Below, one piece after another: positions 1 to 64,000 of a stretch of 64,000 nucleotides of DNA. The stretch lies in the UHGV virus genome UHGV-1550212. The stretch is one strand, 5' to 3'. Below the pieces are notes generated by a model. It saw only the letters and a list, made by a program, of their open reading frames with translations. It was not told where the DNA came from and searched no databases. Each line of letters starts with the position of its first letter. Positions within the stretch are counted from its first letter, which is position 1. The position numbers were made by a program, and so were the translations under genes. The stretch comes from a virus.

Positions 1-646
1 CAATTACATCGTGGCCAATACCTGACATGGGCTCTGGCTCAGGTTCCGGTTCAGGTTCCGGTTCAGGTTCCGGTTCAGGCTCCGGTTCAGGTTCCGGTTC
101 AGGTTCCGGTTCAGGTTCCGGTTCCGGTTCCGGTTCAGGTTCCGGTTCAGGTTCCGGCTTGGGCTTTGATGAATAGTTAAACATCTTGTGAATCCATTTG
201 CACCACCATTTGTGACATGCATGTGCGCCATCATGATAATACGCTTGCAGCTCCATTGGAATTGCATGATATGCTTTGTCATGTGACATACCTTTGAATA
301 TTCGCAAGTACACATAGCACAAGCAATATGCAATGTAGTACATAAGCGGTGATGCAAGCAGCCACCACCAGCTAAGCACATTGCATGCTGCAAGCACAAT
401 AAGTACAAGCAACGTCGCAAGTGTTACAAAGATGAATTGCTTTGCATGCACAGCTTCATGCTTCAAGGTCTCAGAGTATCTGCTAAGTGTGTCATCATAT
501 GACTTATCACTTCTTATGAAGCACATTGCACACAACGACATTGCATAATAATGTGAAAATGGAATGCATGGCTGGTCGATGACAAGCATTGGTCCAGCAA
601 ACCACAGTCGCCACTGAGATTTATTTGGCAGTGTTGCAGTTTTCAT
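1..646 (-). CDS. HExxH metallopeptidase-like membrane protein with C-terminal (Glu-Pro)n linker; partial, 3' end beyond window
   Basis: ATG at 646..644 (minus), frame open to position 1, so absent from ORF track. Translation [19 protein letters not shown]...[24 protein letters not shown] (HEAVH = HExxH, then hydrophobic segments), ending in ~20 EP dipeptides. Confidence 0.55.
31..158 (-). repeat. Tandem GGTTCC/GGTTCA hexamer array (~21 units) encoding alternating Glu-Pro
   Basis: Direct reading; period 6/12 nt. The track ORF 4..420 (NLNRNL...) is the wrong frame of this array. Confidence 0.9.
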
Positions 647-672
647 AAATGATGTTTATTGTTTGATGATGA

Positions 673-700
673 AGACTGAAGAGCCGAAGCTCTTCAGTCT
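673..700 (-). terminator. 12-bp perfect stem hairpin, UUCG tetraloop on sense strand, after sheath gene stop
   Basis: AGACTGAAGAGC-CGAA-GCTCTTCAGTCT on plus strand; no clear U-tract, so may be an RNA stability element rather than a terminator. Confidence 0.35.
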
Positions 701-709
701 GTCAATTTG

Positions 710-3547
710 CTACTCAGCAGATGCACCTTGCAGTGACAATGTTGTACGATGTACGCCAATTCGAATGCCTTGAGCATTGATGATTTCAGTGTCAAGTACA
801 ATGAATCCGCGAGCAATCGTTTCATCATCATTGTTGCTGCTATCGCAGACATTCGTGTACGAAACTGCGCCACCGGCTGCAACGATGCCATCCATGAAGT
901 TGTCTGCTTTTGTTTTGACCTGCAAACGAACATTTGCAGTGTTTCGTTTGTACTGAGCAGACTTCAGATATGGCTCAATGTTGTCAGCGACATAGATGAG
1001 CAACTCAAGATTTTCAATGTAGCTGAATGCGCTGGTGTAAGCTACTTGTGCAGAACGAGATGTCAGCATTGTGATGACGCCTTGGTCTGAACGAGCGAGC
1101 ATGTTCCAACCTGCAGGTTCAAGGTCATCCATATCAGACCCTTCACCTTGCGAGACAATCATGTCAATGTCGGTTACACCAACACCAGACAGTGGCCACT
1201 CATCACCAGCAACGACGTCAAAGACATGCTTGCCTGCTTCTGTATGCTTTCTCATGAAGACATTCGACAAGATACCTGTTGCAGGAATCGTCATATCATC
1301 AATGCCATCATTGTAGCGAACATTGGCTACATATGTGATGAACGGTGCGCCATCAGTTTGACCTGCGAAGCTGAACAACTTGCTGTATGGTTTATCGGTG
1401 TTACCACCTGCAGCACAGTACTTAGACTCAATTGGGTCACCTGCATTGTCCTTAAAGTACGGGTCAGTTGAGCGGAACAAGTCATACTTGGTTGGCAGAG
1501 CAGAGAATGCGATTGCACGTTTTGAATCATTGCAAATCTTTGCAAACTCGTACTTTTGATTTGCTGCAATGTATGTCTTGAATGGGTCAACTACATAACG
1601 CCATTGACATTGATTGTGGTCCATCAAGCTACGATAAACGCCGCCTGAAATGAGAGCTTGCAGTACTTCTGTCTGACGTGCAGATGTGCCATCAACAAAT
1701 TGAGTTGCACGAAGAGCTACACCATGTAGATATGCGCCCTTGAAGAACTTAACTTGGTCAACAAGCTTCGTCAATGACCAAACAGACGCCTGCGAGGCGT
1801 ACTTCATCATTGAGCCATCTGCAAGTTCAAATTCGCCTTCAGCACCTGCAGCTTTGTATGCCAATGCACCAGTGAATTGATATTCAATCAGCACTTTGTT
1901 TTCTGCAAATGCGTCGTAGACATTCTTCTTCTCAAGCGGCGACAAATCAGCTTCAGTGATTGTGATTGGCATACCGCCATACTTGAGTGGCTTGTCTAAT
2001 GGCAGGCCATTTGAATCATATTCAACAAGGTCACCGCCATATGAAATTGTCTCACCTGCAGCTCTTGCTTTACGAGCTTTCGTTGATGAAGTTTCTGCAT
2101 CTGCAGACTCTTCGCCGCCAATTATGACTGTTGAGCCTTGTGGATAGATGAAGTTGCCCTTTGCATCCTGAGGGAATGCTACCTTTGCACCTGATTCGTT
2201 AGTGTACATTGGAATGCCGCCTTCCTTGCCAATGACAGGAACTGCGCGATATTCAGCTACAACTGCGCGACTTGTACAACGTACTGGCGAGCCATCTGCA
2301 CCAATAAAGATGTCGCCAAGCGAAATTGGCAACACTGGTGCAACAAATGAAGTCTTTGAAGCTTCACCTGGCTGCACAAATGGAACCATCACATTAACAA
2401 ACTCAGATGACACGAAGTCCTTGAGCTGTTCTTTTGTGATTGCGACATCTGTTGCTGTTGGCGTGCAGTCAATCTTTTCAGGATTGATGTCAGTTGACGG
2501 ACGAGCCATGCCAAGATATTGATGCGTAGCATCATCAGCAAACAGTGGACCTGCAGCGTCATCTACAGAAATGTAGTTCGAACCAAAGATGTCCACTGCA
2601 CGTTGGAAACGAGCATCTTCGATATCATTCGAATTGTAGAACTCGTCAACCTTGTCAGGGTCAATCTTACACATGATACCCGTCGTGTCTGACACTGCAT
2701 TCACAGCAGTTTCCAATGACAACTTGTTACCATTGATATCAAGCAAGTCAGGAATCAATGAGCCAGATACACGACCCATGTAGCCAGATGCAGCAAGCTT
2801 TGACAATGCCTCAGGACCATACATGCCATCAACTTGTGCACGGATACCATCCTTTGTGAAGTACTTGCCATATACAGTCGAACCTGCAAGTGACTCATAG
2901 TTCGTCAGCTTTTCAGAGAAGAACCAAACGTCAACCATATAGTCTGACACAAGGTCATTGCAATTCACGCCAGGCACATACATTGATGGGAAGCGGTCTT
3001 GAACTGACTTGATATCATAATCATAGCCAGTCAATGTCGTCGGCGTAATGAAGATTGTTGCAGACTTGTTTGTAAGTGTTGAGAAGTTGAGCAGTTGTAC
3101 AGGGTCAGTGCCAACTGCATTGAGCAGATTCAATGGCTCAGCTTTCCAGAAGTTTGATGTATCATAGACATCCTTAAATGGAACGTCTACAGGCGAGCCA
3201 TCTTCTCCTGAGCTGTTTGCAGCAAAAGTCACTCGTGACAACACATCGCTATCATTGAATGAGCGCAAGTTCAACACAAGAATTGGGCTTGTTGCAAGCA
3301 TTTGCTCTGCAATGAGACCAGCGAAACAGCCGGCACGCTCCAAACGCTTGTCACGTTGACCGAAAATTTCATGCAGCTGGTCTGCATCTTCAACAAGCGC
3401 GGCGCGATTGACCGGACCGTTCTTCCACTGGCCAGGCAGCAATCGAAGTGTTTGAGCGGGCAGTGAGTCAAGGCGACTTGCGTCAATGAACAGACGATAT
3501 GTCCCGACTGACTTGAACCGTTCAAATAAAGAAGTGTTATTTGCCAT
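710..3547 (-). CDS. Tail sheath-like structural protein (T4 gp18-like), 945 aa
   Basis: ORF 710..3631 trimmed to ATG at 3547 (MANNTSLFERF; ATG at 3628 also possible). C-terminus ...YTNVCDSSNNDDETIARGFIVLDTEI resembles the conserved sheath C-terminus as recalled; large size, structural neighbourhood. Confidence 0.5.
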   Translation of the reverse strand: MANNTSLFERFKSVGTYRLFIDASRLDSLPAQTLRLLPGQWKNGPVNRAALVEDADQLHEIFGQRDKRLERAGCFAGLIAEQMLATSPILVLNLRSFNDSDVLSRVTFAANSSGEDGSPVDVPFKDVYDTSNFWKAEPLNLLNAVGTDPVQLLNFSTLTNKSATIFITPTTLTGYDYDIKSVQDRFPSMYVPGVNCNDLVSDYMVDVWFFSEKLTNYESLAGSTVYGKYFTKDGIRAQVDGMYGPEALSKLAASGYMGRVSGSLIPDLLDINGNKLSLETAVNAVSDTTGIMCKIDPDKVDEFYNSNDIEDARFQRAVDIFGSNYISVDDAAGPLFADDATHQYLGMARPSTDINPEKIDCTPTATDVAITKEQLKDFVSSEFVNVMVPFVQPGEASKTSFVAPVLPISLGDIFIGADGSPVRCTSRAVVAEYRAVPVIGKEGGIPMYTNESGAKVAFPQDAKGNFIYPQGSTVIIGGEESADAETSSTKARKARAAGETISYGGDLVEYDSNGLPLDKPLKYGGMPITITEADLSPLEKKNVYDAFAENKVLIEYQFTGALAYKAAGAEGEFELADGSMMKYASQASVWSLTKLVDQVKFFKGAYLHGVALRATQFVDGTSARQTEVLQALISGGVYRSLMDHNQCQWRYVVDPFKTYIAANQKYEFAKICNDSKRAIAFSALPTKYDLFRSTDPYFKDNAGDPIESKYCAAGGNTDKPYSKLFSFAGQTDGAPFITYVANVRYNDGIDDMTIPATGILSNVFMRKHTEAGKHVFDVVAGDEWPLSGVGVTDIDMIVSQGEGSDMDDLEPAGWNMLARSDQGVITMLTSRSAQVAYTSAFSYIENLELLIYVADNIEPYLKSAQYKRNTANVRLQVKTKADNFMDGIVAAGGAVSYTNVCDSSNNDDETIARGFIVLDTEIINAQGIRIGVHRTTLSLQGASAE

Positions 3548-3653
3548 GTTCGTTATCGTATTTGTTGTAAATTGTGAAATGTTGCTTTGTTTGATTATAA
3601 CTTGATATATGTATGTATATGATGACATCAAACATGTTGTTGACCAAAATCAA

Positions 3654-3681
3654 AAAGACCAGCTCAATTGAGCTGGTCTTT
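3654..3681 (-). terminator. Intrinsic terminator, 28-nt perfect palindrome
   Basis: AAAGACCAGCTCAATTGAGCTGGTCTTT; T-rich on sense strand downstream; lies between stop of 3705..7820 and start of sheath gene. Confidence 0.6.
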
Positions 3682-3704
3682 CAAATGCTGTTTAACTGTC
3701 ATCA

Positions 3705-6700
3705 TTAGCCACGAATCAAGTCAACCAAGCGTTGCTGTTCAGGAGTCAATGAAGACTTTCCGCTGCCATCAATGTTTTCGTTAACGAAACCGACTGGCTG
3801 CTTAGTCGAATATGACTTGATTGCAGCCCAGTTACGTGAACGATAGAATGCTGCGACATCTGACTCATTTACGAAAGTGCGAACTGCTGCCTGAGTAGCA
3901 ATCAATGACTTCTGTTCAGGAGTCAAGCTTTCATAAATGTACTTGTATGCTGTTGGCATATGCTTCAGATACAATGGTGTATGGTCAATTGGCTGCAGGT
4001 TCTCATCCAAGACTGCTACACCAGCAGCATCATAGCGAGTTGCAAGCTGCTTTGTTTGACGACGCAATGCAGCAATTTCATGCTTGATGCTTGTCAAGCA
4101 TTCATCAGTTGCTTGTGCGCCAAGATATGTGCGAAGCATATCAGACAGCATCTTCTGATTTGCATCGGTCAAATCACCTGCAACTTCAATGCCAGTCAGC
4201 TGGCCATCTTTGCTGATGACTACAGAAATTGTAGAACCGTCGCGTTCAACTGTGCGGAAGTCAAAGTCATCGTATGACTTATCCTTAAGGACAGCTTCAC
4301 GAATATTGTCATCTACGCCTTCATTGACCATGCTCATGCATTCCTCAACATCTACGTCAAGTCCAAGCTCTTCTGCAGTTTCAGCAATCTTTTCTGCAAG
4401 CTGAGCTTTATTCTCAACTTTGTCAAGGTCTGCTGCATCTGATACAGCATCGACAAGTTCATCTGCCTGTGCACGAGTAATCGTTGAAGCATCAACAAGG
4501 CCATCAATGATTTGCTCTACATCTGCAGGTGTCGGCTTGTTGTCTTCTGCTGCTTCATTGATAAACTTGGCAGTCTTTGGCTTGTAGCTAAGCTTGCCCT
4601 CATTGACCATCTCATCCTGCAATTGTGCAGCGATGTATGCAATTAGCAATGACTTGTTGGCTTCAAGTTCATCGACTGCTTCAGCAGACTTTTGAGCTTT
4701 GATGAGTTCATCGTAAGCTGCTGCAACTTTGTCATCCATCGTAGACTTGTCAGGGTCAATGTTTTTGATGCATGTCTTGACAATATCATCCTGATAGAAC
4801 TTGTCAATGATTGATTTGTCTGTGTCAGAGTATGTTGCATATAACTTGTCTGCGACAATTGATTCATTGACAATCTTGCCTGGCTCAGATGCAGGAACAA
4901 GAGTCCACTTACCATCAACTTCTGCAACAATGCCTGAAGTCGATTCGCCATAAGTGACTGTTAGACGAGTGCCTGCTTCATTGTTGTCAATTGTGTTGAC
5001 GACTGCTTCGAATTCATTACCATCAGCGTCATAGATTTTGATGCTGTCACCGACAGCAGCTTCATCTACTGGTGCTTCGAAGAACTCTTTGACAAAGTTC
5101 TGAACATCAACGGGCAGACTGTCATATGGCTGTGATGCATAGTACTCTGAGTCAGCATCAAGGTAATTCTTTGAAAGCAGCCAAGCTTTTCGAGTAGCAA
5201 CATCTGCAGCATTCCAAGCATCGACTGACTCATCGCAGTCATCGACAAGTGCAAGATACTCATGGTCTTTCTTGTCATCAAAACGAAGAGTAATCTTTTG
5301 TTCGGGCTTGCCAGCAGGCCAAACTTCGACTTCAATTTCTGTAGTGCCTGCAACATTTTTGACTGTGCCTACAACAATCTTGTCGCCTTTGTTGATGCCA
5401 TTAGACATGTCGTATGGTGCTTCAATAGATTCATCTGTCGACTGAGCTCGAATTGCTGCAGCAATAGCATTACGAGATTCATTGTCGAACATCTCCCATG
5501 TAGCATTCGCAGCATCTTCTACACCAATCTTGTCTTTGCCAACCTGCTCAATCAACTGATTGCGGTCAGCTACTGAAGCATTGTACCACCAGTCTGCAGC
5601 AGTGTCAGATGCTTCATTGACAAATGCATTGAGCAATGCAGTCTGAACGTTATCAGGCAACTTGTCAAAGTCAACAAGCTCTACGTCATCTGCAATATTT
5701 GCTTGCTTTGCTGTTGCTTTACGGCCATCTGCATCAGACTTATTCCAGTCATCAATGAATGCCTGTTCAGCAGCAGATTCATCAAGCGCTTTGACAGTTT
5801 CATATCGACCGTCATACAGCATGTACTTATCGCCTTCTTTGATGGCTACAGACTCCTTGCCATTGTACTTGAATGACACTTTGTCACCATTGAAGCCGGT
5901 CAATTCAGCTGTGATTTTATCGCCATTCTTGTCATACACTTCAACTGTCTGCTCTTCATCAATGTTCAAGTGCTTCTTGAGTGCATCTACAAGTTCTTTG
6001 CCAAGAGCGTCTTCATTGTCATGGGCTTGCTGGAAGCAATCTTCATCTGACTTGTCAGGCTGAACAGCTTTCAATGCTGTTGCCCGATTAAGCATTGACA
6101 TCGTGCCCCAGATTGACATGAAGCTTTTGCCCTCATTGTCTTGTGCTTCGGCTTCGTCAATTGCATCAATGTCTTTCTCAAGCATTGCATGATGAGCAAT
6201 GTCGATGCCAGACCATTTCGTCTTTGCATTATATGGCAAACCAATATGCTTCGACAAAATTGACTGACGTTGGTCATCTGTGAATGAATCCCAAGCTTCG
6301 CCAAGTGTTGCATGCTTTGCTTCATCAGCAGCAAATTCTGTTTCAATCTTAAGTTTGTGGTCCTTGTCAATCAGTTGCCACTTGGCATTTGGACGATAGA
6401 ACTCAGACAATGACAGCTTGTCAAGAATGACTTTGCGTTCGTCATCTGACAATTCGTCCCACTTGTTGTCAGCAGATTCATCGATGTTGACGAGTTCTTT
6501 CTCAATGAGATTCTTGTCAAGCATTGCATCAATGATTGGCTGCTGGGCTTCTGCTGGAATGTCTTTGAACGACTTAATTGCAATGACAGCGTCTTTGTCA
6601 TCAACTTTAGCAGCTTCAACAATTTCTGTCTTCACTTCATCAGTCAAAGCGCCCCAAGCAGCATCGAGATAATCAAAGTTGAGAGCTTCATCACATTCAA

Positions 6701-7820
6701 CAATGCCATACTGCTTTGCAATGTCATTGTGCTTGTCAAGATTGCTGTTGAGTTCAGCTTCAATTGCTGCTTTGATGTCATCAATTGACTTATCTTCAAC
6801 TTCAAGCTCAAGAGCTTTTGCAAGTTCAGTCAATGCTGCATCATCAAGCTTGCTAATGTCATAAGGCTTAGCATCTTCATTTGTGAAGTCAATGCCAAGC
6901 AAAGACATTGCTTGCTTCTTGTTTTCTTCTGAGAGTGCATCGAATGCAGTTGCAAGACCGACATCGGTGTAGTCGCACCCAACTTCGTCAAGTAATGCTT
7001 CGACTTTCTGGATGTTTTCTACGCCAACTTCGTTAGCATCAGCATTGTTGTATGCCTCAACAAAACGTGATTGGTTTGTCATGGTAGTGAAATCTTCTAT
7101 TGATTCGTTTATGAGTTGCTGTTTGAGTGCATCCAATGATGCTGAGCCAATCAATGCATCAGGGAATAGCTTCTGCAACATACCTGTACGTGCAAGCTCA
7201 ATCAATTGGAGCATCAATGAGTTTGGCGAGTCTTCGTCATCTACAGATTCACAAATGAGAGTGTCTTTTGATTCATTAACTGAACCGACAAGATTGAACT
7301 CTGCATTCGAAAAGCCTGGCTGTGCAACCAAATCAAATGTCACGATTTTGAGAAGCTGAACTCTGCCAGTAGTTGGATTGACTACGCCAAGGGCGCGACT
7401 TGAAATGAACAATGGCGAACCTGCTGTAACAATTGCCCATGCAATGCGACCTGCAGGCGTATCAAGAATTGTAATGTAGCCTTCAAAACGTCGTTTTTCA
7501 GGATTCCATTCAATACTGTCCAATCTGTGGCTTACGTTTCCATAACGTACAGTACGTCGCTTAACATGTTCAAGTTCGCCAAGAAGTCGCTTTGCTTTAA
7601 TTGCAGGTTGCAATGCCTGTACTTGAGCAAAGTAATTCTCAAAGTCATACGTGCGCCCATTTTCGTTTTTCTGGTCCATGTATGCATACACGCCAAAAAG
7701 ACGACCAAGTGCGCCGCTTGGCACATGAGAATCTTCTGCTTCAACTACAAACTGACAATCTGCGCGGCTTTCAAGCATAAGTGAGGCTTCCCTGCCTTTG
7801 TACTTATATGACTTTGCCAT
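3705..7820 (-). CDS. Prohead core protease-like N-terminal domain (T4 gp21-like, ~210 aa) fused to ~1160-aa highly acidic low-complexity region (scaffold/internal-protein-like)
   Basis: First ATG at 7820 (MAKSYKYK). N-terminus ...NGRTYDFENYF...LLGELEHV...GYITILDTPAGRIA...FISSRALG matches prohead protease motifs as recalled; remainder is Asp/Glu-rich throughout. Confidence 0.6.
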   Translation of the reverse strand: MAKSYKYKGREASLMLESRADCQFVVEAEDSHVPSGALGRLFGVYAYMDQKNENGRTYDFENYFAQVQALQPAIKAKRLLGELEHVKRRTVRYGNVSHRLDSIEWNPEKRRFEGYITILDTPAGRIAWAIVTAGSPLFISSRALGVVNPTTGRVQLLKIVTFDLVAQPGFSNAEFNLVGSVNESKDTLICESVDDEDSPNSLMLQLIELARTGMLQKLFPDALIGSASLDALKQQLINESIEDFTTMTNQSRFVEAYNNADANEVGVENIQKVEALLDEVGCDYTDVGLATAFDALSEENKKQAMSLLGIDFTNEDAKPYDISKLDDAALTELAKALELEVEDKSIDDIKAAIEAELNSNLDKHNDIAKQYGIVECDEALNFDYLDAAWGALTDEVKTEIVEAAKVDDKDAVIAIKSFKDIPAEAQQPIIDAMLDKNLIEKELVNIDESADNKWDELSDDERKVILDKLSLSEFYRPNAKWQLIDKDHKLKIETEFAADEAKHATLGEAWDSFTDDQRQSILSKHIGLPYNAKTKWSGIDIAHHAMLEKDIDAIDEAEAQDNEGKSFMSIWGTMSMLNRATALKAVQPDKSDEDCFQQAHDNEDALGKELVDALKKHLNIDEEQTVEVYDKNGDKITAELTGFNGDKVSFKYNGKESVAIKEGDKYMLYDGRYETVKALDESAAEQAFIDDWNKSDADGRKATAKQANIADDVELVDFDKLPDNVQTALLNAFVNEASDTAADWWYNASVADRNQLIEQVGKDKIGVEDAANATWEMFDNESRNAIAAAIRAQSTDESIEAPYDMSNGINKGDKIVVGTVKNVAGTTEIEVEVWPAGKPEQKITLRFDDKKDHEYLALVDDCDESVDAWNAADVATRKAWLLSKNYLDADSEYYASQPYDSLPVDVQNFVKEFFEAPVDEAAVGDSIKIYDADGNEFEAVVNTIDNNEAGTRLTVTYGESTSGIVAEVDGKWTLVPASEPGKIVNESIVADKLYATYSDTDKSIIDKFYQDDIVKTCIKNIDPDKSTMDDKVAAAYDELIKAQKSAEAVDELEANKSLLIAYIAAQLQDEMVNEGKLSYKPKTAKFINEAAEDNKPTPADVEQIIDGLVDASTITRAQADELVDAVSDAADLDKVENKAQLAEKIAETAEELGLDVDVEECMSMVNEGVDDNIREAVLKDKSYDDFDFRTVERDGSTISVVISKDGQLTGIEVAGDLTDANQKMLSDMLRTYLGAQATDECLTSIKHEIAALRRQTKQLATRYDAAGVAVLDENLQPIDHTPLYLKHMPTAYKYIYESLTPEQKSLIATQAAVRTFVNESDVAAFYRSRNWAAIKSYSTKQPVGFVNENIDGSGKSSLTPEQQRLVDLIRG

Positions 7821-7898
7821 ATTTGAATTGTGTTTGAAAGTTTGCAAATTTTTGTTGTTATTGATTATATATGCAAGGCAGACTTGTGTGTTGAAAAA

Positions 7899-7927
7899 TT
7901 GCAAAATTTCAGTTATGTGTACATAAC
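7899..7927. promoter_or_regulatory. Divergent intergenic region with TTGCAA box and inverted repeat GTTATGT-GT-ACATAAC
   Basis: Between minus gene start 7820 and plus RuvC-like start 7954; 7-bp arms around a TGTACA core at 7912-7927. Confidence 0.3.
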
Positions 7928-7953
7928 AAAACCATCCAAATCAATTCAATTAT

Positions 7954-8622
7954 ATGTCAACAAACAATCATGGCAAGCTCAGATTGCTTGAGCTCAAAGA
8001 AGCACAGCCATATGACACGCTCAAAATTGGCATTGACGTATCAGTAGATGCTACTGGCATGTGCATGATATTTGGCAAAACTGTTGCGCTGTTCAAATTT
8101 ACGCCGCACTTGCCACCAGAAGATGACAGTTCAGATGATGTGAATTTTGTGCAGTTCAACAAAATCTATCTGCAAACATCATCTTCTGCAAGAGAACGCT
8201 CAAAAATGCATACTCGACACACACTTGCAAACAAGATTGTTGACGCGATTGATATGTTCATGCAGGAAATTTGGCCGAATAGCCCAGCAAACATTCAAAT
8301 TGTTACAGAAGGGTCTGCATATGGCTATGCCGCACACAACTCTAACAGCTTGGTAGAACTTGCTGAATTTAGAAGCGTGATTTTAGAAAGAGTCTATCAT
8401 CGTTGGCCACTCGGCACGCATCTAAGTCTTGACGTTATTGCGCCAAAATCATTGAAGAAACATGCAACCGGTGACGGCAAAGCAGACAAACTAAAGATGA
8501 TTGAAGCTGCAATTGCTAAGTTGACACACATTCATTGGGCAGGCAAAATTGACGATGAATGCGATGCATTGCATCTTTGTCTGTATGAGCCATTAAGCAA
8601 TCCTGAACCACGACTTTGGTGA
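7954..8622 (+). CDS. RuvC-like Holliday junction resolvase
   Basis: LKIGIDVSVDATG (Asp motif I), IVTEGSAYGYA (catalytic Glu), DDECDALHLCLY (C-terminal Asp/His motif); 222 aa. Confidence 0.65.
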   Translation: MSTNNHGKLRLLELKEAQPYDTLKIGIDVSVDATGMCMIFGKTVALFKFTPHLPPEDDSSDDVNFVQFNKIYLQTSSSARERSKMHTRHTLANKIVDAIDMFMQEIWPNSPANIQIVTEGSAYGYAAHNSNSLVELAEFRSVILERVYHRWPLGTHLSLDVIAPKSLKKHATGDGKADKLKMIEAAIAKLTHIHWAGKIDDECDALHLCLYEPLSNPEPRLW

Positions 8623-8788
8623 CATTACATCGTACAACATAAGTTTCATTTCAAAAACTCAATTCATATGCAAATCCCTCGTAACTGGGGGTGGGGCACA
8701 ACAAGCCCTCCAAGTCAAAGACGGCGCATTTGACATCACTGTGCGCTTTACATGTGAAAGCTCTACAGCTGCACAATATAAGTACATC

Positions 8789-9049
8789 ATGGTGCACATT
8801 GATGGCTTACATGCAGCAGGTCAATATGCATATCTTGGCGTATCATTGTCACAGACAGGCGTCATATACCATGCAAAGTGGACATCTGGTTCTGGTACAG
8901 GACCTCAAGGCCCATTTAAGCCAGGCACAATTATCAGATTTGGCTTGCACAATTCAGTGTCATCAACTACAACGCCTCGTGCAATGCAAGCAATAGAAGT
9001 TGACGCAAAGCAATTTGGGCAAAATTATGCTATATTGTTTCAGCTGTAG
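8789..9049 (+). CDS. Hypothetical protein (86 aa)
   Basis: First in-frame ATG of track ORF 8741..9049 (GTG start); downstream of RuvC-like gene on same strand, followed by hairpin at 9094. Confidence 0.3.
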   Translation: MVHIDGLHAAGQYAYLGVSLSQTGVIYHAKWTSGSGTGPQGPFKPGTIIRFGLHNSVSSTTTPRAMQAIEVDAKQFGQNYAILFQL

Positions 9050-9093
9050 TATTGATTGCAATGGTATGCACTCGTTAACATAAGCATCAAAAA

Positions 9094-9120
9094 ACTCCGA
9101 CAGAATTGTTCTGTCGGAGT
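9094..9120. terminator. Bidirectional intrinsic terminator between convergent genes
   Basis: ACTCCGACAGAA-TTG-TTCTGTCGGAGT, 12-bp perfect stem, A-run upstream and T-rich downstream. Confidence 0.65.
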
Positions 9121-9167
9121 TTGCTGTTGTAAACAGCTGTCTTAATGTTTTGCAATCTATAGCAAAT

Positions 9168-10961
9168 TCAATTTTGTGTTGCAACGTCATCAGTCTTGTT
9201 ATCAACTGGCTCATCGTCGACATGTGTATCAACATCAATGCCAGAAGCTGCAGCAAGTGAAACATCATTAGCGACGCCTTGTTGTTCAAGTTGTTGTTGA
9301 GCTTGCTTTGTTTGAATTGCGACAAGTCTTGCAGCTTCCATTGCAAGCTTAAGATTCTCTTGAAGTTCGATATCAAGCTGTTCAGCATTAGCTTGCATGT
9401 CTTCTTTGCTTAAGCCAAGATACTTGTTGATAAGCCAATTGCTTGAGAAGAATGGGCGTTCAGTATCAGACATGTTAAGTGAACGAACAAGTGAACTGCG
9501 AATGTCTTCGATTGTATGAATACGCTTCTGAAGCAATGTGAGCTCCATTTGCGTCTGGAAATGATTGTATCTATTGAATTTGAGTTTTAGCGCATTCAAA
9601 ACTTCATTGTCGCCAATGTAGTTATTGTTTTTGATGCACATCAAAACATACACAGGCTTCAATATGATTGCAATGCCAAATCTACGCATCAAAGCTGAAA
9701 TAAAGATTGCAAAACGACGCTCATCACGCTGAATTGACTCTTCAGAAACATTCCACATGCCACCGCCATCATCGAATCTGCTTAGAGGCAGCTTTGACAG
9801 ACGTTGTAAGTTATTGCGGAAATATGTGACTGCTGAAGTATCAGATAAGTCAGGCATGCCTGTGCCAATTGTTTGAATGTTGGGTTTGCCTGCATTAGTG
9901 TCAGCCATCCAAAATTCGCTATTGAAAGGCACAGATGCTTCGCCATTAACTTGGAGTTCGCCGGTTTGATTGTCGAATTCAATTTTTTCGTGGTACTTAT
10001 TCATTGCTTTACGCAATGTTTCCTGTGCAGCAGCTTTCAGTTTACCGCCAGTAGGAATTGTGATAAGTGAACGAAAACGAGAAGCTGTCGTAGCATATGC
10101 AATGCGACTTCGCTCCAAAATCCTGAGCAAGTTGAATGCACGAACAAGACGCTCAAAATATGACATAGACCCAACCATGTCATCGTTCCACTGCAAATAT
10201 GCTACTTGCGAATCAAGCAAGTTGATTTTTTCTGAGTTGTTAGACACAAATGCTGGTGCTTTGACATCAAACATTGTATGTGTCTTGAACATATCTTGTT
10301 GAGACTTATCATACTGCCAGAAGAACATTTCACCCTTCTTCATAGGCGTCAATGCAAATGCATTCAACTTTTTGATGCCAACAATATCAGTCGGCTCATC
10401 TGCATTATCAAACACAATCTCATAGCCAAGTCTGCCTCGTACAAGATATTCACGCAACAATGCTCTAACATCTTGTTTGCGAGGTTCAGAGTTCAACCCA
10501 TTGAATGCATACATCAAATAGACTTGCTTGAATGCATCCATAAAGTCATCTTTGATTGTCTGCTTTGCTGTGTCGTCTATCTCAAGTTTATCGATGTCAC
10601 AAAAATCAGGCTCGCAAAAGAAATTACTATCGGAATTGAACACGATGCACTCATCAATCATGCGGTCAAGAATGTCGTCGAGTTCCGGTTCTGCACTTAA
10701 GATGTCATATTTTTTGGCTCGAAGATAACTTGTCAATCCAAAAAGATTCTTTTTAGGTGACTCTTTCTGATTGAACACGTCATCAGTAGACAACACAACA
10801 ACTTCTTGGTCATTGATGTTATGCTCACCTGTATATGCTGCTTTCTCCAAATCTGCATCAGACCCAGACTTGTGCACATTCAATTGCTGCAATGGACTGT
10901 CTTTCGGAATTGAGCGTAATGCATCAGTTCCCAGATATGTTCGTTTGGTCTTTTTAGCCAT
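9168..10961 (-). CDS. Portal-like protein (T4 gp20-like), 597 aa
   Basis: ATG at 10961; ...SEFWMADTNAGKP...YFRNNLQRLSKLPLSRFDD resembles portal core motif (VPLSRI region) as recalled. Confidence 0.55.
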   Translation of the reverse strand: MAKKTKRTYLGTDALRSIPKDSPLQQLNVHKSGSDADLEKAAYTGEHNINDQEVVVLSTDDVFNQKESPKKNLFGLTSYLRAKKYDILSAEPELDDILDRMIDECIVFNSDSNFFCEPDFCDIDKLEIDDTAKQTIKDDFMDAFKQVYLMYAFNGLNSEPRKQDVRALLREYLVRGRLGYEIVFDNADEPTDIVGIKKLNAFALTPMKKGEMFFWQYDKSQQDMFKTHTMFDVKAPAFVSNNSEKINLLDSQVAYLQWNDDMVGSMSYFERLVRAFNLLRILERSRIAYATTASRFRSLITIPTGGKLKAAAQETLRKAMNKYHEKIEFDNQTGELQVNGEASVPFNSEFWMADTNAGKPNIQTIGTGMPDLSDTSAVTYFRNNLQRLSKLPLSRFDDGGGMWNVSEESIQRDERRFAIFISALMRRFGIAIILKPVYVLMCIKNNNYIGDNEVLNALKLKFNRYNHFQTQMELTLLQKRIHTIEDIRSSLVRSLNMSDTERPFFSSNWLINKYLGLSKEDMQANAEQLDIELQENLKLAMEAARLVAIQTKQAQQQLEQQGVANDVSLAAASGIDVDTHVDDEPVDNKTDDVATQN

Positions 10962-10981
10962 TTTTGTATTGCTTTGAATAT

Positions 10982-12220
10982 CTATACACGTCTTGTCAAT
11001 TTGACATGACCGCAGTCATCTGCAAGCAGTTTAACATGACCGCAGTCATCTGCAAGCAGTTTAACATGACCGCAGTCATAAACTTTGACGAAGCCTGCAT
11101 CAATCATAGTTTGCTCATCATGATTGCAGTCAAGCACATGTGTATGAGTTTTCATATTGTACCAATGCAAGCCGATGTAAAAGTCAGTCTTGTGATATGC
11201 GTCAGTATATAATCGTGGGTCATCTATAGACAAATCAAGTTCGACGCAGTCAGCAGTCTGCAGTTGTTCTGTGTCAGTTAGCAATGATTTGACAAGCTTG
11301 ACTACAGCATCAAATGACATCCAATCAAATACAGTGATGCATCTATAGCCATGTTGCATAGCTGTGCAACATTTGTCAAAATGCGTAGTTGATGCAATTG
11401 GCTTGTTGACTGTAGAACGACCAGTAGCAAAATCAAATGCAAATGTGCTGTTATGCGTAAATGACGGATTGACATCAATTAGCAAATTGTCATATCGCAA
11501 ATCAAATGCGTAGCAATCTACGTCATGTTCATATTCAAAATCAACACCAGTATGCTCAAGTAGCATATCATGTAACAAGACGTTTGGCTTTGTAATGATT
11601 TTGCCATTTGCAAGTCTGCACTTCTGAGTTAAACAATGCCAAGGCACGCCATATCGTTCAAGTGTAGTGTTGCTAATCTTCTGCAAATTGCCAAAACCGC
11701 TGCCATAGCGTAATTGCTTTGTGACTGTTTGCTGTGCAACATTACCATTAGCATGACCAAACTTGTTGATGTTTGTTTGCTTGCGCTTAGCATTTGCAGT
11801 TGCAATATCAACAGATTCAAGTGACTCAAGAAATTTTGACATGTCGCCAAGCCCATTGCCATATAGTTGACGTTTAGTGTCAACAACTTTTGTCATGTTC
11901 CAGTGCTTGTAGCCATATCGAGCTTCTTTTGTCGCAAATGCTTTGTCATAGTTGCCAAAGCCTGCATGACCATATCGTTCAACTTTTGTTGCAGCAATTT
12001 TGTCTGAGACTTCTTTAAGCTGATGTTTGTATTCAACGCCAAACTTGCGCAAATTTGATATGCGAATGTTGAACACTCGTTTGACTTTTGTATGCGTAGA
12101 GCCTTTGTCAAGCTTTGCATATGGAATTTGTGCAAGTGCAGCGTCTCTTTCATCTTCAAGCTCTCTTATTCGAGCTTCAAGTGCATCACCAGCCAAAACT
12201 TCTATGCGTATAGTCTGCAT
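10982..12220 (-). CDS. Repeat/nuclease-like protein: coiled-coil N-terminus, 6-7 degenerate TK-x-(E/A)RYG repeats, C-terminal LLIDVNP..THNS domain; candidate free-standing homing endonuclease
   Basis: 412 aa; GDALEARIRELEDERD, repeated ...TKVERYG...TKEARYG...RQLYG...TLERYG; paralog of 16405..17604; C-terminal 30 aa is a triplicated decapeptide. Confidence 0.6.
   Translation of the reverse strand: MQTIRIEVLAGDALEARIRELEDERDAALAQIPYAKLDKGSTHTKVKRVFNIRISNLRKFGVEYKHQLKEVSDKIAATKVERYGHAGFGNYDKAFATKEARYGYKHWNMTKVVDTKRQLYGNGLGDMSKFLESLESVDIATANAKRKQTNINKFGHANGNVAQQTVTKQLRYGSGFGNLQKISNTTLERYGVPWHCLTQKCRLANGKIITKPNVLLHDMLLEHTGVDFEYEHDVDCYAFDLRYDNLLIDVNPSFTHNSTFAFDFATGRSTVNKPIASTTHFDKCCTAMQHGYRCITVFDWMSFDAVVKLVKSLLTDTEQLQTADCVELDLSIDDPRLYTDAYHKTDFYIGLHWYNMKTHTHVLDCNHDEQTMIDAGFVKVYDCGHVKLLADDCGHVKLLADDCGHVKLTRRV
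11004..11079 (-). repeat. Perfect 30-bp tandem repeat x2.5 at the 3' end of CDS 10982..12220
   Basis: Unit ACATGACCGCAGTCATCTGCAAGCAGTTTA; encodes DDCGHVKLLA x3; each unit carries inverted repeat ATGAC-CGCA-GTCAT. Confidence 0.9.
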
Positions 12221-12279
12221 TGCAATTTGTTGTCAAATCGCGAACTTCATATGTTGTCATTGACTCATTCATAGTCGCA

Positions 12280-13026
12280 TCAAATCATTCTGTTATCACT
12301 AACTGCAAAGTTGATATTGTTGTCTTTCAGATATTGCATGTATCGCTGAAAAATCTGGTCAGCTGTCAGTTTTTCATAATGATTCGATGGAATGAAGATT
12401 GCTTTAGACCAATCTTCATATTTGAACTCAATCAAGCCTGTCATTCGTGGTGGCAAATATGAACGAAATGCGAATGCTGCGCCATACTTTGTGACAAGTG
12501 AGCCAACTTGCTGCCATGTCATATGCACTGCAGTTTGTTCAGAACGATACATCTCGCCTTTGTATTTAGACGCAAATGCTTTGAAGACAGTCTCAATGAC
12601 AAGAAAACGAACTTCAAGAGGCAAGTGGTGCAAGTTTACACCCATGCTGACTACTGAGCCGTCCTTTGCAATATAATACGACAATGACAAAATTAACGGC
12701 GCGCAGTCGTACCAATCAAGTACATCTGCATGCTTTGGATTGTCATACACAAACATGTACAATTTCCCAGGTTCCATGTACTTTCTGCGAATCTGCACAT
12801 CAGGATTCGTAGCATATGATTTGAACCATGCAGCAGCTTCTCTACCACCGTTTGGCATTTTGTACCATGGATTGCTTCGAATTTCTTTGCCAAGGTCATA
12901 TTGACCGGACTTTACCAAACGATTGAATAATCGTTGTGCTGCAGTCAATATTGAACGTCCTACTGACTTCGCTTTGTCAATAAAAGACGTTTTTGCTTGT
13001 GTATCTAATGAATTAAACTTGGGCAT
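12280..13026 (-). CDS. Hypothetical protein (248 aa)
   Basis: Track ORF 12280..13041 trimmed to ATG (MPKFNSL). Confidence 0.6.
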   Translation of the reverse strand: MPKFNSLDTQAKTSFIDKAKSVGRSILTAAQRLFNRLVKSGQYDLGKEIRSNPWYKMPNGGREAAAWFKSYATNPDVQIRRKYMEPGKLYMFVYDNPKHADVLDWYDCAPLILSLSYYIAKDGSVVSMGVNLHHLPLEVRFLVIETVFKAFASKYKGEMYRSEQTAVHMTWQQVGSLVTKYGAAFAFRSYLPPRMTGLIEFKYEDWSKAIFIPSNHYEKLTADQIFQRYMQYLKDNNINFAVSDNRMI

Positions 13027-13044
13027 ATCTTTATGCAGCAATTA

Positions 13045-13191
13045 TTATCGTTTCGGCTTTGTGACTACATGCCAAGCATTGCATTCTTGACACCACACAG
13101 CTCTCTTTGCTTGTTTAGCGTTTAGCACTGCTTGCTTAGCTACTTCTGCATTTGCAGCAATCTTGTCATAGCATTTCTTTGAGCAACTCAT
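13045..13191 (-). CDS. Small Cys-rich protein (48 aa)
   Basis: Internal ATG of ORF 13045..13323 overlapping upstream stop as ATGA; MSCSKKCYDK...CQECNAWH. Confidence 0.4.
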   Translation of the reverse strand: MSCSKKCYDKIAANAEVAKQAVLNAKQAKRAVWCQECNAWHVVTKPKR

Positions 13192-13628
13192 TTGAAGAAT
13201 CGTTCTGTAATGATTTTGAACTTGATATTTTGTTGTTTGCAGTATGCAATGGTGGCATTCCACTTCGCAACATTTTTGCGATATGTTTCTTTCGCATAAT
13301 TTGATGCTGACCGACTTGGACATTGTGTTTCATGCCACGGTTTCACTTCAACGATATATGTAGAATCTGCAGTTTTGAACAAAAAGTCAGGCCAATATGT
13401 ATGAGTTACGCCATCAAGCTCATATACAATTGGCAGAGTCTCAGATGACCAAGCAAGCACTTTTGAACTCATGTCACAAAGCTTGCAAAATCTGAATTCA
13501 AGTGAACTGCGGTATATGATTGTCTTGTCTGTCGCATCTTTGCCTTTGTACTTATCTGGGTTCATACATCTGTAGTAGCCTTGCTTATACGGTCCAGATT
13601 TGTTTGGCTTAAGTTGCTTAATGTTCAT
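13188..13628 (-). CDS. PD-(D/E)xK-type nuclease-like protein
   Basis: ...YWPDFLFKTADSTYIVEVKPWHE (D...E-V-K motif); 146 aa. Confidence 0.5.
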   Translation of the reverse strand: MNIKQLKPNKSGPYKQGYYRCMNPDKYKGKDATDKTIIYRSSLEFRFCKLCDMSSKVLAWSSETLPIVYELDGVTHTYWPDFLFKTADSTYIVEVKPWHETQCPSRSASNYAKETYRKNVAKWNATIAYCKQQNIKFKIITERFFK

Positions 13629-13633
13629 TGCAG

Positions 13634-13879
13634 TCACTCATTGTCAGGTTTGACGTCTTTGCAGCCAAACTTATGAACAGCATATTCAAGACCAAGTCGT
13701 TGCAATTCTGCAAATGTCTTGTCTTGTATGTATTCCTTTGGAAATCTGCCATGCCATTTGCCTATTGTAGGCGCACATTCTGAACACATTCGAGGCTTAT
13801 TTTGTAAACGTGCAGACCAATAATAGCCAAGCGCAGTATTTTCAATTGCGCCACACTTTTCACATACAAATAAAGGCAT
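13634..13879 (-). CDS. Zinc-ribbon protein (81 aa)
   Basis: CEKC...CSEC paired Cys motifs. Confidence 0.5.
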   Translation of the reverse strand: MPLFVCEKCGAIENTALGYYWSARLQNKPRMCSECAPTIGKWHGRFPKEYIQDKTFAELQRLGLEYAVHKFGCKDVKPDNE

Positions 13880-13883
13880 GATG

Positions 13884-15263
13884 TCAACTGTTTACTTCCC
13901 ACATGTTATCAATATCAAGTACAGGCCACATTCTACGTTGAAGCTCAACTGTTTGTGACAGTTTGCCTGACTTTGTGTAGTTCCATTTCAATGCAGTGCT
14001 TATGTATTTGCCGCTCAATCGCAAGTTCTTTGCATTCTGAGATACGCTTGGCTGTCGCTTTGGCGAATCTGTTGCTTTCTCATCAGGTTTTGTTGGCTCT
14101 TCAAGCTTGTTCTTGATTGACCATATCTCAACGTTGAGTGTTTTGAATGCATATAGCTGGTTCAGTGTTCGTTGTAATGTGCACGACAAAATTACTCTAT
14201 CAAGCATGCCTTGAGACCAATCATACATTGCAGCAGCTTCATAAAAGTGCTCATGCACATTTGAGTGGTCTGGGTCTCGTTTAGCAAGTTGAATTGCAGT
14301 CTGCTCTGTGTAATCTGCAAAAGTGTCCCAAATCTTATCTGTAGATTCTTGTTTGATGACAGGCTGTGATGTTTGCGCGTATATGCTTTGTTCACCTAAA
14401 TTGTGCTGCATTGACACAACATTAACCGCTGATGGTCTGCGCATAGATGTTGAATTGTATGTCATGCCATATTTTGTGAATCTTGACATCCAATTTTCAC
14501 CATTGACATTGTTATTCAAGATGAGCTTTTGCGGCTTTGGTAATTCTTTGCCGTCAATGTTATCAATTGTTATTGTGTCATCAAGCGGAGTCTCTTCCAT
14601 TTCTGCAAACACATCAACAATCGTCAAACGATACCAAGGGTCAATGAATGCTTTGACAACTTTGTTTTTACCAAGCCACATATGTCGTAATACATGACGT
14701 TTAATGAAGCTTAGATATGTTTCATTGCATTGCAGCCATGTCATTTTGTCATCTGTGCCATCAATGTTTGTGACAAGTCCAAGACCTGTATCTTCGCAAA
14801 TCTTCTTTATGACATCAATGCTTGTCATGTCATCAAATGATTGAACCATTGTTTGCTTCAATGCATCATCGACAAACAAATGTGCAGAAATTCGAATGTT
14901 GCCATTGTCTTGTTCTGCATTATCAATCAAAAAGTCGGCTTTGATGACCTTAAATTCTGTGTCAGCAGTGTTGCCAATGTAAAGCGTTGCGATGTCATGC
15001 ACAAGCGGAAAGTCATTGAACATAAAGTTCGCATTGTCATTAAATGACAACTCAAACTGCGGCAAAAAATCTTTGCCATATGACAGCTCAAAGTACTGAA
15101 TTGACCCAAAGGGCACATTCGTGTTGCACACATACACAAGTGGCACAAGTTTACCTGCAGACTTCAGCACAGATTTTGTCGAGTCTTCATTGACAGGGTC
15201 ATAGTTGACCATTATGTCTCGCACTTCATCAATCAAAGTGCCCTTCAAAACTTCTTTGAGCAT
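13884..15263 (-). CDS. Hypothetical protein, probable virion/morphogenesis component (459 aa)
   Basis: Long ORF, ATG start, in structural gene run; no motif recognised. Confidence 0.6.
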   Translation of the reverse strand: MLKEVLKGTLIDEVRDIMVNYDPVNEDSTKSVLKSAGKLVPLVYVCNTNVPFGSIQYFELSYGKDFLPQFELSFNDNANFMFNDFPLVHDIATLYIGNTADTEFKVIKADFLIDNAEQDNGNIRISAHLFVDDALKQTMVQSFDDMTSIDVIKKICEDTGLGLVTNIDGTDDKMTWLQCNETYLSFIKRHVLRHMWLGKNKVVKAFIDPWYRLTIVDVFAEMEETPLDDTITIDNIDGKELPKPQKLILNNNVNGENWMSRFTKYGMTYNSTSMRRPSAVNVVSMQHNLGEQSIYAQTSQPVIKQESTDKIWDTFADYTEQTAIQLAKRDPDHSNVHEHFYEAAAMYDWSQGMLDRVILSCTLQRTLNQLYAFKTLNVEIWSIKNKLEEPTKPDEKATDSPKRQPSVSQNAKNLRLSGKYISTALKWNYTKSGKLSQTVELQRRMWPVLDIDNMWEVNS

Positions 15264-15264
15264 G

Positions 15265-15729
15265 TCAGAAGATGATTTTGCCTGCTTGCTGATTGATAAT
15301 TACATGTGATGTGCTTCGCCTGTTTGCGACAATTGATGCATTAGATGCTTGTGCTTCAACTTTGTCTGTTGTAGTTTTATTGACTGTCTGTGGAACTGTT
15401 TTTGCATCTGCATTCTGCTTGTATGTCAGCACTGTTATGGCATCATATACAGAAGTCTCAGGCACAAGCAAGATGTCATTAGGCTCAAAATCAAATGGGG
15501 ACTTGCGATTGTTGAATGTCATCAATTGCTCAATGCCGCGTTTATGCGCGTATACGTACTCAGATAAGCCAATAGGATTTGCTGCATACACAGGATGCAC
15601 AAGAGCAACACCGCCGACACCGACAGTGTCAAATTGTCTTGATTGCGTAGCTGTTATGGGTTCATCTGAGTGCAATGTAACATTGTCAAGCAATGGCATT
15701 GCAACATCATCATAATTATCTGTGACCAT
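15265..15729 (-). CDS. Hypothetical protein (154 aa)
   Basis: ATG start; start overlaps downstream gene stop. Confidence 0.6.
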   Translation of the reverse strand: MVTDNYDDVAMPLLDNVTLHSDEPITATQSRQFDTVGVGGVALVHPVYAANPIGLSEYVYAHKRGIEQLMTFNNRKSPFDFEPNDILLVPETSVYDAITVLTYKQNADAKTVPQTVNKTTTDKVEAQASNASIVANRRSTSHVIINQQAGKIIF

Positions 15730-15781
15730 GGTAGATGTGGTTTATGCTTATGAGATTGAGACATGAAATTGAACATCAATG

Positions 15782-16405
15782 TTATGCATTGGCAATTTCA
15801 GATGGCATTCTGAACTTGATGTCATTATACACAAATGTCAATGTGAATGTCATCACGTTCTGGTCTACACGAGTTTTGTCATATGTGAGTTCTGAAATTG
15901 CAGAAAACACGACATCAATGAAGTCGATGCCAAACAATGGTTTCTTTGCACCGCCATATGTCGCTACAAATCTGCAGGGCTGAAAGTAGATAGTTTCGCG
16001 TTTATCGTTAGCGTATCTGAACAAACTCTCTAAGCAACAAAAATAGCTTAAACCACCATTCGTCAATCTGCATGTCACCTGGATTCGCTTATCAAGTGCT
16101 TGATGAATTGTCTTGCTGCCCTTATGAAACTGTGTAATTGACTTCTTCATGCCACTGTCATCAAGAACTTTATTGACATTCTGAGTAACAATTGGCATCG
16201 ATATGCCCATCAATGACACAGACTGAATTGAATCATGCAACAAGTCATTGATGTCATAAATGATTTGTGTTGGTTGTTGCACAAACACTTTATTGTAAGT
16301 ATCAGCAATATCTTGCGGAATCAAATCAATTGGCAAGTCAAAGCGAAACTGGTCTGACCGTGTATCGAGAATGAGCATATTTTTGATAATTTGTTTATGT
16401 ACCAT
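15782..16405 (-). CDS. Hypothetical protein (207 aa)
   Basis: ATG at 16405 overlaps stop of upstream gene (TAATG). Confidence 0.6.
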   Translation of the reverse strand: MVHKQIIKNMLILDTRSDQFRFDLPIDLIPQDIADTYNKVFVQQPTQIIYDINDLLHDSIQSVSLMGISMPIVTQNVNKVLDDSGMKKSITQFHKGSKTIHQALDKRIQVTCRLTNGGLSYFCCLESLFRYANDKRETIYFQPCRFVATYGGAKKPLFGIDFIDVVFSAISELTYDKTRVDQNVMTFTLTFVYNDIKFRMPSEIANA

Positions 16406-17604
16406 TAACTGTCATACGACCAGTGACCACAGTCATACACTGGCACAAATCCAGTGTCAAGCATTTCTTGCTCAATAAAGCCATCATCAAGCAAATGTTC
16501 ACCTGACTTCGTATTGACCCAATGCTTCTTAATTGTGCATTCATCAACCACAAAGGGATTAAGTGCATTGTCAGTGCAATCAATGAACACATTATTCAAA
16601 TGCGCGTCAATGACATGCAGCACAATTTCTGGGTTGTGCCAATCAAATATCATAAGTGGCGTGTAGCCACATACAATTGCAAGTTGTTGCTTCCACCAAT
16701 GATAGTTTGGCTGTTTTGCTTCTGCGGCATTTCGTTTAAAGCCATACACGCTATTATGAGTATGCGTCGGGTTAACGTCAATTAGCAGATTGCCATAATA
16801 CAGGTCATATGATGTTATGCCAACATCATGTTCAAACTCAAAATGCACACCAAGATGTTCTTCAATGTATGATTGCCACCATCTGTTTGGCGCAGATATG
16901 ATTTGCCCATTTGCTTGCATACATTTATTTGTCATGCAAAACCATGGCACACCGTAACGTTCCATACAGGTTTTTGAAATTGCAGCAAGCCATTCATCTT
17001 TGTCTCTATGCGGCCATGCATAACCATAACGCAGACGACATGTTTGTTGAGCTTTAGCAACGATTGGCGCTAAACGTTCACCGTATATTTCACGTTTAGT
17101 TGCGATGGCTTTGCGTGGATTAGTCCATCCAGCATCACCCCATCGCTCAAGCTTCGTTTGCTGAGATTTTTCAACAATCAGTTCAAGATTCTCACCATAT
17201 TTTTGACGACGAGTTTGCATTGCTGCAACATAATCTGTAATGCATCTATGGCCATACAAACGTTCTTTTGTCGCACTATGTGCTTTATCGCCATATGAAC
17301 TGCCGTAGCGTGCAACTTTAGTGGCAATTGTTTGCTTGATGTTGCCTGCTTTAGAACCATAACGAGCTTCTTTAGTTGCTACGCATTTTTGTTTGACTTC
17401 TGCTCTGTTCCAATTATGCTCAACGCCATGTTTACGAAGATGGCCAATTTTCATGTTGTACACGTTTTTGATATGACCATGAGATGTCTTACGTGGTGCA
17501 TATCGTACAAATGGTGTTTCTGCAAGCAACTTATCTCGTTCAGCTTCAAGCTCTTTAATTCGAGCTTCAAGAGCTTCACCAGTCAAATGCTCTACATGTT
17601 TCAT
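16405..17604 (-). CDS. Repeat/nuclease-like protein, paralog of 10982..12220 (399 aa)
   Basis: GEALEARIKELEAERD; repeats ...TKEARYG...TKVARYG...KERLYG...REIYG...RLRYG...MERYG; C-terminus ...NLLIDVNPTHTHNS. Confidence 0.6.
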   Translation of the reverse strand: MKHVEHLTGEALEARIKELEAERDKLLAETPFVRYAPRKTSHGHIKNVYNMKIGHLRKHGVEHNWNRAEVKQKCVATKEARYGSKAGNIKQTIATKVARYGSSYGDKAHSATKERLYGHRCITDYVAAMQTRRQKYGENLELIVEKSQQTKLERWGDAGWTNPRKAIATKREIYGERLAPIVAKAQQTCRLRYGYAWPHRDKDEWLAAISKTCMERYGVPWFCMTNKCMQANGQIISAPNRWWQSYIEEHLGVHFEFEHDVGITSYDLYYGNLLIDVNPTHTHNSVYGFKRNAAEAKQPNYHWWKQQLAIVCGYTPLMIFDWHNPEIVLHVIDAHLNNVFIDCTDNALNPFVVDECTIKKHWVNTKSGEHLLDDGFIEQEMLDTGFVPVYDCGHWSYDS

Positions 17605-18101
17605 TCGTGTTTGCCAGTTTGAAATAACGAATCAATTGGGATGTGAATACCAGGTTTGGATTGAATGTTCCATCCGCGCGCCAAACCATTAAGTACGCAG
17701 CTCGTAAGGTAAGAAAACGCGTTTTGAGTTACTGTTGGGTCAAACATTTGCCACTTTGACGCCAAAATTAACATGGCTTCTGCTGCGACATCTGCTTGTA
17801 AGTCTTTGTCCCTGTAGTATAAACGTCTCTGCACATGTTTGATAAGCAACTCAAACATGTGTATAAGTTTATTTGACAGCTGTCCAGATACTTTGCATGC
17901 GCATATTTCTGCACAAAGTTCTTTGCTGTTGATGTAATAGTTTGATGGCTGACCTCGCTTCTTTGTGTTTGCAGCTTCTTCACGAAGTTGGTCTTCAAGT
18001 TGTGTCAACATGTCATCATCTGACACGTATTGAATATGCTTGTCTTCTGGTAGTTTAGATTCTATTGGTTGTAAGTTTTGCAGTGGCATAGCAGTGAGCA
18101 T
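17601..18101 (-). CDS. Late-transcription sigma factor-like protein (T4 gp55-like)
   Basis: ...SNYYINSKELCAEICACK...NAFSYLTSCVLNGLARGW resembles the gp55 pattern as recalled; start chosen at ATG 18101, downstream of promoter motif (alternatives 18140, 18089). Confidence 0.4.
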   Translation of the reverse strand: MLTAMPLQNLQPIESKLPEDKHIQYVSDDDMLTQLEDQLREEAANTKKRGQPSNYYINSKELCAEICACKVSGQLSNKLIHMFELLIKHVQRRLYYRDKDLQADVAAEAMLILASKWQMFDPTVTQNAFSYLTSCVLNGLARGWNIQSKPGIHIPIDSLFQTGKHE

Positions 18102-18117
18102 TAAAATTCCTATATAA

Positions 18118-18146
18118 ATTGTACAACGCTTTGTGCACATTTGCAA
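18118..18146 (-). promoter_or_regulatory. Sigma70-like promoter (sense: TTGCAA-N17-TACAAT)
   Basis: Direct reading; upstream of sigma-like gene. Confidence 0.45.
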
Positions 18147-18155
18147 TCATAAAAA

Positions 18156-18179
18156 AGCTCAGCCAATTACGGCTGAGCT
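18156..18179 (-). terminator. Intrinsic terminator after 18206..19495
   Basis: AGCTCAGCC-AATTAC-GGCTGAGCT; A5 on plus = U-tract on sense. Confidence 0.55.
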
Positions 18180-18205
18180 TTCATTGAGATGCGTCTTGTC
18201 TGCCA

Positions 18206-19495
18206 CTATTCTTTTGGCAGAAGTTCAGCAATGCGTGACTGCAATTGCTCTTTCTGCTTCAAGTAGCTATCAAGAATTTGCTGATGAGCTGCATAGCCCT
18301 CTGATGTCGGGTCCATGCTCTGCATTGTTACTTGAACTGCAGCAATGTCTGATTCAACATTATTGAGCACTGTTTGATATGCATCAACTTGTGCAGATGC
18401 ACGAATTGCAGCTTTCATTGCAGTATCATAATGTTCACGCCACATTGACTTGATGCATTCGATTTCTGGTGTGCTTACAGAAATTGACTGCAATGCTGCA
18501 ATGAGTGCAACAATGCCGCCATACACTGTAATGATGCCAGACTGAGTATCAAGCATATTGAAGTGATTGCCATCAACTGCATATACAATGATAGGCGCAG
18601 ATTGCAGCTTAACTGAATTGTCGAGAACTGCAAGCTTTGTGAACTGCTGTGCTACTGCAATGACTGCATTGCAAATTGCCTCTGCAGTCTCAAATTCGCC
18701 AGCAACTTGCATGCTAACTTGATTGAGTTGCATATAAGTCTTGACTTTCTCAGCGAATTCAAGTGCAGTCATAACTTGTGAATCAAGCTCAACTGCATCT
18801 TGGCCAACAATGCGAACATGGCCGACAATTGTGTCAGCAAAGAATGCTTCAGTCTTTGGACAATACTGAACAAGTGATATTGCATTCATCAATGCGATAG
18901 ATTCTGCTGATGGCTCAGATGTTGTAGCATACAGCAAATTGCCATCAGACACAGTGAACCACTTGCCAACTACAGGCAGACCCATGATGTCACCTGCAAT
19001 AATTGCAAGCACATGCTGGCAATCACCTGTAGCAATGATGTGTTCGGGATTTGCTGCGTAGTAGATGTCTTTTGCCTGCTTAATGAGCGACTTCACCTCA
19101 GGGTACATGTCATAATTGTCAAGCACGCCATCAACTGCAATTGCTCGAATGATTGGCTCATCAGTTGATGCAACATCTACTGCATCTTCGATTGCTGACG
19201 CAGCCCTTTGCATATTTGCAGAGCCATCACTCATCAAATCCTCCATGACAAGTGATGCTTTGAAGCCAAAGCCATCTGCACCAATTGCTGTTTTCTGTGA
19301 TTTTGCAAATGCGCGTACAGCAGCATCTTTGCTATTTGCGGCGCTTTCCAAAATCAATGCAGCTTTTCGAAGAGTCAGACCAGACTTTTTGATTTGTGCA
19401 AGTGACTCATTGACAAAGTTTGCACCGCCAAAAGTCAATGCTTTGATGCCTTTGATACCTTGAACAAATGCATCAACGTTTACAGTATGTTTCAT
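18206..19495 (-). CDS. Hypothetical structural protein (429 aa)
   Basis: ATG start; Ala/Val-rich; next to Ig-repeat protein gene. Confidence 0.6.
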   Translation of the reverse strand: MKHTVNVDAFVQGIKGIKALTFGGANFVNESLAQIKKSGLTLRKAALILESAANSKDAAVRAFAKSQKTAIGADGFGFKASLVMEDLMSDGSANMQRAASAIEDAVDVASTDEPIIRAIAVDGVLDNYDMYPEVKSLIKQAKDIYYAANPEHIIATGDCQHVLAIIAGDIMGLPVVGKWFTVSDGNLLYATTSEPSAESIALMNAISLVQYCPKTEAFFADTIVGHVRIVGQDAVELDSQVMTALEFAEKVKTYMQLNQVSMQVAGEFETAEAICNAVIAVAQQFTKLAVLDNSVKLQSAPIIVYAVDGNHFNMLDTQSGIITVYGGIVALIAALQSISVSTPEIECIKSMWREHYDTAMKAAIRASAQVDAYQTVLNNVESDIAAVQVTMQSMDPTSEGYAAHQQILDSYLKQKEQLQSRIAELLPKE

Positions 19496-19502
19496 AGTCT
19501 AC

Positions 19503-20993
19503 TTATGCCTTTTTAGATTTGCGCTTTGCGGCAACTACGACTTCTGCTACGATAGCTTCTACAGTAGCTTCAGTTACAACAGACTTGTCTGCAACTTTTA
19601 CAAGAGCTGCATGCAACTTGTAGTTGCCGACTTTGCTGAAAGTGCACTTGAATTCTGTTGTTGCGTTGTATTCTGCAGGTACTGCAAAACCACTGTCAGG
19701 ACCCCATACACCAGTGTCTTCAAATGTCCAAGACTGTCCTTGTGAATCTGTTGCAGCGAATGTCACATGACCATCTTCAGGTGCTTCTACAATTTCATAT
19801 TGCAGCTGAACGCCATCAACACCTGCTTTACCAACGACTTCAGTTGCAAGTGTTGCATTGATTGCAACTTCTGTTGTAGGCTGAATACTTGCAGGGACAT
19901 CTACAGAAATCTTGTATTCTGACACTTCAGGCTGAACTGGCTCAGCAACAACTACTGTAGACTCTGCTTCAACAACTACACTGTCATCAGCAACCTTGGC
20001 AAGAACTGCATGCAACTTGTATGCGCCTGCCTTGCTAAAGATTACAGTGAACTTTGTAGTTGCATTGTATTCTGCTGGAATGTCAAAGCCTACTGCAGGA
20101 CCCCAAGTTCCATTATCGACGAATGTGTATTCATTGCCAGTTGTGTCAGTAGCCTTGAATGTCACATGACCATCTTCAGGTGCTACGTCCACGCCATAAC
20201 GGAACTGAACTTTGTCAACGCCGACGTCGCCAACAGTCTTCGTTTTGAATGTTGCATCAAGCTCAACTTCAGTGTTTTCGATTATTGTTTCAGGTGCAGA
20301 CATTTCGAACTCGTACTCAGACACTGTTTGTGCAGCTTGTTCAAGTTTGATGTTCTTTGTCTTGTTTGAACTCATAGTCTCACGACCAGCATGGCTAATG
20401 TAGCCCTCTTTAGACACTTCCCATACAATTTCTTCGCCTGACAAAACAGTCAACGAATTGCGAACTTCGCCATTCATCTTGATAACTGCATCTGCAGGTT
20501 CTACATTAATTGTCAGTGTAGCTTTGCTAAGCTTAACAAGCTCCACTACTTGAATGACATCATGATTTGTGAGCGTGATTGTGCCCTCCTGAGATTCATA
20601 GCCCTCTTTCGACACTTCCCACTTAATTGGAATGCCTGCGGGCACATTCTCAAGCATCTTTGTAGCCTCACCATTGATTTCTACATGAGCATCTTCAGGC
20701 ACTGGCTGAATTGTGATGCTGAACTTGTCTTTACCAGGTTCAGGGTCTGGTCCGGGTCCTGGGTCATCACCAGTAATTGCAGGGATGATAGTGTTTTCGA
20801 TGACTTTCTGAGCTTCTGCAGTTGTGCCATAGAATTTGAGAGTTTTCTTGGCTTCTTCTACAGACATCTTCTCAAGATTATCTGCAAGATATGTCAGACC
20901 AGTGACTGCAGCAATTTTCTGCCGCATTTCTGGGCTAATGACTACACCAGTAGATTTGACTACTGGAGCAGCTTGTTTTTGTTTCTTTGCCAT
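19503..20993 (-). CDS. Ig-like/beta-sandwich repeat protein (Hoc-like decoration protein candidate)
   Basis: Trimmed to ATG 20993 (MAKKQKQ). Two pairs of internal repeats: ...KWEVSKEGY.. x2 and ..VSEY.....APEDGHVTF.ATD......VPAEYNATT.. x2. Confidence 0.55.
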   Translation of the reverse strand: MAKKQKQAAPVVKSTGVVISPEMRQKIAAVTGLTYLADNLEKMSVEEAKKTLKFYGTTAEAQKVIENTIIPAITGDDPGPGPDPEPGKDKFSITIQPVPEDAHVEINGEATKMLENVPAGIPIKWEVSKEGYESQEGTITLTNHDVIQVVELVKLSKATLTINVEPADAVIKMNGEVRNSLTVLSGEEIVWEVSKEGYISHAGRETMSSNKTKNIKLEQAAQTVSEYEFEMSAPETIIENTEVELDATFKTKTVGDVGVDKVQFRYGVDVAPEDGHVTFKATDTTGNEYTFVDNGTWGPAVGFDIPAEYNATTKFTVIFSKAGAYKLHAVLAKVADDSVVVEAESTVVVAEPVQPEVSEYKISVDVPASIQPTTEVAINATLATEVVGKAGVDGVQLQYEIVEAPEDGHVTFAATDSQGQSWTFEDTGVWGPDSGFAVPAEYNATTEFKCTFSKVGNYKLHAALVKVADKSVVTEATVEAIVAEVVVAAKRKSKKA

Positions 20994-21084
20994 AAGATAT
21001 TGTGAATTTGGTTGTTTATTCTTAACAAAATATGTACATACAGATGCAACAGATGATATGTCAGATACACAAAGCTGCATAAAA

Positions 21085-21122
21085 TGACCAGACTTGCAAA
21101 TAAATTTAAGCAAGTCTGGTCA
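21085..21122 (-). terminator. Intrinsic terminator after DNA polymerase C-terminal gene
   Basis: TGACCAGACTTGC / GCAAGTCTGGTCA, 13-bp stem, AT-rich loop, A4 on plus. Confidence 0.5.
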
Positions 21123-21137
21123 TCAGTTTTGATTGCA

Positions 21138-22430
21138 CTACAACAATGACGGCACTCGTTGAGTTTCAAGTGGGTCGCTGACATTGATGCCTGTGTATGC
21201 AACAAGTCGTTGTATTGGGCCAAGTACGAGTTTTTCGAACATGAGTCGTTTGTTCATTGGCGGCACATCTGGCATATACTTCGGTGTCGGCATTTCGCCT
21301 GGTGCAAAGCCAAATGCATCGCAATATTGACGAGAGCCAATTGGTATATTTGACAAATCTGACTTTGCTCTGTCAACAAAGTAGTAGAACACTCGACCGC
21401 CTTCAATCAATGGGTATCGTGTTTCCAATCCATGTGCTTTGACAAGACAGTTATGCCAACAACATGCTCTATATTGAGGCAGTACACCTTTTGCTAACTG
21501 CCATTCACCATCATAGCTTAGCACATAGTCATGATACTTGTTTGCATTGACATATGCACAAAGTTTCTCCAAGTCTTGCTCGGCTTCAAAGCGTTTCCAT
21601 AATTTCTGTATGAGCTTTGGATATGTCGCAGAAGTTAATTCGCCTCTGAACATTTTCTTGAATGCATAATCAAGCATTTGTCTAACAAGCATTGACGAGC
21701 CTGTTTGAATAAGTTCGATGCCTTTGCCTTGAATGTGCTCAGTAGGGTCTTCGAATACTCGACCATCTACATATATTTGAGCCTTTAAGTACTTTTTCTT
21801 TTGGGCAAATAATGCAGTGTCAGAAATCGTTTCGAGGTCAAATAGCAAAATTGAATTGCCGTGGCGTTTTGCGAGGTCTGCTGCATATGCACCATTGAAT
21901 AACTCTTCCATACGATATTTGAATATCGCAAGAATCAAGTCATACCAATTTTTGCCTATGTAGCCAATTGATTTGACAGTTGGCTCAAAGTGAATGTACA
22001 AAGAGTCTGTATCAATGTACAACACTTTGTCTTCATAAGGCTCTTGCTTTGGCGACACAGACAAATCAAAATTGCCCTTCAATTGTGGGTCATTACGCAG
22101 CTTTTCATGCAATTCATAATCACACCACCACTTATTGTTGAGATAGTCATTTGCTACTCGTTCACCAAAGTGAATGAAGTTGCGGCCTTCAGCAGTAATT
22201 GATTCTGCAACTGCCATATTAAAGAAGTGATAGAAACGATTGCTTGTAGCGCCATATATTGAGTTTCGACAACATTTTGCTGAGACTTGCAGTCCTGCAT
22301 GCTTTAGTGATTCTTGCATTGCAAAATCTCTCAATTCAAATAGACGTTCAGTAGACAACTGGCTTAAATCACCAGTCAAATCTACTCCATCTATTTCAAT
22401 TTTTGACATATCTATCTGAGCTTCTGCCAT
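21138..22430 (-). CDS. DNA polymerase family B, C-terminal fragment (motifs B and C)
   Basis: ...CCRNSIYGATS (KxxxNSxYG) and ...VLYIDTDSLYIHF (YxDTDS); 430 aa; own promoter upstream. Confidence 0.85.
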   Translation of the reverse strand: MAEAQIDMSKIEIDGVDLTGDLSQLSTERLFELRDFAMQESLKHAGLQVSAKCCRNSIYGATSNRFYHFFNMAVAESITAEGRNFIHFGERVANDYLNNKWWCDYELHEKLRNDPQLKGNFDLSVSPKQEPYEDKVLYIDTDSLYIHFEPTVKSIGYIGKNWYDLILAIFKYRMEELFNGAYAADLAKRHGNSILLFDLETISDTALFAQKKKYLKAQIYVDGRVFEDPTEHIQGKGIELIQTGSSMLVRQMLDYAFKKMFRGELTSATYPKLIQKLWKRFEAEQDLEKLCAYVNANKYHDYVLSYDGEWQLAKGVLPQYRACCWHNCLVKAHGLETRYPLIEGGRVFYYFVDRAKSDLSNIPIGSRQYCDAFGFAPGEMPTPKYMPDVPPMNKRLMFEKLVLGPIQRLVAYTGINVSDPLETQRVPSLL

Positions 22431-22451
22431 AAGTTGTTTATTTTTGATTAA

Positions 22452-22481
22452 ATTGTACTACACATGTTGCAATTTTTGCAA
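22452..22481 (-). promoter_or_regulatory. Sigma70-like promoter (TTGCAA-N18-TACAAT)
   Basis: Direct reading; upstream of polymerase C-terminal gene. Confidence 0.45.
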
Positions 22482-22499
22482 TACACATGTTAAACCAAA

Positions 22500-22528
22500 A
22501 TGCAGCAGCAGATGTTCTGCTGCTGCAT
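22500..22528 (-). terminator. Intrinsic terminator after 22572..23399
   Basis: ATGCAGCAGCAGA-TGT-TCTGCTGCTGCAT, 13-bp perfect stem, T-rich sense downstream. Confidence 0.6.
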
Positions 22529-22571
22529 CGGCAGGTATCTTCACAATTGTTTGAGTTGATTGCAATGCGAT

Positions 22572-23399
22572 TTAGAATGGCAGGTCGCCATCATCACCTA
22601 CAGCATCAAAATCAGCAGCAATGTCATATACCAACGTCATTGCGATTCGCAAATCACGTTTCTTAGATTTCAGACGCATGATGTCATGACCTGAATTGTT
22701 TGTGATGACTGAGCATTCAAACTCTTCATTGCCGTCGATGAATGACAGCATTGATTTGTGAATTGTGATTGGCGACAAATCTGACGGATATGACGAATCA
22801 ATCACATATTCAAAGTTGTTGTTCTTGGCAATTAGGCCTCGTTCAGTTGTGCGAATCTCAATGCCGGGCAGTTCCTTGTCACCTGTATTCAATGAGCCAT
22901 ACGATGACATGATGCCAAAGTGATTTGACGTCAAATCGAGCTTTCTCAGATTTGTTGTGCTATCAAACAGCATTGACATATCATTGTCAGACAGCTCAAA
23001 GTAGCCAAGTGATGGCATTGAACAAACCTGATTGATTTTGAGCTGATTGTTTGAGATTACAATGAGCTCTGCAATTGTATCTGTACCAATTTGTTTGACA
23101 TAGATTTCAATCATTGCATATGAGCCAAATGCAGCAAGTACTCGATTGTTGAATTGCGTGCCATTGTAAATAAGCGCCTTGACTGTGACATCTTTGAGTG
23201 TAGACTCATAATGTTCGCAAATGTCAAGCACATTAAGTGTCTGCGACTTTACAAAGCTACTATTGCCAGCATCAGTTCTGATTCGCTGGTCATTGAGTGA
23301 AAAGCTAAGCTTGCCATCGCATTTTAATGATGATGCAAACAATGCTCGCAGCATATCAATGTTTGCATTGCGTAACGTAATTTTGTTCAGATTTTCCAT
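22572..23399 (-). CDS. Hypothetical protein (275 aa); possible sliding clamp
   Basis: ATG start; acidic C-terminus; size and location between polymerase halves; clamp assignment weak. Confidence 0.5.
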   Translation of the reverse strand: MENLNKITLRNANIDMLRALFASSLKCDGKLSFSLNDQRIRTDAGNSSFVKSQTLNVLDICEHYESTLKDVTVKALIYNGTQFNNRVLAAFGSYAMIEIYVKQIGTDTIAELIVISNNQLKINQVCSMPSLGYFELSDNDMSMLFDSTTNLRKLDLTSNHFGIMSSYGSLNTGDKELPGIEIRTTERGLIAKNNNFEYVIDSSYPSDLSPITIHKSMLSFIDGNEEFECSVITNNSGHDIMRLKSKKRDLRIAMTLVYDIAADFDAVGDDGDLPF

Positions 23400-23433
23400 C
23401 TTGTATCTATGTTGTTGATTTTCAATTTAATAT

Positions 23434-23462
23434 ATTGAACAACATTTGTTGACATTTTGCAA
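23434..23462 (-). promoter_or_regulatory. Sigma70-like promoter (TTGCAA-N17-TTCAAT)
   Basis: Direct reading; upstream of 22572..23399. Confidence 0.4.
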
Positions 23463-23467
23463 CATTG

Positions 23468-23842
23468 TCATCGATTGTCGCCTGACCCATGCAATACACC
23501 TCGCAATTTTCGAGACTGCAGTTTCTGAATGTTAAGCTGACAAATGTCAGTTAAGCTGTAGCCCAAATCATGTGCAAGAGTTGCAGCATACCACATGACA
23601 TCGCTGAGCTCTTTTGCGATTTCCTTGCGAATGTCTTCATTATCAAAATCACCATTCTTGTCTCGAATGACTTTTTTGACTTTGTCTGCAACTTCGCCTG
23701 CTTCACCCGTTAAGCCAAGTGTTGGATAGATAATTGCAGCTGATTTAGGATATACTGCGCTATCAAGCGCAGCAGTCTGATATTCATCAATAGTTGAAAT
23801 CCAAGTGTGGTCGATTACGCCGTGTTCATCTCGTTTAAGCAT
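23468..23842 (-). CDS. MazG-like nucleoside triphosphate pyrophosphohydrolase
   Basis: ...LTGEAGEVADKVKK...ELSDVMWYAATLA (MazG EExxE/D-type motifs). Confidence 0.6.
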   Translation of the reverse strand: MLKRDEHGVIDHTWISTIDEYQTAALDSAVYPKSAAIIYPTLGLTGEAGEVADKVKKVIRDKNGDFDNEDIRKEIAKELSDVMWYAATLAHDLGYSLTDICQLNIQKLQSRKLRGVLHGSGDNR

Positions 23843-23843
23843 A

Positions 23844-24335
23844 TCATTTACGTTTTTGTTTGACTCTTAATCGTTTTTGCATAAATGCTCTTGTAGCTTC
23901 ACCAAAAGCCATCTCGTCTCGTTCGCCACCACAAAGCTTTGCAAGCTTATTGAATGTGTCTTGGTCAATCATTGTGTACGTTGAGTTGTTGACCACATGC
24001 AATGCAAACTGAATCAGCGGTGCGCCTGGCTGCAAGCAGAATGGCTCTTTACCTGCATTGTACACTGCAAGATGAATCTCGCCATGATAGTCTGAATCTA
24101 CAAACTCACTTGTTTTGATGATAAGATGATTTCGTGAAATGCCCGACTTATTGTAGGCAATCAATGCATGACCGGCAGGCACAAGTGCTTTGATGCCAGA
24201 TGGAATTGCAATGCCCTCACCAGGTTGCAGCATTGTTTGCACAAAATCATTGGGTATGCAAAAGTCCCATGCGCCAGATTCTGCTGTTGACTTAAAAGGA
24301 CTTTCTACATTTCTGCATTTTGCAAAGAATAACAT
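23844..24335 (-). CDS. dUTPase-family protein (dUTPase or dCTPase)
   Basis: ...FVDSDYHGEIHLAVYN (dUTPase motif III-like). Confidence 0.6.
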   Translation of the reverse strand: MLFFAKCRNVESPFKSTAESGAWDFCIPNDFVQTMLQPGEGIAIPSGIKALVPAGHALIAYNKSGISRNHLIIKTSEFVDSDYHGEIHLAVYNAGKEPFCLQPGAPLIQFALHVVNNSTYTMIDQDTFNKLAKLCGGERDEMAFGEATRAFMQKRLRVKQKRK

Positions 24336-24358
24336 ATTAAGTATGTGTTTGTATGTTG

Positions 24359-24703
24359 TTAGTACATTTCTCGTTTAACAAGAGCTTTGCGTTTTGAGCG
24401 TAGCCCTGCCCTATTACGTAATTCTACTGACCAATCACGAATCATTTGCCATGCAATCCCACCACGTTGAATACCACCGTGCTTGAACATTTCATTGCAA
24501 ATACCTTGAATAAACACCGCATCAGACTTTGTCAATGCGTCAACAATTTGACCATGGTTGTCTTCTGTCTTGACATCATTGCAAAGCTTAAGCTCATCTA
24601 CTGAAAGTTCGCCAAGCAGCTCATAGTAGTATATGAGAGCTTTGCGTGCGGCAATTGCTTTTCTTGAATTGCCAGAATAAGACAAAGTCACATGTTTGCT
24701 CAT
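24359..24703 (-). CDS. Hypothetical protein (114 aa)
   Basis: Trimmed to ATG 24703. Confidence 0.5.
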   Translation of the reverse strand: MSKHVTLSYSGNSRKAIAARKALIYYYELLGELSVDELKLCNDVKTEDNHGQIVDALTKSDAVFIQGICNEMFKHGGIQRGGIAWQMIRDWSVELRNRAGLRSKRKALVKREMY

Positions 24704-24723
24704 ATTCAATTATTGTTATGGTG

Positions 24724-26229
24724 TTACAATTTGATTGCGCCTCTACGAGCAAGCTCTTCTTCAATCAATCGAACATGATTGTTAGCATACCAAAATTGCA
24801 ATTTTTTGTGATAATTGCGAACGTTGCCAAGCTGTTCTTGAGTTTCTTTATACATTGAAGGCTCTCTGTTGTCATACAGACAATTGTTGACTGACACAAA
24901 GTAATTTGGGTCTGCTTTGTAATGCTCAATTTCATCAGGATTTGTTAAACGTCTAATAAAGTTGTCTGGTGAAATATTCGCCGAGCGCATACTTGACGGA
25001 TACAATGAGTTTGCGTCAACACAGACAACCATACGAGCCCAATGGTTAAATGGTTGCTTAACAAAGCCGCCCTCAAATGAATGTACTACATTCTCTGGGC
25101 CACCTTGAGCACATACAACTTTGCCGCCATATTTGTTGTATAAGTATGTCATCATGACGCCCTCAGATTGCTTAACTGGTCCTTGGCAGTGATTCATGTC
25201 AATATTTGTCATATTTGACAATGACATCACATTTGATATCAAGTCAGTTTTTGCAGCAATCATTGCATTGACCATAGTATCGACAGCATTGTATGCAATG
25301 AATGTGCATGGATGATACAAATACAGCTCTTTAAGTGTGCAATCATAGGGCAACTTACCTACGCCGAACATACGATGTGCAATGTAGTCAAGTCGCAATG
25401 ATTCCTTTTGCCACACTGAATAGTCGTATGTGTCCATGAGCTGCATGTAGTCATCAATGTACTTGTGATATGGCATACCATTGCCCCAGACAGTTCTGCC
25501 AACTGGAGATGCCAATGCTAAATCAATATTGTGCATTGCGCATCGATTTTTGACATAGATGTTATCGAAGTCATTGATGTTCCAGCCTGTCAATGCAGGA
25601 ATGTTTTTGAAGAGCTTAGTCACCCAAAAATGCAACAATTCATGCTCATTTGCATGTTGAAAAATTTTGACAGTTGGATGTTCTTTCAAATACGCAGCAA
25701 AGCAATGTTGACCCATATACTCTTGAATGATGCCATTGACAAACTCAAATGCATCATCCAATGTTGGGTTTTGTTTGCCGCAGCTTTTGCGCAAATCATC
25801 ATCATTCAACAAGTCAACAGTAGTCTGAATGACACAATTGCATTGTTCATCGCATGTACTTATTGCATTAATGGGCATTTCAGCTTTGTCAGGCTTTGGA
25901 AAGCCATTGCCAATTTCAGTCTCAATATCGTAAAAGTACAACTTTGGTCTACGATAAGCAAACAATTCAGCTTTGTCAGCTTCAGGCAATTCAAATAAGA
26001 ATTGCAGCAAGTCAAATTGATTGAATCGTTTTGCTGTGACTCGAGTCACTGGCAATTTACGCCAATCTTGAATATCTGCATATTGAGGCTCTACGTGGTC
26101 TGATATTTGCCACACTGGAAATTGATATGGCTGTTCACAGACTGGGTATGTTTTGATGTCAATGCCACCTTGCTCATTAACATATGAGACTTCAATGCCA
26201 TGTGACAAATATGCTACGTCAACAATCAT
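24724..26229 (-). CDS. DNA polymerase family B, N-terminal fragment (3'-5' exonuclease + motif A)
   Basis: FYDIETE (Exo I), NINDFD (Exo II), YNAVD (Exo III), VDANSLYPS (motif A); 501 aa. Confidence 0.85.
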   Translation of the reverse strand: MIVDVAYLSHGIEVSYVNEQGGIDIKTYPVCEQPYQFPVWQISDHVEPQYADIQDWRKLPVTRVTAKRFNQFDLLQFLFELPEADKAELFAYRRPKLYFYDIETEIGNGFPKPDKAEMPINAISTCDEQCNCVIQTTVDLLNDDDLRKSCGKQNPTLDDAFEFVNGIIQEYMGQHCFAAYLKEHPTVKIFQHANEHELLHFWVTKLFKNIPALTGWNINDFDNIYVKNRCAMHNIDLALASPVGRTVWGNGMPYHKYIDDYMQLMDTYDYSVWQKESLRLDYIAHRMFGVGKLPYDCTLKELYLYHPCTFIAYNAVDTMVNAMIAAKTDLISNVMSLSNMTNIDMNHCQGPVKQSEGVMMTYLYNKYGGKVVCAQGGPENVVHSFEGGFVKQPFNHWARMVVCVDANSLYPSSMRSANISPDNFIRRLTNPDEIEHYKADPNYFVSVNNCLYDNREPSMYKETQEQLGNVRNYHKKLQFWYANNHVRLIEEELARRGAIKL

Positions 26230-26244
26230 ATATCATTATCTTTT

Positions 26245-26655
26245 TTAGAATAGAGATATTGTACAACAATTTGATTCAGGTTGCCATTCTACAATATGCG
26301 CATCAAAGTGTTTGTTAAGCCAATGTGCAAGTATGTGTCTATGACAAAATGCAGATAGTCTGCACCAACATAACAATACAATGTCTCGTTCGCCTGCAAG
26401 AATCTTTATGCGATGCAGCATCAAACTTATCTGTGACAATGCAGCGTCAAGTTTTGCTGCATATTGCTCTGCATATTGTGCATTGTCAAGCAAGCCTGCT
26501 TTATGCAAACGAACAAGTGACATGTAATCAGGCATGACGTCAGTCCATGTAAAATCTGCTATGAAGCCCTTAGGCTTTGTTGCAGACACTTGAACAAGAA
26601 ATGCGTTATCAGGCAGATGCCTGCATGCATAATATGAAGTTAAGATTCTTGTCAT
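26245..26655 (-). CDS. DUF488-like protein
   Basis: ...DIVLLCWCRLSAFCHRHILAHWL resembles DUF488 signature as recalled. Confidence 0.4.
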   Translation of the reverse strand: MTRILTSYYACRHLPDNAFLVQVSATKPKGFIADFTWTDVMPDYMSLVRLHKAGLLDNAQYAEQYAAKLDAALSQISLMLHRIKILAGERDIVLLCWCRLSAFCHRHILAHWLNKHFDAHIVEWQPESNCCTISLF

Positions 26656-27575
26656 TCTACAATAATTGTTGCAAGTTTGTTAATTGGCTGTATGAACACA
26701 TCAAAACCCTTAACAGTGCCGAACGCGTTTCGTTTGACTGCATATAACATTGCAGTGTTCACATCATGCTTTGCATAACGAGTTTCAATGACTTGACTGA
26801 TGTAGCCTTTTGAGTCTCGAATGTATTCTATGCTTGTAGCAATTTTGTTTGCTTTGATAGAATTTACTGTTATCAATGCATCATTCTGACCATACGCATA
26901 TTGCATTGTTGCTGTAGATGGCTTTGCAGCATTTACACTTAACTGCTGAATGACTTGCATTTTGCGACCATGCGAATCATAGTAATATGTGAATGTGCAT
27001 GGAAACTTGCCAACCAAACTGTTCAAATGATGCAACTGCTCATAATGATAGCTGAACTGCACTACACTGCTATTAGATTCGCAAATGCTGCTTGGTCTAT
27101 AGTAGCCATTGAAGTACCCATACTGAATTGAGTATGTTTCAAAACGACCTCTACGATACAAACTCAACAAACTAAGCATATTCGTCGCTTCATCAATATG
27201 CAAGAACTTGATGTCTGCGCATGCATTGCTCTTGGCATAATCAGCTGCATTCCACTTATCAACGACTTTCCAAGAGTAGCATTTGATGCTTTGATTGCGC
27301 TCATTGACAAAGTGTATACCATTTGACTGCACCTTTACAATGTCATAGCAATTCAAATGCCCATTACTGTCAATGAATTTTTGCAGCCAATTTAAAGCCA
27401 TGATGTTTGTTGCAAATGTCTGTGCAAATGCAATTTGGCCATCTGCAAATGCTGCAGTGTATGTCTTGTTCTTATCGTAGATTGGCAATGTCGCATCTGC
27501 ATATGATGCTGCTACAAATGCATAGCCAATCACATTATTCTCAGAACTCAAATTAGAGTGTCTTAACTGTTCCAT
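26652..27575 (-). CDS. Hypothetical protein (307 aa)
   Basis: ATG start, ATGA overlap. Confidence 0.6.
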   Translation of the reverse strand: MEQLRHSNLSSENNVIGYAFVAASYADATLPIYDKNKTYTAAFADGQIAFAQTFATNIMALNWLQKFIDSNGHLNCYDIVKVQSNGIHFVNERNQSIKCYSWKVVDKWNAADYAKSNACADIKFLHIDEATNMLSLLSLYRRGRFETYSIQYGYFNGYYRPSSICESNSSVVQFSYHYEQLHHLNSLVGKFPCTFTYYYDSHGRKMQVIQQLSVNAAKPSTATMQYAYGQNDALITVNSIKANKIATSIEYIRDSKGYISQVIETRYAKHDVNTAMLYAVKRNAFGTVKGFDVFIQPINKLATIIVE

Positions 27576-27772
27576 GTGCCATTACGCTTACGACGTTCAA
27601 TTTCTGCTTCAACGTCATCAATGTCGTGATTTATTTGAGCAAGACGAATGTCATTGTCGTACTCTTTAAGCAATTGTTCAAACAAATCTTCTTTGAACTG
27701 CTTCAAACGTTCATTTGAAAATGCTCTTACATTCATATCAAAGTCTACAGTCTTTTTCAAGTTTCTTGTCAT
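27563..27772 (-). CDS. Hypothetical small charged protein (69 aa)
   Basis: ATG start. Confidence 0.4.
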   Translation of the reverse strand: MTRNLKKTVDFDMNVRAFSNERLKQFKEDLFEQLLKEYDNDIRLAQINHDIDDVEAEIERRKRNGTWNS

Positions 27773-28307
27773 TTATGACTGCATTCAACAAATAATTGAC
27801 ATGCTTACATGAATGACGATACATAAAGCCTGGGCAATCACAATATGCTTGCATTGATTCAGGATATAACACAAGTACATGTGAATTGCCTCGTGAGCCA
27901 AAGACCTTGTACTTGACTGGCGCTGTTGGCATGCCAATCAAATTGTTAATGTCTTGTGAATGCCTGATATTATGCAGTTGTTTAAGTGAAACCCAGTGTT
28001 CTGCGGCTTCAGTAGCAGACATCAAATCAATGCCAAATGCTTGTTTGTATTGTTGTTTGCAAAACAATTGCCATTTGTGTGCATATACAGAGTTCTTTTG
28101 CAGCATCTCTTTATGCAACAAATACTCTTCAATGTATCTTGGCTGCCAACGAGTTGACCATGACACAAATTCAGGCACAAACTGAATGTCTTCAAGAGTT
28201 GTGCCTGCTGGTACAGAATGCCAAGCATCACCTGTGCATGCATAAGTACCGGTCGTTGTTACAATTATTGCCGGATTACATTTGCCAATGATTTGAATCT
28301 TGTCCAT
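27738..28307 (-). CDS. SWIM zinc-finger protein
   Basis: ...YCDCPGFMYRHSCKHV (CxCxnCxH). Confidence 0.5.
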   Translation of the reverse strand: MDKIQIIGKCNPAIIVTTTGTYACTGDAWHSVPAGTTLEDIQFVPEFVSWSTRWQPRYIEEYLLHKEMLQKNSVYAHKWQLFCKQQYKQAFGIDLMSATEAAEHWVSLKQLHNIRHSQDINNLIGMPTAPVKYKVFGSRGNSHVLVLYPESMQAYCDCPGFMYRHSCKHVNYLLNAVINDKKLEKDCRL

Positions 28308-28350
28308 CTTATTTATGATTTGATGTCTTGTTATATTATTATATGTTGAT

Positions 28351-28379
28351 ATTGTACAACGCTAAGTGTCATTTTGCAC
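28351..28379 (-). promoter_or_regulatory. Sigma70-like promoter (GTGCAA-N17-TACAAT)
   Basis: Direct reading; upstream of 27738..28307. Confidence 0.45.
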
Positions 28380-28548
28380 TATCGCCGCCAATTTTTATTG
28401 ATGGCGTTGCAAACAATGCAAGCAAACACCAGCCACTTTTAGTAACTGCACAAGCAACTGCTATTGCAGCAAAGAAGCTTGCATAAATGATTGCTGCAGC
28501 AAGCCAACTTGTTTTATCGCTACATTTGTTGTTCGATGAGTTCTCCAT
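28369..28548 (-). CDS. Small hydrophobic protein (59 aa), not in ORF track
   Basis: ATG 28548; MENSSNNKCSDKTSWLAAAIIYASFFAAIAVACAV...; stop falls inside the -35 box of the promoter. Confidence 0.3.
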   Translation of the reverse strand: MENSSNNKCSDKTSWLAAAIIYASFFAAIAVACAVTKSGWCLLALFATPSIKIGGDSAK

Positions 28549-28771
28549 TGATAATGTCTTTTCTGATGTAAACGCCCTTTAATGTTGGATGCTGCTGTAC
28601 AAATGTCATGTGACCAATAACATGCACTTTGTGATTTTTGGGCAGTACAATGCCATACTCGAATATGGCATGAGTATCTGTAAATCGTAACAGTTTTACT
28701 GGAGATGTAACACAATTGACGAAGTATAGCTTGCCAACTTGCGCATCTGCTGCTTTGATTTTGTCTTTCAT
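28520..28771 (-). CDS. Hypothetical protein (83 aa)
   Basis: Internal ATG of ORF 28520..28810. Confidence 0.4.
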   Translation of the reverse strand: MKDKIKAADAQVGKLYFVNCVTSPVKLLRFTDTHAIFEYGIVLPKNHKVHVIGHMTFVQQHPTLKGVYIRKDIINGELIEQQM

Positions 28772-28773
28772 TG

Positions 28774-29052
28774 TTATGCAATTTGAGTGCTGGCGTATTT
28801 TACTAGCCAAGCGTACACGTCATAATGAAAAATCTTCACATAATGTGGCATGCTAAAGCATTCACCGCAGCTACAATGAGCGTCAATATTACCTGTAATG
28901 ACATTGTACGTCAGCCGAACAATTTCATATGACTCAGAACCCATTTGACAATGCTGCTTAATGTCAATTGTTCTGCCAAATCGCTTACGAAACCATATTA
29001 CAAGCTGAGCATACAACTCATCAACGTTTGATGTCATTGAGCAATCTTTCAT
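28774..29052 (-). CDS. Hypothetical Cys-containing protein (92 aa)
   Basis: ATG start; ...HCSCGEC... Confidence 0.45.
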   Translation of the reverse strand: MKDCSMTSNVDELYAQLVIWFRKRFGRTIDIKQHCQMGSESYEIVRLTYNVITGNIDAHCSCGECFSMPHYVKIFHYDVYAWLVKYASTQIA

Positions 29053-29524
29053 ATGCGCAAGGATATTCAGGATTTGTCAGTATATGTTTGATGAACTGTT
29101 TAAGCTGCATTTTGCTGTCGAATGCTTGAACTGCAGGCTTGCCAACAAATTTGAGATATTTAATTGCTTCTTTAGCAAATTTGCCTGCAGAATTGCTGTC
29201 AAGCATTATGTATGATGTCAGAGTATCAATCATAAAAATGCTTCGCCAACTTGGTGCGCCGCAAATGACTTCTACTGCATTTCTGTTAGGAATGCGTCGT
29301 ACACGCACATTAAGAATAGTCATCAAGTCATTCCAAGATGCATCTCTGCATGTACATGGCTGCAAGTTCCGCTGACGTGTCATATGACACCAATACAAAA
29401 TTGTGTTTGCAGGCAATTCTGCTCGTTCAGCTTTGCTAAGCTTATGGCCATCTGCTGCATAGACTGCTTGTCTGCTAATTTGAACAGAGCTAAGCTTGCC
29501 TCGTTTGTGCGTAACTGCTACCAT
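29021..29524 (-). CDS. Hypothetical protein (167 aa)
   Basis: ATG start. Confidence 0.5.
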   Translation of the reverse strand: MVAVTHKRGKLSSVQISRQAVYAADGHKLSKAERAELPANTILYWCHMTRQRNLQPCTCRDASWNDLMTILNVRVRRIPNRNAVEVICGAPSWRSIFMIDTLTSYIMLDSNSAGKFAKEAIKYLKFVGKPAVQAFDSKMQLKQFIKHILTNPEYPCAYERLLNDIKR

Positions 29525-29916
29525 GTCTTTGCGTAGTTAATGAGCTGCTTAATATCACAGAATACAGGATTGTCGTACGCAGACTTGTTGTAATCGAAGA
29601 TGACACAAATGTTGTTGCCAAGCAATCTGCAGTTGCCATAGATTTTTGCAATCTTTGTGTTACGTTTATTGTCAACGCAAATATTGATTGCTCGTACTTT
29701 CATGACATCAAGCCACTGACCAGTACATTCATTCTGAACTGCAGATGGTTCACAAGTTGGCAATGCAAGCACATATGTCTTACCACTGTCAAGTCGTTCA
29801 ATGACTTCACCATGATATTGAGGTTCAAGAATGTTGATGCCATTGACATCAGGATTTGCTGTTCGTAATGCAACTTTCAATTCTTCTGTAGTTGCGTTGT
29901 AATTTATTCTGTACAT
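29518..29916 (-). CDS. Hypothetical protein (132 aa)
   Basis: ATG start. Confidence 0.5.
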   Translation of the reverse strand: MYRINYNATTEELKVALRTANPDVNGINILEPQYHGEVIERLDSGKTYVLALPTCEPSAVQNECTGQWLDVMKVRAINICVDNKRNTKIAKIYGNCRLLGNNICVIFDYNKSAYDNPVFCDIKQLINYAKTW

Positions 29917-29931
29917 ATCTATTGATATTTG

Positions 29932-30168
29932 TTATTCGAAATCCGTGTCATCTGCATTTTCATTAGGGTCATAGATAAGCCATACAAATGCTGCACAGCC
30001 AAGTATGAATAAGCCTCCGCCAATGATTGTCGTAAAAACCGAACCAATCCAATGCTTCATAATATCACCGAGCGGATTCAATGTTTCATAGCCAATCATA
30101 AATGCGACAAATACAACTATTATTGCTGCTATTGCTTTGTTTGTGGTATTTCGTTTTATTGTTGCCAT
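29932..30168 (-). CDS. Small membrane protein (78 aa)
   Basis: Trimmed to ATG 30168 (MATIKRNTT...); two hydrophobic segments. Confidence 0.5.
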   Translation of the reverse strand: MATIKRNTTNKAIAAIIVVFVAFMIGYETLNPLGDIMKHWIGSVFTTIIGGGLFILGCAAFVWLIYDPNENADDTDFE

Positions 30169-30199
30169 TGTAGTAGAGGTTTGTTGTGTTCTGTATATT

Positions 30200-30221
30200 A
30201 TGTTCGAATATATGAGGACAT
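30200..30221 (-). promoter_or_regulatory. Leader palindrome ATGTTCGAATATATGAGGACAT (copy 1 of 3)
   Basis: Between promoter 30237..30265 and start codon 30168; near-identical copies at 47427 and 54380. Confidence 0.5.
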
Positions 30222-30236
30222 ATATTATATATAGAT

Positions 30237-30265
30237 ATATTACAACACGCAAATCATTTTTGCAC
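30237..30265 (-). promoter_or_regulatory. Sigma70-like promoter (GTGCAA-N17-TAATAT)
   Basis: Direct reading. Confidence 0.4.
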
Positions 30266-30291
30266 ACTTTTATAAACCAAATTTCACAAAA

Positions 30292-30597
30292 ATGCAAACA
30301 CAAGAAGTTTTAGATGCAATTGACATGTCGCAGTCAGCTCGCAATTATGCGCTTGGCACTGTATGCGATGCAGAAGAGCATGAAGATGCTGTTGAAGCAG
30401 TTATCGAAGATTACATGCAAGGCGCAAGAGAAATGTACGTCAAGCTGACTACATTTGTCAATGTTAATGATGCAGTGCCTGCAAACAACTACCCAGTCAT
30501 TGCAAAGCTTGCAAATGACTCATATGCAGTTGCAACGTTTGAAAATGACATGTGGTCTGTCGACAACGTAGTTGCATGGCGCAAGTTGCACATTTAA
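30292..30597 (+). CDS. Hypothetical acidic protein (101 aa)
   Basis: ATG start; one of only three plus-strand genes; convergent with 30660..33965. Confidence 0.5.
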   Translation: MQTQEVLDAIDMSQSARNYALGTVCDAEEHEDAVEAVIEDYMQGAREMYVKLTTFVNVNDAVPANNYPVIAKLANDSYAVATFENDMWSVDNVVAWRKLHI

Positions 30598-30615
30598 GCC
30601 CTACAGCACAAAAAA

Positions 30616-30636
30616 AGTCCGAGCATTGCTCGGACT
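30616..30636. terminator. Bidirectional intrinsic terminator
   Basis: A6-AGTCCGAGC-ATT-GCTCGGACT-T7. Confidence 0.75.
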
Positions 30637-30659
30637 TTTTTTGTTGTGCATTGATTGGC

Positions 30660-33600
30660 CTATCGAACAATCGATGTAATTGATGCTACTGGTATCGTAC
30701 CAATGATTGATGTAGTTGAGCGGAAGTCTGCATAGACTTTAATGTCAAATGTGAACTCCTTGCCACCAATGTAGCATATGAAATTCATTGTTTTTGTGTA
30801 TGACAGCTTATTTTGCTGAGCATTGCTATCAATATCAGATGAACCAACTGCATCAGTCATACGAGCTTGGAACAGCAATGGTATCAACAATGCATTATTT
30901 TCGCCAGGCTTAACTACATAAGCTGCAGAATCAGTGCTATTCGAAACTTGCATTTGATTGACTGCAGTTGGATTCAACAACAAGAATGCACCACGACTAT
31001 TTGCACCAACTGCATAGACATCATTGTCTGTGAATGCACATTTAGGTGCGTTTTCTGCAGTAAGTTCAAGTGGCAGAATCTGCTGATACTTTGATTTGAT
31101 GACAGAATTGAACTTAGCAAGCTCTGCAAATGCTGCAGTCAATGTTGCTTTTGTTTGTTCATTCTTATTTGCTGAGTATGCAATCCATGCTGGATGCTGA
31201 ACAGACATCAGATTGTATGCATCTGGTGATACTGTCGACTTCAATGCGATTGCTTCATAATCATCGCCATTCTTATGAACGAACTTGCGATTTGCTGCTT
31301 GTGCAGAAGTATCAATGTTTTGTGTTTCTACAGTAGACGATGATGGTGTTTCTGCAGCAACGTACAGCTTTTCTGTGCCTGCTACGTTTTTCAAGCCAGC
31401 ATACAATGTTTGACCCATGTATTGACGAGTGCCATACGGTGCTAAGATGTCATTGCTGTCATATGCATCGCTGTTAAGTACAACAGGTACGTCATAGACA
31501 TCTGCGAAATCTTGCAGCTTGTCTGTAATATGCTGTGACAAGTCGCCATGATATCGTGGGTACAATGAGATGTTTTCTGCACCAATGTTGTAGAACTTCA
31601 ACCAATATTGTCGAGTAAGCACTTTGCCATAGTTGTCTGCTGAAGTGATGTCAAACTTATCTGCATAAGTGCCTGCAAACAAAACATTGCTTGACCCATT
31701 CAGAATTTCTGTTTGATTGCCCTCATCATCTACAATTGCGACTCGAAGCATTGAGCCTTGATTCAAAATGATGTCTTTGAGCTGCGCAACTTCATTGCTA
31801 AGCGACAGTAGTTTTTCATATGTAGTCACTTTTGCAAGCTCTGATGTGAAGAAGCCTGATGCAATGTTTTGAGCATTGTGGGCGTAGTAGATGTTGTTTT
31901 CTGAGAATGCATCTGCAATATGCTTGATAAGTCCTTTGTTCTCAAGCATATTTTCAAGAGCCACATTTTGCTTATCAATTGCAAGTTCATCTTTAAGCGT
32001 GACGAACATTGCAGAAGCTGCAAGACTTTCTGGGAACTGAATGCTGACAATGTTTGACCACTCAGACTCATTGAGCACGTTTGGATAGCCTGCTTCACCA
32101 ATCGCCTTAACGCGGAACTGAACAATCTCATTAGCAGAAATTGGAATTTCAAGCTGATTGCATGAGATTGCGTCAATTGATTCTGAATTGATTGGCTCCC
32201 ATTGAATGCTACCATCGACAATGATTTTGCGACGAAGTGGCGTAAATACTTCATTCCATGTGCTAAATGCTGCTGTCGTAATTGTGCCTGCTGCATTTTC
32301 GATGTCAAATGTGTCTGCCTTTGCTACTGTGCCATTCAATGATGCATATCTGTACTGCACCTTGAATTGCACAATGTTTTGTGCTGCAGTAAACCTACTG
32401 ATTGCAGGGTCTTGTACCGGTAAGAAGCCTCGAACTCTGAACTTTGGATTGTACAATGCGTCATATGCAGCACCATTGATATTCAGCATCTCATCAATGA
32501 TATTTGTGAGTGTTTGCAGTCGTTCTGCTCTTTGCTGAGTCAATGTAACATATTGTGTAGATGCTTTTTGACGTTCAACGTCATTCTTGAAATTATTTGT
32601 ATTGAGCTTTGACATCACAGATGCGATATCAGAGTCAAGTACCGACATTTCTTGCTGAACTGCTCGTTTTTGATTGTACAATGACAAAATTCGAGATTTG
32701 TCAGTGTTGTCAATCAAATGCGTGTTAAGTTGAATGACTTTGAATGCTTCTGCTGACAATTGTAGACGATTTGGCTTAATTGCATATTGCGATGGCGCAA
32801 GCATATCAGTAGTCAATGCTGCAATATAAGCGCCAATTGATGCGTCGCCATGTGACAACATATACGAGTTTGCATTGACAAGCTCATTTGTTGCAGTACG
32901 AATTGTAAGTGTTGCAGTGTCAATCAAAACTGCTGGGCTGTACTGAGCTACTGTGTTGTATGCATCATGCACAGGCGACAAGAACAGCACGAATTTTTCA
33001 GAATGTCGAAGTGGCACTTCAACGACTTTTCTAACAACAGGCTCTACAAAGACGAGGTCAGTGACTTCTACATTCAATGCATTCAAGCCTGCAGTACGCT
33101 GCAGTATGCATGTTTGTGACAGTTTGTCAATTGAGACAATTTGCAGTAATACTGAACCAGTCGGGTCTGATAACGTGTCACCGACTTTCAATGTCAGTGA
33201 ACCGGCAGCCTTTGCGTCAATTGCATCATATACAATGCTGTCAAGTTTGACAGCGATTGTGCCATTGTTCGCATTTTGCTTCTTGAGAATTTTGAAGCTG
33301 CCACTTGATGCTGCTCGTCGTGGTCGCAAATTAACTGTGAAGTCTTCAAGAGTATAGTCATCATCAGTATGCCAGCCATGCGCATCAATTTCAGCAAGCA
33401 ATGCAGCATGGCTCATTTCAATGCCTGTTTGTGCCACAATTTGCTGCAATGCAGCAAACATGGCGTCTGAGCATATGTACTTTGTAACTTGACATTGTTT
33501 AAGATACGATGATGCTTGACCAGTCACATCAATTTGCACGTGCATACCAAGCGCTGTTGTGCGTTCAAGCATATCATTGCCAAGTGCGACAACATTGTTA

Positions 33601-33965
33601 TCTTCTGCTATCGTGCCTTGCAAAGTTTTCAAAGTCTCAGGCTGATTCAACAAGCTCATATGCACCATTGTACGCATATTGTTGTTTGCATCTACAAGTT
33701 GTGCATACAACTGCTCGCCATTATTTAAGCCTGTCAAGACTTTCATGTTTTGCTCAATGACAGCCATGCGACGTTGAATTGACGCAAAGCTTGGTACAGT
33801 AATGCTTGTTGTGCTGCCATCGTCATTTGTCAATGTTATTGTGACTGTATCTTCTGATGATGACACTGCAGCTTGCAGCACATCAAGGTATTGCAGACTA
33901 TTGTCATACAGTTGCTTAATGTCTGACAGCAATTGTTGCATTGCATTTGTTGAAACTTCTGACAT
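30660..33965 (-). CDS. Large virion protein (1101 aa), tail/baseplate candidate
   Basis: Trimmed to ATG 33965 (MSEVSTNAMQQ); size and neighbourhood only. Confidence 0.6.
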   Translation of the reverse strand: MSEVSTNAMQQLLSDIKQLYDNSLQYLDVLQAAVSSSEDTVTITLTNDDGSTTSITVPSFASIQRRMAVIEQNMKVLTGLNNGEQLYAQLVDANNNMRTMVHMSLLNQPETLKTLQGTIAEDNNVVALGNDMLERTTALGMHVQIDVTGQASSYLKQCQVTKYICSDAMFAALQQIVAQTGIEMSHAALLAEIDAHGWHTDDDYTLEDFTVNLRPRRAASSGSFKILKKQNANNGTIAVKLDSIVYDAIDAKAAGSLTLKVGDTLSDPTGSVLLQIVSIDKLSQTCILQRTAGLNALNVEVTDLVFVEPVVRKVVEVPLRHSEKFVLFLSPVHDAYNTVAQYSPAVLIDTATLTIRTATNELVNANSYMLSHGDASIGAYIAALTTDMLAPSQYAIKPNRLQLSAEAFKVIQLNTHLIDNTDKSRILSLYNQKRAVQQEMSVLDSDIASVMSKLNTNNFKNDVERQKASTQYVTLTQQRAERLQTLTNIIDEMLNINGAAYDALYNPKFRVRGFLPVQDPAISRFTAAQNIVQFKVQYRYASLNGTVAKADTFDIENAAGTITTAAFSTWNEVFTPLRRKIIVDGSIQWEPINSESIDAISCNQLEIPISANEIVQFRVKAIGEAGYPNVLNESEWSNIVSIQFPESLAASAMFVTLKDELAIDKQNVALENMLENKGLIKHIADAFSENNIYYAHNAQNIASGFFTSELAKVTTYEKLLSLSNEVAQLKDIILNQGSMLRVAIVDDEGNQTEILNGSSNVLFAGTYADKFDITSADNYGKVLTRQYWLKFYNIGAENISLYPRYHGDLSQHITDKLQDFADVYDVPVVLNSDAYDSNDILAPYGTRQYMGQTLYAGLKNVAGTEKLYVAAETPSSSTVETQNIDTSAQAANRKFVHKNGDDYEAIALKSTVSPDAYNLMSVQHPAWIAYSANKNEQTKATLTAAFAELAKFNSVIKSKYQQILPLELTAENAPKCAFTDNDVYAVGANSRGAFLLLNPTAVNQMQVSNSTDSAAYVVKPGENNALLIPLLFQARMTDAVGSSDIDSNAQQNKLSYTKTMNFICYIGGKEFTFDIKVYADFRSTTSIIGTIPVASITSIVR

Positions 33966-34001
33966 ATGCTTAAAATGTGGTGTTTGAATATGTACAAACA
34001 A

Positions 34002-34033
34002 AAAGACTGCTGCAAATTATTGCAGCAGTCTTT
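34002..34033 (-). terminator. Intrinsic terminator, 14-bp perfect stem
   Basis: AAAGACTGCTGCAA-ATTA-TTGCAGCAGTCTTT. Confidence 0.65.
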
Positions 34034-34051
34034 GATAATTGCTTGTTTATG

Positions 34052-34945
34052 CTATGTCAATGCAATAAAGACATCACCAGATTGCTCAGCCTCAAGCTCT
34101 TTTTCAACTGTCTGTTGCATTGTTTGACCTTTTGACGCAAGTCTATCAAAGTTAATGCGAACATTGCCGGGCAACTTGAAGTCATATGTGCCAATGATAT
34201 CTGCAAGTTCTTGCATGCATTGACCAGTGCAGTATCTCAAGAAACGTCTGTCTTCATACAATGACTGCAGTGGCACTCTTACCCAACACATCAACACCAA
34301 ATCAGACCCTTCATTGTCACCAAGAATGTTCAGCTTATGACTAAATCTGTTGAAGTTATACGTGATTGTTCGTTGCAAAATGCTTTCATACGTGCCAATT
34401 TCATACATTGTCACCCACAAGTCATCTGCAATTGATGCATTTTGAGAACCTGCAGGCCCAGCGTAGTTAAATGACACACCGTTTGCTTCACTGTAAAAGT
34501 TAATTGAGTTGCTAAGCAGTCGTTCAAGATAAAAGTTTGCACGACGCATTGACAGCTTATGCTGTGATTCAAGCAACTGCACATCTGATACAGCCCAGAT
34601 TTGTGGCGGCAATTTGACAATTTTGTTTGCACCATCAGTCATGTCAATATCGCGAACAACAAACCAGCGCTCTTCAAGAGCAGACTCAGAATGTTCAAAA
34701 AACCATTCTGCGCATGTTTCAATGATTTGCGGCATACGAGTCTTCGGAATTGCAAAGGGCAATGCACAGCCTCGTGTGACTTCTTGAACAAGTCGCTCAA
34801 TGAATCGCAAGTCTACACTGTAGTCGTATTTAGAATTGATATTTTCGACTTCAGGCTTATTGCACTCATTTGTTGTTGCGCCTTCGACTTTCCAAGAAGT
34901 TGCGCCGTCATTGATTGGTGGCGCTGGTTTACGTTGAACTTTCAT
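34052..34945 (-). CDS. Hypothetical protein (297 aa)
   Basis: ATG start. Confidence 0.6.
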   Translation of the reverse strand: MKVQRKPAPPINDGATSWKVEGATTNECNKPEVENINSKYDYSVDLRFIERLVQEVTRGCALPFAIPKTRMPQIIETCAEWFFEHSESALEERWFVVRDIDMTDGANKIVKLPPQIWAVSDVQLLESQHKLSMRRANFYLERLLSNSINFYSEANGVSFNYAGPAGSQNASIADDLWVTMYEIGTYESILQRTITYNFNRFSHKLNILGDNEGSDLVLMCWVRVPLQSLYEDRRFLRYCTGQCMQELADIIGTYDFKLPGNVRINFDRLASKGQTMQQTVEKELEAEQSGDVFIALT

Positions 34946-35003
34946 GCTTGATAACGTTGAACTTTCATGTGTCTTGTCTATGGTCTACGGTGTGTGAAAC
35001 ACT

Positions 35004-35561
35004 CTACGGTATGATGTTGAAATTGACTGCAAGCAACAATGATGTGACATCTTCGCCCAATGGAAATGAACCTGTAGTAAAACCAACTGTTTTTGTTTGT
35101 GTATATTGGCTGCTCAAATCGAAGTAGTATTGTGATGGCGACAATTCTGGTGTAGCATGCGGCTCAGTTTGACCATTTCGAACAACCATCAATCGTACTG
35201 GACCATTGAATGTTGCTTTATGATTCGGCAATGCAGAACCGTTGTAGTTAAGCGACATGTATTGCATCGTAATTCGAATCTGCTCAGCATATGATTTGCT
35301 AAGGTCAAGTTGCTGAGTGCCTTGAACACGTAGAATACTTGATTGTCCAGATGACTGCCAATTTGCATACACAGATTGCTCGTTGGTCGTTATGATGGCA
35401 TTGCCATCAATATCGAGTAGTTCAACAGTCATCTGACCTGTCAAGCTGATTCGATTGCCAAGATTGTTGCCTACTACTGCAATGCTAACTGAAACGGGCT
35501 TCAAAGACCCCCCCTGCGCCACATTTTGTGAACGATAGTGGTCTTGTGTAACTGTTGACAT
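35004..35561 (-). CDS. Hypothetical protein, tandem paralog A (185 aa)
   Basis: Trimmed to ATG 35561; MSTVTQDHYRSQNVAQGGSLKP; G7 tract at 35508-35514. Confidence 0.5.
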   Translation of the reverse strand: MSTVTQDHYRSQNVAQGGSLKPVSVSIAVVGNNLGNRISLTGQMTVELLDIDGNAIITTNEQSVYANWQSSGQSSILRVQGTQQLDLSKSYAEQIRITMQYMSLNYNGSALPNHKATFNGPVRLMVVRNGQTEPHATPELSPSQYYFDLSSQYTQTKTVGFTTGSFPLGEDVTSLLLAVNFNIIP

Positions 35562-35608
35562 ATCATAAAGTGTTTTGCGATGATGCAATCCACTTTATGA
35601 ATGCATCA

Positions 35609-35980
35609 TCAGTTAAATAATGTTTGAATTTTTATTGTAACGTCATTGCAGCCTTTTAGCAAGTCGACTTGAATCATATCGACAAATGCTGAACGATAAC
35701 TTAAACCATTGCTGTACTGAACGTAAAAGTACTTGATATGCTCCCAATCATTTACGCAAGCTTTCGTAAAGTTATCTGACAACTGAATGCTTGTTGCTGA
35801 TAGAGTCGTACATGCAACGTACGAATCAACAAATATATGCAAGTCATTTACATTGATGTAACCAACGACATCAAGTTGATTTGTAAACGTGCTCAGCGGC
35901 AATGTCAGTATGATGTGGCCTAACTTAACAGAGCCCCCCGCGTTTTGTGAACGATAGTGGTCTTGAGTAACGTGTGACAT
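35609..35980 (-). CDS. Hypothetical protein, tandem paralog B (123 aa)
   Basis: Trimmed to ATG 35980; MSHVTQDHYRSQNAGGSVKL; G6 tract at 35934-35939. Confidence 0.5.
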   Translation of the reverse strand: MSHVTQDHYRSQNAGGSVKLGHIILTLPLSTFTNQLDVVGYINVNDLHIFVDSYVACTTLSATSIQLSDNFTKACVNDWEHIKYFYVQYSNGLSYRSAFVDMIQVDLLKGCNDVTIKIQTLFN

Positions 35981-36011
35981 ACTGTAATGAAATTGTTTGT
36001 TTGAATATGTA

Positions 36012-36623
36012 TTATGGTGTAATAATCGGTCCACCGCCAGGCAAACTTGAACATGTTTGCATATATGTGTACAACAAGTTACCTGCATTTTGCATAATGT
36101 TTGCAAACATCAATGTGATGCCTCGCAAATCTGCTTCGCCTTCAAATGTGTTGATGAACGCTTGCTGTGCACATGCAAACATTACTGGCACAGTCGATGC
36201 ACTTGTCATTGCAATCACAGGACCGCCAGGCGACAAGGGCAACACTGGTGGCGATGCAGGCACAGTTAAGTTTGTTGGAATCCATGCTGCAACTGCTGCA
36301 GCATAAGGCTTAAAGCCATTGCCAAACTTTATTGCAATGTTCTTTGGGTCTGCTTCACCTTGAAACGTTTCTATAAGTGCTTGTCTGCCTGCTTCAAATA
36401 AAGATTGCTCAAGTGCAGCAGTTGGACCTGCAGTTATTGGACCGCCAACAGGCAATCCTGTGCAAGTTGCAATGTAGCTTGCTACGCCTGTTGCAAACAA
36501 TTGACTGAACTTGTTGGCAAACTTTGTCGCAATTTGTGGTCTATCATGCTCACCTTGAAAAGTTGCAGTATATGCTTGATATGCAATAGGCTGCACAGCA
36601 GCTTGCAATGTGGCACCTGGCAT
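36012..36623 (-). CDS. Protein with three ~65-aa tandem repeats
   Basis: Trimmed to ATG 36623; each repeat has F(Q/E)GE(H/A)D...KF(A/G)N.F...GGP. Confidence 0.5.
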   Translation of the reverse strand: MPGATLQAAVQPIAYQAYTATFQGEHDRPQIATKFANKFSQLFATGVASYIATCTGLPVGGPITAGPTAALEQSLFEAGRQALIETFQGEADPKNIAIKFGNGFKPYAAAVAAWIPTNLTVPASPPVLPLSPGGPVIAMTSASTVPVMFACAQQAFINTFEGEADLRGITLMFANIMQNAGNLLYTYMQTCSSLPGGGPIITP

Positions 36624-36624
36624 A

Positions 36625-36909
36625 TCAATCCAACAATTGAGCAGCAGCAATTGCGCCAAGTGCTGCAGATATAAATGATTGCACAATGTATGATAAACTC
36701 CAGCAACGTTCTATTGCATAGAGTTTTGACAAGCCACATGCAATGATATCAAGTGCGACTGCACACAATGTAACTGCAAGCAAATGTGTTCGCAATGGCA
36801 CTTCAATTGTGTCGTATGTCATTAGTGTTGTTGCAAATGCAATGAATGCGATTATTACGCAGTGCAGCAGTGCAAACATCAAGCGTTCAATGAAATGTTG
36901 ACTGTTCAT
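36625..36909 (-). CDS. Small multi-pass membrane protein (94 aa)
   Basis: ATG start; three hydrophobic segments. Confidence 0.5.
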   Translation of the reverse strand: MNSQHFIERLMFALLHCVIIAFIAFATTLMTYDTIEVPLRTHLLAVTLCAVALDIIACGLSKLYAIERCWSLSYIVQSFISAALGAIAAAQLLD

Positions 36910-36911
36910 AT

Positions 36912-37790
36912 TTAGTCTTGGCCTTTATCAATTGTTGCGATTTTTGATAGTGTCTCAGGCAAAAAGTCTGAGTCTTTTTTGTGTGTGTTGTTTGATGGTT
37001 GCTGCACTTTTGCAGGATATGTGCCAAATACAGGTGCAAGTGGGCTTGTGTATGGGTTGCTTTGCGCAGTTGTTTGCAATTGCTTCATGACTTTTGCAAG
37101 ATTGTCAACAACTTCTTTCACGTAATCAAGAACATTTTGATGCGCAGTTTTGTTGTCATCTCCAACTACACAAGGCTGTTCTGATTTATCTGTGCTGCCA
37201 AAGCTTAAGTGACCATCAGCAGTCATATGAATGACACCATTTTTGTCAGCGTCAGTAGTCATATGAATTGATTTATCCTTACGCAAATTGATGTCTGTGC
37301 CATTGTAGTAAATGTGCCAGCCTTGTTCAGGTGTCCACCATATGCCAAACTTACCCTCTGCACCATATCGTTCAGCGTCATCGTAGACAACAATCTTTGC
37401 TTTGGCGTTTTCATCACCAATGACATCTTTTACTATATCTGAGCGAGAATCAAGATGCATCCAAGTCATATTATAGACGCCTCGACTCAAATCAAGCATA
37501 ACCCAGTCACCCACAATTGGCGCATCATACATGTTCATCATGCTGCTATCTGCATAGCACCATGGCAGCTTGTCTGCAGCAATTTCATTGTCAGCAAATC
37601 GAGTAAAGCCGTCAATTTGACAGCGGATGCGACATTGCAACATGTCATCATCAACATCAACAACTTCACCAATAAGCTTAACTGGCATGCCCTCTGTCAA
37701 AGACCCAATTGATGATGCAGTTATTGATGCATTGTATGCTGATATCTTTTCAAACAGCTCTTCTTGAGTAACAAGCAACATATCAGACAT
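36912..37790 (-). CDS. Hypothetical virion protein (292 aa)
   Basis: ATG start; overlaps next gene stop. Confidence 0.6.
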   Translation of the reverse strand: MSDMLLVTQEELFEKISAYNASITASSIGSLTEGMPVKLIGEVVDVDDDMLQCRIRCQIDGFTRFADNEIAADKLPWCYADSSMMNMYDAPIVGDWVMLDLSRGVYNMTWMHLDSRSDIVKDVIGDENAKAKIVVYDDAERYGAEGKFGIWWTPEQGWHIYYNGTDINLRKDKSIHMTTDADKNGVIHMTADGHLSFGSTDKSEQPCVVGDDNKTAHQNVLDYVKEVVDNLAKVMKQLQTTAQSNPYTSPLAPVFGTYPAKVQQPSNNTHKKDSDFLPETLSKIATIDKGQD

Positions 37791-39220
37791 TACATTGAAT
37801 CTTCATACACATTGATACGACCAAGCTTTGGCGACTTTTCTTGGTCAGGCTCATACACAGGATTTGCAAGTGCTTTCTGTGATAAGCTGTCATCATATTT
37901 TGCTACTGCAGACCCTTTGAGCAATTGCTTTGCTCTTGAATATGCAAACTGTGGATTTGTCAATGCTGCAATTTCAACAGCATTCAAGCCATAGACATTG
38001 CCAACAGTCTTGCCAACAAGTATTCGACTTGCTTGCATATTAATTTCAGCCAACGCATTTGCTGCAGTTGACAATGCAAACTCTTTTGCATACTCAAGCG
38101 CTTCTTTAGCGGCTTTGTTGACTGCGTCTTTGAGTAGCTGTTTGACTGACTGGCCTTTCATTGTCGACACAACTTGCTGTGTAATCTTGCCATACTTGCT
38201 ATCTTTTGCAAGCTTGACAAATTGCTGGCCATATGTCTCTTTCTTTTTCTCAACTGTTTCTGATGTGTCAGTGTCACTAAGAATTTTTTGAGACTGCACT
38301 ACAAGACCCTTATGACTGTCTTTCATTGCTGCAAATGCAGACGAAATTGACAATGTGCCATATGACACTTTGATGTTGTTTGTCGCCATTGTAGGCTCAG
38401 CAGTGTTATCTATGTCTTGCACAAAGTTTGCACCAGAATCGGGCATAAATGCGCATTGACCAAAATTGAAGAGCACATACTGACCAGCGTTAATTACGAC
38501 TGCGATGTCATCTGGTCTTGCCATTTGAGTTGATGATGACACGCCTTCTATACGTGCTTGCTGAATTGCTTTGATGTCTTCACCGTAGTTTGCAACTTCT
38601 GTTCTCGTATCACCAAAACTGTGCTCTGACATACCAAGCATTTGCTCAACTTCATTGTCAAGTTTTAATGACTTGTCATCTGCAAGCTCTTCTTGGAATA
38701 TGCGAACTTCTGTTACATACACAAACATGTTGAAGCGTTGCAAGTTCAGTGGTAGCACATAGACCATGCGGTCGTAGTCATATAACACTTGCTTGAGCAG
38801 CGTGTTAATTGTCGCAAATCGCCAGTCAACGCTTTCTGTCACAGTAAGCCCAATGGTTTTGTCATTCAAAATGACTTCTTTCATTGTTCGCTTATACGCA
38901 TCAGCAAGCCCTTGAATGCCTGTAAAGCAATGAAACGCAGAGTCCTGAATTGCTTGCAGCATCTTTATGACAATTTCAAGCTGTGCATATCGCGTGTCAT
39001 CACCAATTCGCTTCAAATATGCCAATGCGCTGTTCTTAAACTTAGCATCTGCAAGTAAACCCATTTCAGAGTCAAAGTTAAAGAACACTCTAAATGTCAA
39101 ATACGTTGGGTCTTGATATGCATTGCACAACACACCATTTATGACCTCTGGGTCAAGTGACATGAATTGGTATACACCATTGAACATGTCTATGCGTGAA
39201 GTTGCGTGATTTGATGGCAT
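37790..39220 (-). CDS. Hypothetical protein (476 aa)
   Basis: ATG start. Confidence 0.6.
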   Translation of the reverse strand: MPSNHATSRIDMFNGVYQFMSLDPEVINGVLCNAYQDPTYLTFRVFFNFDSEMGLLADAKFKNSALAYLKRIGDDTRYAQLEIVIKMLQAIQDSAFHCFTGIQGLADAYKRTMKEVILNDKTIGLTVTESVDWRFATINTLLKQVLYDYDRMVYVLPLNLQRFNMFVYVTEVRIFQEELADDKSLKLDNEVEQMLGMSEHSFGDTRTEVANYGEDIKAIQQARIEGVSSSTQMARPDDIAVVINAGQYVLFNFGQCAFMPDSGANFVQDIDNTAEPTMATNNIKVSYGTLSISSAFAAMKDSHKGLVVQSQKILSDTDTSETVEKKKETYGQQFVKLAKDSKYGKITQQVVSTMKGQSVKQLLKDAVNKAAKEALEYAKEFALSTAANALAEINMQASRILVGKTVGNVYGLNAVEIAALTNPQFAYSRAKQLLKGSAVAKYDDSLSQKALANPVYEPDQEKSPKLGRINVYEDSM

Positions 39221-39282
39221 ATTGTGTGTAGTTTGCTTTCTTAATTTTTGGATATATACACATACTCAAACAGCACAAAAAA

Positions 39283-39310
39283 ACTTCGCATCAATAACTT
39301 GATGCGAAGT
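39283..39310 (-). terminator. Intrinsic terminator after 39328..40989
   Basis: ACTTCGCATCAA-TAAC-TTGATGCGAAGT, 12-bp stem; A6 on plus = U-tract on sense. Confidence 0.65.
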
Positions 39311-39327
39311 GTACTCAATACAATATG

Positions 39328-40989
39328 CTAACGACCGTAGCTGTATGCATTCGCCTTATCAGCATTTGCTTTGCGTGCATTGTTTCGTTGAGTTTGACTA
39401 CGAATTGCTTTCTTATTGCCAGACGCTTCAAGTGCAGTATTGTACTGCTTAACTGCTGCATTGAGCTCATTCACAAATTGCTGTGTATTGCATTGTTCAA
39501 GCAGCAGCATGTTAGATGTCAATTGAGCAGACTCAGTATTGTCATTGAGCTGCTCCAAATCACGACAATTGTAATATGTGGTGACGTCATCATCTGTAAT
39601 GCTGACACAAGTTGATGCAAATGCCACTGTAGGCTTAGCAATGTTGCATTCATATTCATAGTATTTGACGTCTTGATAGTCATATCCACCACTCAAGCGC
39701 TTAACTTTGACATTATTGCGAACTTTTTCTACTTTCTGAATGTTTGCTATCTGTGCAAGCTGTGCATACTTAGACGCATCAATGGTTGCAACTCCAAGCG
39801 ATTCAGATGCTTTAATGTCTTCAAGCAATTCATAAATTGCTGCAGCAATGTTTGACTTGATGCCTACATAATTTGCTGTTAGCTGCTGAGGCGTACGAGC
39901 TTGTTCAACAATCTTTACATTTTGACGAAGCTTAGCAAAGTTGTCAGTGCTTGTTAGCAATGCATTGTAGAGCAAAGTGTCATTTGCAGGCTCACCACCG
40001 TATTTGGCGCATAATGCATCATTAGGCTTGCCAAAAATGTCTTCAATGCGCTTTGCATAGATACCAGTTGGAATTCGTGCAACACTTCTGTTTGTCACAT
40101 AGATTTCATTACCAGCTTCATCACAAATTGCTAAATACTGGTTGTCTTCTGTGTACACTCTGTAAGTTTTGCCTTTGATGTTTTTGAGCTTGTATTTGCG
40201 ATTGCTATTGTCAAACCACACACTATCGCTTTTGATGACATTGCCATCGGTGTCATAGTTTGCAAACCACTGAAAAGTTTTAGAATTGAAACTCTTAGAC
40301 TGCACTGCATCGTTAGGTTCCCAAGTTGCATTTGGCAGCTGACGAGCATGCGTAGTCAATTCATATCGTCCATCGTCAGCATTCCATGTTTTTGTAATGA
40401 TATGCGCCTTTGTTTTGTCTGTCCATACAGTGCAAGTGCCATCAGATGTTCGCTCAGAATACATTTCACCAATAGGACTGATTTCCCAAAAGATGTCACC
40501 AGTTTTGCCAGCAGTCTGTACAAACTTGCGATTGTCTTCACCAGTGATTCTATCGATGCGACCAACAAGTTCATATTTGCTTACAGTGTATTCATAGCCA
40601 TTGTCGTCATATGCAATAGTGTGTTTGAGTCTGCACTGATATTTGCCATTGTCGGTATACAACTCCTGATAAACTTCACGGCCTTTGCTGTCATATGACC
40701 ACTTGCCTAACAGTTGACCAAGTGAATTGTATTCAAGCCAAGTGCCTGACTGCTTGCCATCATTGTCCCAAGTTCGAATCATAGCAAGTTGAGCGTTATC
40801 GAACCACTGTTCGTCTTTAATGACAACGCCTGCAGCATTCGTAGTAGTTCTACTACGCAAGCATTTGTCTACAAGACTTCCGTCTTTAAGTGTTTGCCAA
40901 TGCGTCGTCGTGACTTTTTGTGCGTCTGCGTTTACATGCATAAGCACACTTGCCGCTAATACAAGCAGCAACATTTTTAGTGTTTTCAT
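39328..40989 (-). CDS. Secreted protein with cleavable signal peptide and MORN/YwqK-like repeats (553 aa)
   Basis: MKTLKMLLLVLAASVLMHVNA-DAQ; ...GTWLEYNSLGQLLGKWSYDSKGREVYQELYTDNGKY. Confidence 0.65.
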   Translation of the reverse strand: MKTLKMLLLVLAASVLMHVNADAQKVTTTHWQTLKDGSLVDKCLRSRTTTNAAGVVIKDEQWFDNAQLAMIRTWDNDGKQSGTWLEYNSLGQLLGKWSYDSKGREVYQELYTDNGKYQCRLKHTIAYDDNGYEYTVSKYELVGRIDRITGEDNRKFVQTAGKTGDIFWEISPIGEMYSERTSDGTCTVWTDKTKAHIITKTWNADDGRYELTTHARQLPNATWEPNDAVQSKSFNSKTFQWFANYDTDGNVIKSDSVWFDNSNRKYKLKNIKGKTYRVYTEDNQYLAICDEAGNEIYVTNRSVARIPTGIYAKRIEDIFGKPNDALCAKYGGEPANDTLLYNALLTSTDNFAKLRQNVKIVEQARTPQQLTANYVGIKSNIAAAIYELLEDIKASESLGVATIDASKYAQLAQIANIQKVEKVRNNVKVKRLSGGYDYQDVKYYEYECNIAKPTVAFASTCVSITDDDVTTYYNCRDLEQLNDNTESAQLTSNMLLLEQCNTQQFVNELNAAVKQYNTALEASGNKKAIRSQTQRNNARKANADKANAYSYGR

Positions 40990-41296
40990 TGTTTGTTGTT
41001 ATTTGAGATGGTTTTGGACAATTAGCAAAGAATGGATTGCATTTGTAGTTGTTCAGTCGCAAATCATCATACTGTGACTTGTCAATGTATTGCACTGTGA
41101 CTTTGTTAAACGCTAGTTTAACGCCAAATCGAGCAGCACATTGACCATACAACATATAACGATAATTGACGTTCTTACGAGATATGCTGCTGTCCTTATT
41201 AAAGGCTATTTTTCGTGTGCTTATGTATGCAAATGTAACATCGCCATCAAGACATGTAAACTTGCGTGCATACACATATACTCGAACAGTTTTCAT
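40886..41296 (-). CDS. Hypothetical protein (136 aa), overlaps 5' end of 39328..40989
   Basis: Internal ATG of ORF 40886..41398; overlap of ~100 nt makes this uncertain. Confidence 0.3.
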   Translation of the reverse strand: MKTVRVYVYARKFTCLDGDVTFAYISTRKIAFNKDSSISRKNVNYRYMLYGQCAARFGVKLAFNKVTVQYIDKSQYDDLRLNNYKCNPFFANCPKPSQITTNNENTKNVAACISGKCAYACKRRRTKSHDDALANT

Positions 41297-41300
41297 AGCA

Positions 41301-42566
41301 TTACCGATATTTGATGTGCCATGGCCGCATAAATGCACATACATTGATGCGGTTTGCATACACATATCGAAGCATTGCAACTGCATTGCTGACATCACTT
41401 ACTGCAGCAGGTTCATAATTTGCATGCCCGCCAATCTTGGCATTCAAAGCATCACGAGTAACTGGCGTAAGACTGCCATTTCTGAGTTCAGGCCATAATT
41501 GTGCTGCAAGTGATGCATTGTTTACAATGGCTTGCTTATGAAAGATTGCGTTTTCTCGTGCGTTCTTTTTGCAATTTGACTGCCACATGCCATATACGAA
41601 GTATGGCTGATGCATAACCACACAATTGCCAGATAACTGCAAAATTGCATGTACAAAGTCGATTGCAGTATCTGCGTCAAGACCCTTTGTTTTGCAGTCA
41701 TTGTAGTCAATATTGTACAGCTTCAGCCACTCTGCATCGAACAACTCATACGGGTCATTGATGTAAATGTGCTTGAACCACAGCAGCTCTGCATCAGAAG
41801 ACATCACTGCAATATCTACTTGTGCAATACGCTGCCAGTCATTGTCAAATATGCTGCTTGGGATGTTGTCATGCTTTGCGCCACTGTAGCATGTCATTGC
41901 TGCTGTACAATGCAGCATTGGCCAAACTTGAAGTCGCTTGCAACATTCAGCAAAGACATCTGCACATGCATTGACATCAGCAAGAGCATCATGAGCGGAT
42001 TCAAAGTCATGACCAAACAAGCCTCGATATGCATCTACAAGTTTTGCAGACCCATTGCTCAAATGCTTTGCAAAGCCTTTGTACAGAAACTTCGTGTCAA
42101 TGACGGGGTATTGAGTCATAAAGTTTGCAGTTTTGCAACGCTGACATTCATAATCAAGAATCGTCAAGTCATACGGCGCATTGTGTGCAATGAGATGTGT
42201 TACGCCAAAACGTTCCAAGTCAAGTCTGAACTGGTCAAGCACTTTTTGCATGGGCTCTCCATGTTCATACAACTGCTCCATAGTATGACCATGCACAGCA
42301 AGAGCTTCTGCTGGCATATCATCAAAACTGCTGTTGAATCTGCCAAGTGGCATTACAAGCATGTTGTTTCGATGCAGTTCTATAATGTTGCCCGCATAGT
42401 CAAGTCTGAAGATTTTGTATGCAAGCTGAACTACAAATGACATCTCTCGCAAGTCAATGACATCTTGCTTGTGATAATAGTCAACTGCTAAGCCTGTTGA
42501 CTCAGTATCTATGCATGCGCATATCAGCTCTGTGATATGCTCTTTACTTTTATTGATATGTTCCAT
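41301..42566 (-). CDS. DnaQ-like 3'-5' exonuclease (DEDDh) with C-terminal extension
   Basis: ACIDTESTGL (Exo I), IAHNAPYDL (Exo II), HDALADV (Exo III). Confidence 0.7.
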   Translation of the reverse strand: MEHINKSKEHITELICACIDTESTGLAVDYYHKQDVIDLREMSFVVQLAYKIFRLDYAGNIIELHRNNMLVMPLGRFNSSFDDMPAEALAVHGHTMEQLYEHGEPMQKVLDQFRLDLERFGVTHLIAHNAPYDLTILDYECQRCKTANFMTQYPVIDTKFLYKGFAKHLSNGSAKLVDAYRGLFGHDFESAHDALADVNACADVFAECCKRLQVWPMLHCTAAMTCYSGAKHDNIPSSIFDNDWQRIAQVDIAVMSSDAELLWFKHIYINDPYELFDAEWLKLYNIDYNDCKTKGLDADTAIDFVHAILQLSGNCVVMHQPYFVYGMWQSNCKKNARENAIFHKQAIVNNASLAAQLWPELRNGSLTPVTRDALNAKIGGHANYEPAAVSDVSNAVAMLRYVYANRINVCAFMRPWHIKYR

Positions 42567-42568
42567 GC

Positions 42569-43198
42569 TTATGAGATTTTTTCTGCAATCAAGCCAGATG
42601 TAAAATCAGGATGGAACTGCAGAGGCCCATTATCAATGACATTGATTTCAATATGGTTGCCATCGATGTCTATGACAGATGCTTTGTCAAAGCCTACAGG
42701 GCTATTGTAGATGTATGCAGTGCCTGATTTGTCAATGACAATGTCACCATGAACAAAGTACTCACGTTCAGTTACTGCAAAGCCTCCGCAAGTTGCAGCA
42801 TTGTTTGAATCTTGTTCGACATCGTAGTCAGCTTTCAATGCTTGTGCAAGTATAATGACATTTTTGTTGTACTTTCTGCGGCCAATAGGTGTGTCAATCA
42901 TATTGATGAGCGACACAATCTTATCTTGCGGCGACATGTTCATAGCAGCATATTGCAATGCAGACACATAATACAACAATGTTTCAGTGCCATCATTGTC
43001 AATGCGAATTTGACAAATATCGCCAATTGCGATGTCATCAATATTGATGCAGACAACATGTTTAACATTGAATGTTTCATTACGATGCATTGACTTGACT
43101 ACAATTTTCGTAATTACATTGTCATAATCTCTTTCGATATGTGCTACTGTACAAATGTACATATCGTCATGCTCTGTAAAGCGATATTGTTTACTCAT
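42569..43198 (-). CDS. Hypothetical protein (209 aa)
   Basis: Trimmed to ATG 43198. Confidence 0.5.
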   Translation of the reverse strand: MSKQYRFTEHDDMYICTVAHIERDYDNVITKIVVKSMHRNETFNVKHVVCINIDDIAIGDICQIRIDNDGTETLLYYVSALQYAAMNMSPQDKIVSLINMIDTPIGRRKYNKNVIILAQALKADYDVEQDSNNAATCGGFAVTEREYFVHGDIVIDKSGTAYIYNSPVGFDKASVIDIDGNHIEINVIDNGPLQFHPDFTSGLIAEKIS

Positions 43199-43412
43199 AT
43201 GTGTAAGTGTGAAGTTGTTCAAAAACGTCTTCAATCAAGTTTGTTTCAAATGCAAACTCATTTTTTGATATGCAAGTGACCATATAAATGCCATCAATGT
43301 TTACGATGCTGCAATCATGACCATCTGGACTAAATTTTCTGTCTTTGTACAGAATTTCAGCCATGATGAGTCGTTGATTAAGCATAAGTGGATTGCTATA
43401 GAATCGTTTCAT
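43191..43412 (-). CDS. Hypothetical protein (73 aa)
   Basis: ATG start. Confidence 0.4.
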   Translation of the reverse strand: MKRFYSNPLMLNQRLIMAEILYKDRKFSPDGHDCSIVNIDGIYMVTCISKNEFAFETNLIEDVFEQLHTYTYE

Positions 43413-43416
43413 ATCA

Positions 43417-43638
43417 TTAAGCTTCTTTGAAATTCAAGCAATTATTGAACCAGAGTTCTTCTGAAATCGTAAGCTCCAATTCAAAGCAGTTATTCTTGAT
43501 GAAGTCGGTCGGGTCATAATTGAAATACACATATTCACCTGAATAGTGAAAAGGCTGTTCCATAGCAATCAATGCGAACATTAAACGGTCAATGTCCTTT
43601 TTATTGCCGTATGCTACGTAAACTTTAATCTGTTTCAT
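43417..43638 (-). CDS. Hypothetical protein (73 aa)
   Basis: ATG start; AAACCTCTACAAC leader. Confidence 0.45.
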   Translation of the reverse strand: MKQIKVYVAYGNKKDIDRLMFALIAMEQPFHYSGEYVYFNYDPTDFIKNNCFELELTISEELWFNNCLNFKEA

Positions 43639-43668
43639 TGTTGTAGAGGTTTTATATTATATATTAAT

Positions 43669-43697
43669 ATATTACAACATTTGTTGTCAATTTGCAC
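43669..43697 (-). promoter_or_regulatory. Sigma70-like promoter (GTGCAA-N17-TAATAT)
   Basis: Direct reading. Confidence 0.4.
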
Positions 43698-43738
43698 AAT
43701 TGTTGTTAACAAAATGCATTACATTGACAAAAAAATAA

Positions 43739-43763
43739 AGGCTCAGTTTGTATAACTGAGCCT
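43739..43763 (-). terminator. Intrinsic terminator after thymidylate synthase gene
   Basis: AGGCTCAGTT-TGTAT-AACTGAGCCT; A-rich on plus. Confidence 0.6.
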
Positions 43764-43783
43764 CTTGAAATGACACGAACTTA

Positions 43784-44842
43784 TTACTGCTTCAAGCCTG
43801 TGAACAGTTCATACTTGAATGCAGGCCCTGCTGTGTAAGCCTCAAAGTAGAAGTCACCAATATTGATGCTTGCAATAGCGTCATCGACAGCTTTCTTGTA
43901 GCCTACACGTTCAATTGTCTGCTTATCGCATTTACGCCAATATGTGCTGTGCATCATAAGCGTGGGTGATGCAGCATAGTCTACTGCAAGCTGTTGTTTT
44001 GCAGTGTCAATGTGATGTTCATAGATGTGCACATCATTGCCAGTCCAAATGAACTCTCTTGCCACACAGTTAGTCAATGTTGCAACAATATGTGTAAGCA
44101 ATGCATATGATGCGATATTGATGGGCACACCAAGACACATGTCACAGCTACGCTGAGTAAGCGCACAGTCAAGCCACATGCTTGGTACTTGAGCAGAATC
44201 AAGGCATTCTGCAGAACCATCATGCACAAGCATGCTATCATTAGCAATCTGAATTCGTTCTTCAAGAGTCATTGGCTGACAATTGAACTGAAACAGCATA
44301 TGACATGGCGGCAATGCCATCTGAGACATTTGCGCAGGATTCCATGCAGACACGACTTTGTAGCGGCCAGTTGGATTGATGACAATGTCTTTAATGCAAG
44401 TTGCAAGTTGGTCAAATCCACTGTCATTGAAGTTGCGCCACTGATACCCATAGATAGGTCCGCAATCACCATACTCAGGTTTGCTGAATTTTGTGTTGTG
44501 CAGTTCTGTGCACCAAGTGTCAAAGTCGACATCTTCACCTGGATGCAGCTTTTGCCAATGACGATATGCATCCTGATGCCAGAACTTTGTAATGCCAAGC
44601 GTGTCAAGCGTTTTGACATTAGTGTCACCTGACATAAACCACAGAAGTTCTCCAATGACGCCTTTGACAAACATTCTCTTGGATGTCAACAGTGGAAAGC
44701 CTTTACGCAAATCAAATCGCATTGATTCTACAAACAATGACTTTGTGCGAGGCATGTTTTCACGAGCAGGTTCCTTAAATCTGCCATGCTCAATAACATT
44801 ATTAAGTACTCTCAAGTACTCAGTGTCGTGTTTGATATTCAT
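43784..44842 (-). CDS. thyA: Thymidylate synthase (ThyA family) with an internal insertion
   Basis: FPLLTSKRMFVKGVIGELLWFMSG, GPIYGYQWRNF, ALPPCHMLFQF, QRSCDMCLGVPINIASYALL; Asn at the pyrimidine-specificity position. Confidence 0.8.
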   Translation of the reverse strand: MNIKHDTEYLRVLNNVIEHGRFKEPARENMPRTKSLFVESMRFDLRKGFPLLTSKRMFVKGVIGELLWFMSGDTNVKTLDTLGITKFWHQDAYRHWQKLHPGEDVDFDTWCTELHNTKFSKPEYGDCGPIYGYQWRNFNDSGFDQLATCIKDIVINPTGRYKVVSAWNPAQMSQMALPPCHMLFQFNCQPMTLEERIQIANDSMLVHDGSAECLDSAQVPSMWLDCALTQRSCDMCLGVPINIASYALLTHIVATLTNCVAREFIWTGNDVHIYEHHIDTAKQQLAVDYAASPTLMMHSTYWRKCDKQTIERVGYKKAVDDAIASINIGDFYFEAYTAGPAFKYELFTGLKQ

Positions 44843-45464
44843 GAATGGGATGTTTATGAGTGTCTAATGATATGTCTGAGAATTCATATGCATACTTTGA
44901 TATTGCAACACCATTTGCGTCTTCAAATGCTTCTGTAAAGTTGCTGTCAATCCATCGTTTGACAGACTTAACTCCGCCTAAATGACATGCTGCAAGCAAT
45001 GATGCTTCGGTTATTATAAATGCGCTATCATTGTATGTCGCTTTACGCCCAATTGCGTCATAGCAATTGTAGTGCTGCAGCAATTCTTGTTGACGTTCAA
45101 GTAGCATATGCTGTGCCGCAATCTGCTTTGTAGAATCTTTGGCAATTTCTTGCAGTGACCAAGTCAATCCTTTGTATCGTACCAAGTCATCATGAGCAAT
45201 CTTTGTTAGCTGCCATCGCCCTGTTGCGCCAAATCGATTTGTGATATGCCAACGATTACGAGATTCAAGATAGCCCAGCTTGTCTAAGTATTCTGCAAAG
45301 CTGCAAGTTTCTGGTTCAGTGACGTCTAACAAGACGTGTACATTTGACAAATTTGCGACTGGCGCATATGTGACATGTTTTGTTGCAGTGCAATCACATA
45401 ATGTCGGCCATGCAATGATAAAAGCAACACCAATTTTGATGAGCGATTCACATAATCTTATCAT
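44820..45464 (-). CDS. SLT-domain lytic transglycosylase-like protein
   Basis: Trimmed to ATG 45464; ...YLESRNRWHITNRFGATGRWQL (E-S...GAxGxxQ pattern); hydrophobic N-terminus. Confidence 0.4.
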   Translation of the reverse strand: MIRLCESLIKIGVAFIIAWPTLCDCTATKHVTYAPVANLSNVHVLLDVTEPETCSFAEYLDKLGYLESRNRWHITNRFGATGRWQLTKIAHDDLVRYKGLTWSLQEIAKDSTKQIAAQHMLLERQQELLQHYNCYDAIGRKATYNDSAFIITEASLLAACHLGGVKSVKRWIDSNFTEAFEDANGVAISKYAYEFSDISLDTHKHPIHEYQTRH

Positions 45465-45529
45465 TTGTTTGAAATTAGTGAAGAGCACTTGCAGGCAGCT
45501 CAATCTCCTGACAGTACACTGTCATGCAA

Positions 45530-47407
45530 TCAAAAGCCTGCAAAGAAATCAGCATCAGCAGCATCTTGCTGAGGTGTCGACTCTTGTTCAATCACAAATC
45601 GACTGTGCAACTTTTGATTATGTTTTATGTATGGCATAATGCGCCGGATTGATTCGTCAATGACAAATGTTTCACACCAGTCATTTGCATGTCGAATGCC
45701 TCGACCAACTGACTGTACGAAGCTTTGATAGCACTTGTTGCGATACCAGCTTTCGTGATTTGCAGCCTTTGTTTTTACTACGATATCACCAAGTGACTGC
45801 CAAGGTAATTTTGCAACAATTTGACATCTACAACGATTGTCTGGTAAGTCAACGCCTTCAGTAATGCTAAAGCCTACAAGTACGTAGTTAGTGCCATCAG
45901 CAAGCATTGCAAGTTTATTTTGTTTGTCTTCAGCATTGACATATGTCAGCATTCTGCGTTTGTGCTTGCTGTTGTTGATGATATAGTTTGCAATGTCTCG
46001 TGTTGATGTGTGTATGATACAGTTGCAGTCATGTGTATCAAGAATGCTGTCAATCTTCTCAACAAGTCGAGGCATATTTGCTGCTTTATTCTTGTAGCTC
46101 AATGACAACGCAGGTTTGCACAGTACAATGGGCGATTTGCTAAAATCCCAATCAGGCTCCATGTAGAATGCTACATAGTTTTTGATGCCATTGAGCGTAG
46201 CAAATGTATCAATGTCACCAATTGTCGCTGACATCCACAATTGTGCATGCGTAGCATCACTATGATGCACCAGTGTATTTGCAAGAAGCTCATCATTGAC
46301 ACATTTGAATTGCAAGCTGTTTGTTGCAGCATCAAGTACTACAAGCATGTCACCAGGTGATTGTTCAGTTGCATCAAGCATTGTAATGATTGAATATGAC
46401 AACGTATCACAGCTGGCAACAAAGCGAATGAACGCTTTCTCAAATTGACCAAGCATTTTGCCTGAATCCTGAAGTTCACGTAGCTTTTCATATGCAGTAT
46501 GCAAAAAGTCTACAAGTTCTGACAACTGCTGTGCAAGCACTCTTGCTTCTGCTCGCATTGTTGCAATGTCATATTGTGTTGTTGCAAGCTTAATGACTGC
46601 TTTGACTTGTGCAAACACATTGTTGCGAAGTTCTACATATTTGTTCTGATTTTCAAGAGTCATGATACCTGCAATCAGTGACTCGGCCTTTGTGCAATTC
46701 TGAATGAATCGAGGACCAATTGACGTGTCAAGAAAGCCTGACAAAATGTCATCAATCTTATGGCACTCATCGAATATCGTCAATTCACGAGGCCCAAACA
46801 AGTTTTTGACGCAATTAACTTGTATCAACCAGTACGCATAGTTAAGCACTGTGCAATTTGCTGCGGCAGCCTTTTGACGAGTCTGCAAATATGCGCATTT
46901 AGGTCCACATGGCAATGCAAGAGCTTTCTTTGATGACAACCCGTCTTGTTGGCATTTGCCCATACTGAATGGCAGACCATTGACATGACAAATGTAATTG
47001 TCTCGACCTTTGAGCATTACACAACTTCTGAATGCTGAAGTAGTTGTGTCTGCTTTAGCATTGTTGTCGTACAAATATTGTTGAATGAACTTGTCATACT
47101 GGTCTTGCAGCAGTTTATCAGAAGTCAGCACATACGACTTGAAGAATGTTGCGCAAAACATCGCAACCACAGATTTTCCCGTTCCAGTCGCTCCCTGCAA
47201 TATGACATGTTGCCCATTTGCAATTGCTCGAATAATGTCGATGATTAGATGACGCTGAGTTGCATCAAAACGCGCTTGGTCCCACTTGCATGTCTTTGAT
47301 TGCGCAAGATATGCTGAGAATTTATCAATATGTGCTACAATAAGCTCATCAAGTTCTTGCTGAGATTGCTCTTCTGTCTTATGTTCTGCTGGTGTTAGTC
47401 TACCCAT
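45530..47407 (-). CDS. Superfamily-2 DEAH helicase with Fe-S cluster cysteines (DinG/XPD-like)
   Basis: ILQGATGTGKS (Walker A), IFDECHKIDD (DExH), Cys cluster ...SCVMLK..YICHV..KCQ...PCGPKC. Confidence 0.7.
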   Translation of the reverse strand: MGRLTPAEHKTEEQSQQELDELIVAHIDKFSAYLAQSKTCKWDQARFDATQRHLIIDIIRAIANGQHVILQGATGTGKSVVAMFCATFFKSYVLTSDKLLQDQYDKFIQQYLYDNNAKADTTTSAFRSCVMLKGRDNYICHVNGLPFSMGKCQQDGLSSKKALALPCGPKCAYLQTRQKAAAANCTVLNYAYWLIQVNCVKNLFGPRELTIFDECHKIDDILSGFLDTSIGPRFIQNCTKAESLIAGIMTLENQNKYVELRNNVFAQVKAVIKLATTQYDIATMRAEARVLAQQLSELVDFLHTAYEKLRELQDSGKMLGQFEKAFIRFVASCDTLSYSIITMLDATEQSPGDMLVVLDAATNSLQFKCVNDELLANTLVHHSDATHAQLWMSATIGDIDTFATLNGIKNYVAFYMEPDWDFSKSPIVLCKPALSLSYKNKAANMPRLVEKIDSILDTHDCNCIIHTSTRDIANYIINNSKHKRRMLTYVNAEDKQNKLAMLADGTNYVLVGFSITEGVDLPDNRCRCQIVAKLPWQSLGDIVVKTKAANHESWYRNKCYQSFVQSVGRGIRHANDWCETFVIDESIRRIMPYIKHNQKLHSRFVIEQESTPQQDAADADFFAGF

Positions 47408-47448
47408 TCTAAATGAGATTTAGATTATGTTCGAATATATGAGAACAT
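47408..47448 (-). promoter_or_regulatory. Leader element: inverted repeat TCTAAAT-GAG-ATTTAGA plus palindrome ATGTTCGAATATATGAGAACAT (copy 2)
   Basis: Immediately upstream of helicase ATG; near-identical to 54361..54402. Confidence 0.5.
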
Positions 47449-47465
47449 ATATTATTTGTAAAAAT

Positions 47466-47494
47466 ATAATACTACAATCAGCATACATTTGCAC
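47466..47494 (-). promoter_or_regulatory. Sigma70-like promoter (GTGCAA-N17-TATTAT)
   Basis: Direct reading. Confidence 0.4.
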
Positions 47495-47499
47495 TTTGA

Positions 47500-47529
47500 C
47501 ATAACTGATTGATACTCAATCAGTTATGA
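47500..47529. promoter_or_regulatory. 13-bp perfect inverted repeat CATAACTGATTGA-TACT-TCAATCAGTTATG upstream of helicase promoter
   Basis: Direct reading; two CTGTCAGCTGTC direct repeats follow at 47586 and 47625. Confidence 0.4.
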
Positions 47530-47649
47530 GTTTATAAAAGTTTTCAAAAGTAGGGTGTTGTTGTTTGAGTAGAGTGTTGCTGATTCTGTCAGCTGTCTTG
47601 TTTGCGTTATCGATTGCTTGCAAACTGTCAGCTGTCATAGAACATCACA

Positions 47650-47685
47650 AAAGCAAGCAGACTACAATTGCAGTCTGCTTGCTTT
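47650..47685 (-). terminator. Intrinsic terminator after 47706..48062
   Basis: AGCAAGCAGACT-loop-AGTCTGCTTGCT, 14-bp stem. Confidence 0.55.
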
Positions 47686-47705
47686 GACATAGTTGTAATG
47701 TGAGT

Positions 47706-48062
47706 CTACTTGCGCATAAACAATGCAGCAAGCCAATTCACTGGCTTGTCAATAAGCTGCTTCCACATAGTCCAATTGTACATGCCATGCGCAAACATTG
47801 TAAGAGCAAACAACAGCATGCACATTGATACAAGCCAATCAGCAAATGGCATATTGCCCCATCGAATGTACTCGAAAATGCCAACTTTAACAAGCTGAGC
47901 AAACAAAATGAGCATTACAGCCATTGCAAGTCGCATCCAGACTACATATTGCTGAGTCTTATCTACAAACTTTGCAATCAATGCTGGCACAAAGTACATA
48001 ATGTACGCAAACAGCAACAAGCAAAAGCCTGCATACAGCAGATTAGAAATAAAAGCTCCCAT
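47706..48062 (-). CDS. Multi-pass membrane protein (118 aa)
   Basis: ATG start; hydrophobic throughout. Confidence 0.55.
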   Translation of the reverse strand: MGAFISNLLYAGFCLLLFAYIMYFVPALIAKFVDKTQQYVVWMRLAMAVMLILFAQLVKVGIFEYIRWGNMPFADWLVSMCMLLFALTMFAHGMYNWTMWKQLIDKPVNWLAALFMRK

Positions 48063-48065
48063 ATT

Positions 48066-48947
48066 TTATCGTTTGAATTTGATGAAGTGTTCAGCATCAA
48101 GGCCCTCAAATATGTACGGGTCAAGAGTTTCCCAGAAGTTTGAGTATGTCGTTGTCTTTGCAATACTTGTCTGCTTTGACAAGTTCATGTTTGGATAGCC
48201 AAGCATTGCATAGTGTCGCTCATATATGTGCATTGACGTTGCATTATGCATATAAGCGCCAAGCTTAAGACCAAGTTCATTTGCGACAAGTTCTTGCAAC
48301 AAAGTGAATGCAAACTGGTCGTTACAGAAGCCCCAAATGACATCATTGCTTCGCATATATGTTGTCAAGTACAGCTTATCACCACGAACATTGAAAACAA
48401 GATTCAATGTGCACGGCATATCTTTGCCAGTGTAGTTTGCATATTGCGGCTCATAAATGCTAATAACTGCTCGTCTTGTGCATTCATGATTTCGCAAACG
48501 TTCAATGACATCTGCAATCTGCTTGTGCCAAATTGCGCCATACTGTGAATTGACATTGACGCCATCATCACTGAACTGCTTCCAACGAGGCAAATAACGT
48601 TCAATGCATTCAACTGCAGGATTGGCTGTCATATACCATGCAAATTCTGCAGCAGCATTGAGCTTTTTCCATGGTCGTACATCAATCTTGATTTGTCGCT
48701 GTGAAGGGTCCTGAATAACTACAGACACATTCAGCAATTCTTTTGTTCGAGTCACTGTTTGTGCATTGTTGCCCTTTGATTCTACAAACTCACCTCTACA
48801 ATGAAGTTCATACAAAATTGAGCGAAATGCTTCTGTTGCAGTGTTTTCAACGATTGTCGTCTGTTGATAGCATAAATTTGACGACAATGCTTCAGCATCA
48901 TTGTACTTTATGCTGTCATTGTCATAAGGTGAATTTTTTGTGTGCAT
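48066..48947 (-). CDS. dCMP hydroxymethylase-like ThyA-fold enzyme (T4 gp42-like)
   Basis: ...DMPCTLNLVF, YMRSNDVIWGFCNDQFAF, SMHIYERHY; Asp at the position where thymidylate synthases have Asn. Start at 48947 chosen; ATG at 49088 also possible (would overlap HAD gene). Confidence 0.65.
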   Translation of the reverse strand: MHTKNSPYDNDSIKYNDAEALSSNLCYQQTTIVENTATEAFRSILYELHCRGEFVESKGNNAQTVTRTKELLNVSVVIQDPSQRQIKIDVRPWKKLNAAAEFAWYMTANPAVECIERYLPRWKQFSDDGVNVNSQYGAIWHKQIADVIERLRNHECTRRAVISIYEPQYANYTGKDMPCTLNLVFNVRGDKLYLTTYMRSNDVIWGFCNDQFAFTLLQELVANELGLKLGAYMHNATSMHIYERHYAMLGYPNMNLSKQTSIAKTTTYSNFWETLDPYIFEGLDAEHFIKFKR

Positions 48948-48972
48948 ATTTTGGGATGTTTGTTTTTTATTA

Positions 48973-50067
48973 TCATACAACGATAGTATCTCGTTTGCAA
49001 TCTGTTTTGTCAAATATTGAACAACAATACGATGCAGATTGTTCTTTGATTTCAAGAGCTTCATCATTATCAAGTGATGAAATGCCATCTATGTATGCTT
49101 TTGCATTGCCAGCAATGTCATCATTTGTTAACAACGCTGCACGACGTTCAGTGCCAAAGAAGCCAAAGCACAATTGATGTTGCAGTGCTTCACGAGAAGT
49201 CTTGTCATCAAACTCTGATTTCATGTGTTGCATAAATTCGACAATATCATCAATGTCGCATTGAGTAAAGTCAATGCACAATTTATGCATGTACTTGAAT
49301 CGTTTGTAGTCTGTTGCAAGAATTTCTGGGTGCACAATGAACAACGTCTTTTTGCTGTCTATTGGATTTGCAATGACTGATGCTTGAACATAATCGACAA
49401 GCATACCAGATTCACGAAGTTGCTCAATTGTTTTGCCAAACACATGCCCAAGCGTGTCATCAAACCACTTCAAGTATGCTTCACTGTCTTCATCTTTTGA
49501 CGCGCCAACAATGTAAATCTCATTGACTCCAAGTGCTTTGAGACGAGTATCAGACAACATAGTATTCAATTGATGCTGCACGTACAGCATTGGGCTGCTA
49601 TGCAAAACCGTTTTAACAATCTCACAAGCAATGTCCATATATGCATAGTCAAGCTTTGCAGATTTTGACACATACACTGCACGTTGCTGCAATGGCTCAA
49701 TTGCCGAGCATGTAGTTACAAAGTTGCCAACACATTCTGCTACTGCAATGTCATGCAAGTCATCTGCAATGTACACAATACTTGACAAGTCATCAAATGT
49801 TTGAACAAGTTGCTGAAGCTTTGTTTTGTAATTGCAGAGCATCAATGACTTGATGTTGCAATTACTTAGCATTGTCTTGATGAGTCGTTGACCTGCTTCA
49901 GTGCTGTCACCAGAAATGACATGCACATCGCAGTCAAACCAGTTCAGCATGTCAATTGCATGCCGAACACCATATTGCATTTGTTTTGCAAACTTACCAG
50001 ATTCATTGAACAGCATTTCACCTGACATAATGCCGTCAAAGTCACATACGATTTGAAGTCTGTCCAT
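48973..50067 (-). CDS. HAD-superfamily phosphatase domain protein with C-terminal domain
   Basis: VCDFDGIM (motif I DxDG), VHVISGDS, IADDLHD. Confidence 0.55.
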   Translation of the reverse strand: MDRLQIVCDFDGIMSGEMLFNESGKFAKQMQYGVRHAIDMLNWFDCDVHVISGDSTEAGQRLIKTMLSNCNIKSLMLCNYKTKLQQLVQTFDDLSSIVYIADDLHDIAVAECVGNFVTTCSAIEPLQQRAVYVSKSAKLDYAYMDIACEIVKTVLHSSPMLYVQHQLNTMLSDTRLKALGVNEIYIVGASKDEDSEAYLKWFDDTLGHVFGKTIEQLRESGMLVDYVQASVIANPIDSKKTLFIVHPEILATDYKRFKYMHKLCIDFTQCDIDDIVEFMQHMKSEFDDKTSREALQHQLCFGFFGTERRAALLTNDDIAGNAKAYIDGISSLDNDEALEIKEQSASYCCSIFDKTDCKRDTIVV

Positions 50068-50071
50068 GCTG

Positions 50072-50404
50072 CTACAATTTTGAAGTTAAGTCAATTCGAA
50101 TTTTGTCTGCATTGCTTTGGTCTACAAATCTGTCATCAAAGAAACATTCAACTACGACAAGCTTCTTTGAATTCACAAATTCAATTAGCGATTTTTGCAT
50201 TGCATCAAGCTGTTTCATGCATTTGCAAAAACTGCTGTATGACATGATTTGCTTTGGTGACATATCAAATGCATCCGCAATTCGCTGATGAGCAATCTTT
50301 TTTGATGTTGCAATAATGACATCTGCTTTGTTATCATTTGCATGATTGCCAAATATCGCAATATGATAAACTTTCATTGTATGAGTGATTTTACTGTTAT
50401 ACAT
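50072..50404 (-). CDS. Hypothetical protein (110 aa)
   Basis: ATG start. Confidence 0.5.
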   Translation of the reverse strand: MYNSKITHTMKVYHIAIFGNHANDNKADVIIATSKKIAHQRIADAFDMSPKQIMSYSSFCKCMKQLDAMQKSLIEFVNSKKLVVVECFFDDRFVDQSNADKIRIDLTSKL

Positions 50405-50431
50405 TTATGTTATATATGCACATTGTGCCAG

Positions 50432-53400
50432 TTAACAAATTGATGATGTGCCATCAGTGTTTGCTACAACTGTCAATGCGCTATCAAACTCATCTTGCTG
50501 TAACACATGGTCAACTATGAGTGTTTTGCGAATTGCAGAAAGCTTAGTAAGCAACTGCATCAACACTTGCTGATAATTGATGGTGTTGACGTCATGCTCA
50601 GCGCCAACAATCTGCCCGTTGCTAAGCTTGCCGCTAATTTCATCAATGAGCAAGATGTTGCCAACTTTGTTTAAGCGTTGAGTCAAAATGAGATGCACGA
50701 TTGCAAGACCTGCGAAAGTCCCTTCCATACCAGACATTTGACTTACACTTCGAATTGACTTCGAGCCCATCAAGTCAATCATCTTTAGCACATTGTTGTC
50801 ATTGATGTCAAAGAACACTCGGTAGTTCAATGAATCAAGCAAATCATTGAGCTGTGCATTCAGTGATGTTGCAATTGCTGCAAAGACATATGAAACTAAG
50901 CCTCGTTTGCTTGTGCACTGCTTATATGCATTGTACACCAAGTTTGCAATGTTCCACTTTTTCGAAGCTTGCAAATCTTTCTTGAGAGCTTCAATTCGCA
51001 CATTGTTTGCTGACAAGTCTGCTTGCATTGTTGCAATTTCTGCATTGATGCTTAGCAGTTTTGAGTTTGCTTCAGTTTCATGCTGCTTAGCATCATCAAT
51101 GTCGACTTGCAATGCAGCGTTTGCCACAATATGCTGCTGAGTTTGCTGTGCATGTTCAAGTGCAAATGCTGCAGCAGTCTTGTCAATCTCAAGTTGTTTA
51201 AGAGTAGACTCATATGATGCTTTCTTATCATATTCTGCTTGAGCAATTTCAAGTTCAGCATTTATTGCAGCCAGTTCTGATTCTACTGCAGATTTTGATT
51301 GCAATACATCTTGCTTTGCTTGTTCAGCTTTACGTTTGATGTCTGCAAGTTGATTTGTGATATCTGCAATTTGCGTTTTGACTGCTTCAACTTCAAGCAA
51401 TGTTGCTGCAGTAGCCATTGGCTGTGCAATGAATGCATCCAAGTCTCTTTGCGCATTGACTACAGTTCTTTGCAAGTCATTAAGCTTTTCTGCATGCATA
51501 TCATATGCAGCTTTATGTGCTGTATTCAGTGCAGCAATTATTGCATTTGAATCTGTGACATCAATGATTGCTGCTTGCAATTGCTCAATCTCATACTTCA
51601 AATTGCCAATTTTGACAACATTCTCATTGAATTGCTCTGTCTTTTGCGCGTATTCTTGACGCAACTTAGCAAGCTCAGTTGACAACCACAGCTTGTATGC
51701 TTGCCCTGTGCCAGATGTCAAATCATTTGTGCACACAGGACATTTATCATTTTCAAGTTGCTTTTGCTTGTCTATAACATTGTCGATGTTTGTTTTTGCA
51801 GCAGATACTTCTGTTCTAAGTGCATTTTGAACAGTGTTGATGTCTTCAATTTGCTTTTGCAAAGCATCTATTTTTGCCCGAGTGTCTGCATTATATGACT
51901 TGCCAAGATTTACCAGCACAGAATCAATGCGCTGCTTTGCTGCATCATATGCAAGCTTTGATTCATCAAGCTTTGTTCTGTACAATGATTCTGCATGCGC
52001 AACTTCTTTCTGCACTTTTGCAGATAGCTCATTCTGTTTTGTAAGCAGCTCAGCATATGTATTGTGCAGCTGTGAGCCAGATGCTATGACATTTGTGTAT
52101 GCTGCATTAGCTTCATTGTCAATATTAGTGAGTTGTTGCTCAATCTGCGCTTTTACTGTTTGCAATTTAGACATGTCTTGCAATGCAAGTGCAGCAATGT
52201 CAAGCTCAACTTTGCGAATCTTTGCAACGATGCTATCGACATTTGCTGTTGCATCTTCTACAGTTAAAATATCTGCAGGAATTTGATGCAGTCTTTTTGA
52301 GAGCTCTTCTACTTTTGCACGTGCTTTTGTAAGTTTTGCAGACCATTCCCTTTGATTATCTTGTCGTAACTGCAAAGAGTCATTGAGTTCATTGCAAGTT
52401 GTATTGAGAGACTCAAGTTCTGCTTTTATTGCGACATCAGTCAATGCGGGCTTACTAAGGCCATCAAACAATGCGGCCTTTGCAGCATCATTAGAATTGC
52501 CCAGTTGCACGAATGTGTTGATGCCAAGAGTATCAAGCAACCAGTCATTCAATGAATTTGAATCCATTGCAATGATTTGGTCAAGTAATGTCTGATTGAT
52601 GCAGACATATCGCGACAATTCCCAGATAGAACCAAAGATTGCGTATAGCGTGTCTTTGATTTCATGCTGTGGCACTACGTAGTCATCTGACAATCTTACA
52701 AGCTGCACAGTCTCATTGACTGCTGACACGTTATCTCGCCATGAGCCATCTGCATTTATTCGAGAGCCCCGTTTGAATCTACGTTCAAGTGTTCGAGTTA
52801 ATTTGTAGTGAACATTTTGACCAGCTACTACATGTACAAATACACAAGATGCTTCAAGCTTATCATATGACTCATTGTCAATCAATTTGTCATTGAAGTA
52901 TGTCAAAGCGTTCTGCTTTGTTGCTGCAGAAGACTGTCCAGCGTCAATAAAGCCAGTCAGCAGCCATTTAATGAGTCTGAAGATTGTTGTTTTGCCATTG
53001 CCGTTGTTGCCTCTAACTTGTGTAAGCTGTGCAAGATTGTCAAAGCTGACATCGACATCTTTCAATGCCATGAACTGATTTGCTTTGACATTTTGAATGA
53101 CGTATTTTGCAACTTCAGTGTCAAAAGACAATTTATCAATTTGCTCATCAATCAATGACTTGAACATGTCAACAAACTGCTGAGCGTCTTCAGTAGCAAC
53201 TATAGCATTGCGTTCAATGTACGCATTGACCCAGTCAAGTGCAGCATCTTTAAGCCATTCAGCAGTTTGAACTTTTTGCAGCAAATTGTCGCCATTTGCA
53301 TCTACAGCATTGATTGAATCAATGACAGCAGAATCATACAGAATGTCAATTGCGGCAACAACGTATGAACTTACAAGATTCTGTGCAATGCGCTCAACAA

Positions 53401-54358
53401 TGCCAGACAGTTCGGGCTTTGTGACCTTTGACTTGATTTTGATTTTGTTGATGCGACCAGGATTGATGAGTGCAATCTTATCTGTTTTGATGTCATTGTC
53501 AATTGTGATTGTATGATAATGCACAAGCTGCTCAAGCGAATGCCACTCTACTACAATTCGCTTGTTGTCAATATCGATGTCAAGCAAGTTGTAGCCATGT
53601 TCTGCAGTGCCCTGTTGCGTTGCAGTGTCATTCAACAAATAGTCGCCTTCACCAAAATCTCTGACAATTGGCGAGCCGCAGTATGTCAATGTCTTGGTGC
53701 CAGAAGTCCATATTGCATGTTTGTGAATATCACCCATTGCAACAAAGTTGCTGTGAAACTGTGTTGCATCTATACGACTGTCATTGTCACCACGAACAAT
53801 GCAGTCATCAAAGTTGACGCAATTCTTTACAGGGTCATGGAACAGCTCAATAACACACATTGATGACAATGCAGCAATCTGCGATTCGTCAAGTGATGCC
53901 CAAGGCGAATATGTGCCACCAGACCACTTCTCATTTTGAGCCCATACTGCAGCAGCAAAACCAGGTGCAAGCAGTTCAACTCTTGAACTGTTGATATACT
54001 TGATTCGCTTGTCATCAATTGCAGTTACAAGCTTGTCAATGCTATCTGTCCACTGCATTTGTGAACCATCACCAGCATCAAATGTGTTATCACGTTGCTT
54101 CAAATCATGATTGCCAGCAGTAATGACAATTTGAAGCTTGTCATTGACTTCAAGCATGCCTTTGAGCAGCTTAACAAACAGCGACTCTTCAAGTGAATTG
54201 CTGTTCCACTGCTCAAACACATCGCCAACAATAAACACAAACTCAACCGACTTTGCTTTGTCAATTAGTTGTTTGTTGATGTGCTCATATTCTACGAAAC
54301 GTCGTAAATGCCCTTGTCGAACATTATATTGAATGTCTGCTATGTGAAGTGCTTTCAT
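50432..54358 (-). CDS. Mre11/SbcD nuclease fused to Rad50/SbcC ATPase in one 1308-aa polypeptide
   Basis: N-terminus HIADIQYN, FIVGDVFE, ITAGNHD, GDIHKH (calcineurin-like phosphoesterase); then VRGNNGNGKTTIF (Walker A), long coiled coil with CPVC hook, ILLIDEISG (Walker B), TLIVDHV. Confidence 0.8.
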   Translation of the reverse strand: MKALHIADIQYNVRQGHLRRFVEYEHINKQLIDKAKSVEFVFIVGDVFEQWNSNSLEESLFVKLLKGMLEVNDKLQIVITAGNHDLKQRDNTFDAGDGSQMQWTDSIDKLVTAIDDKRIKYINSSRVELLAPGFAAAVWAQNEKWSGGTYSPWASLDESQIAALSSMCVIELFHDPVKNCVNFDDCIVRGDNDSRIDATQFHSNFVAMGDIHKHAIWTSGTKTLTYCGSPIVRDFGEGDYLLNDTATQQGTAEHGYNLLDIDIDNKRIVVEWHSLEQLVHYHTITIDNDIKTDKIALINPGRINKIKIKSKVTKPELSGIVERIAQNLVSSYVVAAIDILYDSAVIDSINAVDANGDNLLQKVQTAEWLKDAALDWVNAYIERNAIVATEDAQQFVDMFKSLIDEQIDKLSFDTEVAKYVIQNVKANQFMALKDVDVSFDNLAQLTQVRGNNGNGKTTIFRLIKWLLTGFIDAGQSSAATKQNALTYFNDKLIDNESYDKLEASCVFVHVVAGQNVHYKLTRTLERRFKRGSRINADGSWRDNVSAVNETVQLVRLSDDYVVPQHEIKDTLYAIFGSIWELSRYVCINQTLLDQIIAMDSNSLNDWLLDTLGINTFVQLGNSNDAAKAALFDGLSKPALTDVAIKAELESLNTTCNELNDSLQLRQDNQREWSAKLTKARAKVEELSKRLHQIPADILTVEDATANVDSIVAKIRKVELDIAALALQDMSKLQTVKAQIEQQLTNIDNEANAAYTNVIASGSQLHNTYAELLTKQNELSAKVQKEVAHAESLYRTKLDESKLAYDAAKQRIDSVLVNLGKSYNADTRAKIDALQKQIEDINTVQNALRTEVSAAKTNIDNVIDKQKQLENDKCPVCTNDLTSGTGQAYKLWLSTELAKLRQEYAQKTEQFNENVVKIGNLKYEIEQLQAAIIDVTDSNAIIAALNTAHKAAYDMHAEKLNDLQRTVVNAQRDLDAFIAQPMATAATLLEVEAVKTQIADITNQLADIKRKAEQAKQDVLQSKSAVESELAAINAELEIAQAEYDKKASYESTLKQLEIDKTAAAFALEHAQQTQQHIVANAALQVDIDDAKQHETEANSKLLSINAEIATMQADLSANNVRIEALKKDLQASKKWNIANLVYNAYKQCTSKRGLVSYVFAAIATSLNAQLNDLLDSLNYRVFFDINDNNVLKMIDLMGSKSIRSVSQMSGMEGTFAGLAIVHLILTQRLNKVGNILLIDEISGKLSNGQIVGAEHDVNTINYQQVLMQLLTKLSAIRKTLIVDHVLQQDEFDSALTVVANTDGTSSIC

Positions 54359-54360
54359 AT

Positions 54361-54402
54361 TCTAAATGAGATTTAGATTATGTTCGAAATATATGAGAAC
54401 AT
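54361..54402 (-). promoter_or_regulatory. Leader element (copy 3): TCTAAATGAGATTTAGA + ATGTTCGAAATATATGAGAACAT
   Basis: Immediately upstream of Mre11-Rad50 ATG. Confidence 0.5.
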
Positions 54403-54417
54403 ATATTATATGTTGAT

Positions 54418-54446
54418 ATTGTACAACATATGTTATCATTTTGCAA
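54418..54446 (-). promoter_or_regulatory. Sigma70-like promoter (TTGCAA-N17-TACAAT)
   Basis: Direct reading. Confidence 0.45.
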
Positions 54447-54783
54447 GCATTTTGATGATTGCATCTATCACAGTTTCACTGAGCAAGTAGTAGACAACGC
54501 TTATCAGCAATGATATCAGTACTGCAGCTGTGATAAATTGCAACGCATTCACAATTGCACGCACAAATGTTATCTGCGTGTTGTATGCAAGCACTATGCA
54601 GCATAGCACAATAATGACACACCAGACTACAATTGCATATGCAGGCATCAATGAATTTGTCCATATGCAGTACAATACAGTAATTAGCATCAAAAATGCT
54701 ATTGCTCTGATAACTGACACAATGATGTCTATGTAAGGCTTCATTGCACGCAAATGAACTCTTGGTTTATGTTGCTTCATCAT
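54436..54783 (-). CDS. Multi-pass membrane protein (115 aa)
   Basis: ATG start; hydrophobic. Confidence 0.55.
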   Translation of the reverse strand: MMKQHKPRVHLRAMKPYIDIIVSVIRAIAFLMLITVLYCIWTNSLMPAYAIVVWCVIIVLCCIVLAYNTQITFVRAIVNALQFITAAVLISLLISVVYYLLSETVIDAIIKMLAK

Positions 54784-56012
54784 GACTTTATGTACAATTC
54801 TGCAAGTTGTCTGGTGTACAGTCGTGGATTATGATATGCTTTCCAATACGCAGTAGACTTTATTGCAGCAAGAATTTCATCATAATGTTTGACTGCTTCT
54901 GCTACAACTTCATCAAGCACGCTCAAATCTTCTACACTGACAAGCAACCATTTTTCTACAATATCAATGAACTCCTGATTGCAATTGAAGCCATACTTGT
55001 AGTTGCAAGTATCAAGTACAAGTGGAATGCAATCATTTGTCAATGCTTCAAAAAATCTACGAAGACTGAAACAATTCTCATCATATGATGGAATGCTCAA
55101 TGTAAACTTGGCAGTCTTGATGAGTTGCAAATACTCTTCGTATGGAATCAGAGGACCATTGTGCTTCCATTGATTATTGTGTCGTCTTGTCGTGTACTTG
55201 AACAAAAACTTTGAATTGTCAAGTTCACAAAGATGGTCCATGCGTAAAATGTAGTTATAGCGGTCTCTTCTGTCAGGCCAACTGTCAGTCATCGCAAACA
55301 CAAAGTCTCTTTGCTTGTCACATTTTGCTGACATACCTCTATGCTGACACATGCAATACCAATATTGCTGCGATGGGCTGAACTCAAACTTTGAATGATG
55401 CTCACTTCCATCTTTGCATTGCTGAACATAAATGTTGTCAGGCACAAAGTGAAAATAAAAGTGTCGAATTTGCAAGTCATTGATGTAGTCAAGCTTATGC
55501 TGCAATGGGTCTTCACAGAAATTGTAACACTGAATATGCTTTGCTGCTGCGTACTCAGCAACTATGAACGTGCACATCCATTGCAATGCAATATCTTCAC
55601 TCTTCAAAAAGTTTACAAGCGGCTCATTTGGATGCGCTTTGCATTCATTGAACATTTTGTACCACTTGCATTGCTCCATATCGTACTTTGATACTGTATT
55701 GCCATTAAAGAACGACACAGTGTCAATTTTGAATGCATCAAGTTGTTTATGCACAATGTCAAGTGCTTGTGCGTATGTGATTGTCTCATCAGACATTATC
55801 TGCGCAAACTTGATTGGATGCGCATGCAAATTTGCGATAGTGTCTGCCGACATTTTACGCTGTGTGTGATAATCGACATACAAAAACTGACACTTGTCTG
55901 TAAGCAATTCAAGCATTGCTACAGATTTCCATCGAATTGCTTGAAAGAAATTGAAGTGTGCAGTTTGAAAGATGAGATGCGTAGGTTTATCAGAATGAGT
56001 CAAAGTTTGCAT
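54780..56012 (-). CDS. Glycosyltransferase-like protein (GT-B type), cassette 1
   Basis: C-terminal ...IPSYDENCFSLRRFFEALTNDCIPLV (E...EA..x.P motif); paralog of 59060..60616. Confidence 0.45.
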   Translation of the reverse strand: MQTLTHSDKPTHLIFQTAHFNFFQAIRWKSVAMLELLTDKCQFLYVDYHTQRKMSADTIANLHAHPIKFAQIMSDETITYAQALDIVHKQLDAFKIDTVSFFNGNTVSKYDMEQCKWYKMFNECKAHPNEPLVNFLKSEDIALQWMCTFIVAEYAAAKHIQCYNFCEDPLQHKLDYINDLQIRHFYFHFVPDNIYVQQCKDGSEHHSKFEFSPSQQYWYCMCQHRGMSAKCDKQRDFVFAMTDSWPDRRDRYNYILRMDHLCELDNSKFLFKYTTRRHNNQWKHNGPLIPYEEYLQLIKTAKFTLSIPSYDENCFSLRRFFEALTNDCIPLVLDTCNYKYGFNCNQEFIDIVEKWLLVSVEDLSVLDEVVAEAVKHYDEILAAIKSTAYWKAYHNPRLYTRQLAELYIKS

Positions 56013-57175
56013 GGACAAATGTCGCAGTTATGTTGATGTTTGTGTTTATTTATGAAGTCATATGTCACTGCAAAAAAGTGCTTTGCAATGTCATATCGAG
56101 TTTTCAAATATGCTGCTTGGCGTTCACAAAACGCTGCATAAATGTCTGGGTGTCGTTTGAATGCAGCAATGCGTTGCTGTACTTGTTCTGCAGAATGTAC
56201 ATATGACACTTTGCTCAAATATGCATCATCTGCAAATAATCGTCTGTCTTTGTCAACTGCGCAATCAACAAAAGTTGCAATTCGTGCAACAATGGCTTCA
56301 CCAACACGATTTGGCATCAACCCATATTGCTCATATTGTTGGTCACCGATAGCAATGTGCGCTGCTGCATATGACATTGCATATGGCACACTATAAAATG
56401 GCACACTAAAATCAAATGAGCAATTTGACTGTAGTAGTTGCGTTTGTGCATCAGACAATCTACTTGTCAAGTTGCCTGTATGTTTGTGCTCACCAAGAAA
56501 ACTTGAGCGACAACCTGAATCTACATAGTATCGAATGACTTTGTTTATGCGACTGTCAGATAGCATATGCCAATCTCTTGTAGCATATATCAAGTCTACT
56601 GTTTTTGCACCAATATGACGAGGCTCTATCGCAACATTGCTGTATGTTGGCAGCATGAACAATGGCAGCCATTTGACATTGTTGAACACTGAATGTTCAT
56701 TTGACAAATTCATGCACTGGCTAAGTTCAAGTACTGGCTCATCATACACGCCATGCAGTTCAACTCTGCCTGCATGCACAAAGTTGACACGCTTAAATGG
56801 AAATCGCATATCAGTGCAAACCGTCATTCTTGCTGCAGTAGACATTCGCCACATAGCATGCAGCTTAACAACTGCTTCGGCTTGAGGTCGAGGCAGCATA
56901 TTTAGCAAATCAATCCAGCCACCCCACAAAATCCAAACATCATTTGAACAGATGTTGAATTGCAAACTCAATATGTCTTCTACTGTTGCAGCAATGATGT
57001 CATGCCCATTGATGCTTGCAAGGTGCTTTCGTTGATTTGCAATAAGAATGACTTGACTGAACGGAGACTCTGGAAATGACACAAGCGCCTTTGCAAACAA
57101 CACGGGTTCTTGTGATACCAAGTTGTTTGAGTATGGGTCGATTATGCAATCAAGCTTGTGTATGAAAAGTCTCAT
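56000..57175 (-). CDS. Possible DNA glycosyltransferase, cassette 1 partner
   Basis: ...ILWGGWID...TVCTDMRFPF; paralog of 60613..61779; resemblance to T4 beta-glucosyltransferase is from memory and weak. Confidence 0.4.
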   Translation of the reverse strand: MRLFIHKLDCIIDPYSNNLVSQEPVLFAKALVSFPESPFSQVILIANQRKHLASINGHDIIAATVEDILSLQFNICSNDVWILWGGWIDLLNMLPRPQAEAVVKLHAMWRMSTAARMTVCTDMRFPFKRVNFVHAGRVELHGVYDEPVLELSQCMNLSNEHSVFNNVKWLPLFMLPTYSNVAIEPRHIGAKTVDLIYATRDWHMLSDSRINKVIRYYVDSGCRSSFLGEHKHTGNLTSRLSDAQTQLLQSNCSFDFSVPFYSVPYAMSYAAAHIAIGDQQYEQYGLMPNRVGEAIVARIATFVDCAVDKDRRLFADDAYLSKVSYVHSAEQVQQRIAAFKRHPDIYAAFCERQAAYLKTRYDIAKHFFAVTYDFINKHKHQHNCDICPCKL

Positions 57176-57906
57176 TTTGCAGACGATTCAAAAAATTTGT
57201 AGACATCACAGTTAGCAATGTGGTCATTCCAAGCATCTTCAGAGTCTGCAACAAAGCCACAATGACAGCGTTTTGGCTGCCAAACTGGTTCAACTACTGC
57301 AGGCATTGCTTCTTCAATAGTGTTTGCAGGTTCATTATCTGCTGGCAATACTTCAACGTCTTCAACTTGTGCTGCATCTTGTTGTGCACGCTGCTCAATG
57401 ACATTGCCCTCAAAGTCAAACTGAATGCCAGCTTGTTCTGCTTTTGTACGATTGTTACGAGCTACGAACAAATACGCAAAGATGAATTCGACAAGCGCTA
57501 TGGCAAGTGACTTCAGTGCATTGACAAGAAGCATGATGCCCGTTGACAAGTGGCCGTCAAAGCTCAAAAATACGAACACGCATGTAAAGCATGACATAAA
57601 CACTGCAATCAGTGGAATGTTCTTGTATTTTGGCAACAAATCAGAGTTGACTGATGTAAGCAACACAACGAATTGATAACCTATTGCAAGCCAATAGTCG
57701 CCAAACACTGCATAGATATGCGTAGTGATGCCAATAAGAAATGTGATAGTCACAATCATAATGAGCAACACACTTGTCAGAAAGTCTGCAATAGAATTGC
57801 TGAGCTTGTCATACCAGTGTTTGTTGACAATTGATGTGTTGGCTACGCGCACTTTACTAAGTGCATCTATGCCGCTTTTGATATTTGATTGTGCTTTCAT
57901 ACACAT
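57172..57906 (-). CDS. Multi-pass membrane protein with C-terminal Cys/His cluster (244 aa)
   Basis: Hydrophobic N-terminal half; C-terminus ...RCHCGF...HIANCD. Confidence 0.6.
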   Translation of the reverse strand: MCMKAQSNIKSGIDALSKVRVANTSIVNKHWYDKLSNSIADFLTSVLLIMIVTITFLIGITTHIYAVFGDYWLAIGYQFVVLLTSVNSDLLPKYKNIPLIAVFMSCFTCVFVFLSFDGHLSTGIMLLVNALKSLAIALVEFIFAYLFVARNNRTKAEQAGIQFDFEGNVIEQRAQQDAAQVEDVEVLPADNEPANTIEEAMPAVVEPVWQPKRCHCGFVADSEDAWNDHIANCDVYKFFESSAK

Positions 57907-57912
57907 ATAATG

Positions 57913-58050
57913 TTATATCATATCTACACACAAAGCAAATGCTACTGCAAGTGCAGCCATAATTGCATATACGACTATCGATGCAATATAATCTGATTCA
58001 GGATTCCACTTATCAGGTGTGTTAAGCTTGTGATACTTGTCTCGTCTCAT
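57913..58050 (-). CDS. Small tail-anchored membrane peptide (45 aa), not in ORF track
   Basis: MRRDKYHKLNTPDKWNPESDYIASIVVYAIMAALAVAFALCVDMI; 7 nt upstream of next gene; preceded by terminator hairpin. Confidence 0.3.
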   Translation of the reverse strand: MRRDKYHKLNTPDKWNPESDYIASIVVYAIMAALAVAFALCVDMI

Positions 58051-58065
58051 CTTGAGTCAAAAAAT

Positions 58066-58109
58066 GATGGCTGCTGCTACATTTTGTGAAATCATGTGCA
58101 GCAGCCATC
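58066..58109 (-). terminator. Strong hairpin with U6 tract (terminator or attenuator)
   Basis: GATGGCTGCTGCTACAT-loop-ATGTGCAGCAGCCATC with one bulge; A6 on plus at 58059-58064. Confidence 0.55.
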
Positions 58110-58164
58110 TGGCAGGTTTCTTGCTTTGTAAAGCTTGGATAGAGGATGGATTTTATATGTTGAT

Positions 58165-58193
58165 ATTGTACAACATGCAAAATGCATTTGCAT
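58165..58193 (-). promoter_or_regulatory. Sigma70-like promoter (ATGCAA-N17-TACAAT)
   Basis: Direct reading; proximal of a tandem pair. Confidence 0.4.
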
Positions 58194-58211
58194 TTTGATA
58201 CAACATGCATT

Positions 58212-58240
58212 TTGATACAACATATATTGTCATTTTGCAC
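58212..58240 (-). promoter_or_regulatory. Sigma70-like promoter (GTGCAA-N17-TATCAA)
   Basis: Direct reading; distal of tandem pair. Confidence 0.35.
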
Positions 58241-58445
58241 AGTCTGAGGCAATCAAATCTTTGTCAAAGCATTCATCTATAATGTCTTCAATAAGATACG
58301 CTTCGACATTGTTAAGCTTCAAGATATCTACGAGTTTTGCTTTGATATCGCAAGCTAATGCAGATTCAACTGTATGCAATATGACTGATGATGCGACATG
58401 CTTGTCTGTCATCATTTGTAATTGCTGTGGTGTTACTCTACTCAT
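58230..58445 (-). CDS. Hypothetical protein (71 aa)
   Basis: ATG start, ATGA overlap with kinase gene. Confidence 0.45.
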   Translation of the reverse strand: MSRVTPQQLQMMTDKHVASSVILHTVESALACDIKAKLVDILKLNNVEAYLIEDIIDECFDKDLIASDCAK

Positions 58446-59014
58446 GCGCCAAGTTCAGCTAAGCATTTTAGCACATTGTCTTGCAGACTTACATTGTTGT
58501 CGATTTCGACAATATGCAATGGTGAGTTCTTTCGCCACTCATCATATGCAGCAATCATTTTATTGCGTTTGTTGACATCAATGTTGACATCGCCACAAAA
58601 GTTATCAACAAAATCTGGTGCAACATCACGCTTGCATAAGAACACTATATGCGGCAATGTTGCAAGCTTCTTTTCATATGCTTCAAAGAATGCTTGATGC
58701 TTATCAGTGTGCAACTCTTTGTAAAGCGTTGTGTTAAAGATTTGATGTGTGATGAACGAACGGTCACACAAAAATGTTGCTTTGCCAAAGCCTTTAGAGT
58801 CATTTCCAATGAACTCTAAGAAGAAGCGCCAATCATAAAAGAACGCTTCATTGAGGTCCCAAGGTTCGGGCATTGGGTCATCACCTGACTCATGCTGTTG
58901 CCACCAAGAACGAGATGTTCGTTTGCAATTGATAAACCATGGGCGCCACTTCATCAATTCATTGATGAGTGTTGTTTTGCCTGAAGCTTCTACACCTTCA
59001 AATATCGCTATCAT
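58442..59014 (-). CDS. P-loop nucleotide kinase (thymidylate kinase-like)
   Basis: IAIFEGVEASGKTTLI (Walker A). Confidence 0.65.
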   Translation of the reverse strand: MIAIFEGVEASGKTTLINELMKWRPWFINCKRTSRSWWQQHESGDDPMPEPWDLNEAFFYDWRFFLEFIGNDSKGFGKATFLCDRSFITHQIFNTTLYKELHTDKHQAFFEAYEKKLATLPHIVFLCKRDVAPDFVDNFCGDVNIDVNKRNKMIAAYDEWRKNSPLHIVEIDNNVSLQDNVLKCLAELGA

Positions 59015-59039
59015 TGTGTATTATGTTTGATTTTTGATT

Positions 59040-59068
59040 ACAGTACAACGTAGTTATGCTCATTGCAC
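59040..59068 (-). promoter_or_regulatory. Weak sigma70-like promoter (GTGCAA-N17-TACTGT)
   Basis: Direct reading. Confidence 0.3.
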
Positions 59069-60616
59069 TTCTACGAATGGCTCTTTCAACACAAAGCTGT
59101 CACCATTGCAACATGCGGCTGAGCCATCGTCTGCATCAAGTGCACATGACATATCAGACTTGCAGAACTTGCAATATAAACATGACCATGCATGACTCAT
59201 GAAGTTGTTTGCTTCACAAATTGCGCAACGCTCATGCATAAGTGCATTGTCGCAATTATCACAAGACTTCTTGATTGGCACAGTTTTGTTGATGTATGCA
59301 AGATGCAATGCAATATCATACACAAAGTCACCCGTATATTGCTGAATGAAATCAGTATGCCACAACTCTTTTAACAATTGTGCATGTCTATATGGCTGAA
59401 CAATGTCTTCAAGATGCTGCAAGTCATCATCGCTAACCATGAGCTTCTTAATGACAAATTGTTTGAACTGTGGCCATCTGTCAAACATATAGAGTTTGCA
59501 TGAGTTGTGCACAAGTGGAACACAGCCAAGCACAATGCTTTCACAGAATCTACGCAAACTAAAACAGTTTGCATCATATGACGGCACAATCAATGTGAAT
59601 CTGCTATGCTTGATGAGTTCAAGGTATGTGTCATATGGCAGTAGCTTATCTGACAATTGCTGTTGTTGTTTGTCTCTGCTGAAAAATCTGAACACAATAC
59701 CCTTGTCAATTGCATCTTGATTGTGCAGATGCATGAGTTTGTTGATGAGTTCTGTGCGTTCAGTTTTGTCTCGCCAAGTATTCGTCAATGCAAATGCAAA
59801 ATTCAGTCGCTTGTCATCAAACGTCGCTTCAATATCATTCCAAGTTTTGTCATGCAAATACCAGTATTGCTGTGATGGGCACCATCCATAATATGCAATA
59901 GCATCTTGTTCTGCTGTAACGTCATACACATATGCAGAATTGTATTCAAGGCCAAGCCTTTTGACGTTGTTGCAGTCATGAAAGTACCAATGCTGCACTT
60001 TGAATATCTTTGATGCACTGAATGCGCTTTCATATGGCCCTGAATAGCGATAGTCAATGTAATTGAGCTTGTGCTGCAATGGGTCTTCGACAAAGTTGTT
60101 TATGACTGTGCCTTGTTGTTTGCCCTTAGTCTTGCGAGCATTCAATGCAACATTGTATTGCATGATGACTGACAGCATCTCATACACTACATACATGAGT
60201 GCTTTGTAGACTGAGCCTGCTGCGTCAATTAGTGGCAAATCACGTTTGACTGATGTAGCGCCAAATGTCTTGCAATATGCAGAAAATGTGTCAAGTTCTG
60301 CTTGCTGAAATGAATTGCATGCACCATTGAATATGTTGAATGTTGCAATGTAGCTCATATTGCAAGATGTCATTGACATATCAAGACGCTTCATAATGTC
60401 GACAATGCGACATTGAGCAAAATCTGACACATCAACATATTTGACATGATGGCCTGATGTAGTCAAGCCATCTGCGACATCTTTCATCTGTGGCACAAAG
60501 CCTACAACAATGAATAAGTCATCTTTGTTTGCTCGTTCAAACATTGCTGCACTTTTCCAAGTCAATGAATTGAAAAAGTCTATGTAGCCAGTTTGAGTGA
60601 TTATATGCGTTCTCAT
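59060..60616 (-). CDS. Glycosyltransferase-like protein (GT-B type), cassette 2
   Basis: ...VPSYDANCFSLRRFCESIVLGCVPLV; N-terminus also parallels 54780..56012. Confidence 0.45.
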   Translation of the reverse strand: MRTHIITQTGYIDFFNSLTWKSAAMFERANKDDLFIVVGFVPQMKDVADGLTTSGHHVKYVDVSDFAQCRIVDIMKRLDMSMTSCNMSYIATFNIFNGACNSFQQAELDTFSAYCKTFGATSVKRDLPLIDAAGSVYKALMYVVYEMLSVIMQYNVALNARKTKGKQQGTVINNFVEDPLQHKLNYIDYRYSGPYESAFSASKIFKVQHWYFHDCNNVKRLGLEYNSAYVYDVTAEQDAIAYYGWCPSQQYWYLHDKTWNDIEATFDDKRLNFAFALTNTWRDKTERTELINKLMHLHNQDAIDKGIVFRFFSRDKQQQQLSDKLLPYDTYLELIKHSRFTLIVPSYDANCFSLRRFCESIVLGCVPLVHNSCKLYMFDRWPQFKQFVIKKLMVSDDDLQHLEDIVQPYRHAQLLKELWHTDFIQQYTGDFVYDIALHLAYINKTVPIKKSCDNCDNALMHERCAICEANNFMSHAWSCLYCKFCKSDMSCALDADDGSAACCNGDSFVLKEPFVEVQ

Positions 60617-61779
60617 GATTTGAATGTTTGTTCAAGAATTGTATAGCACTGTGCAATCATTGTTGCAAGAGCTTTTTGCTGAAGCTGTTTGCAATTTGAA
60701 GATATTGTGTATTGCTGACGCTCAGTTGTAGTACTGCTTAATGTCGCAAATTGCAGGTACTCATCTTCTGACATGATATCAGCAAACAATGCAGACAATT
60801 CATAATCTACAATGACATTTGAGCAGTTTGCAAGTACGCCTTCAACCCATCGATTTGGCAACAAACATGCTTGCACATACAATGAATCGCCGACTACAAG
60901 ATTGCACATTGACTGCGACATTACATACGTCATCATGTCATATGGCACTTTGTACTTAAGTGTGAAGTTTTGTGCTGCTGACTTAATTGCTTGCAGAATT
61001 GTGTCATCAAGATATGATGTTATAAGGCAAGTATTGTATGCCTGCATAATGTAACGCTCAATCACGCTTCTACGATACTCGTCAAGATATGTGAAACCTG
61101 CACAACTTGCACAACATGCATATTGCTGCTTTATGTCAGCAAAGCTACACACATGCGCTTCAATTGCATTTTGCATTGTTGCTTGTCGTTTGAGCAATCT
61201 TGGCTCTTTAATGCATTGAAGCTTCAATGCATTGACTGCTGCAATGATTTGCAATGGCACAAACACGCATTGAGACTCATCAAGCCAAGCATACTTGAGA
61301 TTTTTATGTTGACACAGATGCGTAATGTTGTCTTTTTGTGATTCTAAGTACTCTTTGTAATTATGCAATCGCTTTGTCAATGTGCACTCTTTGTCAAAAT
61401 CAAATCGCAAATCAGTTGTTAGTGTAAATTTGCGAACATTTGACAAGCACCATGCTTTGAATGCATTCCACAGAACATCTTGCTGAAATTCTGAACAATG
61501 TTCAAGAGCAGCCTTTGAGCCCTGCCAGAATATTGCGCAATCATCTGATTTTGCACACTTCAGCATATCTTGCCATGCATGTATGCTATTGATGATATGC
61601 ACTTTATTATGCACAAGCTCATTAAGTGTTGCATGCTTGTTCTCAGGGTCGCCAAACACGTATACTGTATCAAACATTGTTTGAACAAACCCTGCAAATG
61701 CAATGGGTTCTGTATGTTTAAGATGCTGTATGTCTGAACGCACACATGTGTCAAATTTCAAAATGAAGAGTTTGCTCAT
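60613..61779 (-). CDS. Possible DNA glycosyltransferase, cassette 2 partner
   Basis: ...IFWQGSKAA...TLTTDLRFDF; paralog of 56000..57175. Confidence 0.4.
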   Translation of the reverse strand: MSKLFILKFDTCVRSDIQHLKHTEPIAFAGFVQTMFDTVYVFGDPENKHATLNELVHNKVHIINSIHAWQDMLKCAKSDDCAIFWQGSKAALEHCSEFQQDVLWNAFKAWCLSNVRKFTLTTDLRFDFDKECTLTKRLHNYKEYLESQKDNITHLCQHKNLKYAWLDESQCVFVPLQIIAAVNALKLQCIKEPRLLKRQATMQNAIEAHVCSFADIKQQYACCASCAGFTYLDEYRRSVIERYIMQAYNTCLITSYLDDTILQAIKSAAQNFTLKYKVPYDMMTYVMSQSMCNLVVGDSLYVQACLLPNRWVEGVLANCSNVIVDYELSALFADIMSEDEYLQFATLSSTTTERQQYTISSNCKQLQQKALATMIAQCYTILEQTFKS

Positions 61780-62416
61780 ATGCTTTGCAATTATCTATTA
61801 CATGTTGATATTGTACTTCATCTATGATGTGATTTGCAATGACACCATATGACGTGTCATACATTGGCATCTTCTCATATGACAATGCTGCGTCAAGATT
61901 GCATATCACATAATTGCAATGCACAATGTCATCTACATTGTCACTAACTGCTACGATATTGACGCAATTTGCAAGAAATGCATCATCAAAGTCTACTTGA
62001 TTGCATGCAACCTCATAATCTGCAGCACTTCTTGGGTACCAATATAACTCAATGCCGGCACTACTAAGTAGTCGCAAGCCATCTATGTGATGATACAAGT
62101 CAACAAAATGCACTTGCTTAACGCCTGCTTGCAAAATAAGCTTTGCGCAATCAATGCATGGACTATATGTTACATATAGCACTGCGTCATTTGCAGTCGC
62201 ATTGCCATATTTGCACAGCTTCATCAATGCATTTGATTCTGCATGCAAAACTTCTTTGTTGGTTTTGATGCCTGCTGATGTTGCATGTTCACAACAATTT
62301 GACATGCCAGTTGGCATGCCATTGTAGCCATCTGAAATTATGCAGCCATCTTTTACAAGCAATGCGCCGACTTTTGCTCGCTGAGCATGTGAATTTAATG
62401 ACCAGAGCTCAGCCAT
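61751..62416 (-). CDS. dCMP deaminase
   Basis: HAESNAL (H-A-E zinc motif), SPCIDCAKLI (PCxxC); start chosen at MAELW (62416), ATG at 62476 also in frame. Confidence 0.75.
   Translation of the reverse strand: MAELWSLNSHAQRAKVGALLVKDGCIISDGYNGMPTGMSNCCEHATSAGIKTNKEVLHAESNALMKLCKYGNATANDAVLYVTYSPCIDCAKLILQAGVKQVHFVDLYHHIDGLRLLSSAGIELYWYPRSAADYEVACNQVDFDDAFLANCVNIVAVSDNVDDIVHCNYVICNLDAALSYEKMPMYDTSYGVIANHIIDEVQYQHVIDNCKAYEQTLHFEI
61810..61839 (-). promoter_or_regulatory. Sigma70-like promoter (TTGCAA-N18-TACAAT) inside 3' end of deaminase gene
   Basis: Direct reading. Confidence 0.4.
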
Positions 62417-62480
62417 TTTAAGATATATGAGATTTCGTTGAAACCACTTTGTTTCAGACCAAGTTAGCCATTTCATATGC

Positions 62481-63863
62481 TTATAGTGAATTTATGATTT
62501 TGCTGAAGTCTGTTACAATGTTTGAATGCAACTCAATGAGATAGTTGTCTTGCAATGTCATAAGCTCATCAAGTTCATCTACACTTAATGACTTGAAGAC
62601 TTCTGCACAATGCTTGGCATTTTTGATGTGTGCGACTTTATGATACTTGATAAAGTCAGGACACACACAATTATTCACGTACATACAAGGCAAGCCTGCA
62701 AGCATTGATTCAGTTGCTCTGAATGTAATTGCGTTGCATTGTTTCATATTCTCTTCACACACAATGTATGCAAAATCGAACTGTGACAAGTATGTTAACA
62801 TGTCAAAATACTTGATTGTGCCATCATAGACATGTGGCATATCAATGTCAATATTGCCGACAACATGAGTTTCGATGTCTGCGCAGCCAAGCAAATCAAT
62901 GACTTCTTGTTTGCGTTCAGCACACATGTCATTCCAAGCCACCATCGGCATTGCAGTAGTCAACTTGCCTGATTGCAATTTTGCTAAACGTTTTTCATTA
63001 TGTGATGCATACAATGGAATGCCTTCAAGTCTTGCATGCTGAATTGCGTTGACATTGATTTCTGTCAACATTGACAACGCATTATGTATGTTCTGCGCTT
63101 GTGTGACAACTGTCATCTTTTTGCAGTGCAATCTAAAGTTTGCAATGTGTGGCACGAGTCGTAAATCATACCATAGCCATACAATGTCGCCCTTCCATGA
63201 TTCAATGAGCTGCTTGTGCTGTTTGTAGATGACTGACTGACTCATCGAGTCATTCATTGCTGAGCATACAATGTACAACACACCATATTTGTCAATTGAG
63301 TGCTGCACATAGTCAGCTGAGCAGCATAGCACATCTTTGTCGAAAAGTTTTGGGTCATGCACTTCTGCATCATCTACAATAAGATGCGCCTTGTATTGAT
63401 GCCGCTTTGTTACATCAATGATGCGAGCAATTGCGAAACATTCTCTGCTTTGAATGTCTGTCTTGTCTTGTCGCAGCTGGTCTTGTGTTCGTACTGGATA
63501 CGCAGGTTTCAGTATTACAGGCACAAAATGTGTTTTTGCAGAATATGGTGCATCTACTGCAGCAAACTCCGCGTTGCATCGTTGTGAATGCAGATGTCGT
63601 GCATATGATTGCAACAATTCATGAATCATTGCAATATACTCTTCCAATTCAAACAGCTCGTGTTCAGTTGCGTTTGTTATGTCAACTACGACAGTTTGTC
63701 GCACAATTGGATACACACAAATAACGTAATCATTATATGGCAGTGGAATGCCTATAAATGTTGAGCATCTGTTTCGAAGCCATGCAATGCAATCAACATC
63801 AAACACAATTTCATATTGCTGCTGCAAAGCATTTAATTGCGCTATAATCAAATCATTGTGCAT
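62481..63863 (-). CDS. Glycosyltransferase-like protein (GT-B type), 460 aa
   Basis: ...ITFRATESMLAGLPCMYV (E...G.P motif). Confidence 0.4.
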   Translation of the reverse strand: MHNDLIIAQLNALQQQYEIVFDVDCIAWLRNRCSTFIGIPLPYNDYVICVYPIVRQTVVVDITNATEHELFELEEYIAMIHELLQSYARHLHSQRCNAEFAAVDAPYSAKTHFVPVILKPAYPVRTQDQLRQDKTDIQSRECFAIARIIDVTKRHQYKAHLIVDDAEVHDPKLFDKDVLCCSADYVQHSIDKYGVLYIVCSAMNDSMSQSVIYKQHKQLIESWKGDIVWLWYDLRLVPHIANFRLHCKKMTVVTQAQNIHNALSMLTEINVNAIQHARLEGIPLYASHNEKRLAKLQSGKLTTAMPMVAWNDMCAERKQEVIDLLGCADIETHVVGNIDIDMPHVYDGTIKYFDMLTYLSQFDFAYIVCEENMKQCNAITFRATESMLAGLPCMYVNNCVCPDFIKYHKVAHIKNAKHCAEVFKSLSVDELDELMTLQDNYLIELHSNIVTDFSKIINSL

Positions 63864-63892
63864 GTTCGTATTGTTTTATCATATATGAATAT

Positions 63893-63921
63893 ATTGTACA
63901 ACATGTATTGAGCTTTTGCAC
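63893..63921 (-). promoter_or_regulatory. Sigma70-like promoter (GTGCAA-N17-TACAAT), proximal
   Basis: Direct reading. Confidence 0.45.
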
Positions 63922-63945
63922 AACACTTGTTGTTAAAATATCGTC

Positions 63946-63974
63946 ATTGTACAACATAAAGTGCATACTTGCAC
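63946..63974 (-). promoter_or_regulatory. Sigma70-like promoter (GTGCAA-N17-TACAAT), distal
   Basis: Direct reading. Confidence 0.45.
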
Positions 63975-64000
63975 TTTGTGTTGCTAAAAATATCGTTATT

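Follow-up and report, generated by a model that had tools for sequence, protein, structure and literature searches.

The DNA analysed here, a 64,000-nucleotide stretch of the virus genome UHGV-1550212 (the window), encodes two proteins of the thymidylate synthase (ThyA) family, which raises the question of which pyrimidine nucleotide each of them makes. An earlier note on this DNA had read the pair as two ThyA-fold enzymes that differ, Asn versus Asp, at the pyrimidine-specificity residue. The residues in question are Asn242 in the product of ORF1 (43784..44842, minus strand) and Asp210 in the product of ORF2 (48066..48947, minus strand), in agreement with that reading.

ORF1 resembles a divergent thymidylate synthase

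ORF1 encodes a 352-residue protein that matches Pfam PF00303 with an E-value of 3.6e-76 (256 bits; cut-off 24.3) and NCBIfam TIGR03284 with 239 bits, which exceeds the curated cut-off of 108. Thymidylate synthases in the PDB match ORF1 at 1e-55 to 1e-45. The Asn in VPINIASY, which the earlier note describes with canonical ThyA motifs, is present on the minus strand. The key residues are Cys180, His181, Leu177 (Cys-3), R231-S-C-D234, Asn242 and H272-x-Y274, and Asn242 (codon 44117..44119) is located within '...GVPINIASY'. In a MAFFT alignment with E. coli ThyA, ORF1 conserves E58, Y94, R126, L143, C146, H147, Q165, R166, S167, D169, G173, N177, H207 and Y209 (E. coli numbering). ORF1 contains Leu143 and Pro-x-Tyr, not Ser-x-Tyr, and all of its residues that reach C5 are of the thymidylate synthase type. 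Because the conservation of the active site is complete, ORF1 is predicted to methylate dUMP to dTMP as a divergent folate-dependent thymidylate synthase.

ORF1 departs from typical thymidylate synthases in Arg127Tyr, a longer C-terminus and three lineage-specific insertions. One insertion lies in the β-hairpin between the PCH and QRSCD motifs (44180..44281, approximate boundaries, minus strand). Its presence had been noted earlier with a length of ∼35 residues, but the spacing of 48 residues in ORF1 versus 17 in E. coli gives 31. The syntenic relative L005 carries a corresponding insertion of 40 residues with a divergent sequence, and the best ThyA matches from cultured phages are ∼44 residues shorter than ORF1 across the aligned span. 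The placement of Trp80 and Trp83 is ambiguous around an insertion of 20–30 residues. In the phosphate clamp, Arg126 is retained and Arg127 is replaced by Tyr; the Arg127 equivalent in L. casei (Arg179) is a non-essential phosphate ligand. The C-terminus, which matters for active-site closure in thymidylate synthases, ends in '...ELFTGLKQ' with a four-residue extension that is conserved in L005. Given the Arg127Tyr replacement, the extension and the insertions, ORF1 might do something other than plain dTMP synthesis, through leakiness or a different product such as 5hmdUMP. This reading is very unlikely in view of the thymidylate synthase-type residues near C5, including Leu143 and Pro-x-Tyr, and a TIGR03284 score far above the curated cut-off.

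Gene limits, fold and closest relatives of ORF2

The longest ORF2 frame (48066..49088; 340 residues) overlaps the upstream gene by 116 nucleotides. The start at 48947 (Met48 of the long frame; 293 residues), as adopted in the earlier note, is also the start in the gene calls of public contigs and agrees with the N-termini of the homologues. ORF2 matches PF00303 with an E-value of 9e-24, and its AF2 model (pLDDT 90.8) adopts a ThyA fold. A Foldseek search with the model matched MilA, AfhB, thymidylate synthases and T4 dCMP hydroxymethylase (dCH). In a sequence search against solved structures, ORF2 scored 83 bits to MilA (1.4e-22), 47 bits to T4 dCH (2e-11), 44 bits to AfhB and up to ∼54 bits to thymidylate synthases. 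The CMP hydroxymethylase MilA, which is also an Asn177Asp ThyA homologue, is thus the nearest characterised protein by both sequence and structure (Foldseek E=7e-20; TM 0.70), and AfhB forms the second-best structural match group (9iqc, E=4e-16). Sequence identity is low, at 23–27% to any characterised enzyme and about 23–30% in the comparisons with T4 dCH.

Active-site residues of ORF2 point to dCMP hydroxymethylation

ORF2 contains the segment MRSNDVIWGFCNDQFAF, in which the earlier note had placed an Asp at the specificity position. The placement is confirmed by HMMER alignments to solved structures and by two MAFFT alignments, in which Asp210 (codon 48318..48320) aligns with E. coli Asn177 and L. 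casei Asn229. Neither of the objections anticipated in the note, an Asp located elsewhere or a missing catalytic Cys, was encountered, and Cys179 is found in the catalytic context 'GKDMPCT'. The other key residues are Glu101, Trp122, Ser134-Gln-Tyr136 (Ser-x-Tyr), Arg158-Arg159 ('TRRAV'), Asp176 (Cys-3), Thr180, R199-S-N-D202, Gly206 and His240-x-Tyr242. The Asp at position 177 is invariant in all 120 collected homologues, together with the Cys, Thr147, RSND and H-x-Y, and therefore does not represent a chance substitution. All 120 also have Asp at Cys-3 and, like ORF2, retain Asp169, Gly173, Trp80 and Tyr209 (E. coli numbering).

The Asn177Asp replacement confers cytosine specificity (PMC5175136, PMC8670742), and His147Thr, which ORF2 carries as Thr180, is associated with C-modified metavirome contigs (PMC8670742). 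Asp210 alone does not settle the product because Asn177Asp ThyA homologues include the flavin/O2-dependent 5-hydroxy-dCMP synthases RB69 gp48 and AfhB (PMC13326640). Hydroxymethylation has its own signature, an Asp or Glu at Cys-3 combined with Ser/Thr-x-Tyr, and the D145N, Y96F and S94N mutations abolish the activity of T4 dCH (PMC6400193). ORF2 bears this signature as Asp176 and Ser134-Gln-Tyr136. In the 5-hydroxy-dCMP synthases tested, the residue equivalent to E. coli Asp169 is always Asn (PMC13326640), and nine Asp169Asn enzymes have been shown to hydroxylate. The rule is one-sided, since enzymes with Asp169 have seldom been assayed apart from those of the T-even phages. The Asp169Asn mark is missing in ORF2, which has R-S-N-D202 in contrast to R-S-Q-N in RB69 gp48 and AfhB; RB69 gp48 is 98% identical to AfhB (9iqc) and has MRSQN. 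For the sugar, Ser167 and Arg126 define the deoxyribose type, and Ala and Lys take their places in MilA, which is specific for ribonucleotides (PMC5175136). ORF2 contains Ser200 ('RSND') and Arg158 ('TRRAV') at these positions, not the Ala/Lys pair of MilA and BcmA. In the alignment, ORF2 lacks the C-terminus with which thymidylate synthases close their active site for hydride transfer. The published discriminators in ORF2 all point to dCMP hydroxymethylation, and ORF2 is predicted to be a dCMP hydroxymethylase (5hmdCMP synthase). The proposal in the note that the phage itself makes both dTMP and 5-hydroxymethyl-dCMP gains support from these further discriminators, although the Asn/Asp difference on which it was built is insufficient by itself.

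Nucleotide-metabolism and glycosyltransferase genes

The window contains further minus-strand genes of nucleotide metabolism. A MazG-like nucleotide pyrophosphohydrolase (23468..23842; phrog_229 E=1e-35, PF03819 E=8e-9) is a candidate dCTPase and may be a functional analogue of T4 gp56 with dCTP as its substrate. A dUTPase/dCTP-deaminase-fold protein is encoded beside it (23844..24335; PF00692 E=7e-11, PF22769 E=3e-7, phrog_135). A dCMP deaminase (61751..62476; PF00383 E=6e-21, phrog_174 E=1e-43) would supply dUMP to ThyA. A 190-residue P-loop kinase (58442..59014) with weak TMK and AAA_28 matches resembles thymidylate kinases and is a candidate 5hmdCMP kinase. It matches, with an E-value of 1.9e-23, a 'thymidylate kinase' encoded beside an Asp177 ThyA homologue in phage MA9V-2, and TMK-like kinases occur in the cytosine-modification clusters of DLP3, RB69 and RL38J1 (PMC13326640). 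The substrates given for the MazG-like protein and the TMK-like kinase are guesses.

Four glycosyltransferase candidates are encoded on the minus strand as two duplicated pairs, in which each paralogue related to T4 DNA β-glucosyltransferase (BGT) is followed by a GT47-like gene. The 391-residue protein (56000..57175) matches the β-glucosyltransferase family phrog_7922 (E=5e-8), and in the PDB a profile of its family built from six sequences (A4) matched no family other than T4 BGT (1bgt, E=2.8e-9 over ∼240 residues; 1nzd, 5e-8). BGT residue Asp100 ('TDIRLPF'), which the title of Lariviere et al. (2003) names as the catalytic base, aligns with an invariant 'TDMRFPF' of the A4 family. The BGT nucleotide-binding motif 'RVWE' (Arg269/Glu272) likewise aligns with an invariant 'NRVGE'. 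The 388-residue paralogue (60613..61779; phmmer E=2e-13 to the 391-residue protein) has the TDxRF and PNRxxE motifs in common with it. T4 BGT uses UDP-glucose to glucosylate 5hmC in duplex DNA, and these two homologues are candidates for glycosylation of the hydroxymethyl group. The GT47/exostosin-like GT-B candidate (54780..56018) has 412 residues, or 410 in the public gene calls, and contains a conserved 'FSLRRFFEA..GC.PL'; its matches to PF03016 (E=9e-5) and PF13524 (E=2e-4) are below the cut-off, and its family profile had no match in the PDB. Its 518-residue paralogue (59060..60616; phmmer E=3e-44; PF03016 E=5.6e-6) has a Cys-rich C-terminal tail. Both GT47-like proteins score below threshold only.

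A KdsC-like phosphatase beside ORF2

The gene directly upstream of ORF2 (48973..50067, minus strand) encodes a capless HAD phosphatase of a rare kind in residues 1–155, followed by an α/β C-terminal domain. The phosphatase domain contains the DxD, Ser/Thr, Lys and DD motifs of the KdsC/KDN-9-P phosphatase (C0 HAD) family. The scores lie below the curated KdsC thresholds (TIGR01670, 38.5 bits versus 107; NF007019, 31 bits versus 208), and therefore the KdsC substrate is not transferable; the protein is a relative of the Kdo-8-P phosphatase KdsC and not an orthologue. No sugar-nucleotide synthesis genes, which might have accounted for the phosphatase, were found within the window or the next 10 kb.

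The gene order GT-GT-...-SbcCD-x-HAD-hydroxymethylase-...-helicase is preserved in two diverged relatives, L005 and L006. L005 also has a ThyA gene, and the L006 contig stops soon after the helicase. No relationship to Straboviridae was found at the DNA level. This uncultivated tailed phage belongs to a lineage with no cultured relative. Its host probably lacks Shine-Dalgarno translation signals and is possibly a member of the Bacteroidota.

Alternative products of ORF2

One alternative is that ORF2 is a flavin/O2-dependent dCMP hydroxylase of the RB69 gp48 and HY126 AfhB type, in which case the transferases would act on 5-hydroxycytosine. ORF2 shares Asn177Asp and the acidic Cys-3 residue with this class (PMC13326640), AfhB ranks second among the structural match groups, and the TMK-like kinase, the several glycosyltransferases and the HAD phosphatase near ORF2 recall the DLP3 cluster. 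The same HAD subfamily is fused to an RB69-type arabinosyltransferase in L091, a genuine Asp169Asn cluster. However, the Aat-like C-terminal regions of these fusions, which match RB69 gp46:47, matched none of the window ORFs, and a search for a SIS isomerase and an AfhE homologue found neither. The transferases of the window are instead homologous to T4 BGT, an enzyme that acts on hydroxymethyl-C. In the active site, the Asp169, Gly173, Trp80 and Tyr209 of ORF2 and its 120 homologues contrast with the Asn, Val, Val and Phe of RB69 gp48 and AfhB, and ORF2 scores 83 bits to MilA versus 44 bits to AfhB. We consider a dCMP hydroxylase very unlikely.

Two other products were weighed against the same residues. 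ORF2 might be a methyltransferase that makes 5-methyl-dCMP, either of the phage XP12 type or like the Asn177Asp mutants of thymidylate synthase, with the transferases acting on another target. In favour of this, the Asn177Asp change by itself suffices to give a canonical thymidylate synthase dCMP methylase activity (PMC8670742), and L. casei N229D (1njc) is among the better sequence matches of ORF2. The change of Leu143 to Asp with Ser-x-Tyr, however, is the hydroxymethylation signature (PMC6400193), the C-terminus for hydride transfer is lacking, the nearest characterised enzyme is a hydroxymethylase and 5mC would offer the BGT homologues no acceptor, which makes methylation most improbable. 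Hydroxymethylation of a different nucleotide, either CMP as by MilA or dUMP as by SPO1 gp29, is suggested by the best solved match of ORF2, MilA, and by the SPO1-like and ViI-like dUMP hydroxymethylases, which are ∼30% identical to ORF2. Here, the ribose determinants of MilA (Ala176 and Lys133) are replaced by Ser and Arg in ORF2, and position 177 is Asn in SPO1 gp29 but Asp in ORF2. Moreover, the phage retains a canonical ThyA, and thus thymine is not replaced. The chance that ORF2 acts on CMP or dUMP appears minimal.

Proposed pathway

Judged from the sequence, the phage is likely to encode a T-even-like pyrimidine pathway composed of ThyA, a dCMP hydroxymethylase and BGT-like transferases, and its DNA cytosine is very probably replaced by sugar-decorated 5-hydroxymethylcytosine. 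The MazG-like pyrophosphatase, probably with the dUTPase-fold protein, would lower dCTP and dUTP and feed the monophosphate pools. The dCMP deaminase would generate dUMP, from which ORF1 would make dTMP. In ORF2, Asp210 would bind dCMP, Cys179 would attack C6 and the methylene group of CH2-THF would be transferred to C5. Water activated by Asp176 would then add to the exocyclic methylene without hydride transfer and yield 5-hydroxymethyl-dCMP, a step proposed because ORF2 has every signature residue that has been published. The TMK-like kinase and a host NDK would produce 5hmdCTP for incorporation by the phage polymerase. After replication, the two BGT homologues and probably the two GT47-like transferases would glycosylate the hydroxymethyl group. 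In the weakest step, suggested by gene association, the KdsC-like phosphatase would most likely dephosphorylate a sugar phosphate toward the sugar donor.

It is conceivable, although doubtful, that 5-hydroxymethylcytosine is built up into an undescribed glycan. Working together, the paired BGT-like and GT47-like transferases could attach two or more sugars to the base as a di- or oligosaccharide. The KdsC-like phosphatase, whose subfamily occurs in RB69-like clusters as a fusion to the DNA arabinosyltransferase, could supply or trim an unusual phosphorylated or acidic sugar donor or product (Kdo-like or heptose-like). To our knowledge, such glycan diversity has so far been shown only for TET-type phage clusters; if the phage does build such a glycan, it would provide a pre-replicative (ThyA-type) route to comparable diversity. 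The glycosylation module, with its two BGT homologues, two GT47-like proteins and KdsC-like phosphatase, is uncharacterised, and it could yield new DNA-modifying enzymes and a new DNA hypermodification.

Comparison with known systems

Pairing a thymidylate synthase with an Asp177 paralogue is how T-even phages classically obtain restriction-resistant DNA, and sugar decoration of 5-hydroxymethylcytosine is a known anti-restriction strategy. The predicted pathway is that of the T-even phages in a new phage lineage; its core is expected biology, and only the glycan and what the phosphatase contributes are possibly new. The T-even 5hmC pathway comprises gp56 dCTPase, cd, td, gp1 kinase and α- and β-glucosyltransferases. 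The phage resembles T4 in that its predicted hydroxymethylase occurs together with BGT homologues and with four proteins of nucleotide metabolism, namely a canonical thymidylate synthase, a MazG-type pyrophosphatase, a dCMP deaminase and a nucleotide kinase. T4 gp42 (PDB 1b49, 6a9a) shares with ORF2 the ThyA fold, the Cys nucleophile, RSND, the Asp179-equivalent for cytosine, the Asp145-equivalent at Cys-3, Ser94-x-Tyr96 and the partner-subunit Arg-Arg. ORF2 is longer (293 versus 246 residues), and both of its termini carry additional segments, which are conserved within its clade. The kinase is TMK-like, unlike the gp1-like kinase of T4, and the phage has four transferase candidates in two paralogous pairs, with no α-glucosyltransferase homologue detected. 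The similarity of the 391- and 388-residue proteins to T4 BGT (PDB 1bgt) is remote, with ∼120 N-terminal residues unaligned, and the phage has two such paralogues.

MilA (PDB 5jnh, 5b6d), the CMP 5-hydroxymethylase of mildiomycin biosynthesis, has Asp at positions 177 and 143 as ORF2 does, but its Ala176 and Lys133 confer a ribonucleotide preference, in contrast to Ser and Arg in ORF2. The setting of MilA is also different from a phage replication module, since it acts together with an N-glycosidase encoded in an antibiotic cluster of Streptomyces. The 5-hydroxy-dCMP synthases (RB69 gp48, DLP3 gp80 and HY126 AfhB; PDB 9iqc, 9iqu) resemble ORF2 in the ThyA fold, Asn177Asp and an acidic Cys-3 residue, and their clusters, like the window, combine a ThyA homologue with a TMK-like kinase, several GT-B transferases and a HAD phosphatase. 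ORF2 differs from them in lacking Asp169Asn, Gly173Val, Trp80Val and Tyr209Phe, and the phage differs from their clusters in having no arabinose-nucleotide genes and in having BGT-like rather than Aat-like transferases. The comparison offers a worked example of how 5hmC producers can be told from the recently discovered 5-hydroxycytosine producers by sequence alone.

Start site, fold and active-site residues of ORF2

ORF2 (48066..48947) belongs to the same Pfam family (Thymidylat_synt, 9e-24) as the thymidylate synthase encoded by ORF1 and, like every gene of this region, lies on the minus strand. Its start at position 48947 (Met48, 293 residues) matches the gene calls on public contigs and the N-termini of its homologues. 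A 340-residue version from the first ATG (48066..49088) was dropped for its 116-nt overlap with the upstream gene.

ORF2 was aligned with ORF1, E. coli ThyA, the T4-like gp42 of Citrobacter phage CkP1, RB69 gp48, an SPO1-like gp29 and 120 database homologues of ORF2. The numbering of the E. coli sequence used agrees with every residue named in PMC13326640. ORF2 residues Glu101, Trp122, Arg158-Arg159, Gly206 and His240-x-Tyr242 correspond to E. coli Glu58, Trp80, Arg126-Arg127, Gly173 and His207-x-Tyr209, respectively. Arg199-Ser-Asn-Asp202 aligns with Arg166-Ser167-x-Asp169, and Ser134-Gln-Tyr136 occupies the Ser-x-Tyr94 position. At the catalytic center, Cys179 is located at E. coli Cys146, preceded by Asp176 at the position of Leu143 (three residues before the catalytic cysteine, Cys-3) and followed by Thr180 at that of His147. 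Asp210 aligns with E. coli Asn177, the pyrimidine-specificity residue, as the earlier note had proposed. The codon coordinates of these key residues were verified. An independent HMMER alignment pairs Asp210 with L. casei Asn229, and the top thymidylate synthase match of ORF2 by HMMER is 1njc, the structure of an N229D mutant. None of the 120 homologues deviates at Asp177, the catalytic cysteine, Thr147, the RSND motif or the aspartate at Cys-3. An AlphaFold model of ORF2 (43 sequences; mean pLDDT of 90.8) matched MilA (7e-20; TM 0.70), the HY126 AfhB dCMP hydroxylase (4e-16), thymidylate synthases (about 1e-15) and T4 dCMP hydroxymethylase (dCH; 1.8e-14) in a Foldseek search of the PDB.

Product specificity of ORF2

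Asp177 is insufficient on its own to assign a product, because enzymes with the Asn177Asp replacement include 5-hydroxy-dCMP synthases. The combination of Asn177Asp with an acidic position 143 also occurs in some viral ThyA homologues that do not act as hydroxymethylases; RB69 gp48, DLP3 gp80 and others use flavin and O2 to make 5-hydroxy-dCMP, and the diagnostic residue of this activity is an asparagine at position 169 (PMC13326640). RB69 gp48, which shares 98% identity with AfhB of known structure (9iqc), reads MRSQN, whereas ORF2 and its entire clade read MRSND. Gly173, Trp80 and Tyr209 are also changed in the hydroxylases of the RB69 gp48/AfhB type but are all retained in ORF2 and its clade. 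A 5-hydroxy-dCMP synthase was thus rejected on the tested diagnostic residue, Asp169 being kept. The ribonucleotide alternative, a CMP hydroxymethylase, is addressed by Ser167 and Arg126, which are found in deoxy-specific enzymes and replaced by alanine and lysine in ribo-specific ones (PMC5175136, MilA); ORF2 contains the serine and arginine of the deoxy type, on which this alternative was rejected. A dCMP methylase and a dUMP hydroxymethylase were likewise each rejected on a tested diagnostic residue.

The residues of ORF2 instead follow those of dCMP hydroxymethylases. The ternary complex of T4 dCH defines a hydroxymethylation signature consisting of an aspartate at Cys-3 and a Ser-x-Tyr motif, and the D145N, Y96F and S94N mutations abolish T4 dCH activity (PMC6400193). 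Both parts of the signature are present in ORF2. In a metavirome association study, contigs with modified cytosine combined Asp177 with a non-histidine residue at position 147 (PMC8670742); ORF2 has aspartate and threonine at these positions. As the published sequence discriminators all agree, ORF2 is predicted to convert dCMP to 5hmdCMP, and by every sequence feature testable it is a putative member of the dCMP hydroxymethylase class.

ORF1 as a thymidylate synthase

ORF1 (43784..44842, minus strand; 352 residues) matches Pfam Thymidylat_synt at 3.6e-76, scores 239 bits against a cut-off of 108 for NCBIfam TIGR03284 and has matches of 1e-55 to 1e-45 among thymidylate synthases of known structure. 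The alignment with E. coli ThyA revealed the thymidylate synthase pattern of Glu58, Tyr94, Arg126, Leu143, Cys146, His147, Gln165, Arg166, Ser167, Asp169, Gly173, Asn177, His207 and Tyr209, in agreement with the canonical motifs and specificity asparagine described in the earlier note. The insertion described there, a hairpin, is also present, but it measures 31 residues rather than ∼35. ORF1 has further peculiarities. Arg127 is replaced by tyrosine, the segment from GDTN to GPxYG (the WDEW-motif region) is ∼30 residues longer than in a typical thymidylate synthase, additional residues precede the C-terminus, and the C-terminus itself is extended by four residues. HMMER and MAFFT place Trp80 and Trp83 differently. 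The Arg127Tyr replacement, the lengthened WDEW region and the additional C-terminal residues recur in the ThyA of a diverged syntenic relative (L005), as does a hairpin insertion, there 40 residues long. The closest ThyA matches from cultured phages are 37% identical to ORF1 and ∼44 residues shorter over the aligned span. Because no change is found near C5, dTMP synthesis is the predicted, retained function of ORF1. The proposal that the phage makes both dTMP and 5-hydroxymethyl-dCMP is thereby supported, as a prediction from sequence discriminators.

Nucleotide-pool genes

The remainder of the T-even-like pathway is encoded in the same window as ORF2. The window contains genes for a MazG-like pyrophosphatase (23468..23842; phrog_229, 1e-35), a dUTPase-fold protein (23844..24335), a dCMP deaminase (61751..62476) and a 190-residue TMK-like P-loop kinase (58442..59014). 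A single-sequence PDB search with the kinase gave no match. A homologue of the kinase gene adjoins an Asp177 ThyA homologue in Chryseobacterium phage MA9V-2, and the MA9V-2 paper does not mention DNA modification. The family-B DNA polymerase is encoded by two separate genes, with its exonuclease half at 24724..26229 and its polymerase half at 21138..22430. Four genes intervene, among them those of the MazG-like pyrophosphatase and of the dUTPase-like protein. The exonuclease half adjoins a 136-residue DUF488-N3a protein (26245..26655; PF22751, E=3e-9).

Glycosyltransferase candidates and the KdsC-like phosphatase

Four transferase candidates form two paralogous pairs (391 and 388 residues; 412 and 518 residues). 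A six-sequence profile of the 391/388-residue family, searched against the whole PDB, matched solely the T4 DNA β-glucosyltransferase (BGT; E=2.8e-9), with an invariant aspartate aligned to BGT Asp100 and an invariant NRVGE motif aligned to BGT RVWE; the 391-residue protein as a single sequence had no PDB match. The 412/518-residue family gave only below-threshold GT47 and Glyco_trans_1_2 scores, and its profile had no PDB match. BGT-like phage transferases can add heptose, Kdo, uronic acids and oligosaccharides to 5hmC, for which a HAD-type enzyme is sometimes required (preprint 10.1101/2023.12.21.572611).

A KdsC-like HAD protein (48973..50067, minus strand) is encoded directly upstream of ORF2. 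Its N-terminal capless HAD domain has intact catalytic motifs, and the protein scores far under the curated KdsC cut-off. The C-terminal α/β domain had no match in Pfam, PHROGs or NCBIfam, and hhalign found no relationship between it and the Aat-like domain of longer fusions (probability 0.2%). Members of the subfamily are rare: 38 relatives turned up among 1.84 billion representatives. In seven relatives (P0126, P0131-P0133, P0139, P0144 and P0159), a homologue of the RB69 gp47+gp46 DNA arabinosyltransferase replaces the C-terminal domain. One fusion lies within a clear RB69-like 5-hydroxycytosine cluster (L091, 9281..13905; Logan SRR21396292), together with an Asp169Asn ThyA homologue, a SIS isomerase, an AfhE-like protein and a dCMP deaminase. 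Since this cluster contains no separate AfhF phosphatase, the fused HAD domain probably replaces AfhF. These fusions link the HAD subfamily, by predicted function, to sugar supply for DNA glycosylation. No isomerase or nucleotidyltransferase genes were found in the window, and no sugar-nucleotide synthesis genes in the 10 kb past its end.

Three putative modification-module proteins have Cys-rich endings that may bind zinc: the 518-residue protein (59060..59250; CDNCD...CAIC...CLYCKFC), the BGT-like family (56000..56040; HNCDxCP) and the HAD protein (48973..49040; YCCS..DC).

Relatives, host and comparison with known systems

The phage is without a close cultured relative; when cultured phages were searched for DNA nearly identical to the region, there was no match. 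L005 (hydroxymethylase 72% identical) keeps the order GT-GT-...-SbcCD-x-HAD-hydroxymethylase-membrane protein-helicase-x-ThyA, which is partly retained in a second syntenic relative, L006 (51%). The SbcCD gene is a single 1308-residue ORF (50432..54358) that joins an N-terminal SbcD/Mre11-type metallophosphoesterase to an SbcC/Rad50-type ATPase, and the fusion recurs in L005 (1310 residues) and L006 (1401 residues). Elsewhere, a 1399-residue ORF (3705..7904) has a prohead-protease domain confined to its first ∼350 residues. The clade of Asp177 enzymes that includes ORF2 has at least 584 loci in IMG/VR and is common across viral metagenomes; in a search for a canonical ThyA near its other members, the phmmer 'ThyA' matches were the hydroxymethylase homologues themselves. 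The cultured Bacteroides phage BF486P2 encodes two different Asp177 ThyA-fold paralogues around a dUTPase (5165..5926 and 7998..8678 of its locus). Both are annotated as dCMP hydroxymethylase, and one has leucine for Glu58 and lacks Gly173.

None of the 51 minus-strand genes examined has GGAG, GAGG or AGGA ahead of its start codon, and the leaders are A-rich, pointing to a host in which Shine-Dalgarno sites are not used. The host could be a member of the Bacteroidota, which fits the Chryseobacterium and Bacteroides phages as the best cultured-phage matches.

What may be new in the system is the glycan, together with the part played by the KdsC-like phosphatase. The predicted pathway itself is of a known type, the T-even 5hmC pathway, here in a phage that lacks close cultured relatives. 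The system in the window, known here from its sequence, is predicted to work in the same way as that of the T-even phages.

Follow-up and report, generated by a model that had tools for sequence, protein, structure and literature searches.

On its gene content, the window (the whole stretch of DNA analysed, 64,000 nucleotides) is part of the genome of a large T4-like myovirus: it encodes a T4-type portal, tail sheath and prohead protease, together with baseplate and head-closure proteins, a gp55-like late sigma factor and a family B DNA polymerase. Its sequence matches parts of ERZ27261301 k119_106340 (176,073 bp) and of Logan contigs from ERR1137001 and ERR1137265 at 100% identity. Searches with 7-10 kb queries (megablast and blastn) returned no DNA-level relatives among 50,697 phage records; the closest helicases, from the Chryseobacterium MA9V, Tenacibaculum PTm1 and Sphingomonas PAU jumbo phages, are ~30% identical. 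No tRNAs were found in the window. The leaders considered here serve three genes:

45530-47407, minus strand: DinG/Rad3-type helicase (Helicase_C_2, phrog_2488), served by the first leader
50432-54358, minus strand: fused Mre11-Rad50 (SbcD/SbcC-like), a single 1308-aa open reading frame (Metallophos and AAA_23), served by the second leader
29932-30168, minus strand: 78-aa membrane protein with two hydrophobic segments; its gene is the first of a run of small genes (operon) and has the third leader

Since all three genes lie on the minus strand, their leaders are read 5' to 3' on the reverse complement. The initial annotation had placed a leader of ~45 nt at 47408-47448 and 54361-54402, and in part at 30200-30221; these sequences are present and constitute a non-chance repeat, although the boundary cannot be kept, as the similarity continues upstream into a common promoter. 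The position given for the element, between promoter and start codon, is borne out in all three leaders. Its first component, block 1, spans 32/33 nt when the preceding ATAAT is included, and reads ATAATATATGT(T/C)CTCATATAT(T)TCGAACATAAT on the minus strand. It occurs three times in the 64-kb window, where shuffled sequences lead us to expect none: the 32-nt query matched two sites with up to 3 mismatches and one more with a 1-nt insertion, and no further copies were found in the 64 kb, even at 5 edits. The promoters and block 1 copies are as follows:

47466-47494, minus strand: helicase promoter cassette, GTGCAA-N17-TATTAT, putatively sigma70-like (direct-repeat families D2/D4/D8)
47424-47455, minus strand: block 1 with ATAAT in the helicase leader, exact
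47424-47450, minus strand: the helicase block 1 unit as defined by indels, 27 nt, ATATGTTCTCATATATTCGAACATAAT; it is preceded by the ATAAT of the cassette (47451-47455) and its own 3' end is also ATAAT
54418-54446, minus strand: Mre11-Rad50 promoter cassette, TTGCAA-N17-TACAAT, followed by ATCAACATATAAT (families D2/D3)
54377-54409, minus strand: block 1 with ATAAT in the Mre11-Rad50 leader, one extra T
54377-54404, minus strand: the Mre11-Rad50 block 1 unit, 28 nt with the extra T, ATATGTTCTCATATATTTCGAACATAAT
30237-30265, minus strand: small-membrane-gene promoter cassette, GTGCAA-N17-TAATAT (families D2, D4, D8)
30197-30228, minus strand: block 1 with ATAAT in the small-membrane-gene leader, one T>C change
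30197-30223, minus strand: the small-membrane-gene block 1 unit, ATATGTCCTCATATATTCGAACATAAT

In gene sense, and with the block 1 unit in parentheses, the complete leaders read:

Helicase: GTGCAA-N17-TATTAT-ATTTTTACAA-ATAAT-(ATATGTTCTCATATATTCGAACATAAT)-CTAAATCTCATTTAGA-ATG (ATG at 47407)
Mre11-Rad50: TTGCAA-N17-TACAAT-ATCAACAT-ATAAT-(ATATGTTCTCATATATTTCGAACATAAT)-CTAAATCTCATTTAGA-AT-ATG (ATG at 54358)
Small membrane gene: GTGCAA-N17-TAATAT-ATCTATAT-ATAAT-(ATATGTCCTCATATATTCGAACATAAT)-ATACAGAACACAACAAACCTCTACTACA-ATG (ATG at 30168)

The second component, block 2, is a 17-nt palindrome, TCTAAATCTCATTTAGA (TCTAAAT-CTC-ATTTAGA), for which an RNA hairpin with a 7-bp stem and a triloop is predicted at -2.3 kcal/mol. 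The window contains just two sites, against 0.23 expected:

47408-47424, minus strand: block 2 of the helicase leader, 0 nt from the ATG (47407)
54361-54377, minus strand: block 2 of the Mre11-Rad50 leader, 2 nt upstream of the ATG (54358)

Thus, the palindrome described initially as lying next to the start codon does so for the helicase and Mre11-Rad50 genes, but is absent from the leader of the membrane gene, in which an unrelated 28-nt sequence lies between block 1 and the ATG (30168).

The promoters upstream of these blocks belong to a repeated cassette class, (G/T)TGCAA(A)-N about 12-(T)GTTGTA(C/A)AAT, usually followed by ~8-13 AT-rich nt ending in ATAAT; the short form, (G/T)TGCAA-N17-TA(C/A)AAT...ATAAT, is predicted to be sigma70-like, and in a promoter scan that of Mre11-Rad50 (TTGCAA-17-TACAAT) matched the sigma70-type consensus at 9 of 12 positions. 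The class was derived from the 130 nt upstream of every gene, direct-repeat families D2-D4, D6, D8 and D9, and a motif listing. At least 12 genes in the window carry copies, which lie (in minus-strand terms) near 63955, 63902, 58221/58204/58174, 54427, 47475, 43678, 30246, 28360, 26267, 22461 and 18127. Palindromes occur in only three of the cassettes in the window, in each case directly 3' of the ATAAT, and the cassette of gene 43638 has both the promoter of the membrane gene and its start-proximal leader (AAACCTCTACAACAATG), but without block 1. Judged from these arrangements, the architecture is modular. The junction after the ATAAT is constant: it is seen in the helicase, Mre11-Rad50 and membrane-gene leaders, in two sites from which block 1 is missing in close relatives, and in the leader of a 189-aa gene on the related contig OGNF01004922.1 (all described below). 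By comparison, block 1 lies at variable distances from the AUG (17, 19 and 28 nt in the three leaders). The blocks are, therefore, fixed relative to the ATAAT of the promoter and not to the start codon, which argues against a classical translational operator.

The leaders have no Shine-Dalgarno sequence, there being no GGAG/AGGA-type motif before the ATGs, and GGAG is depleted (10 observed against 25 expected). A search of the leaders for a terminator or attenuator found no G+C-rich stem with a U-tract, the stems being AT-rich with no T-run behind them, and no Rfam family reached its gathering score anywhere in the window, nor E<=1 within 47350-47720. Two further candidates were set aside. Block 1 could create a second promoter (TTTACA-17-TATATT and TCAACA-17-TATATT in the scan), to which we give low weight, as the counts equal those of shuffled sequences and the third copy is without the -35 box; the TTCGAA within block 1 is not special as a restriction site, with 24 occurrences in the window against 20 expected. 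A separate hairpin lies outside the blocks, and an upstream hairpin or terminator is also found at the cassettes upstream of 43638 and 22430:

47500-47528, minus strand: perfect 13-bp-stem hairpin, CATAACTGATTGA-GTA-TCAATCAGTTATG, just upstream of the helicase promoter (-10.8 kcal/mol, z -7.3)

Block 1 comprises two overlapping, mutually exclusive stems. P1a, AATATATG-N4-CATATATT, has 8-bp arms and a 4-nt centre, takes its first three bases from the ATAAT of the cassette, and is intact in every copy. P1b, TATGTTC-N10/11-GAACATA, corresponds to the ATGTTC/GAACAT stem singled out by the initial annotation. The P1a sites are:

47434-47453, minus strand: P1a of the helicase leader, centre TTCT (-4.4 to -4.9 kcal/mol as RNA, -4.4 kcal/mol as DNA, z -3.7)
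54388-54407, minus strand: P1a of the Mre11-Rad50 leader
30207-30226, minus strand: P1a of the small-membrane-gene leader, centre TCCT

RNA folding of the leaders, which had been proposed as a check, does yield hairpins, with z about -3 (-3.2 and -3.7) against shuffled sequences, and P1a is the minimum-energy or centroid structure in most of them. In the helicase and Mre11-Rad50 copies P1a and P1b are isoenergetic (-4.9 against -5.2 kcal/mol). For the membrane gene, the P1a sequences are ATATATG-TCCT-CATATAT in the window and ATATATG-CCCC-CATATAT in an IMG/VR relative, IMGVR_UViG_3300045988_149023, whose ortholog (L003/L015) reads ATATGCCCCCATAT...; here P1a stands at -4.9 and -4.0 kcal/mol, and P1b drops to -0.8 and 0 kcal/mol, respectively. 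The element is, then, hairpin-capable as had been suggested, in that its folds beat those of shuffled sequences, but neither the third copy nor its ortholog keeps the ATGTTC-N10-GAACAT stem intact. Across all five sequenced copies the stability of P1a is -4.0 to -4.9 kcal/mol, and the copies vary only in the P1a centre (TTCT, TCCT or CCCC) or 3' of P1a (the extra T); because every difference among the five spares the P1a arms, P1a, and not P1b, is the invariant core. In absolute terms the hairpins of both blocks are weak (-2.3 to -4.9 kcal/mol). Their stems are perfect Watson-Crick palindromes with neither G-U pairs nor compensatory changes, and function at the RNA level is consequently inseparable from function at the DNA level on sequence. 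We also considered a role for the opposite strand, on which the T>C changes of the membrane-gene copies would keep ATGTTC/GAACAT paired (G-T/G-U); this was rejected, as P1a explains all of the variation without wobble, and plus-strand folds resemble those of shuffled sequences (z -0.3 to -1.9). A scan of IMG/VR with the P1a core was uninformative, with at least 118 unrelated AT-rich palindromes among the matches listed.

Relatives for comparison consisted of three close haplotypes (~94-96% DNA identity) and one partial contig, OGNF01004922.1. The helicase cluster has 45 members; look-ups with small proteins of the window retrieved window-type strains only, or nothing. Block 1 is distributed among the haplotypes as follows:

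Window haplotype: present at the helicase, Mre11-Rad50 and membrane genes (centre TCCT in the last)
IMGVR_UViG_3300045988_149023 (L001-L003, L015): present at the helicase, absent at Mre11-Rad50, present at the membrane gene (centre CCCC)
ERZ19243320 / SRR20627581 (L004, L005): absent at the helicase, present at Mre11-Rad50 (L004)

Where retained, the block is identical to that of the window, both for the helicase copy of IMGVR_UViG_3300045988_149023 (L002) and for the Mre11-Rad50 copy of the ERZ19243320 / SRR20627581 haplotype (L004). The empty sites read ...ATAAT/CTAAATC... (the slash marking the junction), and correspond to exact 27- or 28-nt deletions between two ATAAT repeats. Wherever block 1 is present, the spacing is 10 nt at the helicase and 11 nt at Mre11-Rad50; these locus-specific values indicate that the copies are orthologous across strains, and the most plausible account of the absences is, therefore, that block 1 was lost twice, independently. 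Both losses look derived. L002 and L004 have common flanking variants at the helicase locus with respect to the window, yet only L004 lacks block 1. The Mre11-Rad50 loss in IMGVR_UViG_3300045988_149023 (L002) coincides with conversion of the promoter to the tandem form of 58174-58221; the same genome has 1.2 kb of extra DNA bounded by a cassette (L003). All leaders that have lost block 1 still start with block 2, and at least one palindrome is thus kept directly after the ATAAT. The 47 nt of the blocks do not differ between the window and IMGVR_UViG_3300045988_149023, whereas the intergenic DNA around them differs by ~6%, a weak contrast (P about 0.05).

These comparisons do not uphold the conservation on replication and recombination genes that had been proposed. 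In DNA ~95% identical to that of the window, ERZ19243320 and SRR20627581 have a helicase leader without block 1, and IMGVR_UViG_3300045988_149023 has an Mre11-Rad50 leader without it. Moreover, in more distant relatives, with helicase identities of 63% (L006) and ~45% (L024, L026 and L028), the genes are syntenic and the promoter class is kept, but neither block is found in the helicase and Mre11-Rad50 leaders, which are short. A specific association with replication and recombination is likewise contradicted, as block 1 also precedes the small membrane-protein operon, and block 2 precedes an unrelated gene in OGNF01004922.1. On that contig, which is 93% identical, block 2 follows directly after the ATAAT of a cassette, 36 nt from the ATG of an ortholog of the 189-aa gene at 27738-28307; the gene of the window has a leader without the palindrome at the corresponding site. 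The initial annotation had held that occurrence of the element before unrelated genes genome-wide would refute its proposal, and this block 2 comes close to such a case. A metagenome scan for ATAAT plus block 2 found this single contig, and block 1 was found in IMG/VR in one close relative only (175.6 kb), at two sites; the other eleven IMG/VR matches to an 18-nt sub-pattern of block 1 are unrelated coding sequences.

The modules are lineage-specific, anchored to the promoter, and found or missing as exact units when near-identical strains are compared. Of the common regulatory element suggested initially, a cis-regulatory role, at either the RNA or the DNA level, survives as the most likely function, whereas a conserved operator tying replication to recombination genes does not. 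The initial interpretation is thus supported in part. The repeated leader is the tail of the promoter cassette, and blocks 1 and 2 would be accessory modules that tune expression, and not a dedicated switch for replication and recombination.

Tentatively, we favour the reading that they are accessory hairpins near the 5' ends of early mRNAs, which come and go through slippage or recombination among cassettes resembling the PeSL (promoter-early stem-loop) cassettes discussed below. Two short, perfect, AT-rich palindromes would be slotted directly after the ATAAT, within the initially transcribed region, and would make up part of the first ~5-60 nt of the transcripts: if the consensus -10 box is taken as the guide, with a start ~7 nt after the hexamer, the P1a arm would begin ~3-6 nt into the RNA. 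In leaders without block 1, block 2 would take over the promoter-proximal hairpin position. Such weak 5'-proximal hairpins could tune mRNA lifetime, ribosome access or both; given that the Shine-Dalgarno sequence is absent and GGAG is depleted, leader structure should matter for initiation. Two processes would make the modules arise, spread and vanish: replication slippage from one ATAAT repeat to the other across the hairpin, and recombination among homologous cassettes. Two unrelated palindromes in one promoter-relative slot fit a generic hairpin role better than a site for one specific protein, and it is this common slot, together with the retention of at least one palindrome in every case and the lack of a Shine-Dalgarno sequence, that leads us to favour a generic role at the 5' end. 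The weakness of the stems (-4.4 kcal/mol for P1a and -2.3 kcal/mol for block 2) counts against it, and perfect dyads with a free central spacer are equally typical of protein operators. The modules are dispensable, having been lost naturally at two loci, and they may be neutral.

Neutrality would mean that the palindromes are by-products of template switching or slippage in AT-rich repeated cassettes, whereby a quasi-palindrome becomes a perfect one, and that they were copied by recombination and are now decaying; this is a possible, if doubtful, explanation of the whole. A hairpin between direct repeats is a classical substrate for replication slippage, and block 1 has undergone two independent exact deletions between 5-nt direct repeats that flank a hairpin. 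Block 2 aligns at 11 of 18 positions with an ordinary leader, AAAACCTCTACAACAATG, as though the 5' arm had served as the template for its 3' arm; the promoter/block junction of Mre11-Rad50 forms an additional palindrome, AACATATA-A-TATATGTT; and the cassettes visibly recombine. Moreover, the membrane-gene copy is accumulating T>C changes, and the blocks were not found outside this species-level lineage. On the other hand, all changes spare the P1a arms, each affected leader keeps at least one palindrome directly after the ATAAT and, as weak evidence, the 47 block nt are free of substitutions next to flanking intergenic DNA that differs by ~6%.

A rather unlikely alternative is that P1a and, separately, block 2 are operators for dimeric DNA-binding regulators at about +5 to +25 of the early promoter, a position like that of lacO1, from which a repressor of phage or host origin would switch off a small regulon comprising the helicase, Mre11-Rad50 and the membrane-gene operon. 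The geometry is apt: P1a is a perfect dyad with 8-bp arms, its copies differ only in the central 4 bp, whose bases a dimer could leave uncontacted, and it lies immediately downstream of the -10 box, overlapping a TATAAT-like motif. The small number of sites (3 in 64 kb) and the weak RNA hairpin energies point the same way. However, searches against Pfam and PHROG identified no HTH, Cro/CI, MotA-like or other DNA-binding regulator, and no RegA-like or Y1/HUH (Y1_Tnp, RAYT) protein, among ~60 open reading frames of the window, which is about a third of the genome; the sites have been lost in natural strains at two genes, which an operator would tolerate poorly, and are absent from the orthologous leaders of relatives; and two different palindromes would require two different proteins. 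AT-rich palindromes of this kind are, besides, common by chance in AT-rich phages, as the unrelated IMG/VR matches (at least 118 among those listed) illustrate.

It is very unlikely that the element is a translational operator, in which an RNA-binding phage repressor of the RegA, gp43 or gp32 type would recognise a hairpin beside the AUG and so co-regulate replication and recombination genes. T4 uses translational operators of these types, the portal, sheath, prohead protease and gp55-like late sigma factor mark the present phage as T4-like, and in both DNA-metabolism genes 0-2 nt separate block 2 from the AUG; but the same block 2 sits 36 nt upstream of the AUG of an unrelated gene in OGNF01004922.1, the distance from block 1 to the AUG is not fixed, neither block is kept in the orthologous leaders of relatives, no RegA-like family was found among ~60 open reading frames of the window, and the block 2 hairpin has a stability of only -2.3 kcal/mol.

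Finally, it is scarcely credible that block 1 is a mobile hairpin, that is, a REP- or IS200/IS605-like single-stranded DNA mini-element that inserts 3' of ATAAT and excises seamlessly by the action in trans of a Y1/HUH transposase, so rewiring the leaders of individual genes from strain to strain: it does have a hairpin core, exactly identical ends whether block 2 or ATACAGAAC... follows on its right, an invariable position 3' of ATAAT with ATAAT as its own last 5 nt, and seamless empty sites, but there are only 2-3 copies per genome, none was found outside promoter cassettes or this phage lineage, no Y1_Tnp or RAYT-like protein was found in the window, and slippage between 5-nt repeats would yield identical seamless deletions with no enzyme required.

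Set beside known systems, the modules do not appear, from the sequences compared, to be anything categorically new. They resemble REP and IS200/IS605 elements in being a ~27-nt hairpin with defined ends, a fixed adjacent pentanucleotide and seamless empty sites, but they are present in 2-3 copies, not in tens to hundreds, are confined to homologous promoter cassettes, and no Y1 transposase was found in the window. The likeness to T4 translational operators (RegA sites, the gp43 hairpin operator and the gene 32 leader) lies in the T4-like phage, the DNA-metabolism genes and the AU-rich block 2 touching the AUG; they differ in that the position relative to the AUG varies, orthologs are without the element, and no repressor homolog was found in the window. 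As in lacO1-like or Cro/CI operators, a perfect 8-bp inverted repeat with a free 4-bp spacer is centred ~15 nt downstream of the predicted start, but here the sites are dispensable in natural strains, one slot holds two unrelated palindromes, and no cognate protein was found in the window. The 5'-terminal stabilising stem-loops of ompA-type mRNAs, which Emory, Bouvet and Belasco reportedly described in 1992, are similar in that a short hairpin is predicted a few nt from the 5' end, its sequence is arbitrary, and it is position relative to the start site, and not to the AUG, that matters; in our case the stems are weak and AT-rich, and the start site is predicted from the -10 box.

If the modules do tune expression, they would provide natural isogenic plus and minus alleles at two DNA-metabolism genes and, with them, a ready-made test of short 5' hairpins on leaders devoid of a Shine-Dalgarno sequence in an uncultured T4-like phage. 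If, instead, they are neutral, they would represent a clean natural case of slippage between direct repeats across a hairpin, and a warning that repeated palindromic leaders in phages need not be operators.

As a family, the cassettes behave like the PeSL cassettes of T4-type phages (Arbiol et al. 2010, PMC2839356; Comeau et al. 2014, PMC4122927), in which a stem-loop just upstream of the promoter acts as a terminator and a Shine-Dalgarno sequence lies at the end of the cassette (PMC4122927). Here too, a sigma70-like early promoter is repeated many times in a T4-like myovirus and accompanied by short stem-loops; the cassettes mark indel or recombination joints between close relatives (the 1.2-kb DNA of L003, and the Mre11-Rad50 promoter of L002 from a 58174-type cassette); and at some of them a hairpin or terminator directly precedes the promoter, namely at 47500-47528 and in the cassettes upstream of 43638 and 22430. 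Blocks 1 and 2, by contrast, lie downstream of the -10 box with no U-tract and no Shine-Dalgarno sequence behind them, and the unit gained or lost is the 17-28-nt palindrome itself, not a cassette-flanked gene. Given these differences in the position of the stem-loop and in the Shine-Dalgarno sequence, the blocks are better regarded as a variant related to PeSL than as a member of that class. The PeSL idea would thereby be extended, in that sub-promoter modules of 17-28 nt, besides genes, would shuffle between repeated cassettes in T4-type genomes. The 47500-47528 hairpin also varies among relatives, in which its loop is inverted (TAC) and one arm carries a C>T change.

Comparison with a close IMG/VR relative (IMGVR_UViG_3300045988_149023, ~95% DNA identity) reveals ~1.2 kb of additional DNA in its sequence L003 (19273-20505, versus 24719-24721 in the window), which ends in a complete copy of the sigma70-like early-type promoter cassette, GTTGTACAATATCAACATATAAT, placed directly before a 114-aa gene. 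This difference is a gene-cassette indel, and resembles the promoter-early stem-loop (PeSL) cassettes of T4-type phages, in which a stem-loop lies upstream of the promoter. Two further promoter-associated features are as follows:

58151-58253, tandem promoter pieces, with GTTGTATCAAAATGCA reiterated and then followed by GTTGTACAAT
47500-47528, a perfect hairpin with a 13-bp stem, directly 5' of the helicase promoter

The promoter array is one repeat shorter in the relative and, in L002, another of its sequences, the Mre11-Rad50 promoter has been replaced by a copy of this same arrangement. The hairpin is predicted at -10.8 kcal/mol, with a z of -7.3. Both close relatives have the 3-nt loop in inverted form, TAC in place of GTA, together with a C>T substitution in one of the arms that still allows a wobble pair.

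A second promoter class may also be present:

17601-18140, gp55-like late sigma factor (phrog_234, E 2e-7)
7866, 18111, 30226, 39253, 43658 and 50411, TATATA sites

TATATA is scarce in the window (8 occurrences versus 43 expected), and the majority of the sites lie a short way 5' of genes, inside (C/T)ATATATAA(T/C); this may constitute the late-promoter motif, at times in tandem with the early cassette.

The following genes could together serve DNA hypermodification:

23468-24335, 43784-44842, 48066-49088, 54780-57175 and 59060-60616, gene set for possible DNA hypermodification

The set comprises two thymidylate-synthase-like genes (possible pyrimidine hydroxymethylase), a dUTPase/dCTP-deaminase-like gene, MazG, one beta-glucosyltransferase-like and two GT47-like glycosyltransferase genes; as a whole, this gene content suggests T4-like hypermodified DNA. 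Separately, GATC is absent from the whole 64 kb (~175 expected from trinucleotide frequencies), and CTAG and TTTAAA each occur only twice in the window (61 and 43 expected, respectively), a scarcity that looks like strong restriction-site avoidance.

Fusion of recombination functions is seen in one ORF:

50432-54358 (-), Mre11-Rad50 ORF, 1308 aa, Metallophos at residues 1-103 and AAA_23 (Rad50/SbcC-like) at 427-690

In T4, gp47 and gp46 are two separate proteins, whereas here the Mre11-like and Rad50/SbcC-like modules are fused, an arrangement that relatives keep in ORFs of 1310-1402 aa. The family B DNA polymerase appears to be split between two genes (24724-26229 and 21138-22430), one representing the exonuclease/N-terminal part and the other the polymerase-domain part, with four genes between them, among these MazG and the dUTPase-like gene.

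Tandem repeats also occur within coding regions:

10997-11086, 30-nt repeat, three copies, CAGTTTAACATGACCGCAGTCATCTGCAAG, at the 3' end of a 412-aa ORF
6-185, 12-nt repeat, ~14 copies, GGTTCCGGTTCA, within ORF 4-420

The former lies directly 5' of the portal gene. The 412-aa ORF itself (10982-12220) has a weak homing-endonuclease match, and its neighbour, a 146-aa protein (13188-13628), contains a TnsA-like/endonuclease domain and is annotated in PHROGs as head closure.

Follow-up and report, generated by a model that had tools for sequence, protein, structure and literature searches.

The spacer upstream of the helicase gene is best read as an ordinary boundary between two co-oriented transcription units of the minus strand, stretched by about 150 nt that are specific to one lineage; we put the probability of this reading at about 75%. 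The window, a stretch of 64,000 nt, is part of the genome of an uncultivated phage of ~175 kb, and nearly all of its long open reading frames (ORFs) lie on the minus strand. Because the genes all lie on that strand, the spacer has to be read from right to left, and its terminator precedes the other elements (Table 1). Four steps would then follow one another. First, a hairpin with its U-tract (T1) would terminate an operon that runs from a promoter at 54445, through an SbcCD-like gene, to a gene of 118 codons. Second, transcription that continued would enter the ~150 nt of this lineage, with a 40-codon ORF that contains both 12-nt repeats in frame. Third, a palindrome (T2) would most likely form a hairpin, in RNA or in DNA, by which read-through is stopped or buffered just before the next promoter, or would be the vestige of a terminator. 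Fourth, a promoter of the form GTGCAA-17-TATTAT, one of a 10-member family, would start the helicase operon.

The main value of these results is for annotation. They propose an operon structure for the DNA-metabolism module of an uncultivated ~175-kb phage, define the promoter consensus and the typical terminator of that phage, mark the slot ahead of the helicase as a hot-spot where small ORFs come and go, and remove one candidate origin from consideration. If the ORF or the palindrome were functional, this would be a modest lineage-specific addition and not a new principle.

Table 1. Positions of the spacer elements and flanking genes, in transcription order
Feature	Position	Strand	Description
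118-aa gene	47706..48062	-	ORF; last gene of the upstream operon
Intergenic spacer	47408-47705		298 nt, between two minus-strand genes (118-aa gene and helicase)
T1, predicted intrinsic terminator	47643..47685	-	ends the operon from the SbcCD-like gene to the 118-aa gene; stem-loop 47685-47650 (arms 47650-47667 / 47668-47685), then TTTTGTG
Antisense ORF	47565-47687	+	hydrophobic 40-residue peptide
Candidate 40-codon ORF	47516..47638	-	MTADSLQAIDNANKTADRISNTLLKQQHPTFENFYKLITD, then stop; both repeats in the same frame, 13 codons apart
Direct repeat, copy 1 in transcription order	47625..47636		immediately after the ATG of the ORF; encodes TADS
Direct repeat, copy 2 in transcription order	47586..47597		CTGTCAGCTGTC on the plus strand, GACAGCTGACAG on the minus strand; encodes T-A-D-R
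Imperfect tandem pair	47549-47566 and 47568-47585		18-19 nt
T2, perfect palindrome	47500..47528		inverted repeat of 13 bp, 3-nt loop; arms 47500-47512 / 47516-47528
Predicted promoter of the helicase operon	47466..47494	-	GTGCAA, 17 nt, TATTAT; TGTAG abuts the -10
Leader	47408..47459	-	~52 nt; inverted repeats forming two small hairpins
Leader hairpin 1	47449-47426	-	TATGTTC-N10-GAACATA
Leader hairpin 2	47424-47408	-	TCTAAAT-ctc-ATTTAGA; abuts the helicase ATG
DinG/XPD-type SF2 DNA helicase gene	45530..47407	-	625 aa; first gene of the downstream operon

Flanking genes, terminator and promoter

The phage occurs in public metagenome assemblies and in assemblies of sequencing runs, including contigs of 175-176 kb (IMGVR_UViG_3300045988_149023 and ERZ27261301 k119_106340); ERR1137001 is another data set that contains it. 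The helicase is also encoded on the 175.6-kb IMG/VR contig, with 98% amino-acid identity, and on the 176-kb ENA contig the spacer is identical. A megablast search with 45500-49100 returned no close DNA match among deposited phages. The close relatives of the window haplotype are three identical contigs (L011-13) and a 98% sister haplotype represented by L001 and L009. In L002-L004 the helicase is 45% identical, and relatives at about this level include human-gut contigs. The comparisons below are therefore between two haplotypes and a set of distant relatives, among which no intermediate relative carries the insert.

On the upstream side, the SbcCD-like nuclease gene is followed by three more ORFs, one of them a thymidylate-synthase homologue, and then by the 118-aa gene. 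Its product, judged by eye, appears to be a multi-pass hydrophobic membrane protein; it has no Pfam or PHROG match, and an identical copy is present on 4 other contigs. Homologous genes of 118 aa (L008) and 120 aa (L002) occupy the equivalent location in those relatives. The helicase matches the Pfam families Helicase_C_2, DEAD_2 and ResIII and PHROG 2488 (E = 4e-89), and is ~30% identical to helicases of Chryseobacterium, Tenacibaculum and Sphingomonas jumbo phages. Downstream of it lie a 227-aa ORF and a second thymidylate-synthase homologue.

The first element past the 118-aa gene is T1, which on the minus strand reads AAAGCAAGCAGACTGCAATTGTAGTCTGCTTGCTTT followed by TGTG, with the stem beginning 20 nt past the stop codon. 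It folds at -28.0 kcal/mol (z = -6.8) and has the same build of A-tract, stem and T-tract as the other terminators of the window. T1 combines what is expected of an intrinsic terminator, a stable stem-loop with a T-tract, with a conserved position after the stop codon of a co-oriented gene. A simple terminator scanner missed it because its apex lies outside the 3-8 nt loop limit of that program. In the five close relatives (L001, L009 and L011-13) T1 is identical, and the 15 nt that precede it have diverged. Farther away, L002-4 have a hairpin after the 120-aa homologue, GCAAGCA...TGCTTGTTTTTGTG, whose outer stem and tail are those of T1 and whose inner stem and loop differ; an equivalent hairpin is also present in L008. 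This persistence in close relatives, together with the equivalent in the 45% relatives, argues that T1 is the ancestral terminator of the operon from the SbcCD-like to the 118-aa gene, and we infer that transcription of the upstream operon ends there. The original prediction had also taken 47650-47685 for a terminator, which agrees with this assignment; the unit it would serve is the upstream operon of the minus strand.

T1 and the real promoter region have the strings TATGTCAAAG and ATTGTAGT in common. By our calculation, about 0.7 repeated 8-mers and about 0.04 repeated 10-mers are expected by chance within 300 nt, so that the 8-mer is no more than chance and the 10-mer is marginal. T1 was considered as a hidden promoter and rejected, since an alignment with the family would place TCTGCT at the -10.

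The promoter assignment draws on a family. The pattern TGCAAA-N9-13-GTWGTWNWAT has 10 matches in the window, against 0.03 expected, each of them on the minus strand and ahead of a gene. The copy before the helicase has its hexamers within the usual 16-18 nt of each other and A2 and T6 in the -10, and to these features are added its recurrence and its conservation. In L008 and L015 a pattern match, and in L014 the motif as read by eye, stands before the helicase or before the ORF ahead of the helicase. Transcription of the helicase operon probably starts from this promoter. A generic sigma-70 scan did not list it because the -35 box matches TTGACA at 3 of 6 positions. Another sigma-70 candidate, TTTACA-17-TATATT (47462-47434), overlaps the leader and is not conserved at two other copies of the leader; the family promoter was preferred.

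Between the promoter and the helicase ATG lies a short structured leader. The SbcCD-like gene has a near-identical leader at 54359-54417, and at a third promoter the first palindrome is found again (~30200-30225); L009 is without 27 nt of the leader. The shared structured leader suggests that the helicase operon may be co-regulated with the SbcCD operon. The spacer had originally been proposed to be the control region of the helicase gene, and in this respect the proposal was correct. Three things about the spacer had gone unremarked: the strand of the genes, the position of the repeats in frame within a 40-codon ORF, and the imperfect tandem pair.

The lineage-specific segment and its candidate ORF

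What sets this junction apart is its length. Here T1 and the promoter are separated by 155-156 nt; at three other junctions of the window the distance from the terminator to the TGCAAA box is 8, 19 and ~42 nt, and the terminator-promoter gap in L008, L002, L014 and L015 is 0 to ~35 nt. The two direct repeats, the 13-bp palindrome and the imperfect tandem pair all lie in the extra ~150 nt, which are confined to the window haplotype, with the identical L011-13, and the 98% sister haplotype (L001, L009). In more distant relatives the terminator abuts the promoter or unrelated ORFs occupy the slot: a 75-aa ORF in L008, with its own promoter copy and a terminator ahead of it; a 322-aa ORF with a smaller one, read as about 87 aa, in L002; and a 148-aa ORF in L015. 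L014 has neither the 118-aa gene nor any insert. No source for the segment was found in the window or the relatives (blastn-short, tblastn), nor in IMG/VR, and among deposited phages blastn matched the insert only over 27-32 nt, by chance. Searches of the spacer against Rfam (E up to 10) and for tRNAs found nothing.

The 12-nt direct repeats are present as originally described, CTGTCAGCTGTC at 47586-47597 and 47625-47636, 39 nt from start to start and each with a CAGCTG core. As a statistical matter they are less striking than they look. About 1.6 exact 12-mers repeated within 100 nt are expected by chance per 64 kb, and the window has about 9, several within genes; given these numbers, one pair taken from a scan of the whole window is only weakly remarkable. 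Neither the 12-mer nor the half-site of the palindrome recurs above chance elsewhere in the window. More telling is the fate of the two copies in the sister haplotype. Copy 2 is conserved in L001 and L009, and copy 1 there reads GACGGCTGATAG, with 2 changes in 12 nt, both at synonymous third positions, and without its CAGCTG core. The synonymous alteration of copy 1 and the loss of CAGCTG mean that the repeats are not maintained as DNA or RNA elements, and this is the main argument against reading them as iterons or as paired operator sites. Nor is a structure that joins them preserved: a long hairpin pairing the two CAGCTG repeats was rejected (z = -2.0, not significant; both stems broken in L001), and the inner stem between the repeats, GTTTGC/GCAAAC, is broken in L001 and L009. 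An excess of the 10-mer CTTTGACATA, counted with one mismatch in the window, is spread through coding sequence and was taken as an effect of codon composition.

If the repeats are not DNA elements, they may simply be codons. One explanation, tentative but the best placed of the alternatives, is that a small accessory gene makes up the ~150-nt segment, an insert without a promoter that resembles the 'morons' of other phages and whose ORF is translated from transcripts that read through T1. In such a gene T2 would be the 3' hairpin and the repeats would merely encode a T-A-D-(S/R) motif, two corollaries that we regard with the same reserve. This explanation is compatible with the operon boundary and adds a function for the insert.

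Several observations favour coding by the ORF, whose peptide includes MTADSLQAIDNANK.... Against L001, six of seven substitutions fall at codon position 3, and five are synonymous against 2-3 non-synonymous, in a sample of 7-8; pS is 0.256 and pN 0.038 (Fisher p = 0.006), with 0.17 and 0.010 for the helicase. In a comparison of frame models by codon log-likelihood, the sense frame leads the other five by 11 bits or more; the codon-usage score is above that of 97% of spurious ORFs and within the range of real genes. A version of 35 aa has been called as a gene in public data (P0041), and small ORFs occupy the same slot in relatives.

Several observations weigh in the other direction. The genome's start codons lie in A-rich sequence without a Shine-Dalgarno sequence, but the 20 nt upstream of this ATG are T/G-rich with 1 A, compared with 3-13 (mostly 7-12) elsewhere, which makes this the least A-rich context of the 48 ORF starts listed. 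The ATG stands 11 nt past a strong terminator, and the ORF lacks its own promoter. At codon 33, L001 and L009 have an insertion of 1 nt that replaces the last 7 residues and cuts the ORF to 35 aa. The choice among synonymous codons is ~2 SD below that of real genes, gene callers made no call on the identical contigs, and an exhaustive profile search found no homologues outside the lineage; a borderline match (E = 9e-4) to a low-complexity coiled-coil repeat protein was judged compositional. Even the substitution pattern is less decisive than it appears. When an extra change in L009 is included, the periodicity weakens to roughly p = 0.06 by our calculation, and the plus-strand ORF at 47565-47687 shares the third positions and has the same 5:2 ratio, so that the coding strand cannot be assigned from it. 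On balance we would grant the minus-strand ORF clearly less than even odds, on the order of one in three, of being a real gene.

A further feature of the segment is its uneven divergence. Between the haplotypes 6.4% of the spacer has changed, compared with 17% of synonymous sites in the helicase (pS 0.17), and the 56 nt from 47579 to 47524 have no substitution at all. Part of this conservation would be expected if the ORF is coding, but the frameshift lies inside the stretch. Further constraint at the nucleotide level is possible, for example through upstream promoter sequences or the CAACACYCTACT pair. CAACACYCTACT occurs at two places in the window (2 matches, 0.41 expected), which form a tandem pair of this string at 47549-47579. 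That the whole ~150 nt is a functional mini-cassette, providing a read-through peptide of 40 residues (or, less likely, the hydrophobic antisense one) or an operator made of T2 and CAACACYCTACT, seems to us unlikely.

The palindrome T2 and the question of an origin

T2 is a perfect inverted repeat, as first described, and ends at 47528, the base before the end point of 47529 given earlier. It overlaps the stop codon of the ORF and ends 5 nt upstream of the -35 box. Its fold has -15.6 kcal/mol (z = -5.1), and its stem is AT-rich, with G-C at 4 of 13 pairs. Markov shuffling of the window yielded a mean of 0 perfect inverted repeats of at least 13 bp with a loop of at most 10 nt. Stems of at least 11 bp occur at 13 loci of the unshuffled window, nearly all of which are intergenic terminators. 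T2 is unique in the window, and in IMG/VR it was found solely in the same phage.

Unlike every other terminator in the window, T2 has no T-tract, its stem being followed by TCAAAGTGC on the minus strand and by AGTTTATAAAAG on the plus strand. A role as a terminator is doubtful for this reason, and we have not filed T2 as a canonical one. Its place in the spacer nevertheless corresponds to that of terminators in relatives: local alignment puts it on the terminator hairpin of L008, directly upstream of GTGCAAAT, and L014 and L015 also have a terminator hairpin at its position. Most probably, T2 would be a buffer against read-through or a degenerate, vestigial terminator.

The loop of T2 reads GTA in the window and its exact reverse complement, TAC, in L001 and L009, which is a signature of hairpin-mediated template switching. 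The flip shows that T2 pairs with itself and says nothing of its function. One arm in these two relatives also has T in place of C, which leaves the minus-strand RNA paired through G.U, and the L001 version still folds, at -13.1 kcal/mol.

A perfect 13-bp palindrome near -55 is also what the site of an activator or a repressor would be expected to look like. T2, possibly together with the CAACACYCTACT pair (47549-47579), could accordingly be imagined as the operator of a dimeric phage or host protein that acts on the helicase promoter. We consider this improbable, and equally so its consequence, activation or repression from about -55, which would be genuine factor-dependent regulation of the kind the original prediction suggested. 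The geometry would suit it, because T2 spans about -41 to -69 from the predicted start and lacks the T-tract of a terminator. So would the pattern of change between the haplotypes: 12 of the 13 arm positions are unchanged and the loop can flip, 47579-47524 is unsubstituted in haplotypes that differ at 17% of synonymous sites, and CAACACYCTACT is confined to its two places. But the half-site of T2 occurs nowhere else in the window or in IMG/VR, which leaves no regulon, and the other 9 promoters of the family have no comparable palindrome upstream. T2 is missing from all relatives beyond the 98% haplotypes, although the promoter is conserved there. Finally, the C-to-T change in the arm breaks the symmetry of the DNA and keeps the pairing of the RNA, which favours a hairpin over a protein site.

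The density of symmetric elements had been taken to indicate regulation by multiple factors, or an origin-like region next to the helicase. The former is unsupported, since the repeats are not conserved as DNA and the segment that holds them is missing from distant relatives; a lack of conservation in relatives had been named as part of what would refute the idea, and neither the repeats nor the 13-bp palindrome is present in any relative beyond the 98% haplotypes. The latter idea, in which the 12-mers would be iterons, the palindromes cruciforms and the promoter the source of a primer or an R-loop, is very improbable. The region does lie inside a DNA-metabolism module, and both of its strands are highly structured (z = -5 to -6); the loop flip indicates a palindrome prone to intrastrand pairing or template switching in DNA, and the promoter and leader (47400-47550) are locally the most AT-rich stretch, at 23-25% GC. 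However, the AT-rich part is explained by the family promoter and a leader that is also present at two other genes. The repeats number two copies. The sister haplotype has a mutated version of one, and neither occurs in L008, L002, L014 or L015; no further copy of the 12-mer with at most 2 mismatches lies nearby, and TRF found no array in the spacer. Cumulative GC skew, a check named at the outset, falls steadily through the region with no inflection at 47.5 kb, within a window that covers 64 kb of the ~175-kb genome. The adjacent helicase is DinG/XPD-like and neither an initiator nor a replicative helicase, and no initiator-like gene is adjacent. The region therefore has neither a repeat array, nor conservation of its repeats as DNA, nor a skew or an otherwise unexplained AT-rich signature, and an iteron origin at this place is not supported. 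At T4 or T7 origins a promoter supplies the primer or R-loop, and nothing specific seems to point to a promoter-dependent origin of this type here. We do not regard the region as an origin.

Relation to known systems

The elements of the spacer each recall a known system, and the differences are as informative as the likenesses. Iteron origins are built on an array of direct repeats, usually 3 or more, that binds an initiator. In lambda ori, four iterons of 18-19 bp and an AT-rich region lie inside gene O, and plasmid oriV is also of the iteron type. The spacer resembles these in having short direct repeats by an AT-rich stretch among replication genes. It differs in that the repeats are two copies 39 nt apart, lie in frame in an ORF, are mutated at one copy in a 98% relative and are absent from other relatives, and in that there is no initiator gene beside them and no skew signal.

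The flipped loop of T2 has its counterpart in the inversion of hairpin loops. Template switching is said to occur at quasi-palindromes, and small inversions have reportedly been described in chloroplast spacers. As in such cases, the loop of T2 reads GTA in one haplotype and TAC in the other while the arms stay. Here, though, the polymorphism is one between two metagenomic haplotypes, and the mechanism would be deduced from the pattern.

Morons are, reportedly, accessory genes that sit between conserved phage genes, and they typically have a promoter and a terminator of their own. The slot between the 118-aa gene and the helicase, which holds unrelated small ORFs across relatives, is much like a site for such genes, and the 75-aa ORF of L008, with a terminator in front and its own promoter copy, is like a moron itself. 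In contrast, the candidate 40-codon ORF lacks a dedicated promoter, and its start codon stands in a context poorly suited to initiation.

The closest likeness is to the terminator-promoter junctions between operons. As at those, one unit closes, after its last gene, with a GC-containing stem-loop and a T-tract, and a -35 and a -10 with a spacing of 17 nt precede the next. The promoter departs from those of sigma-70 in its -35, which in this phage is (G/T)TGCAA and not TTGACA, and in a conserved TGTTG that abuts the -10. The junction itself is unusual in its gap of 156 nt, where 0-42 is found elsewhere, in the additional palindrome without a T-tract, and in the 40-codon ORF. The module of terminator and promoter that frames these additions recurs at several junctions of the genome and in all relatives examined.

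Promoter family and shared leader

The promoter that precedes the DinG/XPD-type helicase gene belongs to a family with 10 copies in the window, where 0.03 would be expected, and all of them lie on the minus strand. The consensus, (G/T)TGCAAA(A) ... TGTTG-TAcAAT(AT) with a spacing of 17 nt, has a -35 box that departs from TTGACA, and the motif is kept among relatives down to ~45% helicase identity. Shine-Dalgarno sequences are absent at the gene starts of this phage. Separately, we notice that at 58165-58240 a 17-nt unit (ATGTTGTATCAAAATGC, minus strand) is repeated in tandem directly upstream of a family promoter, giving stacked -10-like and -35-like boxes.

Behind their promoters, the helicase operon and the SbcCD-like operon share a near-identical leader of ~50 nt. 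It contains a TATGTTC-N10-GAACATA palindrome and a TCTAAAT-ctc-ATTTAGA hairpin, the latter abutting the ATG. With one arm change, the TATGTTC palindrome recurs at ~30200-30225 (minus strand), after the promoter at 30237; in one relative, L009, 27 nt of the leader are missing. The leader looks like a putative common operator or 5'-UTR element of DNA-metabolism operons.

Possible origin and coding capacity of the extra segment

The 10-mer CTTTGACATA (minus strand, TATGTCAAAG) is present at both 47682-47691 and 47494-47503 in the spacer between the 118-aa gene and the helicase gene. One copy lies just before the terminator hairpin T1 and the other just before the -35 box, and together they bracket T1, the candidate 40-codon minus-strand ORF and the 13-bp palindrome T2. 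The extra segment may have arisen by duplication or illegitimate recombination, with the pair as its relic; chance recurrence is equally possible, with ~0.04 such 10-mer repeats expected inside 300 nt.

The loop of T2 (47513-47515) differs from its counterpart in the 98% sister haplotype (L001, 2893-2895) by an exact inversion, GTA versus TAC, with the arms unchanged. A template-switch or flip event mediated by a hairpin would fit this difference.

An antisense reading frame of 40 codons is unbroken in both haplotypes, with five synonymous and two conservative changes. It has no ATG, its codon usage is better matched by a non-coding frame, and the hydrophobicity of its peptide is that expected of a G/T-rich antisense strand. 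Among relatives, the slot between the thymidylate-synthase-like/118-aa genes and the helicase is a hot spot of gene turnover.

Coordinates of features in the window and, where a relative is named, in that relative
Feature	Location	Strand	Description
Leader, helicase operon	47408-47460	minus	near-identical sequence
Leader, SbcCD-like operon	54359-54417	minus	near-identical sequence
Antisense 40-codon ORF	47565-47687	plus	TTG start; hydrophobic peptide SRVLLILSAVLFALSIACKLSAVIEHHKSKQTTIAVCLL
Predicted family promoters 1-5	18118-18145, 22452-22480, 23434-23461, 28351-28378, 30237-30264	minus	motif match
Predicted family promoters 6-10	43669-43696, 47466-47493, 54418-54445, 58165-58192, 63893-63920	minus	motif match
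Slot, L008	3624-4000		75-aa ORF with own promoter
Slot, L002	1650-3000		322-aa ORF (internal NEIEHY tandem repeat) and smaller ORF
Slot, L015	2392-3000		148-aa ORF
Slot, L014	2896-3000		empty; 118-aa gene also absent
Thymidylate-synthase-family genes and weak GT47-like matches	43784-44842, 48066-49088, 54780-56018, 59060-60616		
Near-perfect tandem repeat, intra-ORF	39-157		12-nt unit, 9.9 copies
Near-perfect tandem repeat, intra-ORF	11000-11079		30-nt unit, 2.7 copies
RuvC-like endonuclease gene	7954-8622	plus	only clear plus-strand gene of the window

Composition and gene content of the window

Across the window, CAGCTG is scarcer than expected (19 sites versus 37), which suggests a general avoidance of palindromes or restriction sites; the direct repeats in the spacer account for two of these 19 sites, which form their cores. 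The RuvC-like gene, inside a 1.26-kb gap separating minus-strand genes, is a local strand switch distant from the helicase spacer.

The window also contains two thymidylate-synthase-family genes, the second of which is divergent and possibly a pyrimidine hydroxymethylase, together with two weak matches to GT47-like glycosyltransferases in the same module. In combination, the thymidylate-synthase-family pair and the GT47-like matches hint at modified DNA bases.
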